A stretch of 64,000 nucleotides of DNA, taken from assembly GCA_021798875.1 (NCBI GenBank), contig JAJZBN010000002.1, positions 82,831 through 146,830 on the forward strand, written 5' to 3'. Positions 1 through 64,000 of this stretch are shown piece by piece. Below the pieces are notes generated by a model that did no database searches, was not told where the DNA came from, and saw only the letters and a program-made list of their open reading frames with translations. Each line of letters starts with the position of its first letter. The first letter of the stretch is position 1. Position numbers and translations under genes: made by a program. The stretch comes from a bacterium (GTDB lineage: Bacteria; SZUA-79; Acidulodesulfobacterales; Acidulodesulfobacteraceae).

Positions 1-320
1 CAAGCATTTTTTCGTCGTTTTCTTCTATAGAAATATCGTATAGATCTTTTATGTTTTTAAACTCTTCGTAAACGGAATAAAAAGGTTTAATCTTATTTTC
101 GATAGCCGATTTTTCTATTAATATTTCTTTGGAATAATTAATATCTTTATAAAAATCTTCTTTTGAAGAAATTTCTTCTATTTCTTCAAGTCTTTTTGCG
201 GAAATATCGACTTCAAAGCGCCCTCCGCAGTTTTTCTAATTTTTCTTCGAGAGTTTTTATGCTTCTTTCCAAAAGACTTACGTTAAAAAGTGAATCGCCC
301 TGAGTTGAAGCTATAGACAT
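1..320 (-). CDS. prfB: peptide chain release factor 2, 5' part (gene runs off the window start); needs a programmed +1 frameshift
   Basis: ATG at 320-318 with GGAGG about 8 nt upstream. Frame 0 reads MSIASTQGDSLFNVSLLERSIKTLEEKLEKLRRAL, then TGA (215-213). The +1 frame stays open to position 1 as EVDISAKRLEEIEEISSKEDFYKDINYSKEILIEKSAIENKIKPFYSVYEEF..., which aligns with the RF2 N-terminal domain (E. coli [21 protein letters not shown]...). Absent from the ORF track because each piece is short. Confidence 0.85.
213..226 (-). promoter_or_regulatory. RF2 autoregulatory +1 frameshift site (internal SD GGAGG, 3 nt, CTT TGA A)
   Basis: Minus strand reads CGG AGG GCG CTT TGA AGT. GGAGG (226-222) lies 3 nt before the slippery CTT (218-216), followed by in-frame TGA (215-213). 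This is the same architecture as E. coli AGGGGG-UAU-CUU-UGA-C. Confidence 0.8.
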
Positions 321-360
321 TTAAAAACCTCCGGATAAGTATATTTTTTAAAATTTAACT

Positions 361-1944
361 TTATTTTTCTCTATAAATATTTAACGTGGGAAACAGTTTT
401 AATATCAAAGCGTATAACATTGAAATTAAAAAAACAATATCCGATATATAAGCAAATATATTACCATATAATGCAAAAAAAGTCTTTCTATTAATTAACT
501 TAGCGTAACCTATCATATAAGTCCGTTTAAATATCCGCGTTTCGCCTATAATTTTCCCGACGGGCGATATTATTCCGCTTATACCGGTATTTCCTGAGCG
601 AACGATATACCTTTCGTTTTCTACCGCCGGAAAAACCGTCATAGACATATCCTGATAAGGAGCCGACGTTTTTCCGTACCATGCATCGTCCGTAATACTT
701 ACGAAAAGATTTGCTCCGTTTTTTGGAAAATGTCTTACTAATCCGTCAAAATATGCTTCATAGCATATCATGGAGCCTATTTTTAATTTGCCGTTTTTTA
801 AAATTCTGAATTTTTTACCGGCAGTAAAGTTTCCTATTCCCGCTCCCTTTAAAATATGCGCCAAAAAAGGCAGCTGTTTCTTTAACGGTATATATTCTCC
901 GAAAGGAACCAAATGATGTTTGTCGTAATAGTAATACTTTCCTTTATCGGTAAACATATAGTCTCTGTTATAATAATGATACGTAAAATTAAAAAATTTA
1001 AACCCTATCGCGCCGAAAACTAAATCTATTTTATGCTTTTCGGCAAATCCCATAACCTTGTTCCAGTAAAAAGGATAAACCGAGATAATATACGGGAGCG
1101 CTGTTTCAGGCCATATAACCAGCCGAGGTTTATATTTTAAAGACTGCTTCGTCAATTTAAGATATATATGCGTCGTTCTTTTTTTCGTAATTTTCCATTT
1201 TTGGAACATCCCTATATTCCCCTGAATAAGGGCGACCCTTAAAGGCTTTTTATGTTTAACGAGTTTATTTACCGAATATATATTGTAATAACCGTATAAT
1301 ATTACTAAAATAAAAACAGATACAACGAAAAACAGTTCAAATAATGCCTGTTTTTTTGAAAGCCTGCTTTTTAAAAAAATAAAGCCGAAAATTGCATAAT
1401 TAACAAGGACTATTATAAAAGATAACCCAAAAACGCCGATAATATTTGAAATTTGTATAAAAGGTATATTTAAATACTGCGAACAGCCTAAGTTTTCCCA
1501 TGGAAAACCGGTTAACAGCTTAGATTTCAAAAACTCGAAAAAAACCCAGCTTGAAGGTATTAGAATAAAGCTTAATTTTTTATATCGGTTTAATATAATC
1601 TTTGAAAAACCGGCAAACAGAGCCACGTAAAGAGCAAGATACGAAGCAAGAAGAAGCAGCGCAAAAACCGCTATATAGTATGGCAGAGCACCGAATTTGC
1701 TTACGGTATAAACTATCCAGTAAAGTATAATTACGTATGAAACTATACCGGCAATAAAACCGTATAGTAAAGATTCTTTAAAACCCTTAGATTTATATAC
1801 GGCGTATAAAAGAGGGATTAAAGCAATCCATGCGAGAAACTCAAGATTAAAAACCGGAAACAATAAAGCTGTTATAACACCGGATAAACAGGCTAAACAT
1901 AGATTCTTTATTTTATCGTTCAGTAGAATATCCTTCACTATCAC
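361..1944 (-). CDS. lnt: apolipoprotein N-acyltransferase
   Basis: Polytopic N-terminus plus a C-terminal CN-hydrolase domain with the catalytic E/K/C contexts VIWPETALPY, KHHLVPFGEYIP and GSMICYEAYF. GTG start overlaps the mazG stop. Confidence 0.9.
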   Translation of the reverse strand: MIVKDILLNDKIKNLCLACLSGVITALLFPVFNLEFLAWIALIPLLYAVYKSKGFKESLLYGFIAGIVSYVIILYWIVYTVSKFGALPYYIAVFALLLLASYLALYVALFAGFSKIILNRYKKLSFILIPSSWVFFEFLKSKLLTGFPWENLGCSQYLNIPFIQISNIIGVFGLSFIIVLVNYAIFGFIFLKSRLSKKQALFELFFVVSVFILVILYGYYNIYSVNKLVKHKKPLRVALIQGNIGMFQKWKITKKRTTHIYLKLTKQSLKYKPRLVIWPETALPYIISVYPFYWNKVMGFAEKHKIDLVFGAIGFKFFNFTYHYYNRDYMFTDKGKYYYYDKHHLVPFGEYIPLKKQLPFLAHILKGAGIGNFTAGKKFRILKNGKLKIGSMICYEAYFDGLVRHFPKNGANLFVSITDDAWYGKTSAPYQDMSMTVFPAVENERYIVRSGNTGISGIISPVGKIIGETRIFKRTYMIGYAKLINRKTFFALYGNIFAYISDIVFLISMLYALILKLFPTLNIYREK

Positions 1945-2789
1945 TATTGCGATTCCTTTTTAGATGATTTCCACAATTCGTCCAAGCTTGCGGCATCTAA
2001 TTCAGACAGCGGTTTTACAGATTTCTCTTCCATATATCCGAATCTTTTTATAAATTTATCAGTAGATTTATTTAAAGCCGAACAGGGATGTATGTCTAAA
2101 AGCCTTCCCAGATTTACTATAGAAAATAAAATATCGCCGTATTCCTCTGTTATTTTATTTTTATTTCCGTCTTTATCGGCATTGCCGTTCTTATTTAGTT
2201 CTTCTTTAAATTCCTCTATTTCTTCATATACTTTTTTTAAAGCATCTTCGGCGTCCGCAAAATCCAAACCTTGTCTCTTAGCTTTTTCCTGAACCATATA
2301 TGCCCTGTGCAGAGACGGCATGGATTCCGAAATATATACGGACGGTTTTTTTGGAACGTCCGGCTTGTTTTTCGATTTCTCCTTTTTTTCTTCCCCTTTT
2401 ATCCTTTCCCAGTTTCTAAGGATAGCGTCTTCAAGGCATTCGCCCTCTTTTAAAGAAAAATTTTCGTCGAAAACATGAGGATGTCTTCTTATAAGTTTTT
2501 TGTTTACCGTCCCTATAACGTCGCCGATAGAAAACTCTTTTTTATCTGCATAAACATCCGATAAAAAAACGACTTGAAGGAGAAGGTCTCCGAGTTCCTC
2601 CATTATTTCTATTTTATCGCCGGAACTTATAGCTTCTACGACTTCATATGCTTCTTCTATTACATACGGTTTTAGCGTTTCTTCGGTCTGCTTCCTGTCC
2701 CAGGGACAACCGCTTTCCGATCTTAATTTTTTAACTATTTTTATAAGTTCGCCAAATTTATCGTTTTTTTGTTTTTCTTTTGCAGTCAT
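1944..2789 (-). CDS. mazG: nucleoside triphosphate pyrophosphohydrolase MazG (tandem MazG domains)
   Basis: GCPWDRKQT, EEAYEVVEAI and ELGDLLLQVVF motifs. A second repeat carries EEYGDILFSIVNL. Confidence 0.88.
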   Translation of the reverse strand: MTAKEKQKNDKFGELIKIVKKLRSESGCPWDRKQTEETLKPYVIEEAYEVVEAISSGDKIEIMEELGDLLLQVVFLSDVYADKKEFSIGDVIGTVNKKLIRRHPHVFDENFSLKEGECLEDAILRNWERIKGEEKKEKSKNKPDVPKKPSVYISESMPSLHRAYMVQEKAKRQGLDFADAEDALKKVYEEIEEFKEELNKNGNADKDGNKNKITEEYGDILFSIVNLGRLLDIHPCSALNKSTDKFIKRFGYMEEKSVKPLSELDAASLDELWKSSKKESQ

Positions 2790-2819
2790 TATTCCCCTTA
2801 TTTAAAATTTTTACAATTA

Positions 2820-3527
2820 TTAAAAATAAAACAGTTTAAATATAAGTACGGTAATTAAAATTCCTATAACGCTTCCGGTTAAAACCTCTATTTTGGTATG
2901 AATTCCACTGCTAATCCTGGAAAAGGCTATTAAGAGCGCAAGGATAAACGTAAGGAGCGAAACTACCGGATTTAAAGTTAAAAAAGATACTATAAGCCAT
3001 ATAGAAAAGGCTATGGCGGCATGACCGCTCGGAAAACCTCCCCTTAGGGGAGTGCCTTTATTAAACATAGCTTTTATTATTATAATTCCCACGAAAACAA
3101 TCGATATAATTATTACGGATATATCCGAACCTTGGGTTTTTATCATATTTATCGTATAGTATATCAAATAATAAAGGTATTTGGAAAAAATTATGTATCC
3201 TACTACGAATGAACCGAATGCAGACAAAAGCACTGCGCCTGCGGCTAAATTTTTTACTGCTGCTATTTCCTCCGAATGCTCTTTAGATATAAAATCCGCA
3301 AGATATTCTATAGACGTATTAAGAGTTTCCGCAAATAAAACAAAAAAAGCCGCAATCAAAACAAATAAAATATCTATTTTCGATACTTTTAAAAAAAGCG
3401 CAAGAATTATAGCGGCAAGAGCTATAGAAAAATGTATTTTCATATTTTTCTCGGTCTTGGTAGCTAAAATAATGCCCTCTATAGCGGCGTTAAAAGATTC
3501 CAAACGGCTCTGGGAGTTTTTTTTCAT
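2820..3527 (-). CDS. fusion protein: prokaryotic diacylglycerol/undecaprenol kinase (DgkA) domain + PAP2 lipid phosphatase domain
   Basis: Residues 1-115 match DAGK_prokar (ETLNTSIEYLAD, KNLAAGAVLLSA). Residues ~150-235 carry PAP2 motifs (PSGHAA; SRISSGIHTKIEV). It is a single uninterrupted 235-aa ORF. Confidence 0.8.
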   Translation of the reverse strand: MKKNSQSRLESFNAAIEGIILATKTEKNMKIHFSIALAAIILALFLKVSKIDILFVLIAAFFVLFAETLNTSIEYLADFISKEHSEEIAAVKNLAAGAVLLSAFGSFVVGYIIFSKYLYYLIYYTINMIKTQGSDISVIIISIVFVGIIIIKAMFNKGTPLRGGFPSGHAAIAFSIWLIVSFLTLNPVVSLLTFILALLIAFSRISSGIHTKIEVLTGSVIGILITVLIFKLFYF

Positions 3528-3531
3528 ATAT

Positions 3532-4074
3532 TTACAGTTTCCCGTTTAAATCTTTATATAAAAAATTCTGCATATTTTTCATATCTTTATCGTAATCTTC
3601 TTCGTCTAAATTTAACTTATGTTCTTCGTCGTGAACATATCCGAAAATGTGAAGAATACCGTGTATAACAAGCAGAGCAATCTCCCTGCGAAAACCTTTT
3701 CTATAATAATAAAGGGAACGGCTTTCTTTATCGTTGTTTTGAGATATCCACTCGGATTTTTCCCAAAATTCGCGGTTTTTGAGATAGTTTTTTTGTGCAA
3801 CGGACGGCGATATATATATTTCGCCAAGATGATAAACGCCGTTTTCCCATTCTTTAATTTCAAACGAAAGTACGTCGGTAGCTTTATTTTTATTCCTGTA
3901 AGTTTTGTTCAATTTTTTAATATAATTTTCGGAACAGAAAATTATATTTATTTCATAAGAACCGCAATAAAGGCGATTAATGGAATTTCTAACGATATAG
4001 CGGACTAACTTTTGGTCTATTTTGAATTTTCTCTGAATATCCGTTATATTTATTATCGTTTTTGCCTGTTTCAC
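3532..4074 (-). CDS. ybeY: rRNA maturation endoribonuclease YbeY
   Basis: Zinc motif HGILHIFGYVHD and TDVLSF. GTG start at 4074 is preceded by GGAGGCGAGGA. Lies in the conserved phoH-7TMHD-ybeY-dgkA context. Confidence 0.88.
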   Translation of the reverse strand: MKQAKTIINITDIQRKFKIDQKLVRYIVRNSINRLYCGSYEINIIFCSENYIKKLNKTYRNKNKATDVLSFEIKEWENGVYHLGEIYISPSVAQKNYLKNREFWEKSEWISQNNDKESRSLYYYRKGFRREIALLVIHGILHIFGYVHDEEHKLNLDEEDYDKDMKNMQNFLYKDLNGKL

Positions 4075-6307
4075 TTTTATCCTCGCCTCCGGTCTGCCTG
4101 TCTATATATGGAATTCTTTGATGAAAAACGGAATTTAAAACTTTTACGAAAGCATCGCCTATAATATGAAGATCTTTAAGCGTTAATTCGCATTCGTCAA
4201 GCTGTCCGTCCGTATAAATTCTATTTATGGTTTTTCTGACCATTTGCTCAACCCTTGACGGCGATATATTCGACATCGACCTGGATATAGCTTCTACGGA
4301 ATCTGCCAGCATAATTATTCCGGCCTCTTTAGTCTGAGGTTTTCTGCCTGCATATCTGAAAGCATCGCTCGAAATATTAGCGCCTTTATTTTCGTTATAT
4401 GCCTTTTCGTAAAAAGACCCTATCATAGAAGTACCGTGATGTTCTGCGATTATGCTTTCTATTTTATTTCCGAGTTTATATTTTTTTGCAAGTTCTTGTC
4501 CATCTTTTACATGCGAAGCTATAATCAAACTGCTCATGGTAGGGGACAGTTTGTCGTGCGGATTTTCGGAATTTACTATATTTTCTATGAAATAGTTAGG
4601 CTTGGCTATTTTTCCTATATCGTGGTAAAGACTGGCGACCCTTGCCAAAAGAGGGTTGGCTCCCACCGCAGTCGCGGCGGATTCCGCGAGAGTAGAAGTC
4701 ATTATCGAATGCTGGTATGTGCCTGGAGCAGCTATAGAAAACTGCCTGAGTAAAGGGTTGCCGGCACTTGAAAGTTCCAGCAGTTTAAAATCGGTCGTAA
4801 ACCCGAACAGGCTTTCTAAAATCGGAATAAGCCCTATAACTATAACAGAAGAAACTACGCCGGATAAAAAAGCCGAAACTACGGTATAAAGGGTTTGAAC
4901 ATTTATAAGATTAAAACCTATCAACGCAAATGCCGATACCATTAATACATTTATAAAACCGGTAATGACGCCGGCTCTGATTACTCTTCCCCACGAAGAA
5001 AAATCGAAAACTTCGTATGATGCTATAAAACTTCCTGCAAAAGTATATATCATAAAAAAAATAGAGTTTTTAAAAATTATAGACGTCAATATAGAAAAAA
5101 GAGCTATATAAACTACCGAAACTTCCGAATTTAAAATTATCCTTACCAGCATTGGCCCAAAAGCGAATGGAATCAAGTAATACAAGTCGCTTTTATCGAT
5201 AAAAGGAAAATATAAGGAAAGCGCGTTAGAAAATATAATGCCGGCTTTTATCAATAATATGGAAAACAATAATATCGTAATTACAAAAAATATATTTTTA
5301 AAATCCAACGTAGTCCTGAATTTTTTTATATATCTATAAGGAAAAATATAGGACAGCGACAAAAGTATATTTATTACTAAAAATAATCCTATTAGCGACG
5401 GTATATTATTTTTTAATTTAAACTTAGAATCGTACGTATTTAATTCAAGAGCTTTCGACTTGGTTATAAGTTCTCCAGCTTTTATCAAAATCGCGCCTTT
5501 GTTGACGCGTATAAAAATAGGTTTATTTTCTTTTTTAATTATTTCTATTTTTTTTAACGTAAGATACTTTGAGTAAATAATATCAGGTTTTATAATGCCG
5601 TAAGTAATATCGTAAATATCCATACGCATATAATCCGGCAGGAAATTTAAATATTTTACTGTATAATAATAAGCAAAACTTTTTACCTTTTTAGAAGTAA
5701 AAAAAATTTGAGGATAGTTTACTATTTTTTGGGTGTTTGTTACCGTGTTTTTTATTTCTATGTTTTTGCCGGACGACGGCGGTTTAGATAAAACCCCTGT
5801 TTTATAAACGTTAGAAACTATTCTTAAAATATAATTTTCTACGTTTTTGTTGTAATTCAAATAATAAAATTCGTCAAGAACGTTTTTGTTTAATTTTACT
5901 CCTAATTTAGACTCGAATATATTTTCCGTAATATTTTGATTTTCTTTATTCGGCTTGTGTTCGTCCTTATATGTTCTTGCTACGGAAAAAGCTTTTTTTA
6001 TTTTCCTTGTTAAACTTGTTTTAATTTCGGGATAATACAGATAAACATTCGGACTTTCGGCTATTTTCTTTTTTAAAATTGCGTTGGTCGCTTTGGTATT
6101 AACGTATCTGAAATTTCTTTTGGCTATTATCGTTTTTGTAGCTATCTCTCCCGCTTTATATTTATTTTTTATAAATTCCAGACCGTTATAAAGCAAAAAC
6201 GTCAATAATACCGAAGATATCAAAAGAATTATTAAAATGAGGGAATAACGACTCTTAATTTCAATTGAATTATTTTTTAAAAATTCTAAAAATTTAGTTC
6301 TTTTCAT
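3989..6307 (-). CDS. 7TM-receptor / HD-domain phosphohydrolase (YqfF/PgpH type)
   Basis: N-terminal anchor plus extracytoplasmic domain, a 7-TM block, then an HD domain (LYHDIGK, AEHHGTS). The 3' tail overlaps ybeY by 86 nt. Confidence 0.85.
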   Translation of the reverse strand: MKRTKFLEFLKNNSIEIKSRYSLILIILLISSVLLTFLLYNGLEFIKNKYKAGEIATKTIIAKRNFRYVNTKATNAILKKKIAESPNVYLYYPEIKTSLTRKIKKAFSVARTYKDEHKPNKENQNITENIFESKLGVKLNKNVLDEFYYLNYNKNVENYILRIVSNVYKTGVLSKPPSSGKNIEIKNTVTNTQKIVNYPQIFFTSKKVKSFAYYYTVKYLNFLPDYMRMDIYDITYGIIKPDIIYSKYLTLKKIEIIKKENKPIFIRVNKGAILIKAGELITKSKALELNTYDSKFKLKNNIPSLIGLFLVINILLSLSYIFPYRYIKKFRTTLDFKNIFFVITILLFSILLIKAGIIFSNALSLYFPFIDKSDLYYLIPFAFGPMLVRIILNSEVSVVYIALFSILTSIIFKNSIFFMIYTFAGSFIASYEVFDFSSWGRVIRAGVITGFINVLMVSAFALIGFNLINVQTLYTVVSAFLSGVVSSVIVIGLIPILESLFGFTTDFKLLELSSAGNPLLRQFSIAAPGTYQHSIMTSTLAESAATAVGANPLLARVASLYHDIGKIAKPNYFIENIVNSENPHDKLSPTMSSLIIASHVKDGQELAKKYKLGNKIESIIAEHHGTSMIGSFYEKAYNENKGANISSDAFRYAGRKPQTKEAGIIMLADSVEAISRSMSNISPSRVEQMVRKTINRIYTDGQLDECELTLKDLHIIGDAFVKVLNSVFHQRIPYIDRQTGGEDKSETGKNDNKYNGYSEKIQNRPKVSPLYR

Positions 6308-7304
6308 ATGCTTTTATTATATCTCGGACTAATTTATGCCGCAGGACGTCTGTTTCGTCGAAATTTACCACTTCTATGCCGTCGATATTTTTTAAAATTT
6401 TACTTGCTTTTATAAGTCCCGAATCTTTATCGGAAGGCAAATCCGTCTGAGTAATATCTCCGTTTACTACTATCTTAGAGCCGGAACCTATTCTTGTCAG
6501 CATCATTTTCATCTGTTCGTTTGTTGCATTTTGCGCTTCATCAAGTATTATAAACGAGTTATTTAGAGTCCTTCCTCTCATAAAGGCTATTGGAGCAATC
6601 TCGATAACATCTGTTTCTATAAGCCTCATTGCTTTTTCGAACTCCGTCATTTCATACAGGGCATCGTATAGCGGACGCAAATAAGGATTTATCTTTTGCG
6701 CTATATCTCCGGGCAGAAAACCTAATTTTTCGCCCGCCTCCACTGCCGGACGCGTCAAAATAATTCTGTCGAAAACTTTATTCTGAAATAAAGATATGGC
6801 GCATGCCATTGCAAGATAAGTTTTTCCGGTTCCTGCAGGACCTATACCGATAACTACGTCGTTCTTAAAAATTGCATCCGTGTATTTTTTCTGGTTTGGA
6901 GTTCTCGGCGTAATATTTTTCTTTCTCGGGGTTAGAAGAATAGAAGGATATAAATGTGCGGCAACATTAATTTCCGGATTGCCCATTTTTAATTTTGCCA
7001 GTCTTTTTAAATCCTCGTTGGTTACGATTTGGCTTGTTTTAAAAATGCTAATTAAATCTTTTATAAAAAAACTAGCCGTACGTATATTCTTTTTTAAACC
7101 TTTAACTATAACCGTATTGCCCCTGACGGACATATCGACGTCGAATTCGGATTCTATGAGACTTTTAATACCGGAAGAAGGATTTGAAAATTTATTAAAA
7201 AGCTCCATATCTTCAAGCTCTATCTTCTCGGCATCGCTCTTATCATGCTTTGTCAAAGCAAAAGAACTGCTTTCGGTCTTTAAACTTTTATCGTGTTTGC
7301 GCAA
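6294..7304 (-). CDS. phoH: PhoH-family ATPase (YbeZ-like)
   Basis: Walker A GPAGTGKTYLAMA and Walker B IILDEAQN. N-terminal KH-like extension. Confidence 0.88.
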   Translation of the reverse strand: MRKHDKSLKTESSSFALTKHDKSDAEKIELEDMELFNKFSNPSSGIKSLIESEFDVDMSVRGNTVIVKGLKKNIRTASFFIKDLISIFKTSQIVTNEDLKRLAKLKMGNPEINVAAHLYPSILLTPRKKNITPRTPNQKKYTDAIFKNDVVIGIGPAGTGKTYLAMACAISLFQNKVFDRIILTRPAVEAGEKLGFLPGDIAQKINPYLRPLYDALYEMTEFEKAMRLIETDVIEIAPIAFMRGRTLNNSFIILDEAQNATNEQMKMMLTRIGSGSKIVVNGDITQTDLPSDKDSGLIKASKILKNIDGIEVVNFDETDVLRHKLVRDIIKAYEKN

Positions 7305-7343
7305 ATTTTGTTTTTTAATTACCCCTTAAAAATATATATAAAA

Positions 7344-7377
7344 AATTATACAATGTTATATATAATATTGTATAATT
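7344..7377. promoter_or_regulatory. perfect 11-bp inverted repeat (AATTATACAAT-12 nt-ATTGTATAATT) in the phoH / L,D-transpeptidase divergent region; candidate operator
   Basis: Read directly from the sequence. It overlaps several TATAAT-like hexamers. No function is demonstrated, and the background is very AT-rich. Confidence 0.3.
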
Positions 7378-7457
7378 ATAATGACTTAAAAAATTACCCG
7401 CTTATTTCGATTATAACATTATTGTTAAAAAAGTCAAAAATTAACTAATTGCGTCTT

Positions 7458-7494
7458 CCGAATTAAATTCGGGCACTATTGCAAAATGGAACGC
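7458..7494 (+). repeat. possible degenerate copy of the hairpin + CAAAATGGAA element
   Basis: CCGAATT-A-AATTCGG followed by GCACTATTGCAAAATGGAACGC. Compare GGTGCCAGAATT-C-AATTCTGGCACCGTCACAAAATGGAAAAG at 27251-27410 and the copy at 58806-58848. The similarity is partial. Confidence 0.3.
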
Positions 7495-7517
7495 AAAACT
7501 GAAATGGAATAGGTCAA

Positions 7518-8654
7518 ATGAACCTTAACAGAAAACATATATTTTTATTAACGGTACTGATTGCGGTTTTGATCGCAGGCTCATATTTTTCGATGAAATT
7601 CATATTTTTTCCGCTATCGGTTTCTGCAACGCGAAATAAACAAATAAAAATAAAAAAACCGAGTTTTAATCAAATTATGGGTATAAAACCTTCGTTAGTA
7701 AAAATATCTAAACCTTCTAAAAAAAAAGAACAAGTTAAAAAAAAAGTTTATAAACCGGATTTAACTAAACCGCTTGATTGCACAAACCTTAACATATTCC
7801 TTTGCACGGTAAAATATTTGCGATACTTGAAGTATCTTCCTATTTCTTTGACCGATAAAGGTAAATATAAATTTTCTTTCTCAATACCGGAAAATCTTAA
7901 AAAAATTGCTTATTCTTACGGCTGGAACGAACAGAACCCTTTGATTATAGGCGCAATTGCAAAATACCTTTACGAATCCGGCAGAATTATAGACGGAGAA
8001 TACGATGAACCTGAAATAAACGACAAACTGCTGTGCGAACTCGAAAAAAGCGCAGAAAAAAAACAATTCAACAAACAACCGTGGGACTGGGTATTGGTAA
8101 ACCAGTCGAAAACTAACGAGAAAGCCGATTTATACGAAAACGGCCGAATAATTTTTTCTTTTCCGGTAAATACAGGAATATTGGGATTAACGCCGGACGG
8201 CACCTGGTATGTTTTCTTAAGGCTTCCAGACACCACTATGACAGGACTTTTTCCGGTACCTATTACTAAAAAACTTTATGAGTCTTTAAAATCAAAACAC
8301 TTTAAAAACATAGAATGTTTAGATGGACATCCGGTCAAACTTGTTCATTATTCCGATTCCGGAATAAAATATATAGACTATTTCCATAAAAGCGTGGCTC
8401 TTCACTATATGCATCGCAAATATTACGGCTTTCCTCAATCTGCCGGATGCATCGAGCTTTCGGAGCAAGATGCGCTTCTGTTATATAAACAGATAGGCTA
8501 TGGAACTATAGTAACCATAACGGGCGCTACTATTAGCAAAAAAATTAGAATGCCGCTAAAAACTACGCCGAAAATAAAAACCAATATAACGGCACGAACA
8601 AAACAACCTGTAGAAAAAACCAAGAATAAGAAAAATAAGAAACTGAAAAGTTAA
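7518..8654 (+). CDS. membrane-anchored L,D-transpeptidase (YkuD)-like protein
   Basis: N-terminal TM helix and Lys-rich linkers. C-terminal YkuD-like catalytic context HYMHRKYYGFPQSAGCIELS (His ... S-x-G-C-I). Confidence 0.65.
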   Translation: MNLNRKHIFLLTVLIAVLIAGSYFSMKFIFFPLSVSATRNKQIKIKKPSFNQIMGIKPSLVKISKPSKKKEQVKKKVYKPDLTKPLDCTNLNIFLCTVKYLRYLKYLPISLTDKGKYKFSFSIPENLKKIAYSYGWNEQNPLIIGAIAKYLYESGRIIDGEYDEPEINDKLLCELEKSAEKKQFNKQPWDWVLVNQSKTNEKADLYENGRIIFSFPVNTGILGLTPDGTWYVFLRLPDTTMTGLFPVPITKKLYESLKSKHFKNIECLDGHPVKLVHYSDSGIKYIDYFHKSVALHYMHRKYYGFPQSAGCIELSEQDALLLYKQIGYGTIVTITGATISKKIRMPLKTTPKIKTNITARTKQPVEKTKNKKNKKLKS

Positions 8655-10207
8655 TGATTTTTGGCAATTATTTTTTTTAATATATTTGCAGAATCGTTCT
8701 TAAAAATTAACGAGGCGACAAAGTAAATAATTAATCCTGCGATTATAGAAATTAAAACTACCGATAACGAGCCTAAATACATTTTACTTAAAACCTCTAT
8801 TATAAATTCAACTGCAATCCCCATAACTAAACTTGCCGCTAACGTTTTAAGTAAAGATTTAAAAAAAATGGTTCCTAATCCTATACTTTTCTTGCGATGC
8901 AGTTTTCTCAAAAGAAACAGATAATTAAAAATTAAAGAAATACTGGAAGCCAGCGCAAGCCCGTATACTCCCATTACCCGCATAAGAATAACCGCAAATA
9001 CTATATTTATAAACAATGAAATTATCGCCGCGTTAACCGGCGTTTTCGTATCTTTCATGGAATAAAAAACAGGAACTACCGTTTTTAAAAGCGCCGATGC
9101 CCACAAACCTACTATAAAAAAAAGAAGGACTCCTTCCGTTTTTCGCGCATCCGCAGAATTAAACAACCCGTGCATATATATTAATTTTACGAGCGGACTT
9201 CTTAAAAGTATTAGCCCTATGCTTGACGGTATTATTATAAAAAACATAAGCGACGACGCAAAATTAAAAGCTCCGTCAACTTCTTTTATATTATTTTTTG
9301 CAAACGAAGCTGAAAGTGTCGGAAAAATAGCGGTCTGCATAGCTATTGCAAAAACTCCGAGAGGAAACTGATAAAGCCTGTCGCCGTAATAGAGATAAGA
9401 TATACTGCCGGAAGGAAGAAAGGAGGCAAGTAGCGTATCGAAAATAAGATTAAGCTGAATTACCGCCATACCTAAAAGCGAGGGAGTAAGCAGTTTAAAA
9501 ACCGTCTTTACGTCCGCGCTTTTAAAATTAAACTTAAAGCCGAGGCGTATTTTCTTTTTTTTAATATAATAAATCTGGGATGCAAGCTGAAGCGCTCCTC
9601 CTATCATAACGCCAGTCGCAAGCGCAAAAATAGCCGGATGAAAAAACTGCTTTAAAAAAAGTGCCGATAATATAAGCGTTATATTTAATATTATAGGATA
9701 CATTGCGCCTGGAGCATAAGAACCGTGAACGTTTAAGGCTCCCGATAGAAAAGCGGTAAGTCCTATCAAAAAAATATAAGGGAACATGACTTTAGTTAGA
9801 ATAACCGCAAGATCAAGTTCAAAAGGCTTACCCAGAAAGCCCGGAGCGGTAACGGCTACAAAAACAAACGAAAATAAAAATCCTATAATAGAAAGGAATA
9901 AAAGGATAAAAAAAAGTATAGCAAAAACGGTTTGGAAAAGATCTTCCGAATTTGTTTCGTCTTTTTTGACTAAACTTTCCGAATAGACCGGAATAAAAGA
10001 AGCGGATATACCTCCTTCTCCAAAAAGTCTTCTAAAAAGATTAGGTATCCTGAATGCTACAAAGAATGCATCCGTAGTTATTCCTGCGCCAAAAAAGTAT
10101 GCAATGCAAACATCTCTAAGTAAGCCCAAAATTCTGCTTATTAAAGTAAAAAACGAAACTACGGATAAATTTTTAATTATCTCATGGTTTCGTAATTTTA
10201 AAGACAT
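8651..10207 (-). CDS. murJ: lipid II flippase MurJ
   Basis: Typical MviN/MurJ N-terminus (LSRILGLLRDVCIAYFFGAG..DAFFVAFRIPNLFRRLFGEG) and about 14 TM segments. Confidence 0.9.
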   Translation of the reverse strand: MSLKLRNHEIIKNLSVVSFFTLISRILGLLRDVCIAYFFGAGITTDAFFVAFRIPNLFRRLFGEGGISASFIPVYSESLVKKDETNSEDLFQTVFAILFFILLFLSIIGFLFSFVFVAVTAPGFLGKPFELDLAVILTKVMFPYIFLIGLTAFLSGALNVHGSYAPGAMYPIILNITLILSALFLKQFFHPAIFALATGVMIGGALQLASQIYYIKKKKIRLGFKFNFKSADVKTVFKLLTPSLLGMAVIQLNLIFDTLLASFLPSGSISYLYYGDRLYQFPLGVFAIAMQTAIFPTLSASFAKNNIKEVDGAFNFASSLMFFIIIPSSIGLILLRSPLVKLIYMHGLFNSADARKTEGVLLFFIVGLWASALLKTVVPVFYSMKDTKTPVNAAIISLFINIVFAVILMRVMGVYGLALASSISLIFNYLFLLRKLHRKKSIGLGTIFFKSLLKTLAASLVMGIAVEFIIEVLSKMYLGSLSVVLISIIAGLIIYFVASLIFKNDSANILKKIIAKNH

Positions 10208-10216
10208 TATTAAGTA

Positions 10217-11260
10217 TTAAAGATACTTTTTAATTAAAATTTCCGCTATCTGCACGGCATTGAGAGCTGCTCCCTTTCGGACGTTGTCGGCAACTATCCA
10301 TAAATTCATGCCGTTGGAAACGGAAAAGTCCTTTCTTATTCTGCCGACATATACGTCGTCGTTTCCTGCGACGTTAGTCTGGCAGGGATAACGCTCTTCG
10401 GGATTTTCGCTTAATACGTCGTCTATAATTTTAACTCCGTTAGTTTCCGAAAGCATTTTCTTTATATCTTTAATGTCGAAACTTTTTTCCGTTTCTACAT
10501 TAACGGATTCGCCGTGCGAGAAGAAAACCGGAACTCTAACCGTAGTTGCAGACACGCCTATATTATCGTCGTGCATTATTTTACGGGTTTCGTTTACCAT
10601 TTTAATCTCTTCTTTGGTATATCCGTCATCTGCGAAAACGTCTATTTGGGGAATACAGTTAAAAGCTATCTGCACGGGAAATTTTTCAGGAAATATATCG
10701 CCTTGCGCATTTATAATGCCTGTCGTCTGATAAAAAAGTTCGTCCATTGCTTTTTTGCCTGCTCCCGAAGTAGATTGATAAGTCGAAACTACTATTCTTT
10801 TTATTTTATATTTGTCGTGAATAGGTTTAAGCGGAACGAGCATCTGAATGGTCGAACAATTAGGATTTGCGATTATATTTTTTTTAGAATAATATTTTAT
10901 ATCGTCTGGGTTAACTTCCGGCACGACTAAAGGAACGTCTTTGTCCATTCTGAAATGAGAAGTATTGTCTATAACTACCGCTCCTTCTTTAGCGGCTATA
11001 GGCGAAAACTTGGCGCTTATCTGTCCTCCAGGGCTAGACAATACTATATCTATATTCTTTTTTTTAAAAGAATCTTCCCTTAAGGCATCGACTATATATT
11101 CATCGCCCTTAAAATCTATAGTTTCCCCAATAGAATTTTCCGATGCGAAAAGATAGAGCTCTCCTACCGGAAAATTTCTCTGCTCAAGTATCTCTAAAAA
11201 CTCCCTGCCTACGAGACCGGTAGCTCCCGTTATAGCAACATTATATTTTTCTTTTTTCAT
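10217..11260 (-). CDS. asd: aspartate-semialdehyde dehydrogenase
   Basis: GATGLVG NAD fold and active-site ANPNCSTIQM. Confidence 0.93.
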   Translation of the reverse strand: MKKEKYNVAITGATGLVGREFLEILEQRNFPVGELYLFASENSIGETIDFKGDEYIVDALREDSFKKKNIDIVLSSPGGQISAKFSPIAAKEGAVVIDNTSHFRMDKDVPLVVPEVNPDDIKYYSKKNIIANPNCSTIQMLVPLKPIHDKYKIKRIVVSTYQSTSGAGKKAMDELFYQTTGIINAQGDIFPEKFPVQIAFNCIPQIDVFADDGYTKEEIKMVNETRKIMHDDNIGVSATTVRVPVFFSHGESVNVETEKSFDIKDIKKMLSETNGVKIIDDVLSENPEERYPCQTNVAGNDDVYVGRIRKDFSVSNGMNLWIVADNVRKGAALNAVQIAEILIKKYL

Positions 11261-11291
11261 ATAATTTTATCCGTATTTTTGCGCTTAATTT

Positions 11292-12371
11292 TTATTTTTT
11301 TAATTCTTCGATTACGGCAAGTCCCATCTCTTTTGTTCCGACAAGTTTTGTTCCAGGAACTTTTGAATAAATATCGGCAGTCCTGTAACCGTTTTTTATT
11401 ACTTTTTCTACGGCTTTATCTATTTTGTCGGCAAGATCGTCCATATCGAAACTATATTTCAGCATCATTGCGACCGATAATATTGCGGCTAAAGGATTTG
11501 CCTTATTCTGTCCTGCAATATCAGGGGCGCTTCCGTGAATAGGCTCATACATACCTTTTTTGCCGTTAAGGCTTGCGGAAGGCAGCATGCCTATAGAACC
11601 GGCTACCATAGAAGATTCGTCGCTCAAAATATCGCCGAACATGTTGGTAGTTACTATAACGTCAAAATTTTTCGGCTGCCTGATTAACTGCATAGAACAG
11701 TTATCGACGTACATATTGGTCAGTTCTATATCCGGATATCCTTTGGCTGTTTCCGCTACTACGTTGCGCCACAATTCCGTGCATTCCAATACGTTTGCTT
11801 TATCCACCGACAACACTTTTTTTCTTCTTTTTCTTGCAATTTCAAAAGCTATTTTTGCTATTCTTTCTATTTCTTTAGTGGTATAAACAAGCGTATTTAC
11901 TCCTTTTTTCTGCCCGTCTTCCAAGTCGAAAACGCCTCTGGGCTGACCGAAATATATACCGCCCGTTAGTTCTCTTACTATCATCATGTCCGTTCCTTGG
12001 ACTATCTCTTTCTTTAAGGGGGAAGCGTCGATAAGTTCGTCGTAAATTTTAGAAGGTCTTAAATTTGCATATAGCCCAAGTTCATATCGCAAAGACAGGA
12101 GAGCTTTTTCCGGTCTCAGTTCAATAGGAAGCGATTCCCATTTATAACCGCCTACAGCTCCAAAAATTACGGCATCGGCATCTTTTGCTATCTTAAGGGT
12201 TTCTTCTGTTAAAGGTTTCCCATATTCGTCGTACGATGCGCCGCCGACTAGACCTTTTTCTATTTCATATCTTACCGAGTGTAAATCAAGTAAAAATTTT
12301 AATACGTTAACGGCTTCTTCGGCAACTTCTGTTCCTATTCCGTCGCCTGCGAAAAGAGCTAATTTTATCAT
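11292..12371 (-). CDS. leuB: 3-isopropylmalate dehydrogenase
   Basis: LFAGDGIG and [10 protein letters not shown] signatures. Lies in the leu cluster. Confidence 0.95.
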
Positions 12372-12373
12372 AA

Positions 12374-12871
12374 CTATTTTTTACCCTCCTTGATTTTTTT
12401 TTTGGCATATGCAATTAAGCCGCCCGCATTAACTAATTCAGACATAAATTTAGGAATAGGTTTGGCTTTGATAACGGTATTTTTAGTTTGATTTTTAATT
12501 TCTCCCGTATCCGTATTTACTTCAAGTATATCGCCGTTTTCTATTCCGTCCGTATCGGCTGAAAGAATGAACAGTCCTATATTAAAGGAATTTCTGTAAA
12601 ATATTCTGGCAAAGCTTTTAGCTATTACTATGGGAACGCCGCACGATTTAATGGCAATAGGAGCATGCTCCCTCGAAGATCCGCATCCGAAATTATTTCC
12701 GGCGACTATAAAATCGCCTTTTGCTACTTTGGAAGAAAATGTTTCGTCGGCATCTTCCATACAGTGTTTTTTTAAATTTTCTTCGCTAGAATCATTCAGG
12801 TATCTTGCGGGTATTATAGCATCGGTATCTATGTTGTCCCCAAATTTAAATACTTTTCCTTTGAATATCAT
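12374..12871 (-). CDS. leuD: 3-isopropylmalate dehydratase small subunit
   Basis: [13 protein letters not shown] motif. Adjacent to leuC. Confidence 0.92.
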
Positions 12872-12907
12872 AAATAATGCTCCTTTATAAATATTAAAAA
12901 TCTTAAA

Positions 12908-14185
12908 TTAAGATACTACTTCGTCGGGACCCGCAATCTTGCCCAATATGGCGGAAGCTGCGCAAACTGCAGGATTTGCAAGATATACTTCGCTTGTAAC
13001 GTCGCCCATTCTGCCTTTAAAATTCCTGTTAGTCGAAGATATCGCCCTTTCGCCGTCGGCAAGTATTCCCATATATCCGCCGAGACAAGGTCCGCAAGTA
13101 GGTGCACTGACGACTCCCCCTGCATCCATGAATATATCTATAAGCCCCTCCTTTTCAGCCATTCTGTAAATATCGGGAGTAGCAGGAATTACGATTAGCC
13201 TTGTATACTTGGCTATCTTTTTGCCTTTTAATATCTCCGCCGCAATTCTTAAATCTTCTATCCTGCCGTTTGTGCAGGAACCTATAACCGATTGGTCTAT
13301 TTTTATATTTTTTGCAGACGCTTCGTTAATATCGATGCTGTTTTCGGGAAGATGCGGAAAGGCAACCTGAGGATTTATAGTTTCGGTATTATAATTTAAT
13401 ATTTTCGCATATTCCGCGCCTTCGTCGCTCTTATAGAATATATAGTCTCTTTTTGCCCTGCTCTTGACGTAATTTTCGGTAATTTCGTCCGGCTCGAATA
13501 TTCCGCTTTTTGCTCCTGCTTCGATAGCCATATTGGATATAGTAAGCCTATCCGACATGCCAAGATGTTTAAACGTGCTTCCCGTAAATTCCAGCGCCAT
13601 ATAGTTTGCGCCTTCTACCCCTATCTGACCTATTAGATAAAGAACTAAATCTTTCCCTGATACCCATTTTTTAGGTTTGCCCTCAAAAATAACCTTTATC
13701 GACTCGGGGACTTTAAGCCATAATTCGCCGAATGCCATAGCATAGGCTAAATCTGTAGAACCTACTCCGGTAGCAAACGCTCCAAGCGCTCCGTACGTGC
13801 AGGTATGCGAATCTGCACCAACCACTAAATCTCCGGGAAGGACTATGCCCTTTTCGGGAAGAAGTGCATGCTCGACGCCCGCTTCTCCGCACTCGAAATA
13901 ATTTTCTATATCGAATTTTTTTGCAAATTCCCTCATCATTTTCGCCTGTTTTGCGCTCAATATGTCTTTGTTGGGAACGAAGTGGTCCGGAACAAGAGCT
14001 ATTTTTTTTCTATCGAATACGGCATCTACGCCTATAGCCGAAAACTCTTTTATTGCTATAGGTGCGGTTATATCGTTCCCTAAAGCTAAATCCACTCTTG
14101 CGTTTACTATGTCTCCCGAAGATATTTCCTGCAAATCGGTATGATTTAAAATAATTTTTTCGGTAATGGTTAATGGTTTTGCCAT
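12908..14185 (-). CDS. leuC: 3-isopropylmalate dehydratase large subunit
   Basis: Aconitase-family Fe-S ligand contexts [20 protein letters not shown] and CGPCLG. I prefer the ATG at 14185 ([11 protein letters not shown]) with AAGGAGAA 6 nt upstream over the track's TTG at 14239. Confidence 0.92.
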
Positions 14186-14244
14186 TTTATTCTCCTTATT
14201 TAAATACAATGCCGGAATTTCATTAAGGCATTGTCTCAAATTGA

Positions 14245-15804
14245 TTAAGCATTAATTTCAATTTCGCAGATTGTTTTATTTGCGGCGTTTTTATTATGAA
14301 CGTACAACTTATTTAAAGCGTTAACGTAAGCCTTGGCGCTTGCGGTAACTATATCGGTATGAGCGCTCCTTCCGGTAATACTCGCACCGTTATGCTCTAT
14401 AGTAATTGAAACATTTCCCTGTGCTTCCGTCGTTCCCCTGATGGATTTAACTTCATAGCCGACAACTTTAGCCTTAGAATTTACGATTTTTTCTATAGCG
14501 TTAACCGCCGCATCTACGGGACCGTTTCCACAGGAAGAATCGTGTTTTAACTCTCCGTCAACTTTAAGTTTTACCATTGCAAGAGGCGAAACCGTATCTC
14601 CGCAGACGACGTTTACGTATTTCAATTCGTACTTTTCTAAATGATTTGATTTGGACACAAGGGAATCTATATCCTCATCGTAAATATCTTTCTTTTTATC
14701 CGCAAGATTTTTAAATTTTATAAAAGCTTTTTCTATCTCTTCGTCGTTTAACAAATAACCGAGGGAATTAAGTTTTTCTTTAAACGCATGCTTCCCTGAA
14801 TGTTTGCCCAATACTAATTCATCAGGCTGTCTTCCGACGCTTTCCGGCGTCATAATTTCATACGTTGTTTTTTCTTTAAGTACTCCGTCCTGATGAATTC
14901 CCGCTTCGTGCGAAAAAGCATTTTTGCCGACGATAGCCTTATTAGGCTGAACCGATATGCCCGTTATATGAGTTAAAAGCTGCGAAGTTCTGAATATTTC
15001 CGATGTATTTATGGATGTTACTGCATTATATATATCTTTTCTGACTTCCAAAGCCATAACTATTTCTTCCAGCGCCGCATTTCCAGCTCTCTCGCCGATA
15101 CCGTTTATAGTACATTCGACCTGATTTGCACCTGCAAGTATCGCAGACAAAGAATTAGCCGTGCCCAAACCTAAATCGTTGTGAACATGGACGCTTAAAA
15201 CGATATTTTCTATTCCTTCGACTCTCTCCCTGATATTTTTTATAAAATTAAAAAATTCAAAAGGCGTTGCATAACCAACCGTATCAGGAATATTAACGGT
15301 AGTAGCGCCTGCGTCTATAACTCCTTTAATTACTTTGCATAAAAAATCCAAATCGGACCTTGAAGCGTCTTCGGCGGAAAATTCTACATTTTCTATGAAA
15401 GATTTTGCATATTTCACCATATTTACTGCGCGTTCGTATAATTCTTCGCGAGTCATCTTAAGCTTGTATTTAAGATGCACGTCCGAAGTAGCTATGAATG
15501 TATGTATAACGGGTTTTTCGGCATGTTTTACCGCTGAATACGCCCTGTATATATCTTTTTCGTTTGCTCTTGCAAGCCCTGCTATTTCAATACCTTTTAT
15601 CTCTTTAGCTATAGCGCTGACGGCTTCAAAATCGCCTTCGGAAGCAATAGGAAAACCGGCCTCTATAACATCGACTCCGAGCCTTGCCAACTGCCTCGCC
15701 AAATTCAGCTTTTCGTCTATATTCATGCTGGCGCCTGGGGACTGCTCGCCGTCCCTAAGAGTCGTATCGAATATTTTTATCTTTTTAAAAGCGTCGCCGC
15801 TCAT
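14245..15804 (-). CDS. leuA: 2-isopropylmalate synthase
   Basis: [14 protein letters not shown] and [13 protein letters not shown]-terminal LeuA dimerisation/regulatory domain. Confidence 0.93.
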
Positions 15805-15826
15805 TAAAAAACCTCCTGCTAAAAAC

Positions 15827-16633
15827 CTATTTAATTTCTTTATTATTTTTTTTTATCTTAACATTAACGAAATAAAAATACAATAGCGGAGAAATGAATG
15901 AATATAATATGAAAATAGTAAAAATAGATTCTACAGGTTTTATTATAATAATTATCAAAATAAATAATATCAATATCAGAAACTCGAAAGCTCTGCGTTT
16001 AAAAACCGAAAAATCTTTCATGGCAAAGTATCCGATGTTGCTTATCATCAAAAGTCCGACTACCGCCGTCAAAATAAGCATAATTTTAGTTATAAGCAAT
16101 GTGCGTATTGAAAATTTAGTAATAAAAAAAAGCGTAGAAACTATGGTTCCTGCAGCCGCCGGAGACGGAAGTCCGGTAAATTTTTTATATTCGACCGAAT
16201 TTACCTGCACGTTAAATCTTGCCAGCCTTAACGTCGCCCCAAGAAGATATACGAACACAACCGCCCAGCCTATTCTTCCCATATCCATAAAAAACCATTT
16301 GAACAGCAAAATGGACGGCGCCGCTCCGAAAGCGATTAAATCTGACAGCGAATCGTATTCTATTCCGAATTTAGAACTTGTATTAGTCAGCCTTGCCACC
16401 TTGCCGTCTATTCCGTCGAAAAATATAGATGCTATTATAAGCCAGCCCGCTATCCAGTATCTGCCTTCTATTGAATTAATTATCGAGTAAAATCCCGATA
16501 AAAGCGAAAGACTGGTTATAAGATTGGGAAGAAGAAAAACGCCTTTAGTCATACTGTTTCTGTATAATTCGTTGTTGTTTAAGGCGGTTTTTATCGGGGA
16601 ATAATTCTTTTTTTGTTTATTCGACGCTATCAT
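15827..16633 (-). CDS. pssA: CDP-diacylglycerol--serine O-phosphatidyltransferase
   Basis: CDP-alcohol phosphatidyltransferase motif DGIDGKVAR..G..DSLSD in a polytopic protein. Overlaps psd by 17 nt. Confidence 0.88.
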   Translation of the reverse strand: MIASNKQKKNYSPIKTALNNNELYRNSMTKGVFLLPNLITSLSLLSGFYSIINSIEGRYWIAGWLIIASIFFDGIDGKVARLTNTSSKFGIEYDSLSDLIAFGAAPSILLFKWFFMDMGRIGWAVVFVYLLGATLRLARFNVQVNSVEYKKFTGLPSPAAAGTIVSTLFFITKFSIRTLLITKIMLILTAVVGLLMISNIGYFAMKDFSVFKRRAFEFLILILFILIIIIIKPVESIFTIFILYSFISPLLYFYFVNVKIKKNNKEIK

Positions 16634-17315
16634 TTATTTTACCGAGTACTGTTTTGCCTGAAAAAACTTTACTTCCAATTTCAACGTAAGGAATAAAACT
16701 TAAAGGCAGATATATATCCAATCTGGAACCAAATTTAATCAAACCGAATCTTTCTCCTGACTTTACGGTATCTCCTTCTTTAATTTTACATACTATGCGT
16801 CTTGCTATAAGGCCGGCTATCTGAACAAACGCTATTTTTCCATTTTTTTCTTTTAAAACTCCGCCCGTATTTAAAATTATCGCATTAAACTCGTTTTCGG
16901 AAGATGCCTTATCTAAGTTTGCGGAAAAAAATTTGCCTTTATTGTAAACTATTTTTTCCACTATTCCCCCAAAAGGAATCCTGTTGACGTGCACGTTAAA
17001 AAGAGACATAAAAATACTAATTTTAAAAACTTCTTCATTTAAAAACCTTTCATCCAAAACTCTCTGTAAAAATATTATTTTACCGTCGGCGGGAGAAACT
17101 ATTTCGGCTTCTTTTAAAACAGAATCCGGCTTTCGTTCAGGGTCCCTGAAAAAATATATGCAGAAAAAAAAGAAAAGGGCTGAAAGCGCAAATAACGAAA
17201 AAAAAATATATTCCAAAATTATATTTTTTGCGTATAAGCCAAATATTAAAAAAATTAGCGAACAGAAAAATGCAACTGATATAAACTGAATACCTTCTTT
17301 CGCTATATATTTCAT
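16617..17315 (-). CDS. psd: phosphatidylserine decarboxylase proenzyme (short Asd-type)
   Basis: Self-cleavage context LIKFGSRLD and an N-terminal TM anchor. Coupled to pssA. Confidence 0.88.
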   Translation of the reverse strand: MKYIAKEGIQFISVAFFCSLIFLIFGLYAKNIILEYIFFSLFALSALFFFFCIYFFRDPERKPDSVLKEAEIVSPADGKIIFLQRVLDERFLNEEVFKISIFMSLFNVHVNRIPFGGIVEKIVYNKGKFFSANLDKASSENEFNAIILNTGGVLKEKNGKIAFVQIAGLIARRIVCKIKEGDTVKSGERFGLIKFGSRLDIYLPLSFIPYVEIGSKVFSGKTVLGKINDSVE

Positions 17316-17368
17316 TTTTTTAATACTTAGGGCAGATATAAGTCTGCCCCGATGTAAAAATTTATGTT

Positions 17369-18400
<1,032 letters not shown>

Positions 18401-18475
18401 TTAGAGAGACGGCGGCATTTCGCCCTCAATCAGATTTTTATTATTTAATTTATTAATTTTTATATATATTTATTA

Positions 18476-18967
18476 TTATATTATTTTTTTAGCGCTGGCT
18501 AAAGCTATTATGCCTGTTTTAACTATGTCTTTGATTCCAAGCGGCCTTAAAATGTCTATGAGGGAATCTATTTTCTTTTCCGACCCTGTAACTTCAAGAG
18601 TGTAATGATTTCTTGAAACATCTATAATTCTGCCGTTAAATATTTCTTTTATCCTGAAAATATCGCCTTTAGTCGTTTCATCAGCGTTAACTTTAACTAG
18701 AACGGTCTGCCTTAATACGGAATCGTCGTCAGTAAATTCCTGAACCTTAATTACGTTAATAAGCCTGTTAAGCTGTTTAACTATCTGTTCCAAAATTTGT
18801 GCATCTCCCGACGTGGCTATTATCATTTTGGACTCGTTCTTTTCTAAAGTTTTTGCTACGCATATACTATCGATATTGAACCCTCTGGCAGAAAAAAGAC
18901 CGGCCACCCTTGTTAGCACGCCGGATTCGTTTTCTACGGTAATAGAAAGAATATGTGTTTTTTCCAT
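18476..18967 (-). CDS. ilvN: acetolactate synthase small (regulatory) subunit
   Basis: N-terminal ACT domain (LSITVENESGVLTRVAGLFSARGFNIDS). Lies downstream of ilvB. Confidence 0.92.
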   Translation of the reverse strand: MEKTHILSITVENESGVLTRVAGLFSARGFNIDSICVAKTLEKNESKMIIATSGDAQILEQIVKQLNRLINVIKVQEFTDDDSVLRQTVLVKVNADETTKGDIFRIKEIFNGRIIDVSRNHYTLEVTGSEKKIDSLIDILRPLGIKDIVKTGIIALASAKKII

Positions 18968-19016
18968 AATTATACTCGTATATAGTATTAAATTTATTTA
19001 CTTATTTTTATTTATT

Positions 19017-19136
19017 CGGAAAAGGTGTCAGATTAATTTTCCGCAATAAACTTTTCATAATTAAATTACTTTTTGCATATGCGGAAAATAAAATCCGACA
19101 CCTTTTCCTTCTATTAAATCTGACACCTTTTTCCGC
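19017..19136. repeat. long imperfect palindrome / MITE-like element in the ilvB-ilvN spacer
   Basis: Left arm CGGAAAAGGTGTCAGATTAATTTTCCGCA (19017-19045) faces TGCGGAAAATAAAATCCGACACCTTTTCC (19080-19108). An extra outer half-arm AATCTGACACCTTTTTCCG sits at 19118-19136. The ilvB-ilvN gap is 188 nt. Confidence 0.7.
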
Positions 19137-19155
19137 TATTTTACTTATGCAGACA

Positions 19156-20886
19156 TTAAACCAAAAGCATGCCGGTAATCGGCGAACCGGGCGCAACCAT
19201 AGGATAAACGCTTTCTTCCCTGTCGACTATAAAATCCATTATTACAGGTCTTTTTATAGACAGCGCCTTTTCGATTACGGGAACTACGTCGTCCGGGTCT
19301 TTAGCCCTTAACCCCACGGCTCCGTATGCTTCGGCAAGTTTTACGAAATCAGGATTAACGTTCATTTCGGAAAAAGAGTATCTTTTATGATAAAATAATT
19401 CCTGCCACTGCCTTATCATGCCGAGAAAATTATTATTTATTATGGCTATTTTGACCGGAAGATTATACTGTACCGCCGTCGCGAGCTCCTGAATATTCAT
19501 CTGAATGCTGCCGTCGCCTGCAATATCGAAAACAATCTTGTCCGGATGCGCCATCTGTGCGCCTATAGCGGCTGGAAATCCGAAGCCCATAGTTCCGAGA
19601 CCGCCGGATGTCAGTAAAGTCCGAGGGTTTTTAAATTTATAGAACTGCGCCGTCCACATCTGACTCTGTCCGACTTCGGTGGCTATTATAGCTTCTCCTC
19701 CGGTTAATTCATATATTTTCTCTATTACGTATTGCGGTTTAATTACGTCGTTCATCTTATAAGTAAGCGGATGTTCGTACTTCCATGCGTTTATTTCTTC
19801 GAGCCAGCCTAACCTCTCGTATTTCGCTTCGGATATTTCTTCGTTTCTGCCGTTCAATACTTCGAGAAGACTGCTTAAAACCGATTTAACGTCGCCCACC
19901 ACGGGTATTTCTATTTTTACGTTTTTTCCTATCGAAGAAGGATCTATGTCTATATGGGCAAATTTAGCATTTCTGCCAAATTCTTCGACTTTTCCCGTAA
20001 CCCTGTCGTCAAATCTCGCCCCGATAGCAACTATAAAATCAGCATTAGATATAGCCATATTGGCGGCATAAGTGCCGTGCATACCGAGCATGCCGAAAAA
20101 AAGAGGATGGCAGGACGGAAATCCGCCGAGACCCATTAAAGTCGAAGTTATTGGAAGGTCAAGCAGTTCAGCCAGTTCAAAAAGTTCAGCGGAAGCATTG
20201 GAGCTTATTACCCCGCCTCCTATATACAGCAAAGGTTTTTTTGCTTTTAAAATTTCCGAAGCAAGTTTTGCTATCTGTATGTGATGTCCGAAATATGTAG
20301 GATTATACCCGTGCAGTTGAACGGTTTCCGGATAATCGAACTCATATACGCTCGAAGTAATATCTTTAGGTATGTCTATTAATACGGGCCCTGGTCTTCC
20401 GGTGGAAGCTATATAAAAAGCCTCCTTAATAGTTCTTGCAAGGTCTTTTATGTCCTTAACCAAATAATTATGCTTGGTACAAGGCCTGGTAATGCCGACG
20501 GTATCGGCTTCCTGAAAAGCGTCGTTGCCTATAAGATTGGTAGGCACCTGTCCGGTTATTATAACCATAGGCACTGAATCCATATTTGCGGTGGCAATAC
20601 CAGTTATAGTATTCGTAGCGCCGGGACCCGACGTCACCAAAACTACTCCTACTTTGCCTGATGCCCTTGCATAACCGTCAGCCGCATGAGCTGCTCCTTG
20701 TTCGTGTCTTACCAGCACATGTTTAATTTTATCTTTGTAATTTAACAGCTCGTCGTAAATATTTAAGACGGCACCGCCGGGATAACCAAATATAGTATCT
20801 ACGCCTTCGTTTATAAGGCTTTCAATAATTATCTTTGAACCGGTCATTAAATTTTTCTTTGTATTATTATTTCTGTTATGATTCAT
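19156..20886 (-). CDS. ilvB: acetolactate synthase large subunit
   Basis: ThDP enzyme motifs [24 protein letters not shown] and [12 protein letters not shown]. Confidence 0.95.
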
Positions 20887-20888
20887 AA

Positions 20889-22559
20889 CTATTTCCTTAT
20901 ATTTCTGTTTACTATTGCGCCTTCATCAGCCGAAGATACTATTTCGGCGTATCTCGACAAATAACCGTAGTCTATTTTTTTTGGTTTTTTCGTAAATTGT
21001 TTTTTTCTTTCGTTTAATTCAGTTTCGGAAACATCTAAACTTAATTTTCTATTAGGAATATCTATTTCTATTTTATCTCCGTTTTTTACCAAGGCGATAG
21101 GGCCTCCCTCCTGAGCTTCGGGAGATATATGCCCGACGCACGGACCTCTCGTTCCGCCGGAAAATCTGCCGTCGGTAATAAGAGCTACTTTTTCGCCGAG
21201 CCCCATTCCGACTATTTGAGAAGTAGGTGCAAGCATCTCGCGCATCCCAGGTCCGCCCTTAGGACCTTCAAATCTAATAACGACTACATCGCCTTCTTTT
21301 ATTTTACCCTTTGAAATATTTTCCATTGCAGATTCTTCGCTGTCGAAAACGACCGCCGTTCCTTTAAACTTCATCATCGAAGAGCTTACGCCGCTGGATT
21401 TAATAATAGCTCCGTTAGGCGCCAAATTTCCGAATAAAACGGCTATGCCCCCTTCTTTACGGTAAGGATTGTCCGCTTTTCTTATTACCTCGTTATTTAC
21501 GTAATTTACGCCGGAAATAATTTCAGCTATGGACTGACCGTTTACGTTAATAGATTTAGTATTTATAAAATTTTTAAGTTCATATAAAAGAGACGGAATT
21601 CCTCCTGCAAAATCAAGGTCTTCGAGGAAATATTCTCCGGCAGGCCTTAAACTTGTTAACTGAGGCGTATTTTTAGAAATTTCGTCGAATAGTCTTAAAT
21701 CAAGTTTAATTCCTGCTTCATTTGCTATGGCGACAAGGTGAAGCACCGAATTTGAAGAGCCGCCCAAAGCCATATCAACGGCTATCGCATTTTTAAAAGA
21801 ATCTATAGTTACTATATCTCTCGGCAGAATTTGGCTTTTAACCATATCGACGACCCTTGCGCCGCTCTCGAAAGCTATTCTTTTTTTGATAGCGGAACCC
21901 GCAAGCGCAGTGCCTGCGCCAGGTAGAGACATTCCAAGAACCTCGGTCATACAGGCCATAGTATTTGCAGTATAAAGACCCTGACATGAACCCTGTCCCG
22001 GACAAGCGCACATTTCAAGGTCGTTAAGCTCTTTTTCCGTAATATCGTTTATCCTGAACTTTGCTACCGCCTCAAAAGTATCGCGTACGAAAGAAAGTCT
22101 GTTTCCGTGATAGTGTCCAGAAAGCATAGGCCCGGCGGTTACGACTATAGCAGGAATATTAAGGCGTAAAGATGCCATAAGCATACCGGGAGTTATTTTA
22201 TCGCAATTAGTCAACAGTATAAGCCCGTCAAGACTGTGCGCTTCCGTTATAGTTTCTATCATATCCGCTATAAGTTCTCTTGAAGGAAGAGAATAATGCA
22301 TACCTCTGTGACCCATGGCTACGCCGTCGCAAATACCCGGAATTCCAAATACGAAAGGATGTCCTCCGTTGCTGTAAACGCCGTTTTCAGCCGCCCTTTC
22401 GAGGTCTCTTATTCCTACATGCCCTGGAATTAAATCGGTAAAACTCGACGCTATTCCTATAAAAGGTTTTTTCATATCGCCTTTAGCCATTCCGGTTGCA
22501 TACAGCAGTGACCTGTGGGGTGTTCTGTCTATACCTTCCTTGATATTTTCGCTTCTCAT
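20889..22559 (-). CDS. ilvD: dihydroxy-acid dehydratase
   Basis: [11 protein letters not shown] cluster-ligand context and full-length IlvD/Edd similarity. Confidence 0.95.
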
Positions 22560-22600
22560 AATATATATCCTTAAGAATTATTTTATTTTTATTATCCTGC

Positions 22601-22831
22601 TCAGGCAATTTTTTCTTTAATAATCTTTTTCATAATATCGTTGCCGGTTAATTTTTTTAACTTTAACTCTTTTATGGTTTTTTGTTCTTCGGGCGTTAAA
22701 AAAGGCTTTGTGCTGAATTTATCCAATGCCTTTTCTATTTCGATATGTTCTTTATAAATCTTCTTAAAATTATCGTCTTTTTCAGCCAAAATTTCAGCCG
22801 TTTTTCTTTCCGTTTCATCCAAAAATTGCAT
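22601..22831 (-). CDS. DUF465 (YdcH-like) small coiled-coil protein
   Basis: 76 aa with the pattern ..DDNFKKIYKEHIEIEKALDKF...LTPEEQKTIKELKLKKL typical of DUF465. GGAGG lies upstream of the ATG. Confidence 0.6.
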   Translation of the reverse strand: MQFLDETERKTAEILAEKDDNFKKIYKEHIEIEKALDKFSTKPFLTPEEQKTIKELKLKKLTGNDIMKKIIKEKIA

Positions 22832-22881
22832 AATGAATGTACCTCCTGCAGATTTATTTATATTATAAAATTACAAAACTT

Positions 22882-23589
22882 TTAAAAAGGGCCGTTGCCG
22901 TAAACATAATACGGAGACAATTCTTCGGTATATTTTTCGTCGAAAAAAACCGCATCTCCGTTTATTTTATAGCTTTCTATAGCATATTTAGCAGCAAAAT
23001 AAGCCGTATCTTTAAGGTCTAAAAATAATAATCCGTTAACCGCATCTTTTAATTTATCTTCAATAAAATGACAATCGTTTTTATCGTTAAAACCATAAGC
23101 CAAAAGCGGTTTGTCTTCCATATCTTTTAAAAAAAGGCGTATTTCTTCTAAATTTAAAAGATCCGTTTTAATTTGCCCTTCAAAATATTTTGTTTCGGAA
23201 GAAAATTCCGAAACATAGTAGCGGTCTTTCGATGCATAGCAAACCGCAACAATATTTTTTAATCCCGAGTTTTCTTTAGCTGCTCTGTAAGCACAAACAG
23301 ATAAACTCCCAAGCCCTACTAACGCTATTTTTAGGACATAAGACAGCGTTTTTGCTATCGTTAAAGAAACCCTTATGCCGGTATAGGAACCGGGTCCCAG
23401 AATAACGGCTATTCCTTTAAAATCCGTTAACTTTATACCGGCCTTGCATATTATTTCGTCTAACTGCTTAAAAATAAGAACGGAATGTTTTTCATGAAAA
23501 TCCGATATCGATTCCAAAAGAACATTTAAATTTTCATCGACTGCCAACAGGCTGGAATAACCGTTGGAGCTGTCCATAGATAAAAACAT
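22882..23589 (-). CDS. tsaB: tRNA t6A37 biosynthesis protein TsaB
   Basis: GPGSYTGIRV motif and YeaZ-like length. Confidence 0.85.
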   Translation of the reverse strand: MFLSMDSSNGYSSLLAVDENLNVLLESISDFHEKHSVLIFKQLDEIICKAGIKLTDFKGIAVILGPGSYTGIRVSLTIAKTLSYVLKIALVGLGSLSVCAYRAAKENSGLKNIVAVCYASKDRYYVSEFSSETKYFEGQIKTDLLNLEEIRLFLKDMEDKPLLAYGFNDKNDCHFIEDKLKDAVNGLLFLDLKDTAYFAAKYAIESYKINGDAVFFDEKYTEELSPYYVYGNGPF

Positions 23590-23599
23590 ATAAAAAAAA

Positions 23600-24697
23600 T
23601 TAAGTTTTTATGACGCGCAATATGTCGTTGTACGAAACAAACAGAAGCAGCAATATTAAGAGCGCAAAACCTATCTTGGCCGCAGTTTCCTGAAATTTAA
23701 CGCTTAACGGACTTTTCTTTATCATTTCTATAATAGAAAATAACAGATGCCCTCCATCTAGCGCCGGAATAGGAAAGAGGTTTACAAGACCTATATTAAC
23801 GCTGATGAATGCCACGAAATAAAAAAAATCGGAAATCCCCAAGCTTGCAGCCCGTCCTGAAAGCTGAGCTATCATTATAGGCCCGCCCAGATCGCTTGCG
23901 GAAAGTTTTCCCGTTATCAGATAAAAAAGGCTGACTATAGTAATGTAAATAATAAACCATATCTCTTTTAATGCCGAATAAAAAGAATCGAAGAAACCGT
24001 CGTATCTATAAAAAACCGCGTTTTTTGAATTTGAAGGGGTTATTCCTATAATAAATCTATTTGTTTTTTGCTTATATATATTAAAACCCGATATTAATTG
24101 AGGTTTAACATTTACGAAAGAATTAATAACTTTGTTTCCTATTTTTTCTTGCACTCCAAGTTTTAAAGTTTTTTTTCCGTATTTTTCTATATTTTCTGCT
24201 AATCCGGCCCAAGAATGAACCTTTATACCGTTAACGCTTGTAATAATTTCTCCTTTTTTAAGACCTGCTTTTACGGCAGGCTTGCCTTTCATAAGTCCGC
24301 CTATAACAGGTTTCAAAACCGGCCTTCCGGACATAAAAATGATTGTAAATATAATAGCAGCTAAAATAAAATTAAAAAACGGCCCGCAAAATATTATGAG
24401 GAACTTTTTATACGGCGGCAGACTGCTGTATGAACGATTTTTGTCTTCCGGGGATAATTCTTCCGACGGGTCTTCTCCCGTAAGTTTAACGTAGCCGCCG
24501 AGCGGAAGCGCAGAAACAAGATATTCCGTTTCTCCTATCTGCCTGCCGAAAACTTTAGGCCCAAAACCCAGTGAAAACTTCTCGACTTTTACACCCAGTT
24601 TTTTTGCTACTATAAAGTGTCCAAACTCGTGGATAAGAACTATAATGCTTATTACTATTAAAAATGCTAATATATTGTACGTTATACTCTCAAACAT
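23600..24697 (-). CDS. rseP: RIP site-2 metalloprotease RseP
   Basis: HEFGHF zinc motif, a central PDZ domain and NLFPIPALDGG. Confidence 0.9.
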   Translation of the reverse strand: MFESITYNILAFLIVISIIVLIHEFGHFIVAKKLGVKVEKFSLGFGPKVFGRQIGETEYLVSALPLGGYVKLTGEDPSEELSPEDKNRSYSSLPPYKKFLIIFCGPFFNFILAAIIFTIIFMSGRPVLKPVIGGLMKGKPAVKAGLKKGEIITSVNGIKVHSWAGLAENIEKYGKKTLKLGVQEKIGNKVINSFVNVKPQLISGFNIYKQKTNRFIIGITPSNSKNAVFYRYDGFFDSFYSALKEIWFIIYITIVSLFYLITGKLSASDLGGPIMIAQLSGRAASLGISDFFYFVAFISVNIGLVNLFPIPALDGGHLLFSIIEMIKKSPLSVKFQETAAKIGFALLILLLLFVSYNDILRVIKT

Positions 24698-24784
24698 GTT
24701 TTATTTTTTTATTATTGGATTTATTTAAAATTATTTAATTTTATTATATTTTTTTTTCATGAAAAATGCAATTTTTTAATTTTT

Positions 24785-27217
24785 TTACTTCCTTAAAATT
24801 ATTCCTAAACGATTATTCAGTTCGTTAATTAATCCGCCTCTTAATTCATTGACCTCTTCCATAGTAAGCGTTCTGTCGTCGGCAATGGCGTCGTATCTGA
24901 TAAGAAAAGATATTTTACCTTCTTCTATCTGCTTGCCGGTATAAACATCTTCAAGCCTTACGTTTTTAATTAACGACGAATATCCTTTAATTAATTTTTC
25001 TACGGAAGCATACTCTATGCTTTTATCGCATACTATAGAAATGTCCTGTTCAATCTCCGGATATCTATTCGGCGGTATGAAAGTTTTTTTATTCGAGATA
25101 TATTCTTTAATACGGTCCAAATCAAACTCGAACGCAAAAACCTTGCTTTCTATTTTAAATTCGTCTAATATTTCTTTCTTAATTTCGCCGAAAATTCCAA
25201 CTTTAGCTTTTCCTACGGTAATTTCCAACGAAGCATTTTCGTTATAAAAACTTGCCGCAGATGTTTTATCGAAAGAAAATTTTTTTATTCCGGATTCTTT
25301 AAGTATAAATTCGACGATGCCTTTTCCTGTATAAAATTCCGGATCTTGGCTTGTACTCTTAATACCCGTGCATACGCATCCGCATAAAACGTTTTTTTCG
25401 TTAACCGGCATAACGTCGGTCTTCTCTCCTATATAAACTTTTCCTATTTCAAAAATCTTAATATTTTTATATCTTCTGGAATTTTGCTGAACAGATCTGA
25501 GCACATCGGGCATCAAACTTATCCTGAAAAAAGCGTAATCCGCGGAAATAGAATTTTTAAGTTCTAAAACAGAATTTCTGTCTATGGAAGAATTTGCAAC
25601 CGATATATTTATTTCTTTTCCGCCGGTAAGAGACGGAGAAATTATTTCGGTAAATCCCGCATATCTTAACAAATTTCGATACAGCCTGTATGTTTCGAAA
25701 TTTGCGTTTTTTAACGGAGGAGCAAGTAAGCCCAAAGGCAAAGACGATTTTATATTATCGTAACCGTATATTCTTAGAATATCTTCGTAAATATTTACCG
25801 TTTCGCCTATATCCATTCTAAAATAAGGCGGGGAAACCTTAAAAGCGTTATTTTCTTCTAATGAAGGTTCGACATAATACCCTAAGTTGGATAAAACTGT
25901 TTGAGCTTTTTTATTTACCGCCGAATCGCCCGAAAACTCCGATAGAGCGCCAAGGTCTATTTCGTAAGTTTTAGAAGTTTTATCTTTTTTTATATCGTAA
26001 GCATAGCAACTAATTTCGACGCCGCTCTCATATTTACGGATAAGTTGAAGAAAACGTTTTACGGCATATATACTTAAAGCAGGACTTATTCCTTTTTCGA
26101 AACGCGTCGAAGCATCCGTTCTTAAAGAAAGAGTTCTTGAAGTCTTTCTTATTTTAGACATATGAAAATTAGCCGATTCTACGATAATATCGGTAGTACC
26201 TTCATCTATTTCGCTGTTAGCTGAACCCATTATTCCTGCTATAGCGATAATTTTATTTTTATCGGCTATAACTATATCTTCATCCGATAATTTCCTTTCT
26301 TTTCCGTCCAAAGTAACGGCGGTTTCATCTTTTAACGCAAACCGCACGTTAATTGCGTTTCCGTCGAGTTTTGAAGCATCGAATGCATGCATCGGCTGTG
26401 AAGTTTCCATCATTACGATATTGGTTAAATCGACGATATTGTTGATAGGTCTTATTCCGCTTTTCATTAACTTATTTTTTATATGTAAATCGGATTCTTT
26501 TATTTTTAAACCCGATATTTTTACCGCTATATAAGACGGCGCTATTTCTCCGTCGGCTATATTAACGCTTAATTCGTTTATATCGGAAGCATATTTTTCG
26601 CCGGCGCTTATATTAACGCCTTCGTATATTTCGGGTAAAACCAACTTTTTATCTAATATTGCCGCTAACTCATACGCAAATCCCATAATTCCGAAAAGAT
26701 CGGGTCTGTTCGGCTCAAGATCGAATTCTAAAACCGTATCGTCGAGTTCAAAAATATCGTATGCGGACATACCCGTTTCTAAGAGCGGAAATTTCGCTAT
26801 CGAATCTATATTTAACTGCAGACCTAAATCTTTTTCCGAACAGAAGGCGGCTTCGGAAACCACGCCGAATATAGCCTTGTCCCTGATTTTTAATCCGTGG
26901 TCGAATACCGTCCCTTTTGTAGCTATCAGCGGTTTATCTCCAACTTTTACTTTAAGCCCCTCTTTAGTAAACACTATCCTTTTCATCCCTAAAGTTTCTC
27001 CCGCGTAAACTTCGGCAATGCCGAACTTATCGTTGGAAGGATGCGGTGCAATGCTTTTTATTTCGCCGAGTACGATGTTTTGAAACGATTTTTTTTGCGA
27101 ATAATAAGGAAATATTTTTTCTACCTCCATAGTTCTGCCGTTCAAAAGAGAGGCTATTTTTTCGGGCTCGGTTTTAAAATAAACAAATTCTTTAAGCCAG
27201 TTTAAGCTTACTTTCAA
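24785..27217 (-). CDS. pheT: phenylalanine--tRNA ligase beta subunit
   Basis: N-terminal tRNA-binding domain, B3/4 and B5 domains (FDLEPNRPDL) and a C-terminal anticodon-binding domain. TTG start at 27217 is preceded by CCGGAGG. Confidence 0.93.
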   Translation of the reverse strand: MKVSLNWLKEFVYFKTEPEKIASLLNGRTMEVEKIFPYYSQKKSFQNIVLGEIKSIAPHPSNDKFGIAEVYAGETLGMKRIVFTKEGLKVKVGDKPLIATKGTVFDHGLKIRDKAIFGVVSEAAFCSEKDLGLQLNIDSIAKFPLLETGMSAYDIFELDDTVLEFDLEPNRPDLFGIMGFAYELAAILDKKLVLPEIYEGVNISAGEKYASDINELSVNIADGEIAPSYIAVKISGLKIKESDLHIKNKLMKSGIRPINNIVDLTNIVMMETSQPMHAFDASKLDGNAINVRFALKDETAVTLDGKERKLSDEDIVIADKNKIIAIAGIMGSANSEIDEGTTDIIVESANFHMSKIRKTSRTLSLRTDASTRFEKGISPALSIYAVKRFLQLIRKYESGVEISCYAYDIKKDKTSKTYEIDLGALSEFSGDSAVNKKAQTVLSNLGYYVEPSLEENNAFKVSPPYFRMDIGETVNIYEDILRIYGYDNIKSSLPLGLLAPPLKNANFETYRLYRNLLRYAGFTEIISPSLTGGKEINISVANSSIDRNSVLELKNSISADYAFFRISLMPDVLRSVQQNSRRYKNIKIFEIGKVYIGEKTDVMPVNEKNVLCGCVCTGIKSTSQDPEFYTGKGIVEFILKESGIKKFSFDKTSAASFYNENASLEITVGKAKVGIFGEIKKEILDEFKIESKVFAFEFDLDRIKEYISNKKTFIPPNRYPEIEQDISIVCDKSIEYASVEKLIKGYSSLIKNVRLEDVYTGKQIEEGKISFLIRYDAIADDRTLTMEEVNELRGGLINELNNRLGIILRK

Positions 27218-27219
27218 TT

Positions 27220-27375
27220 TTAATTCCTCCGGTTATTTATTTTAAATTTCTTTTCCATTTTGTTACGGTGCCAGAATTGAATTCCGGCCTTTTCCATTTT
27301 GTTACGGTGCCAGAATTGAATTCCGGCCTTTTCCATTTTGTTACGGTGCCAGAATTGAATTCCGGCCTTTTCCAT
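27220..27375 (-). other. repeat-encoded 51-codon upstream ORF (MEKAGIQFWHRNK x3 + MEKKFKINNRRN); translation unproven
   Basis: The 39-bp unit equals 13 codons, and each unit carries an in-frame ATG. The frame stays open through three units and ends at TAA 27222-27220, 2 nt before the pheT TTG. No SD precedes the ATGs. Confidence 0.25.
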
Positions 27376-27410
27376 TTTGTGACGGTGCCAGAATTGAATT
27401 CTGGCACCGT
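27251..27410 (-). repeat. tandem array, 4 x 39 bp, each unit a hairpin followed by CAAAATGGAAAAG (minus-strand reading)
   Basis: Units lie at 27251-27289, 27290-27328, 27329-27367 and 27368-27408. Plus-strand unit is TTTTCCATTTTGTTACGGTGCCAGAATTGAATTCCGGCC. The last copy completes a perfect 14-bp-arm palindrome ACGGTGCCAGAATT-G-AATTCTGGCACCGT (27382-27410). Confidence 0.95.
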
Positions 27411-27412
27411 AT

Positions 27413-28408
27413 CTATATAATGTCGAACAGTCCGGGCTGGATCAGGCGGTCGTCTTCGGCAAATTTTTCCGCGTAAAGTTTATTGCGGACGTCATGCATT
27501 TCTTCTAAAGACGCGCCTAAATCCGGCACAAAATCTCCGCGCAGATTTATCCCGAAAACCCCGACTTGCCCGTAAAGCGATTTCAATCCTTCATTGTCAT
27601 ATGAATTCATTAAATTTAAGTTATATTCCGGAATAAAAACCGGACGTTTTTGCTTGATAGAAAAACCGCAAGTTTTCATAGTTCCGCTTTTTAAAGGCGA
27701 AGATAAAGCAAAAGTTCCAAGCGAAGAACCGCTCTGCAATCTGTCTCTCGCCACTAAATTTTTTGAAGATACAGGTTCGTGCGGCGAAAGTTCCGAAACC
27801 AGCGCTCCTCCGTTAAATATTATTTCGTTATACAAATCCCTGTTCTCCGGTGGATATACCGAAGAAAGAAGTCCCGAACCAAGAAACGCTACGGTATATC
27901 CGTTGTTTTTTAATGCAGTCCTGTGGGCCGCCGAATCTATCCCTAAAGCAAGTCCGCTAATTATAGCATAACCGGAAGAACATAGTTCCGCGGTTATATC
28001 CTCTGCCAGTTTAACCGCATATTCAGGCGGTTTTCTCTGCCCTATAACCGCCGCCGCTAATTTTAAGTCCTCTTTTAAAGCCCCTTTATAATAAAGAACT
28101 AAAGGCTTATTTTTAATTTTGCGTAAATTTGCCGGATATAAAGAAGATTTAAAAGTTATTATTTTAACGCCGTTTTTAGAAGCCTCGTCAATTTCTTTTA
28201 TGGCATCGAAAAAAGCCGTCTTTATAATTCTTTGGTTTATTAATATCTTAACGTAATCGATTTTTAATCCTGCTTTAATAAAATCGGACTTATCGGCGTT
28301 AAAAATTTCGCATGGACTTCCGAAGGCGTTGATTAAAAACATTATATGCCTGTTTTGCAGACCTTTGATTTTTTTAAGAGCTAAAGTGCATATAATATCG
28401 TCCATCAA
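27413..28408 (-). CDS. dprA: DprA/Smf-family (Rossmann/SLOG) DNA-processing-like protein
   Basis: ISGLALGIDSAAHRTAL, FLGSGL..VYPPEN and ARDRLQSG (canonical RNRIISG) contexts. Its start overlaps the stop of the upstream PRTase gene (TGATG). Confidence 0.75.
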   Translation of the reverse strand: MMDDIICTLALKKIKGLQNRHIMFLINAFGSPCEIFNADKSDFIKAGLKIDYVKILINQRIIKTAFFDAIKEIDEASKNGVKIITFKSSLYPANLRKIKNKPLVLYYKGALKEDLKLAAAVIGQRKPPEYAVKLAEDITAELCSSGYAIISGLALGIDSAAHRTALKNNGYTVAFLGSGLLSSVYPPENRDLYNEIIFNGGALVSELSPHEPVSSKNLVARDRLQSGSSLGTFALSSPLKSGTMKTCGFSIKQKRPVFIPEYNLNLMNSYDNEGLKSLYGQVGVFGINLRGDFVPDLGASLEEMHDVRNKLYAEKFAEDDRLIQPGLFDII

Positions 28409-29010
28409 ATATCCCCGCCCGCAAAATTTACAATATCTGCTTCCATGGGCGTTTTACCGAGAAATATTCCCGTTACTGCGCTTGCCCCTTCTTTTAATAA
28501 CGCGTTTTTTATAAGTTTAAAAGTCGTCCCCGTAGTTATAATATCGTCGAAAATTATTATTTTTTTTGATTTATAATTATATTTATATTCTAACGATATA
28601 TTATTCGAATCCTTTTTTTTTAAATCTATATTATTTTCTATATGTCCGGGCTTATGTCCTTTAATGCACACTATAGCCTTTTCATAGGTATCGATAGTTC
28701 CCAGGGCCGCAAGATACAAGCATACCTGAGCATTAGGATAAAAGTCTAAATAGGAATTGCTCGGCGGAACCGGAAGTATCAAATCGTAAAAATAAAAATA
28801 ATTATATATAATATTGTTTATTATTTTTATATAAAAAGCTATAGCACCGGAATCTCCTTTTTTATATTTTAAAATTAAGTCTGAATATTTCAAGCTATTA
28901 GCTAATTTGTCTTGATTGGCGGCAATTTTTTTATTTTTGGGAATATAATAATCTAAATAAAAATATTCTCCTCTGCCTCCGGTTTTTATATTTATATTAC
29001 TTTGAATCAT
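28405..29010 (-). CDS. ComF-like phosphoribosyltransferase-domain protein lacking the N-terminal zinc finger
   Basis: PRPP-binding loop IIIFDDIITTGTT and ILPVPPS. Only 2 Cys in 201 aa, so there are no CxxC pairs. Confidence 0.7.
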   Translation of the reverse strand: MIQSNINIKTGGRGEYFYLDYYIPKNKKIAANQDKLANSLKYSDLILKYKKGDSGAIAFYIKIINNIIYNYFYFYDLILPVPPSNSYLDFYPNAQVCLYLAALGTIDTYEKAIVCIKGHKPGHIENNIDLKKKDSNNISLEYKYNYKSKKIIIFDDIITTGTTFKLIKNALLKEGASAVTGIFLGKTPMEADIVNFAGGDI

Positions 29011-29087
29011 TATCCGAATATATTATTATTAATAATCCTTATAGTTGATTTTTTAAAATTGAGTCGCTAACGAACCGACAATTTAAT

Positions 29088-31154
29088 ATGATAAATCTTT
29101 ATCTTAAAAATTTCAATTTTAATATATATAACTCCATAGGAATACTGCTTTCTTCGAAAAACGAATGCAGGCTTTTTATTAAAAACATCGAAAATCTAAA
29201 TGTAAACTGCAATTTTTTTACTTTCGAAGATTTAAAAAAAAATTTTAATATCGACGGCGCAATTGAATCGCCGTTAAGTTTTCCTTTTAAAAATATCGGA
29301 AACGTTTTGTCGGCAAAAGCTGTTTTTTTAAGCGGCATAACGGTAAATTCGCTTTCGGATGCCGCCTTATTAAACGCAGTGTGCGACTTTACGTTAAACA
29401 ACGGCGTTATTTTCGGCATAGTAACGGAAACGGTTTTTAATACTGTAGAAAATTTAACTAATTTATACGGCAATCCTCGCATCCAAAAAAACTATTATGA
29501 AAATTTAATAATCGATATTTATAAATCGCGTTTAAAAATGCTTTTAAAAACAAGAATTTTAGCTTCCGAAAAAAACGAAGGATACACCGAATCTATGGAC
29601 TTGTTTATCCGTAAAATGAAAACTATAGGTTTTAATCCTAAAATTAATAATACAAATTTAATTTTTTTAAATTCAAAAAAATTCGCCGTAAATATTAACA
29701 TAGCGCCGCCGCCGCAATATATATCGCCGGACGAAAAAACTGCGGATTCCGTTTCTCGAAATGAAATTGCTTTAAATACAAATTTATACGACATGTACTT
29801 TTACCAAAAAGAGCTTTTTAATAAAATTAAAATATTTTTGAATACCGCTAAAAATTTATATGAAGGAACGGTATTAAAAAGAAACGGTGGAACGACTAAA
29901 AAAAAGATGTCATCTTCGGAACTCAGCAAAATTCAAAAAATGTCGATAGAAGAAATAAATAAGGCACAGCTTATAATAGCAGGCGCAGGAGCAGGCAAAA
30001 CTAAAGTATTAGTCGATAAGTTCTTATATTTATTAAATTTTTTTTCCGCGGGTTCGATACTTGTCCTGACTTTTACCAATAACGCCGTATCCGAAATAAA
30101 AAACAGGGCAGCAAAAAAATTAAATATTAACGGATATAATAAATTTATCAACGATAAAATTTTAAATATTTCAACCTACCACAGTTTTTTCTATTCGATA
30201 ATAAAAGAATTTTATAGCGAGCTCGGCTATAAATCCGCTCCTTCCATTTCAGACGAAAAGATTGAAGCGTCCGTCTCGAATAATAAATACGCAGACGAAT
30301 TATCTATATCCTACGAAGAAATTATTTTAAACATAATCAAACTGTTTAAAAACGACTATATAGCAAACGAAATATCCTCAAGGTTTAAATATATATTAGT
30401 CGATGAATATCAGGATTTAGATTTTTTAAGCGATTATTTAATAAAAAAAATAGATGCGGGCAAGGGCAAAGTTATGTATGCCGGAGACGATGACCAATCG
30501 ATATACGGATTTAACGGGGGAGATTTTTTTAATATCCTGACGTTCGACCTGTTTTTTCCTTCAGGCAAAGTATTCGTTTTCCAAAATAATTACAGGTCAA
30601 ACCCGAGTGTCGTCGAATTTTGCAATTCAATATTGAATAACATAAAATTCGGGTATCCGAAAAAATTAATTGCAAAAAACAATACAATAATGGATGCGGC
30701 GGTCGATATCATTGGTTTTAAAAATAAAAGCGAAGAAAAAAATTTTATAGCAAAAAGAGCGGTGGATTATTTTGAGACCGGAAAGAAAGTTGCGGTTTTA
30801 GTAAGAACTAAAAGAGAGAAAGCTAAATTTCTGGCTATTCCAAATTTAGCCGATTTTTGCCAAGTATCGACCATCCATGCCGGCAAAGGTTTGGAGTACG
30901 ATATCGTATTTATTTCAGGAGTGTCTAAAGACAATATATCCCGCTTAAAAAACGCTAATTTAACCGGAGGCGGCAGGCCGTCAGATTTCAAAATTCATCC
31001 TTTCGTAAATTTTTTTAAAACAAGTTATGCATTTAAAATAACCGATATATTAATCGACGACGAGATAAGGCTTTTTTACGTTGCGGCTTCAAGAGCTAAA
31101 GAAAAACTTTATATAACGTATTCCGGAGAAATTTCGGATTTTTTAAAACGCTAA
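29088..31154 (+). CDS. compact SF1 (UvrD/Rep-like) helicase with an uncharacterised ~290-aa N-terminal domain
   Basis: Motifs I IAGAGAGKTKVL, Ia LVLTFTNNA, II VDEYQDLD, III YAGDDDQSIYGFNGG, IV NYRSNP, V TIHAGKGLEYD and VI FYVAASRAKEKLY all lie within residues ~295-688. I recognise no motif in residues 1-290. Confidence 0.8.
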   Translation: MINLYLKNFNFNIYNSIGILLSSKNECRLFIKNIENLNVNCNFFTFEDLKKNFNIDGAIESPLSFPFKNIGNVLSAKAVFLSGITVNSLSDAALLNAVCDFTLNNGVIFGIVTETVFNTVENLTNLYGNPRIQKNYYENLIIDIYKSRLKMLLKTRILASEKNEGYTESMDLFIRKMKTIGFNPKINNTNLIFLNSKKFAVNINIAPPPQYISPDEKTADSVSRNEIALNTNLYDMYFYQKELFNKIKIFLNTAKNLYEGTVLKRNGGTTKKKMSSSELSKIQKMSIEEINKAQLIIAGAGAGKTKVLVDKFLYLLNFFSAGSILVLTFTNNAVSEIKNRAAKKLNINGYNKFINDKILNISTYHSFFYSIIKEFYSELGYKSAPSISDEKIEASVSNNKYADELSISYEEIILNIIKLFKNDYIANEISSRFKYILVDEYQDLDFLSDYLIKKIDAGKGKVMYAGDDDQSIYGFNGGDFFNILTFDLFFPSGKVFVFQNNYRSNPSVVEFCNSILNNIKFGYPKKLIAKNNTIMDAAVDIIGFKNKSEEKNFIAKRAVDYFETGKKVAVLVRTKREKAKFLAIPNLADFCQVSTIHAGKGLEYDIVFISGVSKDNISRLKNANLTGGGRPSDFKIHPFVNFFKTSYAFKITDILIDDEIRLFYVAASRAKEKLYITYSGEISDFLKR

Positions 31155-32185
31155 AACTGGTTTAAGATATCGAGGCTGCCCTGATATAAAAGCCTCAAGT
31201 CGTTAATATTATATTTAAGCATAACTATTCTGTCGAATCCCATTCCAAACGCAAAACCTTTATACTCATGCGGGTCTATGCCGGCATATTTAAAAACGTT
31301 AGGATGCACCATTCCGCACGGAATTACTTCTATCCAGCCTGTATTTTTACATACTCCGCAGCCCCTTCCGCCGCAGAATACGCATTCTATATCAAGATCT
31401 AAACCGGGTTCTACGAAAGGATAAAAAGCAGGCCTGAAACGCGTTTTTCTTGCGCCGAGCATATGCTTTACCGTCTCTTCCAATATTCCTTTTAAATCCG
31501 AAAGTTTAACGTTTTTATCTACGAAAAGTCCTTCCATTTGATTAAACATAAAAAGATGCGTCGCATCCACGGCTTCATATCTGTAACATCTGCCGGGAGC
31601 TATTATTCTTAAAGGCAGCTCTTTTTTTTCGAGGATTCGCGCCTGAACGCTCGACGTATGCGTTCTCGGCACTAAACCGTTCAGCAGATAAAAAGTATCC
31701 CATACATCTCTGGCGGGATGGTCCGCCGGAATATTTAACGCATCGAAATTATAATAAGTAGTTTCTATTTCCGGACCTTCGACTGTCTCGAAACCCATAG
31801 ACGTAAAAAAATCGGCCGCTTCTTCCAGTACAGCGGTTATCGGGTGCTTATGAAATCTTTCTATGTGTTTTCCTGGTATGGTAAGGTCTAATTTATATTC
31901 TGCGGAAAATTTTTTATTTTCGTCTAAAGAAAGTTTGGATTTTTTTGCATTATAAACCGATTCTATCTCGCTTTTAACTTCGTTCGATTTTTTTCCTATA
32001 ATTTTTTTTTCTTCTATTGAATATGAACCGATATTATGTAAAATTTCCGTAAGCCTGCCCTTCTTTCCCATGAAAGCCTTAAAGATGCCGTCCAATTCGC
32101 TTAAATCGCCGGCGGAATCTAAAGACCTTTTTGCTTCTTCGGATATTTTATTTATAGTTTCTATAATTTCTAAGTTTTTATCCAT
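31151..32185 (-). CDS. pheS: phenylalanine--tRNA ligase alpha subunit
   Basis: Class II motifs ADHPARDVWDTFY, GRCYRYE and GFAFGMGFDRI, plus the common CxxC..CxxC insertion. Confidence 0.95.
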   Translation of the reverse strand: MDKNLEIIETINKISEEAKRSLDSAGDLSELDGIFKAFMGKKGRLTEILHNIGSYSIEEKKIIGKKSNEVKSEIESVYNAKKSKLSLDENKKFSAEYKLDLTIPGKHIERFHKHPITAVLEEAADFFTSMGFETVEGPEIETTYYNFDALNIPADHPARDVWDTFYLLNGLVPRTHTSSVQARILEKKELPLRIIAPGRCYRYEAVDATHLFMFNQMEGLFVDKNVKLSDLKGILEETVKHMLGARKTRFRPAFYPFVEPGLDLDIECVFCGGRGCGVCKNTGWIEVIPCGMVHPNVFKYAGIDPHEYKGFAFGMGFDRIVMLKYNINDLRLLYQGSLDILNQF

Positions 32186-32230
32186 TGTTATATATTACCA
32201 AACTTCATATAATTATTTCAACAAAGTTTT

Positions 32231-35200
32231 TTATCCTACTACTTTATTTCTTCCGAATTCTTTTGCCCTGTATAAATTATCGTCCGCAATTTTCAGCAAA
32301 CCGTTTAATATTTCGTCCGTATCGTAATTTATGTCCGTAATTTTCCCGCCTTTATCTTGAAAAAACTGTTCTATGTCCGAAACTCCTACGGATATGGTAA
32401 TATTTAAATTTAAATTGTCTTTAGGCGTATAAATTTTATTTTCTATATAAACTCTTAATTTTTCCATTAAATTCACAGCTTTTTCTTTACTTGTATCCGG
32501 TAAAACTACGACAAATTCATCGCCGCCGTACCTTGTTATTATGTCCTGTTTTCTGAGCAAAACGCTTTTTAAGTCGCCGGTAAATTCGACCAGCATTATG
32601 TCGCCTATATTGTGCCCGTAATTATCGTTTATATTTTTAAATTTATCGACGTCCAATATTGCAAAAGAAAGATCCGTCGAATTTCTTGACGCCCTTGCTA
32701 TTTCTCTTTTTACGAACTCGTACATAAATCTTCTGTTATGTATTCCGGTTAAAGAATCCGTAAGCGCCAGTTCCCTGTTCGTTTCTATTAATATCAGTTT
32801 TGCAAAAACCGGAGATGCTATGTTTATTATCTCTTTTACCAAGTCGATAATTTCTTGGGTAAAGAAATACTTATCTTCTGAATCTATGGAAATAGTGCCT
32901 GCTAATTCATCGCTTATTTTCAGCGGAAAGCACATATAACTGCCGGCAGTACCTCTAAATTCGCAATTATTTACGATGTCGTCCTGACCGTTATTTTTTT
33001 CGTTTTTTAAAAGTTTGCAGTTCGACAGATAGTCTTCGTAATCGATATTTGCCGTTTTCAGTATAATTTTATCGGCATTTTCGGAATTGTCCGTCTCCGG
33101 CGGCGAAACTTTTTTCCTGTCGTAAATCAAAGAGGTGACGGTTTTTTTATTGGCGGCATCGAATATGTTAATATGCAGGGAATCCACCATGCCGCCGCAC
33201 TGTTTTTTTATAGAACATAAACCTTCCGCAAACGTTTTTATGGCATATTCAAGAGTAAAAACCATGGATAGTTTATATGCCAGATTGTTTAGCAGATTTA
33301 GTCTTTTTATATTATTTTTTAGATTAGTTACGTCTCCGAATACAAGAAGCCTTATAACGCTTTTATCTTTAGTCGTAAACAGATTAGACTTCATATTTAA
33401 TATAATGCCGTTTTTAAGATTAATTTCTACGCTTTCCAGAGTAGCGGTGTATCTGTTGTTTATGTATGTTTCAAATACTGTTTTCGCAAAATTTTTATCT
33501 TCAAATGCATCCTTTATTTTTTCGTAAAATTCATTTAAGTCTAACGGCGTCGAAAACTTTCCTATATTAAACGCCCGGGCAAAATAATCGTTGTAAAGAT
33601 TAACCGTCTTATCGGTTAAATTAATAGAAACGATACCAAACTCCGCCATCTTGTTTATTAAGTTTTCCCTGTTTTCTAAAAGTTCTACCGAAGAATCCAG
33701 CTTTTCAAAAAGCGTATTAATTTCAAAATATTCCGCTAAAAAGTTTATGCCGTTTTTAAAAAATTCTAAATCTTCGTCGTAAAACGACGCTTTTCTTTTA
33801 ATTACGCCGGTTATAGCCAGATATCTTCTGTTTTCCGTTCCCTCGAAGGAATAAAGAATTATATCTTCTACGCCTTTATTTTTAAAATATTCCGTCGCGG
33901 AATCATCTTTTTGATAATTATACGCTTCAAGCCTGTTTTCAATTATACGTTTTTTAACGAACTCGGTAGGAACCGGCTCAATAGTGCTTTTGCTCAAGTT
34001 TAAAACCCACTTATTAGAAAATATGCCTTTCATAATTTCGCTTTTAATGGTATCAAAGACGATAAATTCCACAAAATCGGTCTGCATATCATCTTCTATG
34101 TCGTTTAAAAATTTTTGCAGAAACTCTTCTCCGCTTAATTCCTGTTTGTTTCTATTGCCTGATTCGCTGGAATAAACTGAATTTCCGTTAACGTTAGCTT
34201 TGTTTTCATCGGTTATTTCTTGTCTTCTTGTCATTGAAAACAATAGCCTCTCGGCCATTTTAGATAAAAGCGATTGTCTTCTCAAATTTTTCAGGTAAGT
34301 TATCAGGTATGCGGCATAATTTGCAAGATTAAAAATTGCGCCGCCTTTAACATCGTCGAAAGCGCCTTTCTTGCTTGAATAAATTGCCATTATGCCGATA
34401 ACGCGGCCATGTATTATTAAAGGAAACGAGCCTGCCGACAAAAAATTAAATTCTAAAAGTTTGGTTTTATAATGGGCGGGTATAGTCGTATCATTTTCTA
34501 CGTCGTTTATTACGGCGTAATTTTGCAATTTTATAGCTTTTGCCGTCAAATTTTGCAAATATTCACGATTGTCCAAATTTTCGCCGTATTGAAGAATTAA
34601 ATTTTTCACGTAATTAAAATCGTTATTATAAGCGTTTATTATCTTCACTTCTTTTTTGTCTTCGTCTAAAACTCCGAACCAAGCGTAACTATACCCCATT
34701 CTTTCGACTATCAGGTCAATAAGTTTAAACGTAAGCGAATTAAAATCGTCCTTTTCGGAAACTGCTTTGGAAAAATCGTTTATGCTGGACACTATAAGGC
34801 TGTTTTCTTTCTGCTTTAGCGCTATCGAGTTGTTTAAAGCGGTTATGGCTTTAGCGAAATCGTAAAATTCGTTTTCCTTGTTTTTATATTTGTCTGCGAT
34901 ATTTAATTCCTGCGGATTGTTTGGGTCTATATTTCTTATGCTTTTCAAAAGGTCGTAGAAAGGCTCCGAAAATCTTTTATTTATTAAAATAAAAATCAGT
35001 ATAGTTAAAGCATATAGCGCCATAAAAAAAATTATAGACGCATATAGTTTAGAAAGATGCCTGAGCCATGTATATTCCTTTATGCCTGCACCGAATACCC
35101 CTATAATTTTACCGTCGTAATTTTTTATCGGCACGTTATATACATAAAAAGGCGTGCCGTTCACCTTTAACGATGCATAAACGCTTATGCCCTTTTCTAA

Positions 35201-35884
35201 AACCGGAATCTGTTTTTTCGTCAGATTCTGCCCCACACCCTCATATTCATTATTTTTAACAAAAGAAATAGCAGACCTTTCGGAACCGTAATAAATACCG
35301 AGATTTGAATGTATACGTCTTTTTATTCGGATATTTTTTAAATAATTACTGATTACATGCTTATTTAGAATAATTAAATAACCGTTATTTTTATGCAGCA
35401 GGCGGTAAACCACCGTAATATTTATTAGTCTGTCGGACTTATCTCTTCCGAAGCCCGTAAATATGTGACGGTTTTTTGCAGATATTATTCTTTTCAATCT
35501 ATCGTAATATTGCTTAGATATTTTAAGTATTTCCGGATATTTTTTGTATTCAAATTTTTTAACGTAATCTATTTTTCCGCTTTCTATTTTTACTAAGATT
35601 ATGTCGGATATTCTTTTATAATCTACCGTCTTTCTGATGAACCCGCTTTTAAAATTATGGGCTATAATATCGTTGGCTTTTTCAAGCATATAATTTCTTT
35701 CGCTTAAAAAAGCCATAGTGCCGGACATTAAGTTCGATTTTAACTCTTCTTTTAACGATTTTCGACTGTATAGCGCAATATAATGGAGAGCTATAAATAT
35801 TCCGACCGAAAAAATAATAATATTCGACAGGATGAATAGGAAGTAGATTTTAAATTTTATAGAATTAACATTTATTTTCGGCAT
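32231..35884 (-). CDS. large multi-domain sensor diguanylate cyclase (TM-bounded extracytoplasmic domain, several GAF/PAS-like modules, C-terminal GGDEF)
   Basis: TM helices lie near residues 15-35 and 285-305. The C-terminus carries RYGGDEFVVV with an RKQD I-site 5 residues upstream and the NINDNYGHNIGD context. Confidence 0.85.
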   Translation of the reverse strand: MPKINVNSIKFKIYFLFILSNIIIFSVGIFIALHYIALYSRKSLKEELKSNLMSGTMAFLSERNYMLEKANDIIAHNFKSGFIRKTVDYKRISDIILVKIESGKIDYVKKFEYKKYPEILKISKQYYDRLKRIISAKNRHIFTGFGRDKSDRLINITVVYRLLHKNNGYLIILNKHVISNYLKNIRIKRRIHSNLGIYYGSERSAISFVKNNEYEGVGQNLTKKQIPVLEKGISVYASLKVNGTPFYVYNVPIKNYDGKIIGVFGAGIKEYTWLRHLSKLYASIIFFMALYALTILIFILINKRFSEPFYDLLKSIRNIDPNNPQELNIADKYKNKENEFYDFAKAITALNNSIALKQKENSLIVSSINDFSKAVSEKDDFNSLTFKLIDLIVERMGYSYAWFGVLDEDKKEVKIINAYNNDFNYVKNLILQYGENLDNREYLQNLTAKAIKLQNYAVINDVENDTTIPAHYKTKLLEFNFLSAGSFPLIIHGRVIGIMAIYSSKKGAFDDVKGGAIFNLANYAAYLITYLKNLRRQSLLSKMAERLLFSMTRRQEITDENKANVNGNSVYSSESGNRNKQELSGEEFLQKFLNDIEDDMQTDFVEFIVFDTIKSEIMKGIFSNKWVLNLSKSTIEPVPTEFVKKRIIENRLEAYNYQKDDSATEYFKNKGVEDIILYSFEGTENRRYLAITGVIKRKASFYDEDLEFFKNGINFLAEYFEINTLFEKLDSSVELLENRENLINKMAEFGIVSINLTDKTVNLYNDYFARAFNIGKFSTPLDLNEFYEKIKDAFEDKNFAKTVFETYINNRYTATLESVEINLKNGIILNMKSNLFTTKDKSVIRLLVFGDVTNLKNNIKRLNLLNNLAYKLSMVFTLEYAIKTFAEGLCSIKKQCGGMVDSLHINIFDAANKKTVTSLIYDRKKVSPPETDNSENADKIILKTANIDYEDYLSNCKLLKNEKNNGQDDIVNNCEFRGTAGSYMCFPLKISDELAGTISIDSEDKYFFTQEIIDLVKEIINIASPVFAKLILIETNRELALTDSLTGIHNRRFMYEFVKREIARASRNSTDLSFAILDVDKFKNINDNYGHNIGDIMLVEFTGDLKSVLLRKQDIITRYGGDEFVVVLPDTSKEKAVNLMEKLRVYIENKIYTPKDNLNLNITISVGVSDIEQFFQDKGGKITDINYDTDEILNGLLKIADDNLYRAKEFGRNKVVG

Positions 35885-35958
35885 TTTTTCTTATTTTTTT
35901 AATATGCCTCCTATATTAATAGTATATAGCATATCTATGCAATTTCAACGAATCTAAA

Positions 35959-36055
35959 TTATGCAAATCCCTTTAAAATCCCTTTATAATGAAAAAATGC
36001 CGCAAACTAAATATTGCTCTATTTCAAGAAGATGCCTTTGAAGGGATTTGCATAA
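35959..36055. other. 15-bp perfect inverted repeat bracketing the atpE stop codon
   Basis: TTATGCAAATCCCTT (35959-35973) faces AAGGGATTTGCATAA (36041-36055), with a 67-nt loop. The right arm encodes the last residues of AtpE. AATCCCTTTA is also directly duplicated at 35966-35985. Confidence 0.5.
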
Positions 36056-36408
36056 AACAGAATAAACGTAATCAGCAGGGCATAAAGCGCCAATGATTCC
36101 ATAATAGCCATACCTGTTATCATCCAGACGATTAATTTTTTCTCCATGCCGGGATTTCTTCCCATTGATTCAAGCGCCCCCCTTACCGCGTTTCCCATAC
36201 CTACGCCTGCGCCGATAACTCCGAGTCCTATAGCCAAGCCGCCGCCAAGTGCAGAAAGGCCAAAAAATAAGCTTTTAGAAAATAATACGGAACTATTCGC
36301 CGCATGCTGCTGAACAGGCACTGTAGCCTCTATAGCTTTCGCCGCAAAACATTTTGCTCCGTAAACGGAAACAGATAAAAAAGTAAGGATAAAAACAAGA
36401 TATTTCAT
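36019..36408 (-). CDS. atpE: F0 ATP synthase subunit c with a ~45-aa signal-like N-terminal extension
   Basis: The core GLGVIGAGVGMGNAVRGALESMGRNPG...AIMESLALYALLITFILFYANPF is a canonical c-subunit hairpin. ATG at 36408 has GGAGG 11 nt upstream. Confidence 0.9.
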   Translation of the reverse strand: MKYLVFILTFLSVSVYGAKCFAAKAIEATVPVQQHAANSSVLFSKSLFFGLSALGGGLAIGLGVIGAGVGMGNAVRGALESMGRNPGMEKKLIVWMITGMAIMESLALYALLITFILFYANPFKGIFLK

Positions 36409-36469
36409 AATTAAAAAAACCTCCGGTTTAATTTTATAATTTTTAAAATTTAATTTTATAAGTTCAATT

Positions 36470-37159
36470 CTAATGTTCTTCCTCTAACGACAGCGCAATA
36501 TATATAATTGCAAGCAGATAAAACACGAACGCCTGCATAAAGTCCGTAAATATCTGCATATACATCATAATTGCGGGAATTGCCCATGGAAGAAGGAATA
36601 GTAAAACCGTAACCATAAATTCTTCAGCAAAAATATTTGCAAATAAACGCAGGGCATGTGAAAAAGGACGGGATAATGCCGACATAATTTCGATTATTAT
36701 CATTATCGGCGCAATTATTAAAAGCGGACCTAAAAATTTTTTTATGTATTTAGCTTTATGTTTTTTAATACCGACGGCGTGAGAGAGAAAGAAAACTATT
36801 AAAGCCAGTGCCGCAGTCGTATCTATAGTCGCCGTAGGCGAAGTAAAGCCGGGAATAGAACCTATCAAATTTGAAAAAAGGATAAATATTGAAAAAGAGG
36901 CGATTAAAGGCAAATATACCGCTCCTTCGTCCCCTATGATTTCTTTTAAAAAATATTCCGTCATTATATAAATAAGTTCAAAAAAGTTTTGCAAACCTCC
37001 GGGGACTACTTTAAGAGTTCTACCTGCTATAAATGCAGCTAATAGTATCCCCGCCATAACTATGACGGTCATAGTCCAGTAAACCGGTATTCCTTGTATG
37101 TGAATTAATATTGGGGCTTTTAACATATCTTTAGGATTATTCTTCAGCCGAGTAGTCAA
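36470..37159 (-). CDS. atpB: F0 ATP synthase subunit a
   Basis: Essential Arg context HALRLFANIFAEE and 5-6 TM segments. The start is ambiguous: TTG at 37159 or ATG at 37126. Confidence 0.88.
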   Translation of the reverse strand: MTTRLKNNPKDMLKAPILIHIQGIPVYWTMTVIVMAGILLAAFIAGRTLKVVPGGLQNFFELIYIMTEYFLKEIIGDEGAVYLPLIASFSIFILFSNLIGSIPGFTSPTATIDTTAALALIVFFLSHAVGIKKHKAKYIKKFLGPLLIIAPIMIIIEIMSALSRPFSHALRLFANIFAEEFMVTVLLFLLPWAIPAIMMYMQIFTDFMQAFVFYLLAIIYIALSLEEEH

Positions 37160-37532
37160 GCGAATGCCTGAAAGGGATAAACAATAACGTTATAGAAACA
37201 GGAGTTACGGTAATCCCGGCGGCTATTAAAACAAAATTAAGATTAATTAACTTATTTAATATTATAAAAAAAATTGTTATTATGAGCAAGTCTTTTATTA
37301 TATTTAAATTTAATTTAAAAGGTTTAATTTTTTTAATATTTCTAAAAATATACAGAGTAGTATCGGTAAACAAAAAAAAAGATAATGCGAATCCTATTAA
37401 TATACCTGCAATACCGTTTATTTTTGGAAATATTATCTTGATAGAAAGCGTCGATATTAAAACAATAATAGCTCCGTAAGCAAAGGTTTTAGATATAATC
37501 TGAAATCTTAACGATTTTTTACGGCTTTTCAT
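37137..37532 (-). CDS. atpI: AtpI-like ATP synthase accessory membrane protein
   Basis: Small 4-TM protein between atpZ-like and atpB. I prefer the ATG at 37532 (MKSRKK...), which overlaps the upstream gene by 14 nt. The track's longer ORF (to 37595) would overlap it by 77 nt. Confidence 0.6.
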   Translation of the reverse strand: MKSRKKSLRFQIISKTFAYGAIIVLISTLSIKIIFPKINGIAGILIGFALSFFLFTDTTLYIFRNIKKIKPFKLNLNIIKDLLIITIFFIILNKLINLNFVLIAAGITVTPVSITLLFIPFRHSLDYSAEE

Positions 37533-37734
37533 TAAGCTCTCTTTTAACTGCTTTATATATTTCGTAAATACCTGCAATAAAACCCAGTACGGCAAAAATT
37601 GCTAAAAAAAGGTACTTAAAATTTAAATATTTGTCTATTTCTATTCCAATAAAAATACCGATTATTACCGATATAATCAGATTTAATCCCAAAGAGCTCA
37701 TTCTTGCAATCTGTTTTATGAATTCTTTGTCCAT
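37519..37734 (-). CDS. AtpZ-type (ATPase_gene1 family) small 2-TM protein
   Basis: 71 aa with two TM helices (GLNLIISVIIGIFIG; LFLAIFAVLGFIAGIY). First gene of the atp F0 cluster. Confidence 0.6.
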   Translation of the reverse strand: MDKEFIKQIARMSSLGLNLIISVIIGIFIGIEIDKYLNFKYLFLAIFAVLGFIAGIYEIYKAVKRELNEKP

Positions 37735-37767
37735 TTTTATTTCTAATTAATAATTTATATAAATAAA

Positions 37768-37829
37768 GGCATTTACCGTATTTAATTATATCATTTATTG
37801 CGATATAAAATATATTTACGATAAATGCC
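37768..37829. other. 13-nt inverted repeat (1 mismatch) between the cytochrome cluster and the atp cluster
   Basis: GGCATTTACCGTA (37768-37780) faces TACGATAAATGCC (37817-37829). On the minus strand it is followed by a T-rich stretch, so it is a possible terminator or processing hairpin. Confidence 0.35.
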
Positions 37830-37864
37830 CAAAAATTGCCTTAGATAAACTGCCTTGCTAAAAA

Positions 37865-39409
37865 TTATTTTTTAGCGGCTTTTTTAGAAACTTGCTTCGT
37901 TTTTTTCGCTTTAGCCGGTTTTGCGGCATTAGCGGGAGTTCCCCATGGCAAAGATGCAGGAGGAGTCCATTTTTTATGCTCTTTTGCTAAATGCTGATTA
38001 TATGCTATGATGTTTAAAGAATTTAAATAATGGATAACCTCTTTTGCTTGCGCCGTCGATATCGGACATCCGTTAACATCTTTCATTTGATGAATAACGA
38101 GATGTTGCCAAGTGCCGTATGCTTTTCCGTTATACCTTTCCACTCTGTTTAACGTATGGCATATTACGCACTTATCGTGCAAAGCGCCGAACCCTTTTTT
38201 AACGGGCCATGGATAAACAACCGGCGGAACGTATTTAGTTCCGTTTAGGTTCATAGTCTGATAAATAATCCTGTTTGTACCCCTTGCGGCGATTTTCATA
38301 TATCCCATGACGGGAACGTTAACCGCAACGCAAAGTCCACCTACTATTAAAAAAATCTGAGGAAATTTAGAAATATTTCCAAATTTAAAATTAGGCGTAA
38401 GGTCTTTTAGGTAATAACCGAGAACTAAAAAACCTGTTAAAAAAAGCCCTGATAAAGACAAATACTTGACAGGCTGCATATTTCCAAGCATCCCCATGGT
38501 TGTCGGAAGCATTCCAAAGCCTAAAGAAACAAGCCCGACTATTATAAGAAAAACTATAAGTCCAACAGATACCGTCGATTTGCTTTTATCTCTTCCGTTA
38601 ATAAGTTTCCACAGCATGTATATGTACTGCAATATCAAAGATGCTCCAAGCGTACCCAAAAATGTGTACATTATCCACTGATATTTTCCGAGCATTATCC
38701 TATTAAAGCCACTACTAGACGTTGCCCTGAAATGCTTAAACCATCCGAAATATACTATCGGATACGTAACCAGAAACATAACGGTTATTATGCTGGCAAA
38801 CGAACCTAACCAGTCGTAAAATTCTTTGTCTTCCTGTTTCGAAGAGATTATATATCTTATTCCAGCCCATATAGCAAGCAGTGCTCCGGCAAGGGCAAAA
38901 ATTTCGATATTTTTTTCTATGATTAATAGCAGAACCATAGGTGTTCTAATAGCAGTCTGCGGTGTCGGCCCCATAGTATAGCTTTCTGAAATGGTATAAA
39001 AAACGTCGGAAGTAAAACCTGCCAAGAAAGCAATTATACCGACAAATACGTTCCACCCCTGATGCTTTCCCTCGCCTTTTCTGTCAAAGCCTGCATAATA
39101 TATCGCGCCGAGAACGAGAAACGCAAGTAAAAAATCCATAGATAAAGCAATTACTCCAGGCTGCAATTTATTCATAAGTATCCAAAAATTCGGAATTCCG
39201 TTTCTAAGGAGACTCAAAAAATAAAAATAAATAATAGTCTGTATGGTGCCTATAACTAAGGCGCACATAATCAGCGGTTTTGCAAGCCTGAAGTATCTGT
39301 CTTCTTTTTTAAATATCCCGATATACTGGGATATAAAGGCAATCGCCATAAATCCTAGCGCTAGCCTGTTAATAAATAGATTTATTATATCTATAACACC
39401 TAAATTCAT
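37865..39409 (-). CDS. polytopic (~10-12 TM) membrane protein with a C-terminal mono-haem c-type cytochrome domain
   Basis: A single CVICH haem-c motif lies near residue 415, with candidate Met ligand HQMKD downstream, then a Lys/Ala-rich tail. GAGGAG RBS. Sits directly downstream of cytochrome b. Confidence 0.7.
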   Translation of the reverse strand: MNLGVIDIINLFINRLALGFMAIAFISQYIGIFKKEDRYFRLAKPLIMCALVIGTIQTIIYFYFLSLLRNGIPNFWILMNKLQPGVIALSMDFLLAFLVLGAIYYAGFDRKGEGKHQGWNVFVGIIAFLAGFTSDVFYTISESYTMGPTPQTAIRTPMVLLLIIEKNIEIFALAGALLAIWAGIRYIISSKQEDKEFYDWLGSFASIITVMFLVTYPIVYFGWFKHFRATSSSGFNRIMLGKYQWIMYTFLGTLGASLILQYIYMLWKLINGRDKSKSTVSVGLIVFLIIVGLVSLGFGMLPTTMGMLGNMQPVKYLSLSGLFLTGFLVLGYYLKDLTPNFKFGNISKFPQIFLIVGGLCVAVNVPVMGYMKIAARGTNRIIYQTMNLNGTKYVPPVVYPWPVKKGFGALHDKCVICHTLNRVERYNGKAYGTWQHLVIHQMKDVNGCPISTAQAKEVIHYLNSLNIIAYNQHLAKEHKKWTPPASLPWGTPANAAKPAKAKKTKQVSKKAAKK

Positions 39410-39431
39410 CGTATTTACTCCTCTTTTTATT

Positions 39432-40538
39432 TTATACGGTAGCAGGCGCTTTTGGTTCGCCGCCGATTAATGTTAAGTAAACTAACAAAAGGAGAAACAA
39501 AATCCCTAGTACCGTTGCCGCAGGTCTTTTAAACGGACTTCTTTCGTGTCCTCTGTCGATAAAAGGCAATGCAAAGAGTATAGCGAAACCAAGGACGGGA
39601 ACAAGAAACGTGGAAAATATTATTAGTCCGTGACCCGGAAAATATTTAAGCAGTTCCTCGTTTGCCAAGAAATACCAGTCGGCTTCCGGCGCAAAATTTA
39701 ATGCAAGAGGTCTGTACATAGGTCCTATCGCCGCTCCGTAATAAACGGCAAGAAAATAAATAACGGCAAATACGCCAAGTGCAACAATCATATCTTTAAA
39801 AAGTTGATCCGGAAAAAAAGGAACGGTTGCATCGGGATGTTTCCATTTATTAATATCGTCGTCCGAGAGTTTGCTGTTTTTGTATTCCAAAGCCATACCC
39901 TGCTCTCCCGTTTTTCTGACCAAAAAAATATGTATCGGTATGAACATGATAACTACAATCGGTAAAAGCCAAACGTGAATGGCAAATATATGCTGCATTG
40001 TTAAAACCGAGGTTTCGGTTCCGCCTTTTACTAAAATTCTTATAAAGCCGCCAATAAACGGCACATGGGATGCTACGTTATCTAAAACGTTTATCGTCCA
40101 CCACGAATTTTCGTTACCGACTAGCATATAACCCGTCAAACCAAGTATAACTACGACGGAAAATAAAACCATTCCCGCAACCCACTGCATTTCCCTAGGT
40201 TTTTTATACGAACCGGAAAAATAAACTCTGGACATATGCACAAGTAGAATGAAAATCATCGTAAATGCACCCCATAAGTGGATGCCGAGCAAAATATTAC
40301 CCATCAAAACATGATGCTTTAAAAAATAAGTGGAGTTTCTTGCCATGGGGAAATAAGGCACGTAATAAAACAAAAGGAACATTCCCGTTACTACCTGAAT
40401 TATGAAAAGAAAAGCCAGCAAACTGCCGAAAGTATATGCCCATCCGCCTCTTGCGGGAATTCTTTCGCCGTTAAACTCATTTATTAGTTCGGTGAGACCA
40501 ATTCTTTCGTCAAACCATTCCTGAATTTTTTTAAACAT
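39432..40538 (-). CDS. cytochrome b (fused b6-like + subunit IV-like)
   Basis: Bis-His pairs occur in helix B (GIHLWGAF...LLVHMSRV, 13-residue spacing) and helix D (AIHVW...IPIHIF, 14-residue spacing). The Qo-site region reads APEADWYFL. Start overlaps the Rieske stop. Confidence 0.88.
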   Translation of the reverse strand: MFKKIQEWFDERIGLTELINEFNGERIPARGGWAYTFGSLLAFLFIIQVVTGMFLLFYYVPYFPMARNSTYFLKHHVLMGNILLGIHLWGAFTMIFILLVHMSRVYFSGSYKKPREMQWVAGMVLFSVVVILGLTGYMLVGNENSWWTINVLDNVASHVPFIGGFIRILVKGGTETSVLTMQHIFAIHVWLLPIVVIMFIPIHIFLVRKTGEQGMALEYKNSKLSDDDINKWKHPDATVPFFPDQLFKDMIVALGVFAVIYFLAVYYGAAIGPMYRPLALNFAPEADWYFLANEELLKYFPGHGLIIFSTFLVPVLGFAILFALPFIDRGHERSPFKRPAATVLGILFLLLLVYLTLIGGEPKAPATV

Positions 40539-41059
40539 CAGACCCCCCTATCCTTTGGATTATCCATAAACTTATTTTGAATTAAAACTGTACCGTTATT
40601 TAATTTGTGCACCCATTGAAATAAAGGTCTTGGCGGAGGACCACCTACTACCTTGCCGAGAACGTTAAACATACCGCCGTGGCATGGGCATAAAAACTTT
40701 TGTCTTGCGGGTATCCAGTGTAAGGGACATCCTAAATGCGTGCATTGATTTGAAAAGAAATAAAGTTTTCCGGTTATGTCTTTAACGACTATAACCTGTC
40801 TTGGAAGCGTGTTGATTGTCCAGCCTTCTTTCACTCTGAAATAAACCGGAACAAATTTTGGCGTTAAGGGCTCGATTTTTTTTAAATCATCAATTTTGCC
40901 AAGTTCAGCCCATACTATGTCTCTTTTTTTAAACAGCGGACTTAAAATTGTGCCCAGTATAGGTATTGCAACGGCAACGCCTATTACGGCCGAAATTAAT
41001 CCGATAATAACTGTCATAAAAGTTCGCCTTGACGGCGAATCTTCCGAACTTTTGGTCAT
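40538..41059 (-). CDS. Rieske 2Fe-2S protein (Tat-exported)
   Basis: CTHLGCPL and CPCHGGMF boxes. Twin-arginine SRRTFM followed by a TM anchor. Confidence 0.9.
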   Translation of the reverse strand: MTKSSEDSPSRRTFMTVIIGLISAVIGVAVAIPILGTILSPLFKKRDIVWAELGKIDDLKKIEPLTPKFVPVYFRVKEGWTINTLPRQVIVVKDITGKLYFFSNQCTHLGCPLHWIPARQKFLCPCHGGMFNVLGKVVGGPPPRPLFQWVHKLNNGTVLIQNKFMDNPKDRGV

Positions 41060-41191
41060 TTTACCCCCCTTATTAAAAGAATTTATTTAGTTATACATAT
41101 GGTTTCAACCCTTAATATACGCGGTATTTTTAAAACACTAAATATTATTTTTTATCACTTAAGAAGCAAAAAGTCAATATATTTTTTGGCT

Positions 41192-44002
41192 TTACCTTTT
41201 AAACACTAAATTAGACAGGTATTTGCCTATGGACGAACTGTCGTTATGAGCCATATCTTCGGGCGTTCCGCTTGCTATTATCCTGCCGCCGCCCTCACCG
41301 CCTTCAGGACCCATATCGATAATATAATCTGCAGATTTTATGACGTCTAAATTGTGTTCGATAACTATTACGGTATTTCCCGCTTCTACGAGAAGGTTTA
41401 ATATTGTCAAAAGCTTGCTGATATCGTCGAAATGAAGTCCTGTCGTCGGTTCGTCAAGTATATATAATGTTTTATACTGTCCCGGCCTCGATAATTCTTT
41501 CGACAGCTTTATTCTCTGGGCTTCGCCTCCAGAAAGGGTAGTTGCAAGCTGACCGAGATTTATATAATCCAATCCGACGTCTATTAAAAATTTTAGTTTA
41601 TGGGCAAGCGGCGGAATAGCGTTAAAAAAATCGTAAGCTTCTTTCACCGTCATATTTAAAACATCGTAAATATTTTTATTTTTATACATGATTTCTAACG
41701 TAGGAGCATTATATCTTTTGCCTTTGCATACGTCGCACATAACATAAACGTCCGGCATAAAAAGCATTTCTATTTTCTTTACGCCGTCGCCGCTGCAGGC
41801 CTCGCATCTGCCGCCTTTAACGTTAAAGCTGAATCTGCCGGGATCGTAACCCCTTGATTTCGATTCTTTAGTACCGGCGAAAATTTCCCTTATTAAAGTA
41901 AAAATTCCAGTATAGGTTGCGGGATTAGACCTTGGCGTTCTTCCTATAGGCGACTGATCTATATTGACTACTCTGTCGAAATAATTTACGTTCTTAATGT
42001 CGTCAACCCGAAACCGCTTAAAATCGGCCGCGTAACCGTTTTTATAGGCAAAAACAGCCTGATATAACGTATCCAAAATTAAGGTGCTTTTTCCCGATCC
42101 TGAAACTCCTGTTATACATACGAAATTATTCAGGGGAATTTTAACGTCTATGTTTTTCAAATTATTCATCTTTGCGCCTTTTATTTCTAAGTAGCCAGAT
42201 AAATGTTCCCTTCTGAATTCGGGTATCGGAATTTTTAACTGTCCAGTTAAATATTTGCCGGTTAAAGAATCCGGATTTTTCATAATTTCTTCAGGAGTTC
42301 CTTGCGCTATAACATAGCCGCCATTCTTTCCCGCACCCGGACCCATATCTATTATATAGTCCGATTTGAGCATAGTAGTTTCGTCGTGCTCTACGACTAT
42401 CAGGCTGTTGCCCTTATCGCGCAAATCAAAAATAGTCTTAAGAAGCCTTTCGTTATCGTGCATATGCAGTCCGATACTCGGCTCGTCCATTACGTATAAA
42501 ACTCCCGTAAGTCCGGAACCTATTTGCGAGGCCAATCTTATTCTCTGCGATTCCCCGCCCGACAGCGTCTGCGCCTGCCTTGAAAGAGTCAGATATTCAA
42601 GCCCCACGTTTACTAAAAATTTTAACCTTTCTTTAACCTCGTTTAAAATTTTTGCCGCAACTTCAATCTCGTAATTGCTTAATTCAAGTTTATTAAAAAA
42701 ATTCAGAGCATTTTTTACGCTTAAATCGGAAATTTCCGCTATATTTAATCCGCTTATTTTATAACTTAAAGATTCTTTCCTTAACCTGAATCCGCCGCAC
42801 TCGGGACAAACCTTTTCCGATTTGAATTTATTGGGATCCAATAGATAATTCCCCTCGGCTATATTTCTTTTAAGCATGGGTATTATGCCTTCCCACTGCC
42901 TTAAATGATAGGAAGAACCGCCCGCCGCATCAAAAAATTTAATTTTTTCTTCTCCCGAACCGTATAATAATGCCTGCTTTATATCTGTACTCAAATCTTT
43001 ATAAGGGGTATATAAATCAAATCCGTAATGTTTTGAAAGCGAGTTAAAAATTTGGCTTTTATATACGGGAGTAGAATTTTTAAAAATAATTATAGCATCT
43101 TCTTTTAACGAAAGATTTTTATCCGGAACTATCAGGTCTTCGTCGAAATATTCCTTATAACCCAAGCCGCCGCATTCAGTACAGGCGCCTTGCGGACTGT
43201 TAAAAGAAAAAACGGCGGGTTCCGGTTTGCCGTAACTTATATTGCAGTCTAAGCAGATAGAATTTTCGGTTAATATTTCTTCCCTGTCTTCATATTTAAG
43301 TTTTAATATGCCGGAAGACAATTTTAAAGCAAGTTCTATGGAATCAAACAGTCTTTTTTTATTTTCTTCTTTTATTATCAGCCTGTCTATGACTAAGTCT
43401 ATGTTATGCTTCTTTTTTTTGTCTAAATTAATCGGTTCGTCTAAATTATATTCCTTCCCGTCGGCATAGATTCTATAAAAACCGTGTTTTAAGTAATCGT
43501 CGAATTTTGCCTTAAACTCTCCTTTCCTGTTAATGGCTATGGGAGATAAAACTATAAGTTTTTCGCCGGCTTTATTGGAATAAACCGACTCCACCATACT
43601 GTCGATAGTTTTTGGCTCTATTTTTTTACCGCAGTTATAACAGTACGGAACACCTATTCTTGCGAAAAGAACTCTTAAATAATCGTAAATTTCGGTAATT
43701 GTGCCTACCGTAGAACGGGGATTTTTGCTGACGGATTTTTGTTCGATAGAAATAGCCGGAGAAAGCCCCTCGACGGAATCTACGTCCGGTTTATCCATCT
43801 GCTCCATAAACTGCCGCGCGTATGACGACAGGGATTCAAGATATCTTCTCTGTCCTTCGGCAAATACGGTATCAAACGCAAGAGACGATTTGCCGGAGCC
43901 TGAAAGTCCCGTTATAACCACAAGTTTATCTTTGGGTATTTCGACGTTTATATTTTTTAAATTATGCTGCCTTGCTCCTTTAATAACTATCTTTCTTTCC
44001 AT
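41192..44002 (-). CDS. uvrA: excinuclease ABC subunit A
   Basis: Two ABC modules ([14 protein letters not shown] / [12 protein letters not shown]; [10 protein letters not shown] / [11 protein letters not shown]) and Zn-finger Cys clusters. I prefer the ATG at 44002 ([18 protein letters not shown]), which is the usual UvrA N-terminus. Confidence 0.95.
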
Positions 44003-45042
44003 CGTTTTCTGTTCTCCGATATCCTGCCGACTAATTTTATGGCTTCTATCATACTGCCGCAATCCGCCTTATTCTTGCCGGCAATATCGTAAGCCGTCCC
44101 GTGTACAGGGGACGTCCTGATAAATTTTAATCCCGCCGTAACGTTGACCCCCTTATGGAATGAAAGCAGTTTAAAAGGTATCAGCGCCTGATCGTGATAC
44201 ATAGCGACTATTAAATCGAATTTTTTATATTTTTCGGCAAAAAAACTATCCGCAGGGAAAGGACCGGCAATATTTTCTTTATAATTCTTAAATTCCTCGA
44301 TAACGGGAGCTATGATTTCTTTCTCTTCGTTTCCTATTCTTCCGTTTTCTCCCGCATGAGGATTTAAACCGAGAACCGCAATATGTGGACTATTTTTTCC
44401 CAGGTCTATTTTTAACCAGTCGAAAGAAATTTTTATTATTTTTCTGAGCAGATCTTTAGTAATTTTTGCCGGAACTGCCGAAATAGGTATATGTATTGTC
44501 GAAAGAATAGCAATAAGTTTATCGGAATAGAAAAGCATGGCAAAATCGTCGGAACCCGCTAAATACCCTAAAAGCTCGGTATGTCCGCCGAATCTTGCGC
44601 CGCCTTTGAGCATCATATCTTTATTTATAGGCGCAGTCGTGAAACCGAGTATCTTTTCTTTTACGGAAAAATTAACGGCTGTCTCTATAAATTTTTCGAC
44701 GTCTTTTGCGTAAGTATGGTTGACGTATCCATGCTTAACCTGCGCATAAGATTTAGAAGCTAAATCGATTACGTTTATTTTTCCCGTGTGATAAGCATAA
44801 TCTATAAGCGAATCGGGCTTAATTAAATTTATAGGCGTATCTATTTTTATTATATTCCGCGAAGTATATTCTATATTTTCAAAAGACCCGAAAATAACAG
44901 GTTTAATATATTCGCCTTCGTCTATAAAATGTTTGACGGACTTAATTGCTATTTCCGGACCTATTCCTCCGGGGTCGCCCATAGTAATGCCTATAAAACG
45001 ATTTTCTTCATTCAATTTTAGTTTTACTTTTTTATACTGCAA
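43987..45042 (-). CDS. pdxA: 4-hydroxythreonine-4-phosphate dehydrogenase
   Basis: [19 protein letters not shown] and [14 protein letters not shown] contexts. Confidence 0.9.
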
Positions 45043-46045
45043 TCAATATTTTAACGTAAGAATTTTTTCTTGCTTTTTTTAAAATTTTTCTTAAATATTT
45101 ATTTGTCCTATTTTTTTCGAGAATCGAAAATATTTGCTGCTTTACCTGCTTAAAAGTTCTAAACGAACCCATTTTTTTACCTACCGACTTCAATATGGCA
45201 TAACCGAATTTAGTTCTTATAACCGGACTTATCTGCCCTACATGCAGTTTAAAGGCTATATCGGAAAAATTTGGCGACAGTTTATTTTTATAAACATATC
45301 CTATTCTTCCGCCGTTTTTTTCGGAAGGATCTTCGGAATATTCTCTCGCAAGTTCGGAAAAGCTTTTTGCCCCCGATATTGCATTTTCTCTTATTGCAGA
45401 AATCCTTTTGTAAATTTCTTCCTTAGTTTTTTTATTTGCGTTTTGAGGAACCGCTAAAAAAATAAGTTTAAGATCGACTTGAGGTTCCCCTCTAAATTCT
45501 TCAATATTTTTTCTGTAATAATTTATTAATTGACTTTTTGTTATTACCATTTTATTTCCAAAAACTTTTCTTAAAAGTTCTACTTCCATAAAATGATTTT
45601 TAACCTGTTTTAGATATGCTTTTTTACTTATTCCCTTTTTGGCCAGAAACTTAAAAAACTGCTTAACGGTAAAGTTATTGGCGAGAGCCACCGCCTTAAC
45701 ATACGCTTTTAACTGCTTAGGCGCAATATAAATAGCGGCTTTTTCTTCTTCCTGCCTGATTAAAATTTTATCGACTAACGCATTAAGTACAGCTTTGGTC
45801 TTAGACATGACCGCCGTGTCTTCCTGAGTAAAAATACCCTGCGAAGCTTCATTTTGCATCTGCTCGTACTGCTCGAAAGCCGGTCTGTCGAATCTTGCAA
45901 ACTCGTATAGAGTTATAGGCGTCTTATTAACTACGGCTATTACCTGATCTATTATTACTGCGTTTGCATTTTTTATTGAGGCGGAAAATAAAACCGACGT
46001 TATAAATGCGGATATTAAAATTACAAAAATCTTATTTTTTCTCAT
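45032..46045 (-). CDS. periplasmic SurA-like chaperone / PpiC-type peptidyl-prolyl isomerase
   Basis: The signal peptide MRKNKIFVILISAFITSVLFSASIKNANA appears if the start is the ATG at 46045. Also has a SurA_N-like region and a parvulin domain (NGGRIGYV...GQISPVIRTKFGYAILK). The track start at 46108 would add 21 residues before the signal peptide. Confidence 0.8.
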   Translation of the reverse strand: MRKNKIFVILISAFITSVLFSASIKNANAVIIDQVIAVVNKTPITLYEFARFDRPAFEQYEQMQNEASQGIFTQEDTAVMSKTKAVLNALVDKILIRQEEEKAAIYIAPKQLKAYVKAVALANNFTVKQFFKFLAKKGISKKAYLKQVKNHFMEVELLRKVFGNKMVITKSQLINYYRKNIEEFRGEPQVDLKLIFLAVPQNANKKTKEEIYKRISAIRENAISGAKSFSELAREYSEDPSEKNGGRIGYVYKNKLSPNFSDIAFKLHVGQISPVIRTKFGYAILKSVGKKMGSFRTFKQVKQQIFSILEKNRTNKYLRKILKKARKNSYVKILIAV

Positions 46046-46100
46046 TTTTTTTATTAATAAAACGGATATAATTCCGTAATTAGTATTACTTATAAGCGAA

Positions 46101-46128
46101 TACGGCATAAAATATAATTTATGCCGTA
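46101..46128. other. perfect 11-bp-stem hairpin between the two PPIase genes
   Basis: TACGGCATAAA-ATATAA-TTTATGCCGTA, read directly from the sequence. No clear U-tract follows it. Confidence 0.4.
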
Positions 46129-46182
46129 TATAATTATCGAAATATTTTATTGCTGCGTCTATAAAGCTTTTAGCTGTTTTTT

Positions 46183-47100
46183 TTACTTTTTCGCAGCCGC
46201 TTTAGCCTGACCCGGCGATACCTGAGATACCGCAGAATTTGCAACCGGCAAATTTTTATAAAAATACTTAATTTTAGCTTTTTTTCTTAAATTTCCTACA
46301 AAAGATTTTAAAATTTTCGATGCTTCTTTCTGCTTCATTATCATTATTATCTGATTTTTTAAAGATGAAAAAGGTTTAGGTTTTCCGGTAACTATGTTAT
46401 TTAATTTTATAATGTCGTAATGGCTGCCTACCCTTACTATCTTTGATATACCGCCGACTTTAGGTATGCTAAAAGCCGCATTATTAAATGCAGGAGTAGT
46501 TTCCTGAAATTTTATCCAGCCTAACATACCGCCGTTTTTCGCATTAGGCGCCGTCGAATATTTTTGCGCAACCGCAGGAAAAGGTTTGCCTGAAGCAAGC
46601 ATTTTATATGCCAACTGAGCTTTTTTCGGGGAATTTAACTGGATATAGCTTACGTTAATTTTTGAAGGCAGATTAAAAGAAAGATAGTGCTTTTTATAAT
46701 AAGCCTTGGCATCGGCAGTGGTCACTTTTACTTTATTTGCAACTTCTTTATGAAGCAAAAGCTGGACTAAAAGACCTTTTTTAAAATCGGAAATCTGCGT
46801 TTTATAAGATTTTGATTTATTTACCCCTTCTTTTAAAGCCTCGTTTACTAAAATCTGCCTGTCCACAAGACTTTTTAGCAGCCTTTTTTCGCCTGTCGGC
46901 GTTTCGAGATAAGACCTCAGTTCAGGTGGAAATTTGGACATTTCCTCTTGAAATTTTGCTACCGTAATAGGTTTGCCGTTTACTTCCGCAATTACTTTTG
47001 AAGATGTCGAAGGCTGTTTCTTTGCGCATCCGTATAGACCCATCGATAATACTATCGAAAACAGGGCGATTAATAAAATAGAACCTTTGAGCTTTTTCAT
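46183..47100 (-). CDS. PpiC-type peptidyl-prolyl isomerase lipoprotein (PrsA/PpiD-like)
   Basis: Lipobox LSMGLYGC and parvulin domain NGGMLGWIKF...GGISKIVRVGSHYDIIKL. Confidence 0.8.
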   Translation of the reverse strand: MKKLKGSILLIALFSIVLSMGLYGCAKKQPSTSSKVIAEVNGKPITVAKFQEEMSKFPPELRSYLETPTGEKRLLKSLVDRQILVNEALKEGVNKSKSYKTQISDFKKGLLVQLLLHKEVANKVKVTTADAKAYYKKHYLSFNLPSKINVSYIQLNSPKKAQLAYKMLASGKPFPAVAQKYSTAPNAKNGGMLGWIKFQETTPAFNNAAFSIPKVGGISKIVRVGSHYDIIKLNNIVTGKPKPFSSLKNQIIMIMKQKEASKILKSFVGNLRKKAKIKYFYKNLPVANSAVSQVSPGQAKAAAKK

Positions 47101-47157
47101 TTTCCCCTCTTGAACAAATAAAAGTTAAATTAAGTTGATTTAAAGCAAATACAATTA

Positions 47158-50100
47158 TTAAATATTAACATAGCCGTATAATCGTTGCAAGATAATTTTA
47201 GCTTTCTCTATTTTATCCTGCTTAGAATCTAAATGCTTAAACCTTAGCCTCATTTTAAATTCATCTATAAAATTAATTATATATTCCGACGAAGATTCTT
47301 TATCGTTTATAAATTTTATAATTCTTTCGAAAATGGATGCCGCAGAATTATGAAATTCCATAATAAACTCGCCGTCTTTAATCTCTATAAGGCTGACCTT
47401 GCAATTTTTCATATTAATTTTAAGTTCTGCAATTTTTAACAGATTTTTAACCGGGTCTTCAATCCTGCCGAATCTGTCTTCAAGCTCCTTATTTATATTT
47501 TCTACGTCGTTAATAGTCACGCAATTAGCCAGTTTTCTATAAAAAGATGCCTTGGTTTTTTCGTCTTCTATATAACTTTTAGGAATATAAGCAGACAAAT
47601 TGGTTTTAACTTCCGGATTAATCTGCGCCGGCAATATTATGCCGCGCATTTTTTCAATCTCTTCCTTTAACATCTGCATGCACATCTCGAGACCGACCGA
47701 GTTTATATGTCCGGATTGAGCTCCTCCCAAGATATTTCCCGCACCCCTTATTTCTAAATCCGCCATGGCAAGTTTAAATCCTGAGCTCAATTCGCTGTAT
47801 TCTTTAACGGCGCTGAGCCTTTTCATCTGTTCAGTGCTTATATTTTCGACGGGCATTCCTATAACGGCATAGCAATATGCTTGAATGTGCGATCTACCGA
47901 CCCTACCCCTCAGCTGATAAAGCTGGCTAAGTCCAAATTTTTCGGCATTATTTATAATAATCGTATTTACGTTAGGATTGTCTAATCCCGATTCTATTAT
48001 AGCGGTTGAAAGCAGGACGTCGTATCCTTTATCGTAAAAAATATGCATAATATCCATAATTTTTTCCGGTTCTAACCTCCCGTGAACTACGCCTATTCTT
48101 ATATCCGGCATAATTTTAGCAAGCCTGTCCCTAACCGAATCTAAATGAGATATTCGGTTATCGATAAAATAAACCTGTCCGCCTCTGTTTATTTCGTTAA
48201 ATATCGCTTTCTTAATTATCTCTTCGTCGTAGCTTACTATTTCCGTTATAACGTTTTTTCTTCCCGAAGGAGGCGTGCTTATAATGCTTAAGTCCCTTAT
48301 TCCCGACATAGACATATAAAGCGTCCTCGGAATAGGAGTTGCGCTCATCGCCAAAACGTCTATCGAATATCTTAATTTTTTTATTTTTTCTTTCTGCATT
48401 GCGCCGAATTTTTGCTCTTCGTCGATAATAAGAAGACTTATATCCTTATATTTTATTTTTTCCGACAGCAATTTATGCGTTCCGATAATTATATCTATCT
48501 CTCCGTTTTTAATTCCTTTAACGATTTCTTTTTCTTCGTTTTTCTTAACGAATCTTGAGATATGCGCAATTTTTACGGGATACTTATCGAATCTTTTTTT
48601 AAAATTTTGATAATGCTGGTCGACTAAAATAGTGGTAGGCGCTATTAAGGCAACCTGTTTGCCGTCCATAGCCGCTTTAAAAGCCGCTCTTATAGCTACC
48701 TCGGTTTTGCCGAACCCAACGTCTCCGCATATCAGCCTGTCCATAGGCTTATTACTCTGCATATCCTGCAAAACTTCTTTAATGGCTCTTGTCTGGTCTT
48801 CCGTTTCTTCAAATTCAAAATTTTCCTCAAATTCCCGGTATTCTTCATCTTCCTGAGAAAAAGCAAACCCCCTGTCCGTCATTCTTTTTGCGTAAAGAAC
48901 TTTTAAATCTTCCGCAATTTCTTCAATTTTCTTTTTTGCTTTTGACTTGGCTTTCTCCCAAGATTTATTGCCGAGCCTGTTTAAAGCCGGAGCATTATCT
49001 TCGGAAGAAGATATATATTTGTGTAAAAGATAAATTTTTTCCGACGGAACGAATAGTTTATCTCCTCCTTCGAAAATAAGGGTAAAATAATCGGACGATA
49101 TGCCGTTAAGCGTGATATTTCTAATTTCGGTAAACCGCGCAATTCCGAACTCGTCGTGAACTACGTAATCTCCAGGGTTTAACTCTTCTATGCTTTTAAA
49201 ATAGTCTAATCCCGAAGTCTTCGACCTGTTTGAACTTTCGGGAACGATATCTAAATGTTCCCTGAAAAGTTCCTCTCCTTTAATTAAAAAAAGTTTATTT
49301 TTTTTAGATATAAATCCGGATGAAACATTGCCGTTCTGAATTTTAAATAATCCGTTTTTTATTTCTTCTTCGCTTAATCCTATGGAAGCAAAAATATTTA
49401 TAAACCTTTCCCTGTGAATTTCGTTTTTGGAAACGATCGTTACCTTATATTCTTTTTTTATAAGATTGAGGATTATTTTTTTTAACAGGGTCAGATTTAA
49501 TTTACCGTTTTCATATTTTAGCTTTTCGGCAAAACGGTTGTTTACCGATTTTATTTCCGAAAACTTTTCTCCTTTGTTATTGCCTGCACCGTTTTTAATT
49601 CCATAATATACCGAAGATTTCTTAATATTAAAATAATAAAATTTATTTAAATTGTTTAAAAGCCGGTTAAAATTATTTTTATTTTCCTGACTGCGATTTA
49701 AAAAATCTAAAAGTTCGGTTTCCGGTTCTTCTATATACAAAACAGGATTTGGAACGGATTCCAATATATTTAAAGTCTTTGGATAATAGTTGGATTTTAC
49801 GGGAAATACGGTAAATGCATCTATATTTTTAATACTTAACTGCGTATTGATGTCAAAATACCGCAAATCTTCTACGGTTTCGTCAAAAAAATCGATCCTG
49901 ATAGGATAAGGAAAATCTGCATTGCTTATGTCTATTATTTCCCCTCTTACGGCAAATTCGTTTTCGTTTTCGATAATGTTCGTTCTTTCATAGCCGTATG
50001 AAGCGAGAGTTTCTATAAGACCGTCGCGCGAAAAGTTTAAACCTTTTTTAATATGAATAAATGAGTTAAGAAGGCTGTCCGGCTCAGGCACTTTAGAAAA

Positions 50101-50346
50101 AAAAGACAGAGGCGTCATAACTATAACGGCATAGCCGGTTTGTCTTAAATCATACAGAAGACTGACCGGGACTATTTCTTCGCAGAAAAATATTTTCTTT
50201 GAAGAAAAAAACGACAAGTTTCCATACAAATCTTTAGCGGAGACGTAATTATCGCATAAAAAAATAACTGTTCCTTTCTCTTTTTCTATAAACGAAGCAG
50301 CGTCTAAAGAAAAAACGGCAAGCGTTTTTAAATCTAAGGGTTCCAA
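47158..50346 (-). CDS. mfd: transcription-repair coupling factor
   Basis: CarD/RID region, then SF2 translocase motifs CGDVGFGKTEVA, LIIDEEQKFG and LRGRVGRS, then the C-terminal TRCF domain. Confidence 0.93.
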   Translation of the reverse strand: MEPLDLKTLAVFSLDAASFIEKEKGTVIFLCDNYVSAKDLYGNLSFFSSKKIFFCEEIVPVSLLYDLRQTGYAVIVMTPLSFFSKVPEPDSLLNSFIHIKKGLNFSRDGLIETLASYGYERTNIIENENEFAVRGEIIDISNADFPYPIRIDFFDETVEDLRYFDINTQLSIKNIDAFTVFPVKSNYYPKTLNILESVPNPVLYIEEPETELLDFLNRSQENKNNFNRLLNNLNKFYYFNIKKSSVYYGIKNGAGNNKGEKFSEIKSVNNRFAEKLKYENGKLNLTLLKKIILNLIKKEYKVTIVSKNEIHRERFINIFASIGLSEEEIKNGLFKIQNGNVSSGFISKKNKLFLIKGEELFREHLDIVPESSNRSKTSGLDYFKSIEELNPGDYVVHDEFGIARFTEIRNITLNGISSDYFTLIFEGGDKLFVPSEKIYLLHKYISSSEDNAPALNRLGNKSWEKAKSKAKKKIEEIAEDLKVLYAKRMTDRGFAFSQEDEEYREFEENFEFEETEDQTRAIKEVLQDMQSNKPMDRLICGDVGFGKTEVAIRAAFKAAMDGKQVALIAPTTILVDQHYQNFKKRFDKYPVKIAHISRFVKKNEEKEIVKGIKNGEIDIIIGTHKLLSEKIKYKDISLLIIDEEQKFGAMQKEKIKKLRYSIDVLAMSATPIPRTLYMSMSGIRDLSIISTPPSGRKNVITEIVSYDEEIIKKAIFNEINRGGQVYFIDNRISHLDSVRDRLAKIMPDIRIGVVHGRLEPEKIMDIMHIFYDKGYDVLLSTAIIESGLDNPNVNTIIINNAEKFGLSQLYQLRGRVGRSHIQAYCYAVIGMPVENISTEQMKRLSAVKEYSELSSGFKLAMADLEIRGAGNILGGAQSGHINSVGLEMCMQMLKEEIEKMRGIILPAQINPEVKTNLSAYIPKSYIEDEKTKASFYRKLANCVTINDVENINKELEDRFGRIEDPVKNLLKIAELKINMKNCKVSLIEIKDGEFIMEFHNSAASIFERIIKFINDKESSSEYIINFIDEFKMRLRFKHLDSKQDKIEKAKIILQRLYGYVNI

Positions 50347-50355
50347 ATCTATTCC

Positions 50356-53016
50356 TTAAGATTTCACCTCTTTAATGGAAGCCTGAGCGGCGGAAATTAT
50401 TGCAACAGGAACCCTGTAAGGCGAACAGCTGACGTAATTAAGATTAATGCTGTGACAAAATTCTATAGAGCTTGGGTCGCCTCCGTGTTCTCCGCATATT
50501 CCGAGTTTAATATCTTTTCTTGTTTCTTTACCCTTGCGTACTGCAATTTTCATTAATTCGCCTACGCCGTTCCTGTCGAGCTCCATAAACGGATCTGTCT
50601 TAAGAATATTTTTATTAAGATAATCGGGTAAAAAAGAACCTATGTCGTCCCTTGAAAACCCGAAAGTAGTCTGGGTAAGATCGTTTGTACCGAACGAAAA
50701 AAATTCAGCCTCGCCCGCTATTTCGTCGGCTACCATACATGCTCTCGGAAGTTCAATCATAGTTCCGACTAAGTAGTCAAGTTTAGTGCCGTATTTATCC
50801 ATAACTTCTGCAGCTTTTTTATCGACCAATTCTTTCAATAATCTTATCTCTTCATAAATCCCTACAACCGGAATCATAATTTCGGGAATAATCTTGTTGC
50901 CGTTTTTATGAAATTCGCATGCGGCTTCCATAATTGCCTGAACCTGCATTTCATATATTTCGGGATAGCTTACTCCAAGACGGCAGCCTCTGTGACCAAG
51001 CATCGGGTTGACTTCGTGCAGGGAAGCCGTCTTTGCGCTGAGTCTCTCGTATGAAATACCCATAATTTCCGATAGTTCTCTTATATCTTTTTCCGTTTTC
51101 GGAAGAAATTCGTGCAGCGGCGGGTCAAGAAGCCTTATATTTACAGAGTAACCCTTCATTTCTTCATATAATTCTATAAAGTCGGATTTTTGCATGGGGA
51201 GAAGCTTAGCAAGGGCTTTTTGTCTTTCCGCAGCCGTTTCGGAAAGAATCATCTCTCTGACGGCTTTTATTCTGTCGCCTTTAAAGAACATATGCTCCGT
51301 CCTGCAAAGTCCGATACCTTCGGCTCCGTAACTGCGCGCAACTTTTGCATCCTCGGGGGTATCCGCATTTGCCCTTACGCTCAGCTTTCTAAATTCATCG
51401 GCATATTTCATTATAGTTTTGAAATCATCGTTTATTTCCGGCGTTATCATTTTTACGTTACCGTAATAAACTTCGCCGTTGGATCCGTTTAGCGTAATAA
51501 TGTCTCCTCTTTTTATATTCCTGCTTCCAACGGTTATCTCGCCATTTTTTTCGTTAATTTCAAGAACCGAACAGCCGGTAACGGCGCATTTTCCCATGCC
51601 TCTCGCAACTACGGCGGCGTGCGAAGTCATTCCTCCCCTTGCGGTAAGAATGCCTTCGGAAACGCTCATTCCGTGTATATCTTCTGGAGAAGTCTCCATT
51701 CTTACCAATATTACTTTTTTGCCTTTTTTGACTTCTTCTTCCGCTTCCTCTGCAGAAAACACCACTTCTCCGCTTGCCGCTCCGGGCGAAGCGGGAAGTC
51801 CTTTTGCTATAACGTCTTTTTTTGCGCTAAGATCTACCGCCGGATACATAAGCTGAGCAATAGAATAAGGATCTATTCTTAAAACTGCGGTTTTTTTATC
51901 TATCATGCCTTCCTTGACCATATCTACCGCAATTTTAACAGCTGCTTTGGCAGTTCTTTTTCCAGTCCTTACCTGAAGCATATAAAGTATGCCTTCCTGA
52001 ATAGTGAACTCAAGGTCAAGCATTTCTTTATAATGTTTTTCCAGGAGGCTTGCATATTCCAAAAGGTCTTTATATACTGCGGGCATAGCTTTTTCCAAAG
52101 AAAGATCTTCGGAATTTTTTTTGGAAAGTTCGTTAACGGGCTGAGGCGTCCTGATTCCTGCGACGACGTCTTCACCCTGCGCATTAATAAGATATTCGCC
52201 GTAAAAACCGTTTTCTCCCGTTGAAGGATTTCTTGTGAACGCTACTCCCGTTGCGGAAGTTTCCCCCATGTTTCCGTAAACCATAGAAACTACGTTTACT
52301 GCGGTTCCCCAATTTTCAGGTATTTTATTGAGCTTTCTGTATGTAATGGCTCTCGGTACATTCCAAGATTCAAAAACGGCAGAAATACCCATCCATAACT
52401 GTTCTTCGGGGTCGTCCGGAAATTTTATTCCTTTTTCTTTTTCCGCAACTTTTTTAAATTCCGATACTAGATAGCGAAGATCGGTTTCATTTAATTCGTT
52501 GTCGTTTTTTACCGATTTTTCTTTCTTTTTATTTGCTAAAATAGATTCCATAATTCCCGAATCTATTCCAAGAACTACGTTTGAAAACATCTGGATAAAC
52601 CTTCTGTATGTATCGTAAGCAAATCTTTCGTTGCCCGATTTTTCGATAAGACCTTTAACGGTATCGTCATTTAATCCAAGATTTAAAACGGTATCCATCA
52701 TTCCGGGCATCGACACCCTTGCACCGCTTCTTACCGAAACCAACAGGGGATTTTTAGCATCGCCGAACTTAGACCCCATTGCATATTCCATCTTTTTTAT
52801 ATTTTCTTTTACCTCGTCTTTTAGTTCATCGGGATATTTTTTGCCGTGTTCATAAAAATACGTACAAACTTCGGTGGTAATCGTGAAACCGGCAGGAACT
52901 CTTATACCGAGGTTAGTCATCTCCGCCAGTCCCGCTCCTTTTCCGCCAAGCAAATTTTTCATCGAACCGTCGCCGTCCGCCTTCTTGTTACCGAAAAAAT
53001 AAACGAATTTACCCAT
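50356..53016 (-). CDS. ppdK: pyruvate, phosphate dikinase
   Basis: Phospho-His context GGMTSHAAVVARG, PEP-utilising C-terminal GICGEHGGDP and an ATP-grasp N-terminus. Confidence 0.95.
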   Translation of the reverse strand: MGKFVYFFGNKKADGDGSMKNLLGGKGAGLAEMTNLGIRVPAGFTITTEVCTYFYEHGKKYPDELKDEVKENIKKMEYAMGSKFGDAKNPLLVSVRSGARVSMPGMMDTVLNLGLNDDTVKGLIEKSGNERFAYDTYRRFIQMFSNVVLGIDSGIMESILANKKKEKSVKNDNELNETDLRYLVSEFKKVAEKEKGIKFPDDPEEQLWMGISAVFESWNVPRAITYRKLNKIPENWGTAVNVVSMVYGNMGETSATGVAFTRNPSTGENGFYGEYLINAQGEDVVAGIRTPQPVNELSKKNSEDLSLEKAMPAVYKDLLEYASLLEKHYKEMLDLEFTIQEGILYMLQVRTGKRTAKAAVKIAVDMVKEGMIDKKTAVLRIDPYSIAQLMYPAVDLSAKKDVIAKGLPASPGAASGEVVFSAEEAEEEVKKGKKVILVRMETSPEDIHGMSVSEGILTARGGMTSHAAVVARGMGKCAVTGCSVLEINEKNGEITVGSRNIKRGDIITLNGSNGEVYYGNVKMITPEINDDFKTIMKYADEFRKLSVRANADTPEDAKVARSYGAEGIGLCRTEHMFFKGDRIKAVREMILSETAAERQKALAKLLPMQKSDFIELYEEMKGYSVNIRLLDPPLHEFLPKTEKDIRELSEIMGISYERLSAKTASLHEVNPMLGHRGCRLGVSYPEIYEMQVQAIMEAACEFHKNGNKIIPEIMIPVVGIYEEIRLLKELVDKKAAEVMDKYGTKLDYLVGTMIELPRACMVADEIAGEAEFFSFGTNDLTQTTFGFSRDDIGSFLPDYLNKNILKTDPFMELDRNGVGELMKIAVRKGKETRKDIKLGICGEHGGDPSSIEFCHSINLNYVSCSPYRVPVAIISAAQASIKEVKS

Positions 53017-53082
53017 AAATCCATCCTCCGAATAAATAAAAATATATTTAAGTATTATTAGTTATTAGAACAAAAAAAATAA

Positions 53083-55203
53083 TTATAAATCTAAACTTGA
53101 AAAATCGCAAAAATTTTTAAGAAGATTAAGTATATTATTTAATAATCCTATCCTTGAATTCTTAATTTCTTCCTGCTCGGCTAAAATCATGACGCCGTCG
53201 AAGAAAACGTTCACGGGCGTGACTAATTTATGCATTTCGCTTAAAACCGTTTTAAAATCGTCTTGCGCAAGCGGTAAAACTATATCTTTGCTTACATTCT
53301 TAAAAACTGAAACAAGCTGTTTTTCTTCATGCAAAGTTAATTTTTCTTCATTAAAAACCGTTATGGCGGAAAATTTGTAAGTAATATTGTTAATCCTCTT
53401 ATATATCTGCGATAATTCAAAAACTGCTTCGTTTTCTTTATATTTTGAAAGAAAATCTATTTTAATAAACTCCGTATAAAAATTTTCGCGAATCGAAGAA
53501 CTTAATACGGCGGCTATTTCGTCCGATTTATAGCCGGAGGTAAGCATAAAATTTTTAAATCTCGTATCGGCAAAATTTATAAAGGCGTTCTTTAATTCAT
53601 CTTTATTTAATTTTTTATCCTTGAAAAATTCGTTAAAATAAAAATCAAATGCTTTTATTAAATTAATCTTATATTTTTTATCTAAAATAATTTCTATTAT
53701 GCCTATCATAGCCCTGCGCAGATAAAAAGGATCTGATTCTCCGGAAGGAAGTTTTTTTAGCATTACGAATGCAAGAACCGTATCCAGCTTATCAGACAAA
53801 GCGCATAAAGCCGATAAATCGTTGGAGGGAAATATTTTCTTTTTATCTCCACCGGTTTTGGATACCGGATAATAATGCTCTTCTATTGCGGCCGATATGC
53901 GCAGTTTTTCTCCTGCCGCTTTAGCATATATCCTGCCCATTACCCCCTGCATTTCCGGAAATTCGTAAACTGCGTGAGTTGCAAGATCGAATTTTAACAA
54001 ACCGGAAGCCGTTTTAAAATCGGATAAAACTTCTCCGTCTATATTCAGTTCTTCTCCTATAAATAGTCCCAGATTTTTGATTCGCAAAGTTTTATCGAAA
54101 TAAGTACCTAATCCATGATAAAACATTATATTTTTAGTTTCTTCGACAAAATCTGCCGGCTTTTTCTTTGTATCTTCGCTGAAAAAAAATTCGGCATCGG
54201 ACAGCCTTGCGCTTAGCACTCTGGAATAGCCGGACTTAATATTTTTTTCTAACGATTCTTTAATCTCGTCGATGGGGTTTACATCGGCAATAGCAATAAA
54301 ATTTGAAGTTAATTTGCCGTTTTTAGACATAGGAAAAAAACGCTGGTGTTTTTTCATAACTACCGAAAGCAGTTCCTGCGGAATAGAAAGAAATTTTTCG
54401 TCGAATCCACATAATAAAGCATAAGGAGTTTCGGTCAGTCCTGCGATTTCGTCTATAAAATCTTCGCCGTATTCGCGAATATCCGCACCTGCTATTTTTG
54501 ATATATCTTTTAAGGCAGATTCTATATAATCTTTTCTTTCCGTATTTTTTATTATTATACCGTTTGATGACATAATATTAAAATAATTTTGCGCGTTATA
54601 TATTTTTACCGGTCTTTTTTTGTATGATAGGGGGGGGATTACGTAAGTGCGGTTGGAAGCTTTAATGCCGCCGAAATCAAAGGGCGCCGTTTTTCCGTCG
54701 AATACCGACGTTATCCACAATACGGGTCTAGGATAACGTATTTCTTTATCTAACCAGAACATAGTTTTTTTAAAAGGAATTTTCTTTACCAGCAGAGGTA
54801 TATTTTGTGCGAGCAGATCTTTTAAAAGCGTTCCTTTCATTTTCTTTTTACACGCGGTATAAACTCCTTTTTTTTGATTAACCGTATATATTTTTTTATG
54901 GTCTGAAATTCCTGTTTTTTTCATAAACTGCAAAAGCGGTTCGGCAGGAACGCCTCCGTGATAAGAAATATTAACCGGAGGTCCTATTATTTCCATTTCT
55001 CTATCCGGCGATTTCACAGGCAGTTCCTTAATAAATAAGACGGTGCGTCTGGGAGTGGCATAAGTTTCTATATGGGGTTTTTCGGCAAGAAAAAGCTCGT
55101 CGGCGAAAAAATTTTCTACGATATTTTTTAAAGCCGGCGGTATTTTCCTCACTTCATCGTAGGGAAGCTCGCCTGAACCTATTTCAAGTAAATATTCGCT
55201 CAA
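53083..55203 (-). CDS. glyS: glycine--tRNA ligase beta subunit
   Basis: Full-length GlyS-like protein (706 aa) directly downstream of glyQ. N-terminus LLEIGSGELP. Confidence 0.92.
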   Translation of the reverse strand: MSEYLLEIGSGELPYDEVRKIPPALKNIVENFFADELFLAEKPHIETYATPRRTVLFIKELPVKSPDREMEIIGPPVNISYHGGVPAEPLLQFMKKTGISDHKKIYTVNQKKGVYTACKKKMKGTLLKDLLAQNIPLLVKKIPFKKTMFWLDKEIRYPRPVLWITSVFDGKTAPFDFGGIKASNRTYVIPPLSYKKRPVKIYNAQNYFNIMSSNGIIIKNTERKDYIESALKDISKIAGADIREYGEDFIDEIAGLTETPYALLCGFDEKFLSIPQELLSVVMKKHQRFFPMSKNGKLTSNFIAIADVNPIDEIKESLEKNIKSGYSRVLSARLSDAEFFFSEDTKKKPADFVEETKNIMFYHGLGTYFDKTLRIKNLGLFIGEELNIDGEVLSDFKTASGLLKFDLATHAVYEFPEMQGVMGRIYAKAAGEKLRISAAIEEHYYPVSKTGGDKKKIFPSNDLSALCALSDKLDTVLAFVMLKKLPSGESDPFYLRRAMIGIIEIILDKKYKINLIKAFDFYFNEFFKDKKLNKDELKNAFINFADTRFKNFMLTSGYKSDEIAAVLSSSIRENFYTEFIKIDFLSKYKENEAVFELSQIYKRINNITYKFSAITVFNEEKLTLHEEKQLVSVFKNVSKDIVLPLAQDDFKTVLSEMHKLVTPVNVFFDGVMILAEQEEIKNSRIGLLNNILNLLKNFCDFSSLDL

Positions 55204-55267
55204 TTTGTAATAACCCGAATTATCATAATTTATTTTAACTTATCTTATATTTATGGTTCATATTGAT

Positions 55268-56152
55268 TTATTTTTTTTTATTTTCTTCTTCTTTAGCGTA
55301 AAATCCGCTATAAAGTTTTGCGCATCCTTCGGCAAGAGTTCTGACTCTTAATATATAATTCATTCTTTCGGATACGCTTATAAGCCCTCTTGCATCAAGC
55401 AAATTAAAAGCATGAGAGCACTTCAGACAATATTCGTAAGCGGGCTTCACTAATTCTTTCAGCTTAAAAGAGAGAAGTCTTTTCGATTCGGCTTCATAAA
55501 TATTAAATAAATTATAAAGCGTTTCTGCGCTCGAATATTCAAAATTGTATTTGGAAAATTGGAATTCGTCGTCTTTATGTATATCGCCGTATTTAAAAGA
55601 ACCGTTCCATTGAAGGTCGAAAACCGCGTCTTTATTTTGAAGGAACATGGCTATTCGTTCCAATCCGTAAGTAATTTCTATAGCCGGTTTGGAAAGTTCT
55701 ATGCCTCCTATCTGCTGAAAATACGTAAACTGAGTAACTTCCATGCCGTCGAGCCAGACTTCCCATCCAAGACCCCATGCGCCGAGAGTGGGAGATTCCC
55801 AGTCGTCTTCCACAAACCGGACGTCATGCATAATAGGATTAATATCGACGCTCTTTAAACTGTCTAAATATATTTCTTGTATTTTATCGATATACGGCTG
55901 TATAATAACTTGGAACTGATAATATTTTCCCAATCTGTTGGGATTTTGGCCGTACCTGCCGTCCGCAGGCCGTCTCGACGGCTGAACATAAGCGGCTCTC
56001 CAGTCCGCACAATCCAAACACTTAAGAAACGTATAGGGCGCAAAAGTAGCCGCCCCCGCTTCAATATCGTACGGCTGCAGAATTACGCACCCGAAGTCCG
56101 ACCAGAAGTTCTGAAGATTAAATATTAACTGTTGAAATCCCGACGTTTTAAT
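55268..56152 (-). CDS. glyQ: glycine--tRNA ligase alpha subunit, apparently initiated at ATT
   Basis: The track ORF (TTG at 56017) starts inside the conserved core (..[16 protein letters not shown]). The same frame is open 45 codons further upstream and encodes [45 protein letters not shown], the canonical GlyQ N-terminus. There is no ATG, GTG or TTG there. ATT at 56152-56150 has AAGGGGAAG 5 nt upstream. Confidence 0.85.
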
Positions 56153-56193
56153 AGACTTCCCCTTTCTAAACGTAAAATTGAATTAAAATTATA

Positions 56194-57135
56194 CTAAAGG
56201 GCTAACATATTTTCAATAGATTTTCTTGCCTTGATTCTTACGTCTTCAGGAATTTTAATAATATTATTCATCTTAGCCAATGAATTTATAACATCGTCCA
56301 AATGCGTTTTTTTCATATTGGGACAGACTAAGCCGTTATTCGAAGGAATAAATACTTTGTCAGGATTTTCTTTCTTCATTTTATACATTATTCCTCTTTC
56401 GGTGCCTATAATAAAAAATTTAGCGGTTGATTCCCTTACAAATTTATACATGCCGGAAGTAGATGAAACATGGTCGGCAACGTCGATAGTTTCGGGAGAT
56501 GATTCCGGATGGGCAACAAAAACGGCTCCAGGATATTTTTCTTTAAGAGCTTTGATATCTTCAGGCGTGGTTCTTTTATGCGGCGGACAGTAACCAGTCC
56601 AGTTTATAACTTCTTTGTCGGTAAATCTCTGAACGTAACTTCCTAAATTTTTATCCGGAACCATTATCGCTCTTTTAGAGCTTAACGAATTAACTACTTT
56701 AACGGCGTTAGCCGACGTACAGCAAATATCGGAAACGGCTTTGCATTCCGCAGACGTGTTTACGTAAGCGACGACGGGAGCATCGGGATAATCTTTTTTT
56801 AAGTTAAGAATATCTTGCGCGGTTATCATGTCAACCATTGGACAGCCGGCATTTTCGTTTGGAAGAATGACGGTTTTTTCCGGATTCATAATAGCTGCGC
56901 TTTCCGCCATAAACCTTACGCCGCAAAAAACTATAATATCCGCATCGGTTTTATTCGCTTTTATGGAAAGTTCAAGCGAATCTCCCTGAAAATCGGCAAT
57001 TTCCTGTATCTCGTCCCTCTGATAGTTATGGGCAAGCAATATTGCATTTTTTTTTCTTAAAAGTTCTTTTAAAAACTTTTGCTTGTATTTTACCGTGCCG
57101 GAATTTTCTTCTTTACTTTTATCGTTATTATTCAT
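56194..57135 (-). CDS. nadA: quinolinate synthase
   Basis: LLAHNYQ, FCGVRFMAE and VAHPE contexts. 313 aa. Confidence 0.92.
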   Translation of the reverse strand: MNNNDKSKEENSGTVKYKQKFLKELLRKKNAILLAHNYQRDEIQEIADFQGDSLELSIKANKTDADIIVFCGVRFMAESAAIMNPEKTVILPNENAGCPMVDMITAQDILNLKKDYPDAPVVAYVNTSAECKAVSDICCTSANAVKVVNSLSSKRAIMVPDKNLGSYVQRFTDKEVINWTGYCPPHKRTTPEDIKALKEKYPGAVFVAHPESSPETIDVADHVSSTSGMYKFVRESTAKFFIIGTERGIMYKMKKENPDKVFIPSNNGLVCPNMKKTHLDDVINSLAKMNNIIKIPEDVRIKARKSIENMLAL

Positions 57136-57268
57136 ATTTGACCTTGCCTTATTTAGTTAGCAGCGGATTAAAATTTATATATAAATTTACCCTATTCGGC
57201 TCTTTATTTACGTCTGTTTATTACTTAATATATTCCGTTATGTTATTATAGTCATCTATATTTTTAAC

Positions 57269-57297
57269 TTGTTTATAACATTATAACATAATATAAT
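57269..57297 (+). promoter_or_regulatory. sigma70-like promoter candidate for trpS (TTGTTT - 17 nt - TATAAT)
   Basis: Hexamers at 57269-57274 and 57292-57297, 35 nt upstream of the trpS ATG. The AT-rich background makes chance matches likely. Confidence 0.25.
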
Positions 57298-57331
57298 CTA
57301 AAGTTAAAACCGTTAAAAAGGAATTAAAATT

Positions 57332-58372
57332 ATGGATTTAAAAACCGACAATTCGGCAATAGCCGACGAATCAAAATACAAATATAAAAGAATATTGACC
57401 GGAGACAGACCTACCGGGCCGCTTCATCTGGGACATTACGCAGGTTCTTTAAAAAACAGGATAATGCTTCAGGGTAAATACGAAACTTTTATTTTAATAG
57501 CGGACGTTCAGGCGCTGACGACTAATTTCGAACATCCCGAAAAACTTAAGGAAAATATCTTTCTTGTGGCTTTGGACTATCTTTCGGCCGGAATAGATCC
57601 GAAAATATCCACTATAGCGATACAGTCTATGATACCGGAAATTTCGGAACTGACGACTTTTTTTTCCATGCTTGTTTCGGTAAATCCCTTAAGGCATAAT
57701 CCTACTATTAAAACCGAAGCTAAAGAAAGAGGCTATAAAGAATTAACTTACGGATTTTTGGGCTATCCGGTAAGCCAGACGGCCGATATTGCCGTTTTTA
57801 AAGCAGACTTGGTGCCTGTAGGTATAGACCAGCTCCCCCATATCGAAATAGCTAGAAAAATAATAAGAAAATTTAACGAATTATATTCCGGCAAACTCAT
57901 AGAACCTTTCGCCCTTATAGGCGAATCCCCGAAACTTGTAGGACTCGACGGGAATTTAAAAATGAGCAAATCATATGGCAATGCTATAAATCTTTCCGAT
58001 GATTTCGATTCCGTAAAAAATAAAATTAAATCGGCGCTGACGGACAAAAATAGAATTCACCCTACGGACAAAGGCAATCCGGACATTTGCACTATATACT
58101 CTTATCACAAGGCTTTTTCCGGCGGTGATTTAATTAAAGAAACCGGATATGACTGCAAAAACGGAAAAATAGGCTGCGTAAAATGCAAGGAAAATCTGTT
58201 CGGGGTTATTAAATCTTTATTAGAACCTATGAACGAGCGGAGAAGCCATTATCTAAAAAACAAAGACGAAGTGTGGGATATACTGTTTGACGGAACTAAA
58301 AAATCCCGAATAATCGCTTCCGAAACGATAAAAGAAGTTAAAAACTCAATGAAAATACTATATAATGAATAA
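57332..58372 (+). CDS. trpS: tryptophan--tRNA ligase
   Basis: Class I signatures TGPLHLGHY and KMSKS. Length 346 aa. Confidence 0.93.
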   Translation: MDLKTDNSAIADESKYKYKRILTGDRPTGPLHLGHYAGSLKNRIMLQGKYETFILIADVQALTTNFEHPEKLKENIFLVALDYLSAGIDPKISTIAIQSMIPEISELTTFFSMLVSVNPLRHNPTIKTEAKERGYKELTYGFLGYPVSQTADIAVFKADLVPVGIDQLPHIEIARKIIRKFNELYSGKLIEPFALIGESPKLVGLDGNLKMSKSYGNAINLSDDFDSVKNKIKSALTDKNRIHPTDKGNPDICTIYSYHKAFSGGDLIKETGYDCKNGKIGCVKCKENLFGVIKSLLEPMNERRSHYLKNKDEVWDILFDGTKKSRIIASETIKEVKNSMKILYNE

Positions 58373-58413
58373 ACATTACTTAAAAAATTTTAAAAAACGG
58401 AGGTATAGACATT

Positions 58414-58791
58414 ATGGCAAACAAACTTTTTATTATGCTTCAAAACACTTCCCCTTCAAATCCTCATGCTCTCGGAGCGCCTTTTTTTCAGGCGGCGGCG
58501 GCGGCGGTAATGGATTACGAAGTAGAAATGGTGCTGACGGCTGATGCCGGTCTTTTAATGAAAAAAGGCGTAGCGGAAAATCTAAGGGCTAAGGAAGGCA
58601 GTCCTAAATCGATATACGATTTCATTAAAGACGCCTATAATGCCGGAGTCGTTTTTAAAGTCTGCACTCCTGCATTAGAATTAAACGACTTCACCAAAGA
58701 AGATTTAATTGAAGAATGCAGCGGCGTAGTAGGCGGAGCATACGTAGTTCAAATGGTTATGGACGACAACGTCAAAACCCTGTCGTATTAA
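58414..58791 (+). CDS. DsrE/DsrF-like (COG2044-type) small sulfur-relay/peroxiredoxin-like protein
   Basis: 125 aa. The pattern LFIML....P...GAPFFQAAAAAVMDYEVEMVLT..G and a conserved Cys (VCTPA) resemble the DsrE-like family. GGAGG RBS. Confidence 0.55.
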   Translation: MANKLFIMLQNTSPSNPHALGAPFFQAAAAAVMDYEVEMVLTADAGLLMKKGVAENLRAKEGSPKSIYDFIKDAYNAGVVFKVCTPALELNDFTKEDLIEECSGVVGGAYVVQMVMDDNVKTLSY

Positions 58792-58805
58792 TATATTAAT
58801 AACTA

Positions 58806-58848
58806 TGGTGCTAGAATTCAATTCTGGCACCATCACAAAATGAAAAAG
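58806..58848 (+). repeat. single copy of the hairpin + CACAAAATGAAAAAG element, between convergent genes
   Basis: TGGTGCTAGAATT-C-AATTCTGGCACCA (13-bp stem with one G-T pair) followed by TCACAAAATGAAAAAG. This is the reverse-complement orientation of the units at 27251-27410. Confidence 0.85.
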
Positions 58849-58850
58849 TC

Positions 58851-59765
58851 TTAGCAGACGTCGCATATAAATTCTTCTGCCGCAGTTGCCGCAAGAGCGC
58901 CTTCGCCGACCGCGGTGGCAACTTGAAGCAGTTTCTTGGAATGGGCGTCGCCGGCGCAAAATACTCCGGGCATTGACGTCATAAGTGTATAAGGATCTGT
59001 TTTTATAAAGCCGTATTCGTCTTTTTCGATGTTCTTAAGAAAAGATGTTTGAGGATTGATGCCTATAAAAATAAAAACTCCTTTAACTGGCACAGTTTTT
59101 CTTTCTTTGGTTTTAACGTTTTCGACGGTTATAGATTCTACGGTTTTATCTCCGTTTATAGAAACGGGAATATGCTCTAACTCCATAATTACGTTCTTTG
59201 CATTATGAAGCCTTTCCTGAATTATTTTTTCAGCCCTGAATTCCTTTCTTCTATGAATTAAAGTAACCGATTTAACGATTTTAGTCAAATAGTTAGCCTC
59301 TTTTAAAGCGGCATCCCCGCCGCCGACTACGGCTATATCCTGGTCTTTAAAAAAAGGGCCGTCGCATGTAGCGCAGTATGATACGCCCCTTCCCGTAAAC
59401 TCCCTTTCGCCCGGTATATTAAGTCTTTTAGGCGATGCTCCTACCGTTATTATGACGGTTTTAGCCTGATAATTTTCGTTAACGCCCCTTAAAGTTTTAT
59501 ATTCACCTTCGTCGGTTATATCTTTTATTTCGTCGTATATAATTTGCAAGCCCAATCCTTTAGCATGTTCTTCAAATTTTTGCATTAACTCTACGCCTGA
59601 AAGAGACGGAAATCCCGGATAATTTTCTATATTGTCGGTAAGAGCTATCTGACCGCCTACGGCCATTTTTTCTATCAGGACAATATTAAGGCGCGCTCTT
59701 AAGGCATATATAGCCGCCGAAAGTCCGGCAGGACCGCCGCCGATTATAACTAAATCGTAAATCAT
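58851..59765 (-). CDS. trxB: thioredoxin-disulfide reductase
   Basis: GGGPAG FAD motif, redox CATCDG and NADPH motif VVGGGDAA. Confidence 0.95.
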   Translation of the reverse strand: MIYDLVIIGGGPAGLSAAIYALRARLNIVLIEKMAVGGQIALTDNIENYPGFPSLSGVELMQKFEEHAKGLGLQIIYDEIKDITDEGEYKTLRGVNENYQAKTVIITVGASPKRLNIPGEREFTGRGVSYCATCDGPFFKDQDIAVVGGGDAALKEANYLTKIVKSVTLIHRRKEFRAEKIIQERLHNAKNVIMELEHIPVSINGDKTVESITVENVKTKERKTVPVKGVFIFIGINPQTSFLKNIEKDEYGFIKTDPYTLMTSMPGVFCAGDAHSKKLLQVATAVGEGALAATAAEEFICDVC

Positions 59766-59932
59766 TAGAAAACCTCCTTATATAATTATTAAAATATTGA
59801 ATGAAATAACCAAGAGTAAAAAAAATAGCAATAAAATTTATTTTTATTTTTTTTATAGTTGTTTTATTAAAAAATGATTAATATAATACATTAAATCATA
59901 TTGTATTTTTTAAATCAAATAACTAAACGTCA

Positions 59933-61504
59933 ATGAAAAAAACATTAAATCTACTTCAGCTGACTTTTGCTTCTACGAGTGCAATCATCGGTTCGGGATG
60001 GCTTCTGGGCATTTATGTAAGCGCAAAATATGCAGGGCCGGCATCTATTTTATCATGGTTTATCAGCGGCTTTGCCATTATGCTGATAGCTTTGGTTTAC
60101 AGCGAACTCGGAGCTATGCTTCCTTCCGCGGGCAGTCTTGCAAGATACCCTAAATATACGCATGGCGCATTTCTCGGATTTATAACGAGCTGGATACTTA
60201 TCATAGCCGGTGCAGCCGTCAGCACCATAGAAACCGAAGCTACGGTTCAGTACCTTAACCGATATATTCCCGGTCTATTCATAAATAACTCCCCTACGAG
60301 GTTAGGAATACTATTTTCGTTTTTTATACTTTTAATTTTCTTTATATTAAATTTTTTCGGCGCGAAAATTTTTGCAAAAACCAATACTTTCCTGACTTAC
60401 TTTAAAATTTTTATCGTATTAGCCGCTTCTATAACGCTTATATATGTTTCCGTTAAAAACGGCAATATAAAAAATCTTAACGTATATAACTTAATGCCTT
60501 ACGGATACGACGGCGTTATGAAAAGTATATCTCTTGGAGGGGTTATATTTTCATATCTCGGTTTCAGGCAGGCTATAGACCTGTCCGGTGAAGCTAAAAA
60601 TCCGGGCAGAGACGTGCCGATAGCTACAATTTTATCCGTTATAATAGGCATTATAATTTATACTTTGCTTTCATTCAGTTTTATTGCCGCCGTCCCCGCC
60701 GTTAAAAATAATAATTGGGGTATGCTTAATCTTTCTTCGCCTTTCGTCAATTTATTAAATCTTTACGGGCTTCCGGCATTTGCAATTATGGTAATGGTGG
60801 GCGCTGTTATATCGCCTTTTGCCACCGGTTTGGTATATATGGGAACGACTTCTAGGATTACTTTTGCTATGTCCAAGATGAAATTTTTGCCGGAAAGTTT
60901 TCATAAAAATTTCAATAAATACGGCACCGCATATATCTCTTTAATTGTAACTTTTATACTATCGGCATTATATCTCCTTCCGTTTCCGAGCTGGCAGTCT
61001 TTAGTAGGCGTAATTACGTCGGGAATGGTTTTTACTTACGTCTTAGGGCCGATAGGGCTTATGACATTCAGGAAATTGGACGCAGAAAAAAAACGCCCTT
61101 TTTATCTGCCTTTCGCAAATATTATTTCTTTATCGGCGTTTATAGTAGGCACCCTCATTATTTACTGGTCGACTTTTACCGTACTGTGGAAGCTGGGAAT
61201 CGGAATATCGGCGGGGATTTTATTATTTATTTTTACTAATTTTAACGGCATTAAAACAAAATTTAAACAGACCGTAATGCCTGGTTTATGGTTTCTTTTT
61301 TATATAGCCGCTCTTATAACTATATCTTTTTTCGGCAGTAAAAATTTCGGCGGAGATAATGCCGTTAAATCCCCTTACGACTTAATAATCGTAATATTAA
61401 CGGCGGTTTTATTTTACTTTATAGCAATCAATACCTCGATAAAAAAAGAAGAAATGAAAATGATAATCGAGGAAGAATTCATCGGCGAAGAGTTCGAAAT
61501 ATAA
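59933..61504 (+). CDS. APC-superfamily amino acid/polyamine permease
   Basis: About 12-14 TM segments and an APC-like N-terminal context (STSAIIGSGWL). Confidence 0.8.
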   Translation: MKKTLNLLQLTFASTSAIIGSGWLLGIYVSAKYAGPASILSWFISGFAIMLIALVYSELGAMLPSAGSLARYPKYTHGAFLGFITSWILIIAGAAVSTIETEATVQYLNRYIPGLFINNSPTRLGILFSFFILLIFFILNFFGAKIFAKTNTFLTYFKIFIVLAASITLIYVSVKNGNIKNLNVYNLMPYGYDGVMKSISLGGVIFSYLGFRQAIDLSGEAKNPGRDVPIATILSVIIGIIIYTLLSFSFIAAVPAVKNNNWGMLNLSSPFVNLLNLYGLPAFAIMVMVGAVISPFATGLVYMGTTSRITFAMSKMKFLPESFHKNFNKYGTAYISLIVTFILSALYLLPFPSWQSLVGVITSGMVFTYVLGPIGLMTFRKLDAEKKRPFYLPFANIISLSAFIVGTLIIYWSTFTVLWKLGIGISAGILLFIFTNFNGIKTKFKQTVMPGLWFLFYIAALITISFFGSKNFGGDNAVKSPYDLIIVILTAVLFYFIAINTSIKKEEMKMIIEEEFIGEEFEI

Positions 61505-61505
61505 T

Positions 61506-61691
61506 TTATTTATCGTTAGGACCGCTTTCGTCAGATTGATCGTTTTTATTTACTTTAACCGGTTTATCGCATCCGTGCTTCCAGTCGCAGTACGGCAGCC
61601 TGCTCGATAAACCGCATTTGCAGTAATATAAAGGTCTTTCCTTTACTTTAGATTTTAATTTGGTTAAATCGACTTTATCCACTTTTTTCAT
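61506..61691 (-). CDS. CDGSH-type iron-sulfur domain mini-protein (variant motif)
   Basis: CKCGLSSRLPYCDWKH fits C-x-C-x2-S-x3-P-x-C-D-x-x-H (3Cys-1His). Its start overlaps the MFS gene stop by 4 nt. Confidence 0.6.
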   Translation of the reverse strand: MKKVDKVDLTKLKSKVKERPLYYCKCGLSSRLPYCDWKHGCDKPVKVNKNDQSDESGPNDK

Positions 61692-62845
61692 TTTTTAATC
61701 CTCATAATTAGAAGATAGCAAATTAAAGAAGATGCTATTAGAATAGCAGGTATGAAACTGCGGTAGCTTTCGTACAGCAGCCCCGCTATACTTCCGCCTA
61801 TAAAACTTCCCGAAAATTGCAAAGTATTGTAAACCCCCATGGAAGTGCCTACGAAAGACTTATCAGATGAAGACGACACTAAAGAAGGCATTATAGGTTC
61901 GGTAATAGAAAAACCCGTAAAAAACAAAATTCCGCCTATTATAATTATCGGCAGGGCATAACCTTTAGTATCGGAAAACATAAAAATGCTTGAAACAGCC
62001 ATCAATAAAAAACTTAATTTTAAAAGATGAACTTCATATCCCATATCGGCTTTTTTTGAAGCTTTCATCATTGCAAAAAGAGAAAATACGACCATAGGTA
62101 TTAAAACCTTATAATAATATCCGGTTCCCAATTCATGCTTGACTATTAAAGGCAGACCGAAAAAGAAAACGGTCATAAAGAAAGACAAAAGAAAACCCTG
62201 CACGGAAAGATTTGCAAGCGTTTTGTTTTTCAAAACGGCAACGGCGTCCTTAAAGGAAATCTCTATTTCTTTCAGCATTTCTTTGCTTTTCGGCTCCTCT
62301 ACCCATAAAAGGATTGAAACGGCCGACATTATCCCAAGAATGCCGGAAACGTAAAATAAAAATGGATAACCGAAGTAATAGGAAAGTAAAGGACCCAAAA
62401 CGATACCTACTACGAAACTTAATCCTATAGGAATACCGAGAAACGCCATAGCTTTAGTCCTGTCTCCTTCGGAAACGGTATCGGAAACCAAAGCGAACGC
62501 CACGGAACTTTCGGCGGCGACTCCTTGAAGAAACCTTAAAGAAATAAGTTCGTAAATATTATCGGAAAAACCTATTATAAAAGTAAATACGCCGAATAAC
62601 AGCATACCGAAAAACAGAACGTTTTTTCTTCCTATTTTATCGGAAATATAGCCGAACGGAATCTGGAAAATCGCCCTCGATAAGCCGTAAATGCCGAATG
62701 CAATTCCTATTAAAATAAAACTTGACGTAAATTTTTCGGCGAACAGCACGAAAACCGGCAAAACAAGAAATACCGCGAGCATTCTTAGTCCAACTACGGA
62801 ACTCATTGCCATGATAGTCTTTTTCTGCTTTTTGCTAAAAGCCAT
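61688..62845 (-). CDS. MFS transporter
   Basis: 12 TM segments with an MFS loop 2-3 motif (GYISDKIGRKNV). Confidence 0.85.
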   Translation of the reverse strand: MAFSKKQKKTIMAMSSVVGLRMLAVFLVLPVFVLFAEKFTSSFILIGIAFGIYGLSRAIFQIPFGYISDKIGRKNVLFFGMLLFGVFTFIIGFSDNIYELISLRFLQGVAAESSVAFALVSDTVSEGDRTKAMAFLGIPIGLSFVVGIVLGPLLSYYFGYPFLFYVSGILGIMSAVSILLWVEEPKSKEMLKEIEISFKDAVAVLKNKTLANLSVQGFLLSFFMTVFFFGLPLIVKHELGTGYYYKVLIPMVVFSLFAMMKASKKADMGYEVHLLKLSFLLMAVSSIFMFSDTKGYALPIIIIGGILFFTGFSITEPIMPSLVSSSSDKSFVGTSMGVYNTLQFSGSFIGGSIAGLLYESYRSFIPAILIASSLICYLLIMRIKK

Positions 62846-62902
62846 TCTGCATTCTCCTAATATACTTAAATTTTTTGATCGTAAACCGCTTATTATTATA
62901 AA

Positions 62903-63793
62903 TCACTTCCCCGTCCTTATTTGGCGCGACTGATAGCTTCTAATAGCCCTTAAAAAATCTATTTCCCTGAACTCCGGCCAGTATGCTTCGCAGAAATAAA
63001 ACTCTGAATATGCGCTTTGCCAAAGCAGGAAACCCGATAATCTGATTTCTCCGCTGGTTCTGATAATTAAATCCGGATCTGGGGAACCTTTCGCATAAAG
63101 ATATTTGGATATATTTTCAACGGTAATAATATTGGACAGGTAATCGTAATCGTCGTTAAAACCCGAAGAACATTGCCGGCTATCAGCGTCAGGCAGGGAT
63201 GGACTTTTATGCAATTCTACTTTTTTATTTTCGTCCGAACCTTCGCATACATGGCTTGCTTTATTTATTATATAAATATTATCCGAAATAAAATTTATTA
63301 TAGCGTCGCATATCTCCTGCCTTCCTCCGTATCCTACGGCTATATAAAGTTTCATATTGGAATAGTCTTTCGTTTTATTTTCGAGCCTGTCGATGACTTC
63401 TATTAAATCTTCCGACAACAGATCTCTTTTGCCGATAACCGAAACCCTTATTTTATTATCGTTTATAAATTTTGAATTTATATAAGATTCGAGCTGATTT
63501 TTAATTATAAGCATTAAACTGTCGATTTCGGAGCGGCTTCTTTTAAAATTATCCGTAGAAAATGCCCATACGGTCACGACTTTGATTTTTAAACCTAAAC
63601 ACCAGGAAAGAACTTCGTAAAGTTTATCGGCGCCTTTTCTATGCCCGCTGCTTGCATCTTCAAAACCGCATTTCTTAGCGTATCTCCTGTTGCCGTCCAA
63701 TATTATCCCTATGTGCTGAGGGATTTTATTCTTTAATATCTGTCTTTCTAACTTTTTTTTATAGTAAAAATATGCTAATTTTTTTACGAACAT
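62903..63793 (-). CDS. uppS: cis-prenyltransferase (undecaprenyl-diphosphate synthase family) with an internal insertion
   Basis: HIGIILDGNRRYA and RTSGEIRLSGFLLWQ motifs. About 40 extra residues lie between them compared with the usual ~250-aa enzymes. Confidence 0.85.
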   Translation of the reverse strand: MFVKKLAYFYYKKKLERQILKNKIPQHIGIILDGNRRYAKKCGFEDASSGHRKGADKLYEVLSWCLGLKIKVVTVWAFSTDNFKRSRSEIDSLMLIIKNQLESYINSKFINDNKIRVSVIGKRDLLSEDLIEVIDRLENKTKDYSNMKLYIAVGYGGRQEICDAIINFISDNIYIINKASHVCEGSDENKKVELHKSPSLPDADSRQCSSGFNDDYDYLSNIITVENISKYLYAKGSPDPDLIIRTSGEIRLSGFLLWQSAYSEFYFCEAYWPEFREIDFLRAIRSYQSRQIRTGK

Positions 63794-63870
63794 TTTATTT
63801 ATATGTTATAATCTTTCTAATTAATTTTAATTTTTAATATAACATATTTTGACTATTTTTTAAAATTTAG

Positions 63871-64000
63871 CATGTCTTATAAAAAAGTAAACGGCATTGA
63901 TATTTTTTATATTTTTCATAAAGCACCTATTGCCAAAGATAAAAAAACCGAAAACAGAAGCATAGTTCTGATTCACGGCGCCGGCGGAAATCATCTTTCT
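63871..64000 (+). CDS. alpha/beta-fold hydrolase, 5' fragment (runs off the window end)
   Basis: ATG at 63871. MSYKKVNGIDIFYIFHKAP....SIVLIHGAGGNHLS is a typical N-terminal strand plus HG oxyanion region. Confidence 0.6.

Follow-up and report, generated by a model that had tools for sequence, protein, structure and literature searches.

A conserved PRTase, DprA-like and helicase gene set between pheS and pheT in Candidatus Acidulodesulfobacteriota

In Ca. Acidulodesulfobacteriota (SZUA-79; Acidulodesulfobacterium and Acididesulfobacter), the genes for the two subunits of Phe-tRNA synthetase are separated by a cassette that encodes a PRTase, a DprA-like protein and a UvrD-like helicase and, judging from its gene order and divergence, is an ancient, vertically inherited part of the core genome. 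The explanation that we favor, with moderate confidence, is that the cassette is a resident module for single-stranded (ss) DNA processing and recombination mediation.

Locus layout, conservation and selection

The 64-kb stretch of DNA analyzed here (hereinafter, the window) originates from a Ca. Acidulodesulfobacterium MAG. The genes are arranged in the order pheT, DprA-like, PRTase, divergent helicase, pheS (Table 1); pheT and pheS are both on the minus strand, 3.93 kb apart, in agreement with the first-pass annotation. On identical public gene calls, the Pfam domains of the flanking genes are B3_4/B5/tRNA_synthFbeta/FDX-ACB (pheT) and Phe_tRNA-synt_N/tRNA-synt_2d (pheS). The PRTase stop codon overlaps the DprA-like start codon (TGATG), as noticed previously, and the two genes are translationally coupled; the true start of the DprA-like gene is the ATG at 28405, as in the public gene call, so the protein is one residue shorter than the 331 aa initially reported. 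Because only 18–67 bp separate the DprA-like gene from pheT in most relatives, pheT and the PRTase-DprA unit probably share a transcript. The helicase stop codon overlaps that of pheS convergently.

Table 1. Features of the pheS–pheT region (positions in the window)
Feature	Coordinates	Strand	Basis and remarks
pheT (Phe-tRNA synthetase beta subunit)	24785..27217	-	ORF; downstream flank of the cassette
Tandem repeat, 39-bp unit x4	27250..27405	.	TRF score 298, 98% matches
DprA-family protein, 330 aa	27413..28405	-	PF02481, 176.6 bits
Compact ComF/ShosT-superfamily PRTase, 201 aa	28405..29010	-	ORF, profile and structure matches
AT-rich divergent intergenic region, 77 bp	29011..29087	.	between PRTase and helicase
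Helicase, whole gene, 688 aa	29088..31154	+	divergent from PRTase
Helicase N-terminal domain, ~278 aa	29088..29921	+	no Pfam match; AF2 model
Compact UvrD/PcrA/Rep-like SF1 helicase core, ~410 aa	29922..31154	+	PF00580, 147 bits; PF13361, 86 bits
pheS (Phe-tRNA synthetase alpha subunit)	31151..32185	-	ORF; upstream flank of the cassette

The 39-bp repeat array is REP/terminator-like and terminates in a perfect palindrome with 12-bp arms (27384–27408), directly after the DprA-like stop codon; the same palindrome recurs at 58807–58831, with none expected by chance. The array is a recent strain-level addition outside the conserved cassette. The 77-bp spacer should accommodate the promoters of both the helicase gene and the PRTase-DprA(-pheT) unit; it contains promoter-like hexamers on both strands, but no more of them than chance predicts for the region. 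When 27 orthologous spacers were compared, no operator motif proved common to different clades.

In 31 of 31 GTDB species genomes (some contigs are truncated) and in 3 marine contigs, the genes follow one another as pheS, helicase (opposite strand), PRTase, DprA, pheT, rseP, tsaB, and this order is kept in every examined relative from the two genera, down to PRTase identities of 42–44%. Divergence of the DprA-like protein tracks that of PheT (identity pairs of 81/77, 69/68, 60/61 and 57/56%). The dN/dS of the DprA-like gene (0.09–0.12) equals that of pheT and pheS, those of the PRTase and helicase genes (0.21–0.29) equal that of tsaB, and dS is alike between genes; with dN/dS matching that of housekeeping neighbors, the cassette carries no signal of diversifying selection. 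All neighbors in the window are housekeeping genes (Lnt, PhoH, MurJ, LeuA, Ilv, UvrA, Mfd, PPDK, GlyS), and no tRNA, integrase, mobility or defense genes were found in the window around the cassette. At one related locus (L012), true toxin-antitoxin (TA) modules occur beyond the cassette, within the variable flanking region.

The fixed gene order, the housekeeping-like divergence and dN/dS and the core-genome context rule out a recent insertion or mobile defense island, and the earlier proposal of an insertion into the pheST operon holds only for an ancient event. The same pattern bears on a competing reading that we consider less likely, namely that the genes comprise a fixed ShosTA/PsyrTA-like TA or abortive-infection system, in which the PRTase would be a PRPP-dependent toxin, the DprA-like protein a RecA-recruiting type IV antitoxin and the helicase a third component. 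Known defense and TA systems are patchy and located in variable regions, whereas this cassette occupies a single site across two genera and the marine members, evolves under the same constraint as its housekeeping neighbors and probably shares a transcript with the essential pheT. Conservation of the order across the whole lineage had been named in the first-pass annotation as an argument against its own TA/defense proposal, and such conservation is what we find.

The GC contrast that had been reported between the PRTase and helicase genes and the flanks (about 22% versus 53%) was overstated. The GC content is 29.7% in the PRTase gene, 29.6–33.1% in the helicase gene and 39.3% in the DprA-like gene, against 36–43% in the flanks and 36.2% in the window; individual 60-nt lines span 13–58% in all genes, so those sampled were not representative. 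The deficit resides in codon positions 1 and 2, not in GC3, with K/N/I/Y/F making up 44–48%, and is no sign of recent transfer because it is repeated, again in GC1/GC2, in the PRTase and helicase genes of all orthologous loci.

The PRTase and DprA-like proteins

The PRTase consists of an N-terminal beta-hairpin followed by the PRT domain. Its PRPP loop is IIIFDDIITTGTT, and D155, D156, T159, T160 and G161 of this loop are invariant throughout the family alignment. The protein contains exactly two cysteines (C97 and C115), both in the PRT domain, and none at the N-terminus; a zinc finger is accordingly absent, there being no Zn-binding Cys in the N-terminal hairpin, which bears out the initial description of a PRTase-only protein. 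The match to PF00156 is sub-threshold (21.7 bits, cutoff 26.3), the best NCBIfam match is comF (TIGR00201), aligned over nearly the full model at 45 bits versus a cutoff of 233, and the PADLOC model for ShosT yields 62 bits (1.6e-17). In a Foldseek search with the AF2 model (pLDDT 75), the structure comparison that had been suggested earlier, ShosT (8zvb) does come out on top, but tied with Helicobacter pylori ComF (7p0h).

The DprA-like protein comprises an N-terminal region of ~76 aa, the Rossmann DprA domain (77–265) and a lineage-specific C-terminal tail of ~65 aa; the DprA winged-helix (WH) domain is absent. It scores 162 bits against dprA (TIGR00732, cutoff 191), 206 bits (1.8e-61) against the PADLOC ShosA model and 87 bits against PsyrA. 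Thus, the PADLOC check proposed at the outset returns strong ShosA and ShosT matches, but that to ShosA is non-discriminating because E. coli Smf scores much alike (195 bits); on the PsyrA model, Smf reaches 92 bits. Compared with PDB sequences, the protein is about equally distant from ShosA (89 bits) and canonical DprA (84 bits; references for DprA/Smf: TIGR00732, PDB 3maj, 3uqz and 4ljk). It scores higher with ShosA than with TIGR00732, as do two HAD-PRTase-paired proteins, whereas three canonical DprAs do not. In a neighbor-joining (NJ) point-estimate tree, the family adjoins the canonical DprA clade, and it joins no ShosA-type clade with support.

Adjacency of PRTase and DprA genes with an overlap is the hallmark of TA systems of the ShosTA/PsyrTA type, is not known to be a trait of canonical comF and dprA, and counts against the resident-module reading. 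Both pairings named in the first-pass annotation are correct: in ShosTA and in PsyrTA (RqlHI) alike, the toxin has a PRTase domain and the antitoxin is DprA-like (PMC11961720; PMC12961424), the PRTase of PsyrT being fused to a RecQ-like helicase. Several features are shared with ShosTA (reference: E. coli APEC O1, type IV TA/anti-phage; PDB 8zva-8zvd, 9vzo). In both cases, the PRTase retains an intact PRPP loop and is encoded next to a DprA-like protein that consists, as in ShosA, of an N-terminal region and a Rossmann domain and has no winged helix; the genes share one orientation and are closely linked; the PADLOC models match both proteins; and ShosT ranks with the top structural matches for the PRTase model. 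The PADLOC call for the pair would probably be ShosTA, and the ShosT score exceeds the 46 and 27 bits obtained for two genuine HAD-PRTase proteins; together with the ShosA score above that for dprA and the gene overlap within a two-gene operon, this call would favor the TA system over a resident module. So would the nearest out-of-lineage relatives of the PRTase, which are short Zn-less PRTases, frequently with a DprA-like gene directly after; one set, PRT-PRT-DprA-HAD, sits in a prophage lysis-cassette hotspot. However, a search of sequenced phages and plasmids detected no relatives.

There are also differences from ShosTA. ShosT (424 aa) carries a HAD/pyrophosphatase-like domain at its N-terminus, and its PRT domain, 260 aa long, has elongated loops; the PRTase described here has neither feature, and E. 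coli ShosT matches the PRTase family profile at the PRPP loop only (12.7 bits). ShosTA is found in defense islands and prophages, whereas the cassette is fixed in a core operon lineage-wide and includes an additional helicase. PsyrTA, a known triad of helicase, PRTase and DprA-like activities, resembles the cassette in this combination, and under the TA reading, the UvrD-like helicase would be a sensor or effector analogous to the fused RecQ domain of PsyrT. Yet PsyrT is an SF2 helicase with a fused C-terminal PRTase, whereas the helicase here is a separate, divergent gene of the SF1 UvrD-like type with a novel N-terminal domain; the PsyrT model yields just 23.6 bits, and the PsyrA model matches no better than it does E. 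coli Smf.

The opposite possibility, which we regard as improbable, is that these are divergent but canonical transformation genes, with the PRTase as ComFC, the DprA-like protein as the sole DprA and the helicase in place of ComFA, the motor of Gram-positive bacteria. H. pylori ComFC (191 aa; PDB 7p0h), likewise a compact PRT protein of ~190–200 aa with an N-terminal beta-hairpin, has a nearly identical PRPP loop (DDIITTGTTL versus DDIITTGTTF) and, as noted, is a tied top structural match. In natural transformation, ComFC has known physical links to DprA and to an ATPase/helicase partner, and pneumococcal ComFA, ComFC and DprA interact; the lineage possesses type IV pilus genes and recA, and K04096 (dprA) is listed for 4/4 published MAGs. 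The comF match and the position of the DprA-like family by the canonical clade in the NJ tree also fit. In H. pylori, where ComFC and DprA interact, cytoplasmic ssDNA handling does not require the zinc finger of ComFC, but the 4-Cys zinc finger is needed for DNA internalization and membrane/ComEC association (PMC9005727). The PRTase lacks this finger, the KOs for comEC (K02238), comEA (K02237) and comFC (K02242) are absent from the published KO table (4 MAGs, both genera), and none of these genes is present in the 64-kb window; the absence of comEC from the KO table also agrees with the TA reading, as do the missing zinc finger and WH domain. Furthermore, the helicase is not a DEAD-box protein, unlike ComFA, and the DprA-like gene, although it encodes the PF02481 Rossmann domain, lies outside the dprA-topA context. 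Canonical ComFC/DprA identity is rejected given the scores under the NCBIfam cutoffs, which had been proposed as the yardstick, and the lack of the zinc finger and the WH domain. Of the original contention that the genes serve TA/defense rather than competence, the non-canonical status of both proteins stands, whereas the ShosT HAD domain and the PsyrT fusion are missing and the DprA-like protein cannot be assigned to a ShosA clade.

The helicase and its association with the PRTase-DprA pair

As originally described, the divergent gene encodes a compact UvrD-like helicase with an unassignable N-terminus. It shares with UvrD/PcrA/Rep (SF1A) the Walker A motif (AGAGAGKT), the DEYQD motif and the UvrD-helicase and UvrD_C domains, and best matches PcrA, UvrD and Rep (111 bits with PcrA 1pjr), but is far below all equivalog cutoffs (165 bits for pcrA, NCBIfam cutoff 911). 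The accessory subdomains are reduced, given that the core spans only ~410 aa. The unique N-terminal ~278 aa, without a match in the Pfam search, are predicted from the AF2 model (pLDDT 78.5) to form a lineage-specific alpha/beta domain that shows weak likeness to the DnaC/IstB AAA+ fold and lacks a Walker A motif; Foldseek against PDB retrieved nothing at E<=1e-3 (best, 6qem_G, 2.6e-3). This domain is kept in all members of the helicase family, but none of the 83 loci scanned outside the lineage encodes it. Gabija, with its helicase GajB, was considered and rejected because no GajA-type nuclease adjoins the gene.

The helicase family with this N-terminal domain is confined to the lineage and adjoins the PRTase-DprA pair at every fetched locus, and it is this conserved adjacency that suggests a functional link. 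The whole rseP-tsaB-ilvD block is syntenic as well and, therefore, conservation of gene order by itself is weak evidence of such a link. The three genes might be functionally unrelated neighbors held together by low rearrangement, with a lineage-specific repair helicase next to an independent PRTase-DprA pair; the PRTase-DprA modules outside the lineage all lack this helicase. We nevertheless view this as quite improbable: rearrangements among relatives have altered the sequence upstream of pheS (GGDEF, Pyr_redox, DoxDA, TA genes) but left the trio intact, the short head-to-head helicase/PRTase spacer in Acidulodesulfobacterium (23–78 bp) suggests shared regulation, and PRTase-DprA modules repeatedly have a helicase of another family nearby or fused to them (PsyrT; loci L091 and L057).

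Proposed role of the cassette

If the cassette is a resident ssDNA-processing module, the DprA-like protein would, as a dimer, bind ssDNA and load RecA, by analogy with DprA and with ShosA, which also binds ssDNA and RecA (PMC12961424). The PRTase would bind PRPP or nucleotides via its intact PRPP loop and act as a partner of DprA in the cytoplasmic, Zn-finger-independent manner of H. pylori ComFC, and the helicase would make or clear the ssDNA substrate. We infer that the module as a whole resides in the cytoplasm, mediates recombination and is not toxic. The cassette is a lineage-fixed variant of the PRTase-DprA(-helicase) theme that is shared with ComFC-DprA-ComFA and with ShosTA/PsyrTA, and is a member of none of these systems.

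Gene content and layout of the pheS-pheT interval

The two genes for the phenylalanyl-tRNA synthetase subunits are separated by a cassette of three genes, which encode a DprA-like protein, a 201-aa PRTase and a UvrD-like helicase. ORF calls confirm the gene positions and strands given in the first-pass annotation as well as the overlap of the PRTase stop codon with the ATG of the DprA-like gene (TGATG); from that ATG, the DprA-like protein comprises 330 aa, in agreement with the public gene record, rather than 331 aa as initially counted.

Genes of the pheS-pheT interval, with positions in the window
Gene	Positions	Strand	Basis
pheT	24785-27217	-	ORF
DprA-like gene	27413-28405	-	ORF and PF02481
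PRTase	28405-29010	-	ORF
Helicase	29088-31154	+	ORF and UvrD domains
pheS	31151-32185	-	ORF

The start codons of the helicase and PRTase genes face each other at a distance of 77 bp. No conserved operator was detected across the orthologous helicase/PRTase spacers, and scans for consensus promoters and terminators yielded nothing above chance. In most relatives, only 18-67 bp lie between the end of the DprA-like gene and pheT, which suggests a PRTase-DprA-pheT transcript. In this genome, the gap from the DprA-like stop to the pheT start is widened by four tandem copies of a 39-bp unit (98% identical; 27250-27405). With the last copy, a perfect palindrome becomes complete, its two arms of 12 bp each reading GGTGCCAGAATT-G-AATTCTGGCACC. 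Given that the gap is 18-67 bp in the more distant relatives and 140-276 bp in the closest ones, this repeat with its palindrome looks like a REP- or terminator-like element that recently expanded at this site; a near-identical palindrome is present between convergent ORFs at 58807-58831. At the other end of the cassette, the helicase (+) and pheS (-) genes are convergent and their stop regions share 4 bp (31151-31154), leaving no room for a terminator, so that pheS transcription would enter the helicase gene antisense.

The UvrD-helicase, UvrD_C and AAA_19 domains of Pfam cover residues ~280-688 of the helicase (PF00580, 147 bits; PF13361, 86 bits) and include the Walker A motif AGAGAGKT and a DEYQD motif within an unusually compact core. 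The closest families are PcrA, UvrD and Rep, yet the protein scores 140-165 bits against equivalog cutoffs of 911-1144 and does not qualify as an orthologue of any of them. The GajB models of the Gabija system score 143 bits, the level of a generic UvrD match, and whereas GajB adjoins the OLD-family nuclease GajA, the helicase gene in the window adjoins the PRTase gene and pheS, with no GajA-like ORF. The N-terminus, to which the first-pass annotation could assign no domain, is indeed blank in Pfam over the first ~278 residues, and this region is conserved throughout the helicase family. The predicted model of this domain is an alpha/beta structure (pLDDT 78.5) without a Walker A motif, for which a structure search returned no significant match and a weak, non-significant likeness to DnaC/IstB-type AAA+ proteins. 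In one orthologous locus, L005 (GCA_021811985.1, 2672-4777), the helicase is represented by two ORFs of 415 and 263 aa, whereas the near-identical L006 has a single gene of 696 aa; either a frameshift has made a pseudogene of it or the assembly is wrong at this point.

Conservation, selection and genomic setting

The first-pass annotation considered the cassette a possible ShosTA/PsyrTA-like toxin-antitoxin or defence module inserted between pheS and pheT. The comparison of pheST synteny, which that annotation itself had named as a test of the proposal, points away from a mobile defence insert: the order pheS, helicase (opposite strand), PRTase, DprA, pheT, rseP, tsaB, 77-aa ORF and ilvD recurs in every context examined, including Ca. 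Acididesulfobacter. A scan in which each GTDB species was represented by a single genome picked up 31 genomes, every one a member of this lineage with a single locus, and tblastn showed the same order in 31 of 31 as far as each contig extends; it is also found in three marine-sediment contigs. In place of the accessory, patchy distribution in defence islands or mobile elements that is typical of ShosTA, the cassette has a single site with housekeeping neighbours. Upstream of pheS, the genes vary among relatives (GGDEF, Pyr_redox or DoxDA), so the surroundings rearrange but the cassette does not. In the window, the gene directly upstream of pheS encodes a 1217-aa GAF/GGDEF protein (32231-35884, minus strand) that has an equivalent in the close relative L002 and is replaced by Pyr_redox or DoxDA genes in more distant relatives, which marks the boundary of conserved synteny. 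In L012 (GCA_054608985.1), an Acididesulfobacter-like locus, the variable region upstream of pheS, just beyond the conserved cassette, contains genuine toxin-antitoxin genes (MazE-PIN, DUF2281-PemK and an NTase pair; 11541-12164 and 16791-17359), in contrast to the fixed cassette.

The PRTase belongs to a small family confined to one lineage: an indexed search yielded 29 clusters, and in a set of 1.84 billion representatives no more than three 50%-identity clusters fell below 1e-30. The named sources are Ca. Acidulodesulfobacterium or "Deltaproteobacteria bacterium", and tblastn against sequenced phages and plasmids detected no relatives. The same restriction to the lineage applies to the helicase with its N-terminal domain, for which scores fall from 320 bits within the family to 155 bits beyond it. 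The identity of the cassette genes to their orthologues decays in step with that of the neighbours (81/77, 69/68, 60/61, 61/61, 57/56 and 55/56% for the amino acid sequences of DprA and pheT, respectively), with the PRTase and the helicase behaving like tsaB. The dN/dS values computed against three close relatives follow the same division, namely 0.09-0.12 for DprA, 0.09-0.12 for pheT and 0.06-0.11 for pheS, compared to 0.21-0.29 for the PRTase, 0.21-0.24 for the helicase and 0.18-0.27 for tsaB, and dS is alike across the cassette and neighbour genes.

The compositional contrast initially put at 22% versus 53% GC is overstated: by gene, GC content is 29.7% for the PRTase, 29.6-33.1% for the helicase and 39.3% for DprA, against 36-43% in the flanking genes and 36.2% in the window, and single 60-nt lines range from 13 to 58% everywhere. 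The low GC of the PRTase and helicase genes is present at every orthologous locus and resides in codon positions 1 and 2 (44-48% K/N/I/Y/F), not in GC3, and was therefore rejected as a sign of recent horizontal transfer.

The remainder of the window encodes core metabolism and repair proteins (Lnt, PhoH, 7TM-HD, MurJ, LeuA, IlvBNCD, UvrA, Mfd, PPDK, GlyS). These 64 kb lack tRNA, integrase and defence genes as well as further copies of dprA, comF or the helicase, and Rfam and tRNA scans gave no match. Within a housekeeping stretch where annotation is otherwise good, a 514-aa ORF (37865-39409, minus strand) matches no Pfam family at E<=1e-5. Overall, the cassette behaves like a resident of an essential operon that evolves under housekeeping-level selection in a phylum-level lineage.

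Relationships to competence and defence proteins

Pairs of PRTase and DprA-like genes are at present assigned either to competence (ComFC, DprA) or to toxin-antitoxin systems directed against phages (ShosTA, PsyrTA). The PRTase in the window contains the PRPP loop FDDIITTGTT, in which D155, T159, T160 and G161 are invariant among 18 family members and D156 occurs in 90% of these or more; the orthologues range from 177 to 240 aa, and the Pfam Pribosyltran match is below the threshold (21.7 bits). As the first-pass annotation had noticed, the protein has two cysteines only (C97 and C115), both in the PRT domain, and no conserved cysteine occurs in the first 90 residues across the 18 family members. 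Thus, although its compact layout resembles that of ComFC, the PRTase is devoid of the 4-Cys zinc finger that is the defining feature of ComFC. In Helicobacter pylori, DNA internalisation and membrane association depend on this finger, whereas ssDNA handling in the cytoplasm does not (PMC9005727). The comF model TIGR00201 matches over positions 44-186 of 190 with 45.2 bits, compared to a cutoff of 233.55.

In the DprA-like protein, ~76 aa precede the Rossmann domain (PF02481, DNA_processg_A; residues 77-265, 176.6 bits against a cutoff of 29.6), which is followed by a lineage-specific C-terminal tail. Canonical DprA has a winged helix (WH) domain and a dprA-topA context; the window protein has no match to PF17782 (DprA_WH), and its gene is associated with pheS and pheT. 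The TIGR00732 score of 162.2 bits is below the equivalog cutoff of 191.15, canonical controls scoring 265-296. Judged by these sequence features, the pair is not canonical ComFC/DprA, and on this point the first-pass annotation holds. A dprA-topA contig (P0355) considered as the lineage's second, canonical dprA belongs to another lineage (48% GC). The KO table for four Acidulodesulfobacterales MAGs from both genera (Tan et al., 2019, Table S3), effectively a presence/absence record and therefore mute on dprA copy number, includes dprA (K04096), recA, uvrD and type IV pilus genes and lacks comEA (K02237), comEC (K02238) and comFC; ComEC is also absent from the window. This pattern suggests that the lineage keeps a DprA-family protein without a DNA-import channel. 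Divergent canonical competence genes, to which the ComFC-like layout and the pilus genes could be attributed, are improbable given the missing zinc finger and WH domain.

Both PADLOC models that bear on a ShosTA assignment match the pair (ShosA, 206 bits; ShosT, 62 bits), but the former does not discriminate, because the housekeeping Smf of E. coli scores 195 bits and two canonical dprA-type proteins score 229-243 bits on the same model, so these matches were rejected as proof of ShosTA. The layout of the DprA-like protein also resembles that of ShosA, which consists of SAM and Rossmann domains and has no winged helix. Its ShosA score exceeds its TIGR00732 score, as in two proteins (P0343, which adjoins a type I R-M system, and P0332) whose genes precede HAD-PRTase genes of ShosT architecture, whereas three canonical DprAs display the reverse pattern. 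This pattern favours the ShosA side; a fixed, still functional ShosTA/PsyrTA-like toxin-antitoxin or abortive-infection system is an unlikely though sizeable alternative. The score pattern finds no backing in an NJ tree with bootstrapping that was built from the Rossmann core and included verified ShosA, canonical DprAs and the external module partners described below: the family is monophyletic in 100 of 100 replicates, has no sister group in more than ~30%, and is equidistant from the WH (1.159) and non-WH (1.149) classes.

On the PRTase side, the shared trait is the PRTase domain with a predicted functional PRPP loop (D331/D332 are essential in ShosT). ShosT (424 aa) has an N-terminal HAD/pyrophosphatase-like domain (residues 1-164) and an enlarged PRT domain, whereas the 201-aa PRTase matches no HAD model of Pfam or NCBIfam, and none of the loci with listed gene calls includes a HAD gene; genuine HAD-PRTase partners were seen in the comparison loci L044 and L045. 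In PsyrT, a RecQ-like SF2 helicase carries the PRTase as a C-terminal fusion, as opposed to separate genes on opposite strands and an SF1 UvrD-like helicase in the window, and the PsyrT model matches the PRPP region only (23.6 bits). Of the ShosTA/PsyrTA traits compared, the PRPP loop and the DprA-like partner are present, and the HAD domain, the RecQ fusion and the patchy distribution are missing. In a Foldseek search, ShosT (8zvb) and H. pylori ComF (7p0h) share the top rank (TM 0.48-0.49), a tie by which structure was discarded as a separator of the two families. When the family profile was run against PDB sequences, E. coli ShosT matched at the PRPP loop only (12.7 bits) and ComFC was absent from the top 60. 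In L044 (JGI 3300063018, 1-8289), a DprA-like gene and a gene for a 412-aa HAD-PRTase of ShosT-like architecture adjoin genes for RecA_N-domain, DUF6504, DnaE-type polymerase and SRAP proteins, which puts a ShosTA-like pair beside a mutasome-like cassette.

Among 93 distant PRTase relatives (55-77 bits), the comF model matches 88 and the ShosT model all 93. The top 49 include 27 short Zn-less proteins, 12 N-terminal fusions, 6 ComF-like proteins with a Zn finger and 4 C-terminal fusions; near their N-terminus, the short ones have the motifs Y-x-x-DY-x-PK and FK-x-GD in common with the window PRTase, and the gene of the nearest (P0156) is followed by a DprA-like gene with a stop/start overlap. 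In a metagenome scan with a 7-sequence alignment as the query, the best-scoring external PRTases are DprA-linked (L055-57/59, L061, L067, L091, L124) and lower-scoring short ones are mostly solo; the lineage's helicase was found at none of these loci. The DprA partners rank 76-101 of 101 in closeness to the window DprA-like protein and so provide no evidence for a joint origin of the window's two genes from a module of this type, and co-inheritance was dropped as a supported reading. Mere adjacency of unrelated genes is quite improbable as well. One of the metagenomic loci, L057 (PPYE01232858.1, 6530-9245), encodes two PRTases (203 and 197 aa), a DprA-like protein (329 aa) and a HAD hydrolase (166 aa) immediately after prophage genes for tail, holin and amidase proteins. 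It looks like a ShosTA variant that has the two domains of ShosT as separate genes and occupies a hotspot of phage defence; the same PRT-PRT-DprA core is present in L055, L056 and L059.

Possible function and evolutionary significance

The locus fits neither the competence nor the ShosTA/PsyrTA reading: the layout is ComFC-like without a zinc finger in a lineage that apparently has no ComEC, and the ShosTA profiles match in the absence of the second ShosT domain. The most likely interpretation, held with roughly even confidence, is an ancient, vertically inherited core cassette on the PRTase-DprA(-helicase) theme that serves as a resident cytoplasmic module for ssDNA/RecA processing. The composition, domains, conservation, selection and context of the cassette are observed directly; the biochemical roles are inferred by analogy with work on ComFC, DprA and ShosA (PMC9005727, PMC12663950, PMC11961720, PMC12961424). 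Accordingly worded as predictions, the DprA-like protein would bind ssDNA and load RecA, the Zn-less PRTase would be its PRPP- or nucleotide-binding partner, and the helicase would supply or remove ssDNA. The locus itself shows no new mechanism.

A more speculative and distinctly less probable scenario is that a ShosTA/PsyrTA-type toxin-antitoxin triad, with an SF1 helicase carrying a previously undescribed N-terminal domain as the third component, was captured into the core genome before the lineage diversified and has stayed between pheS and pheT ever since, its transcription coupled to that of pheT. If so, the cassette would be either an abortive-infection system that has become permanently fixed or a living intermediate, in the latter case showing how ComFC-DprA-helicase ssDNA complexes and PRTase/DprA defence systems evolve into one another.

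For annotation, caution is warranted because the ShosA profile cannot separate housekeeping DprA from ShosA, as the E. coli Smf control demonstrates, and profile-based defence finders probably over-call ShosTA here. The locus also offers a tractable case for a cytoplasmic role of a ComF-type PRTase with DprA apart from DNA uptake, and adds an SF1 helicase with an uncharacterised N-terminal domain to the recurring helicase-PRTase-DprA triad. The cassette is a plausible bridge in the evolution between competence-type and defence-type PRTase-DprA pairs.
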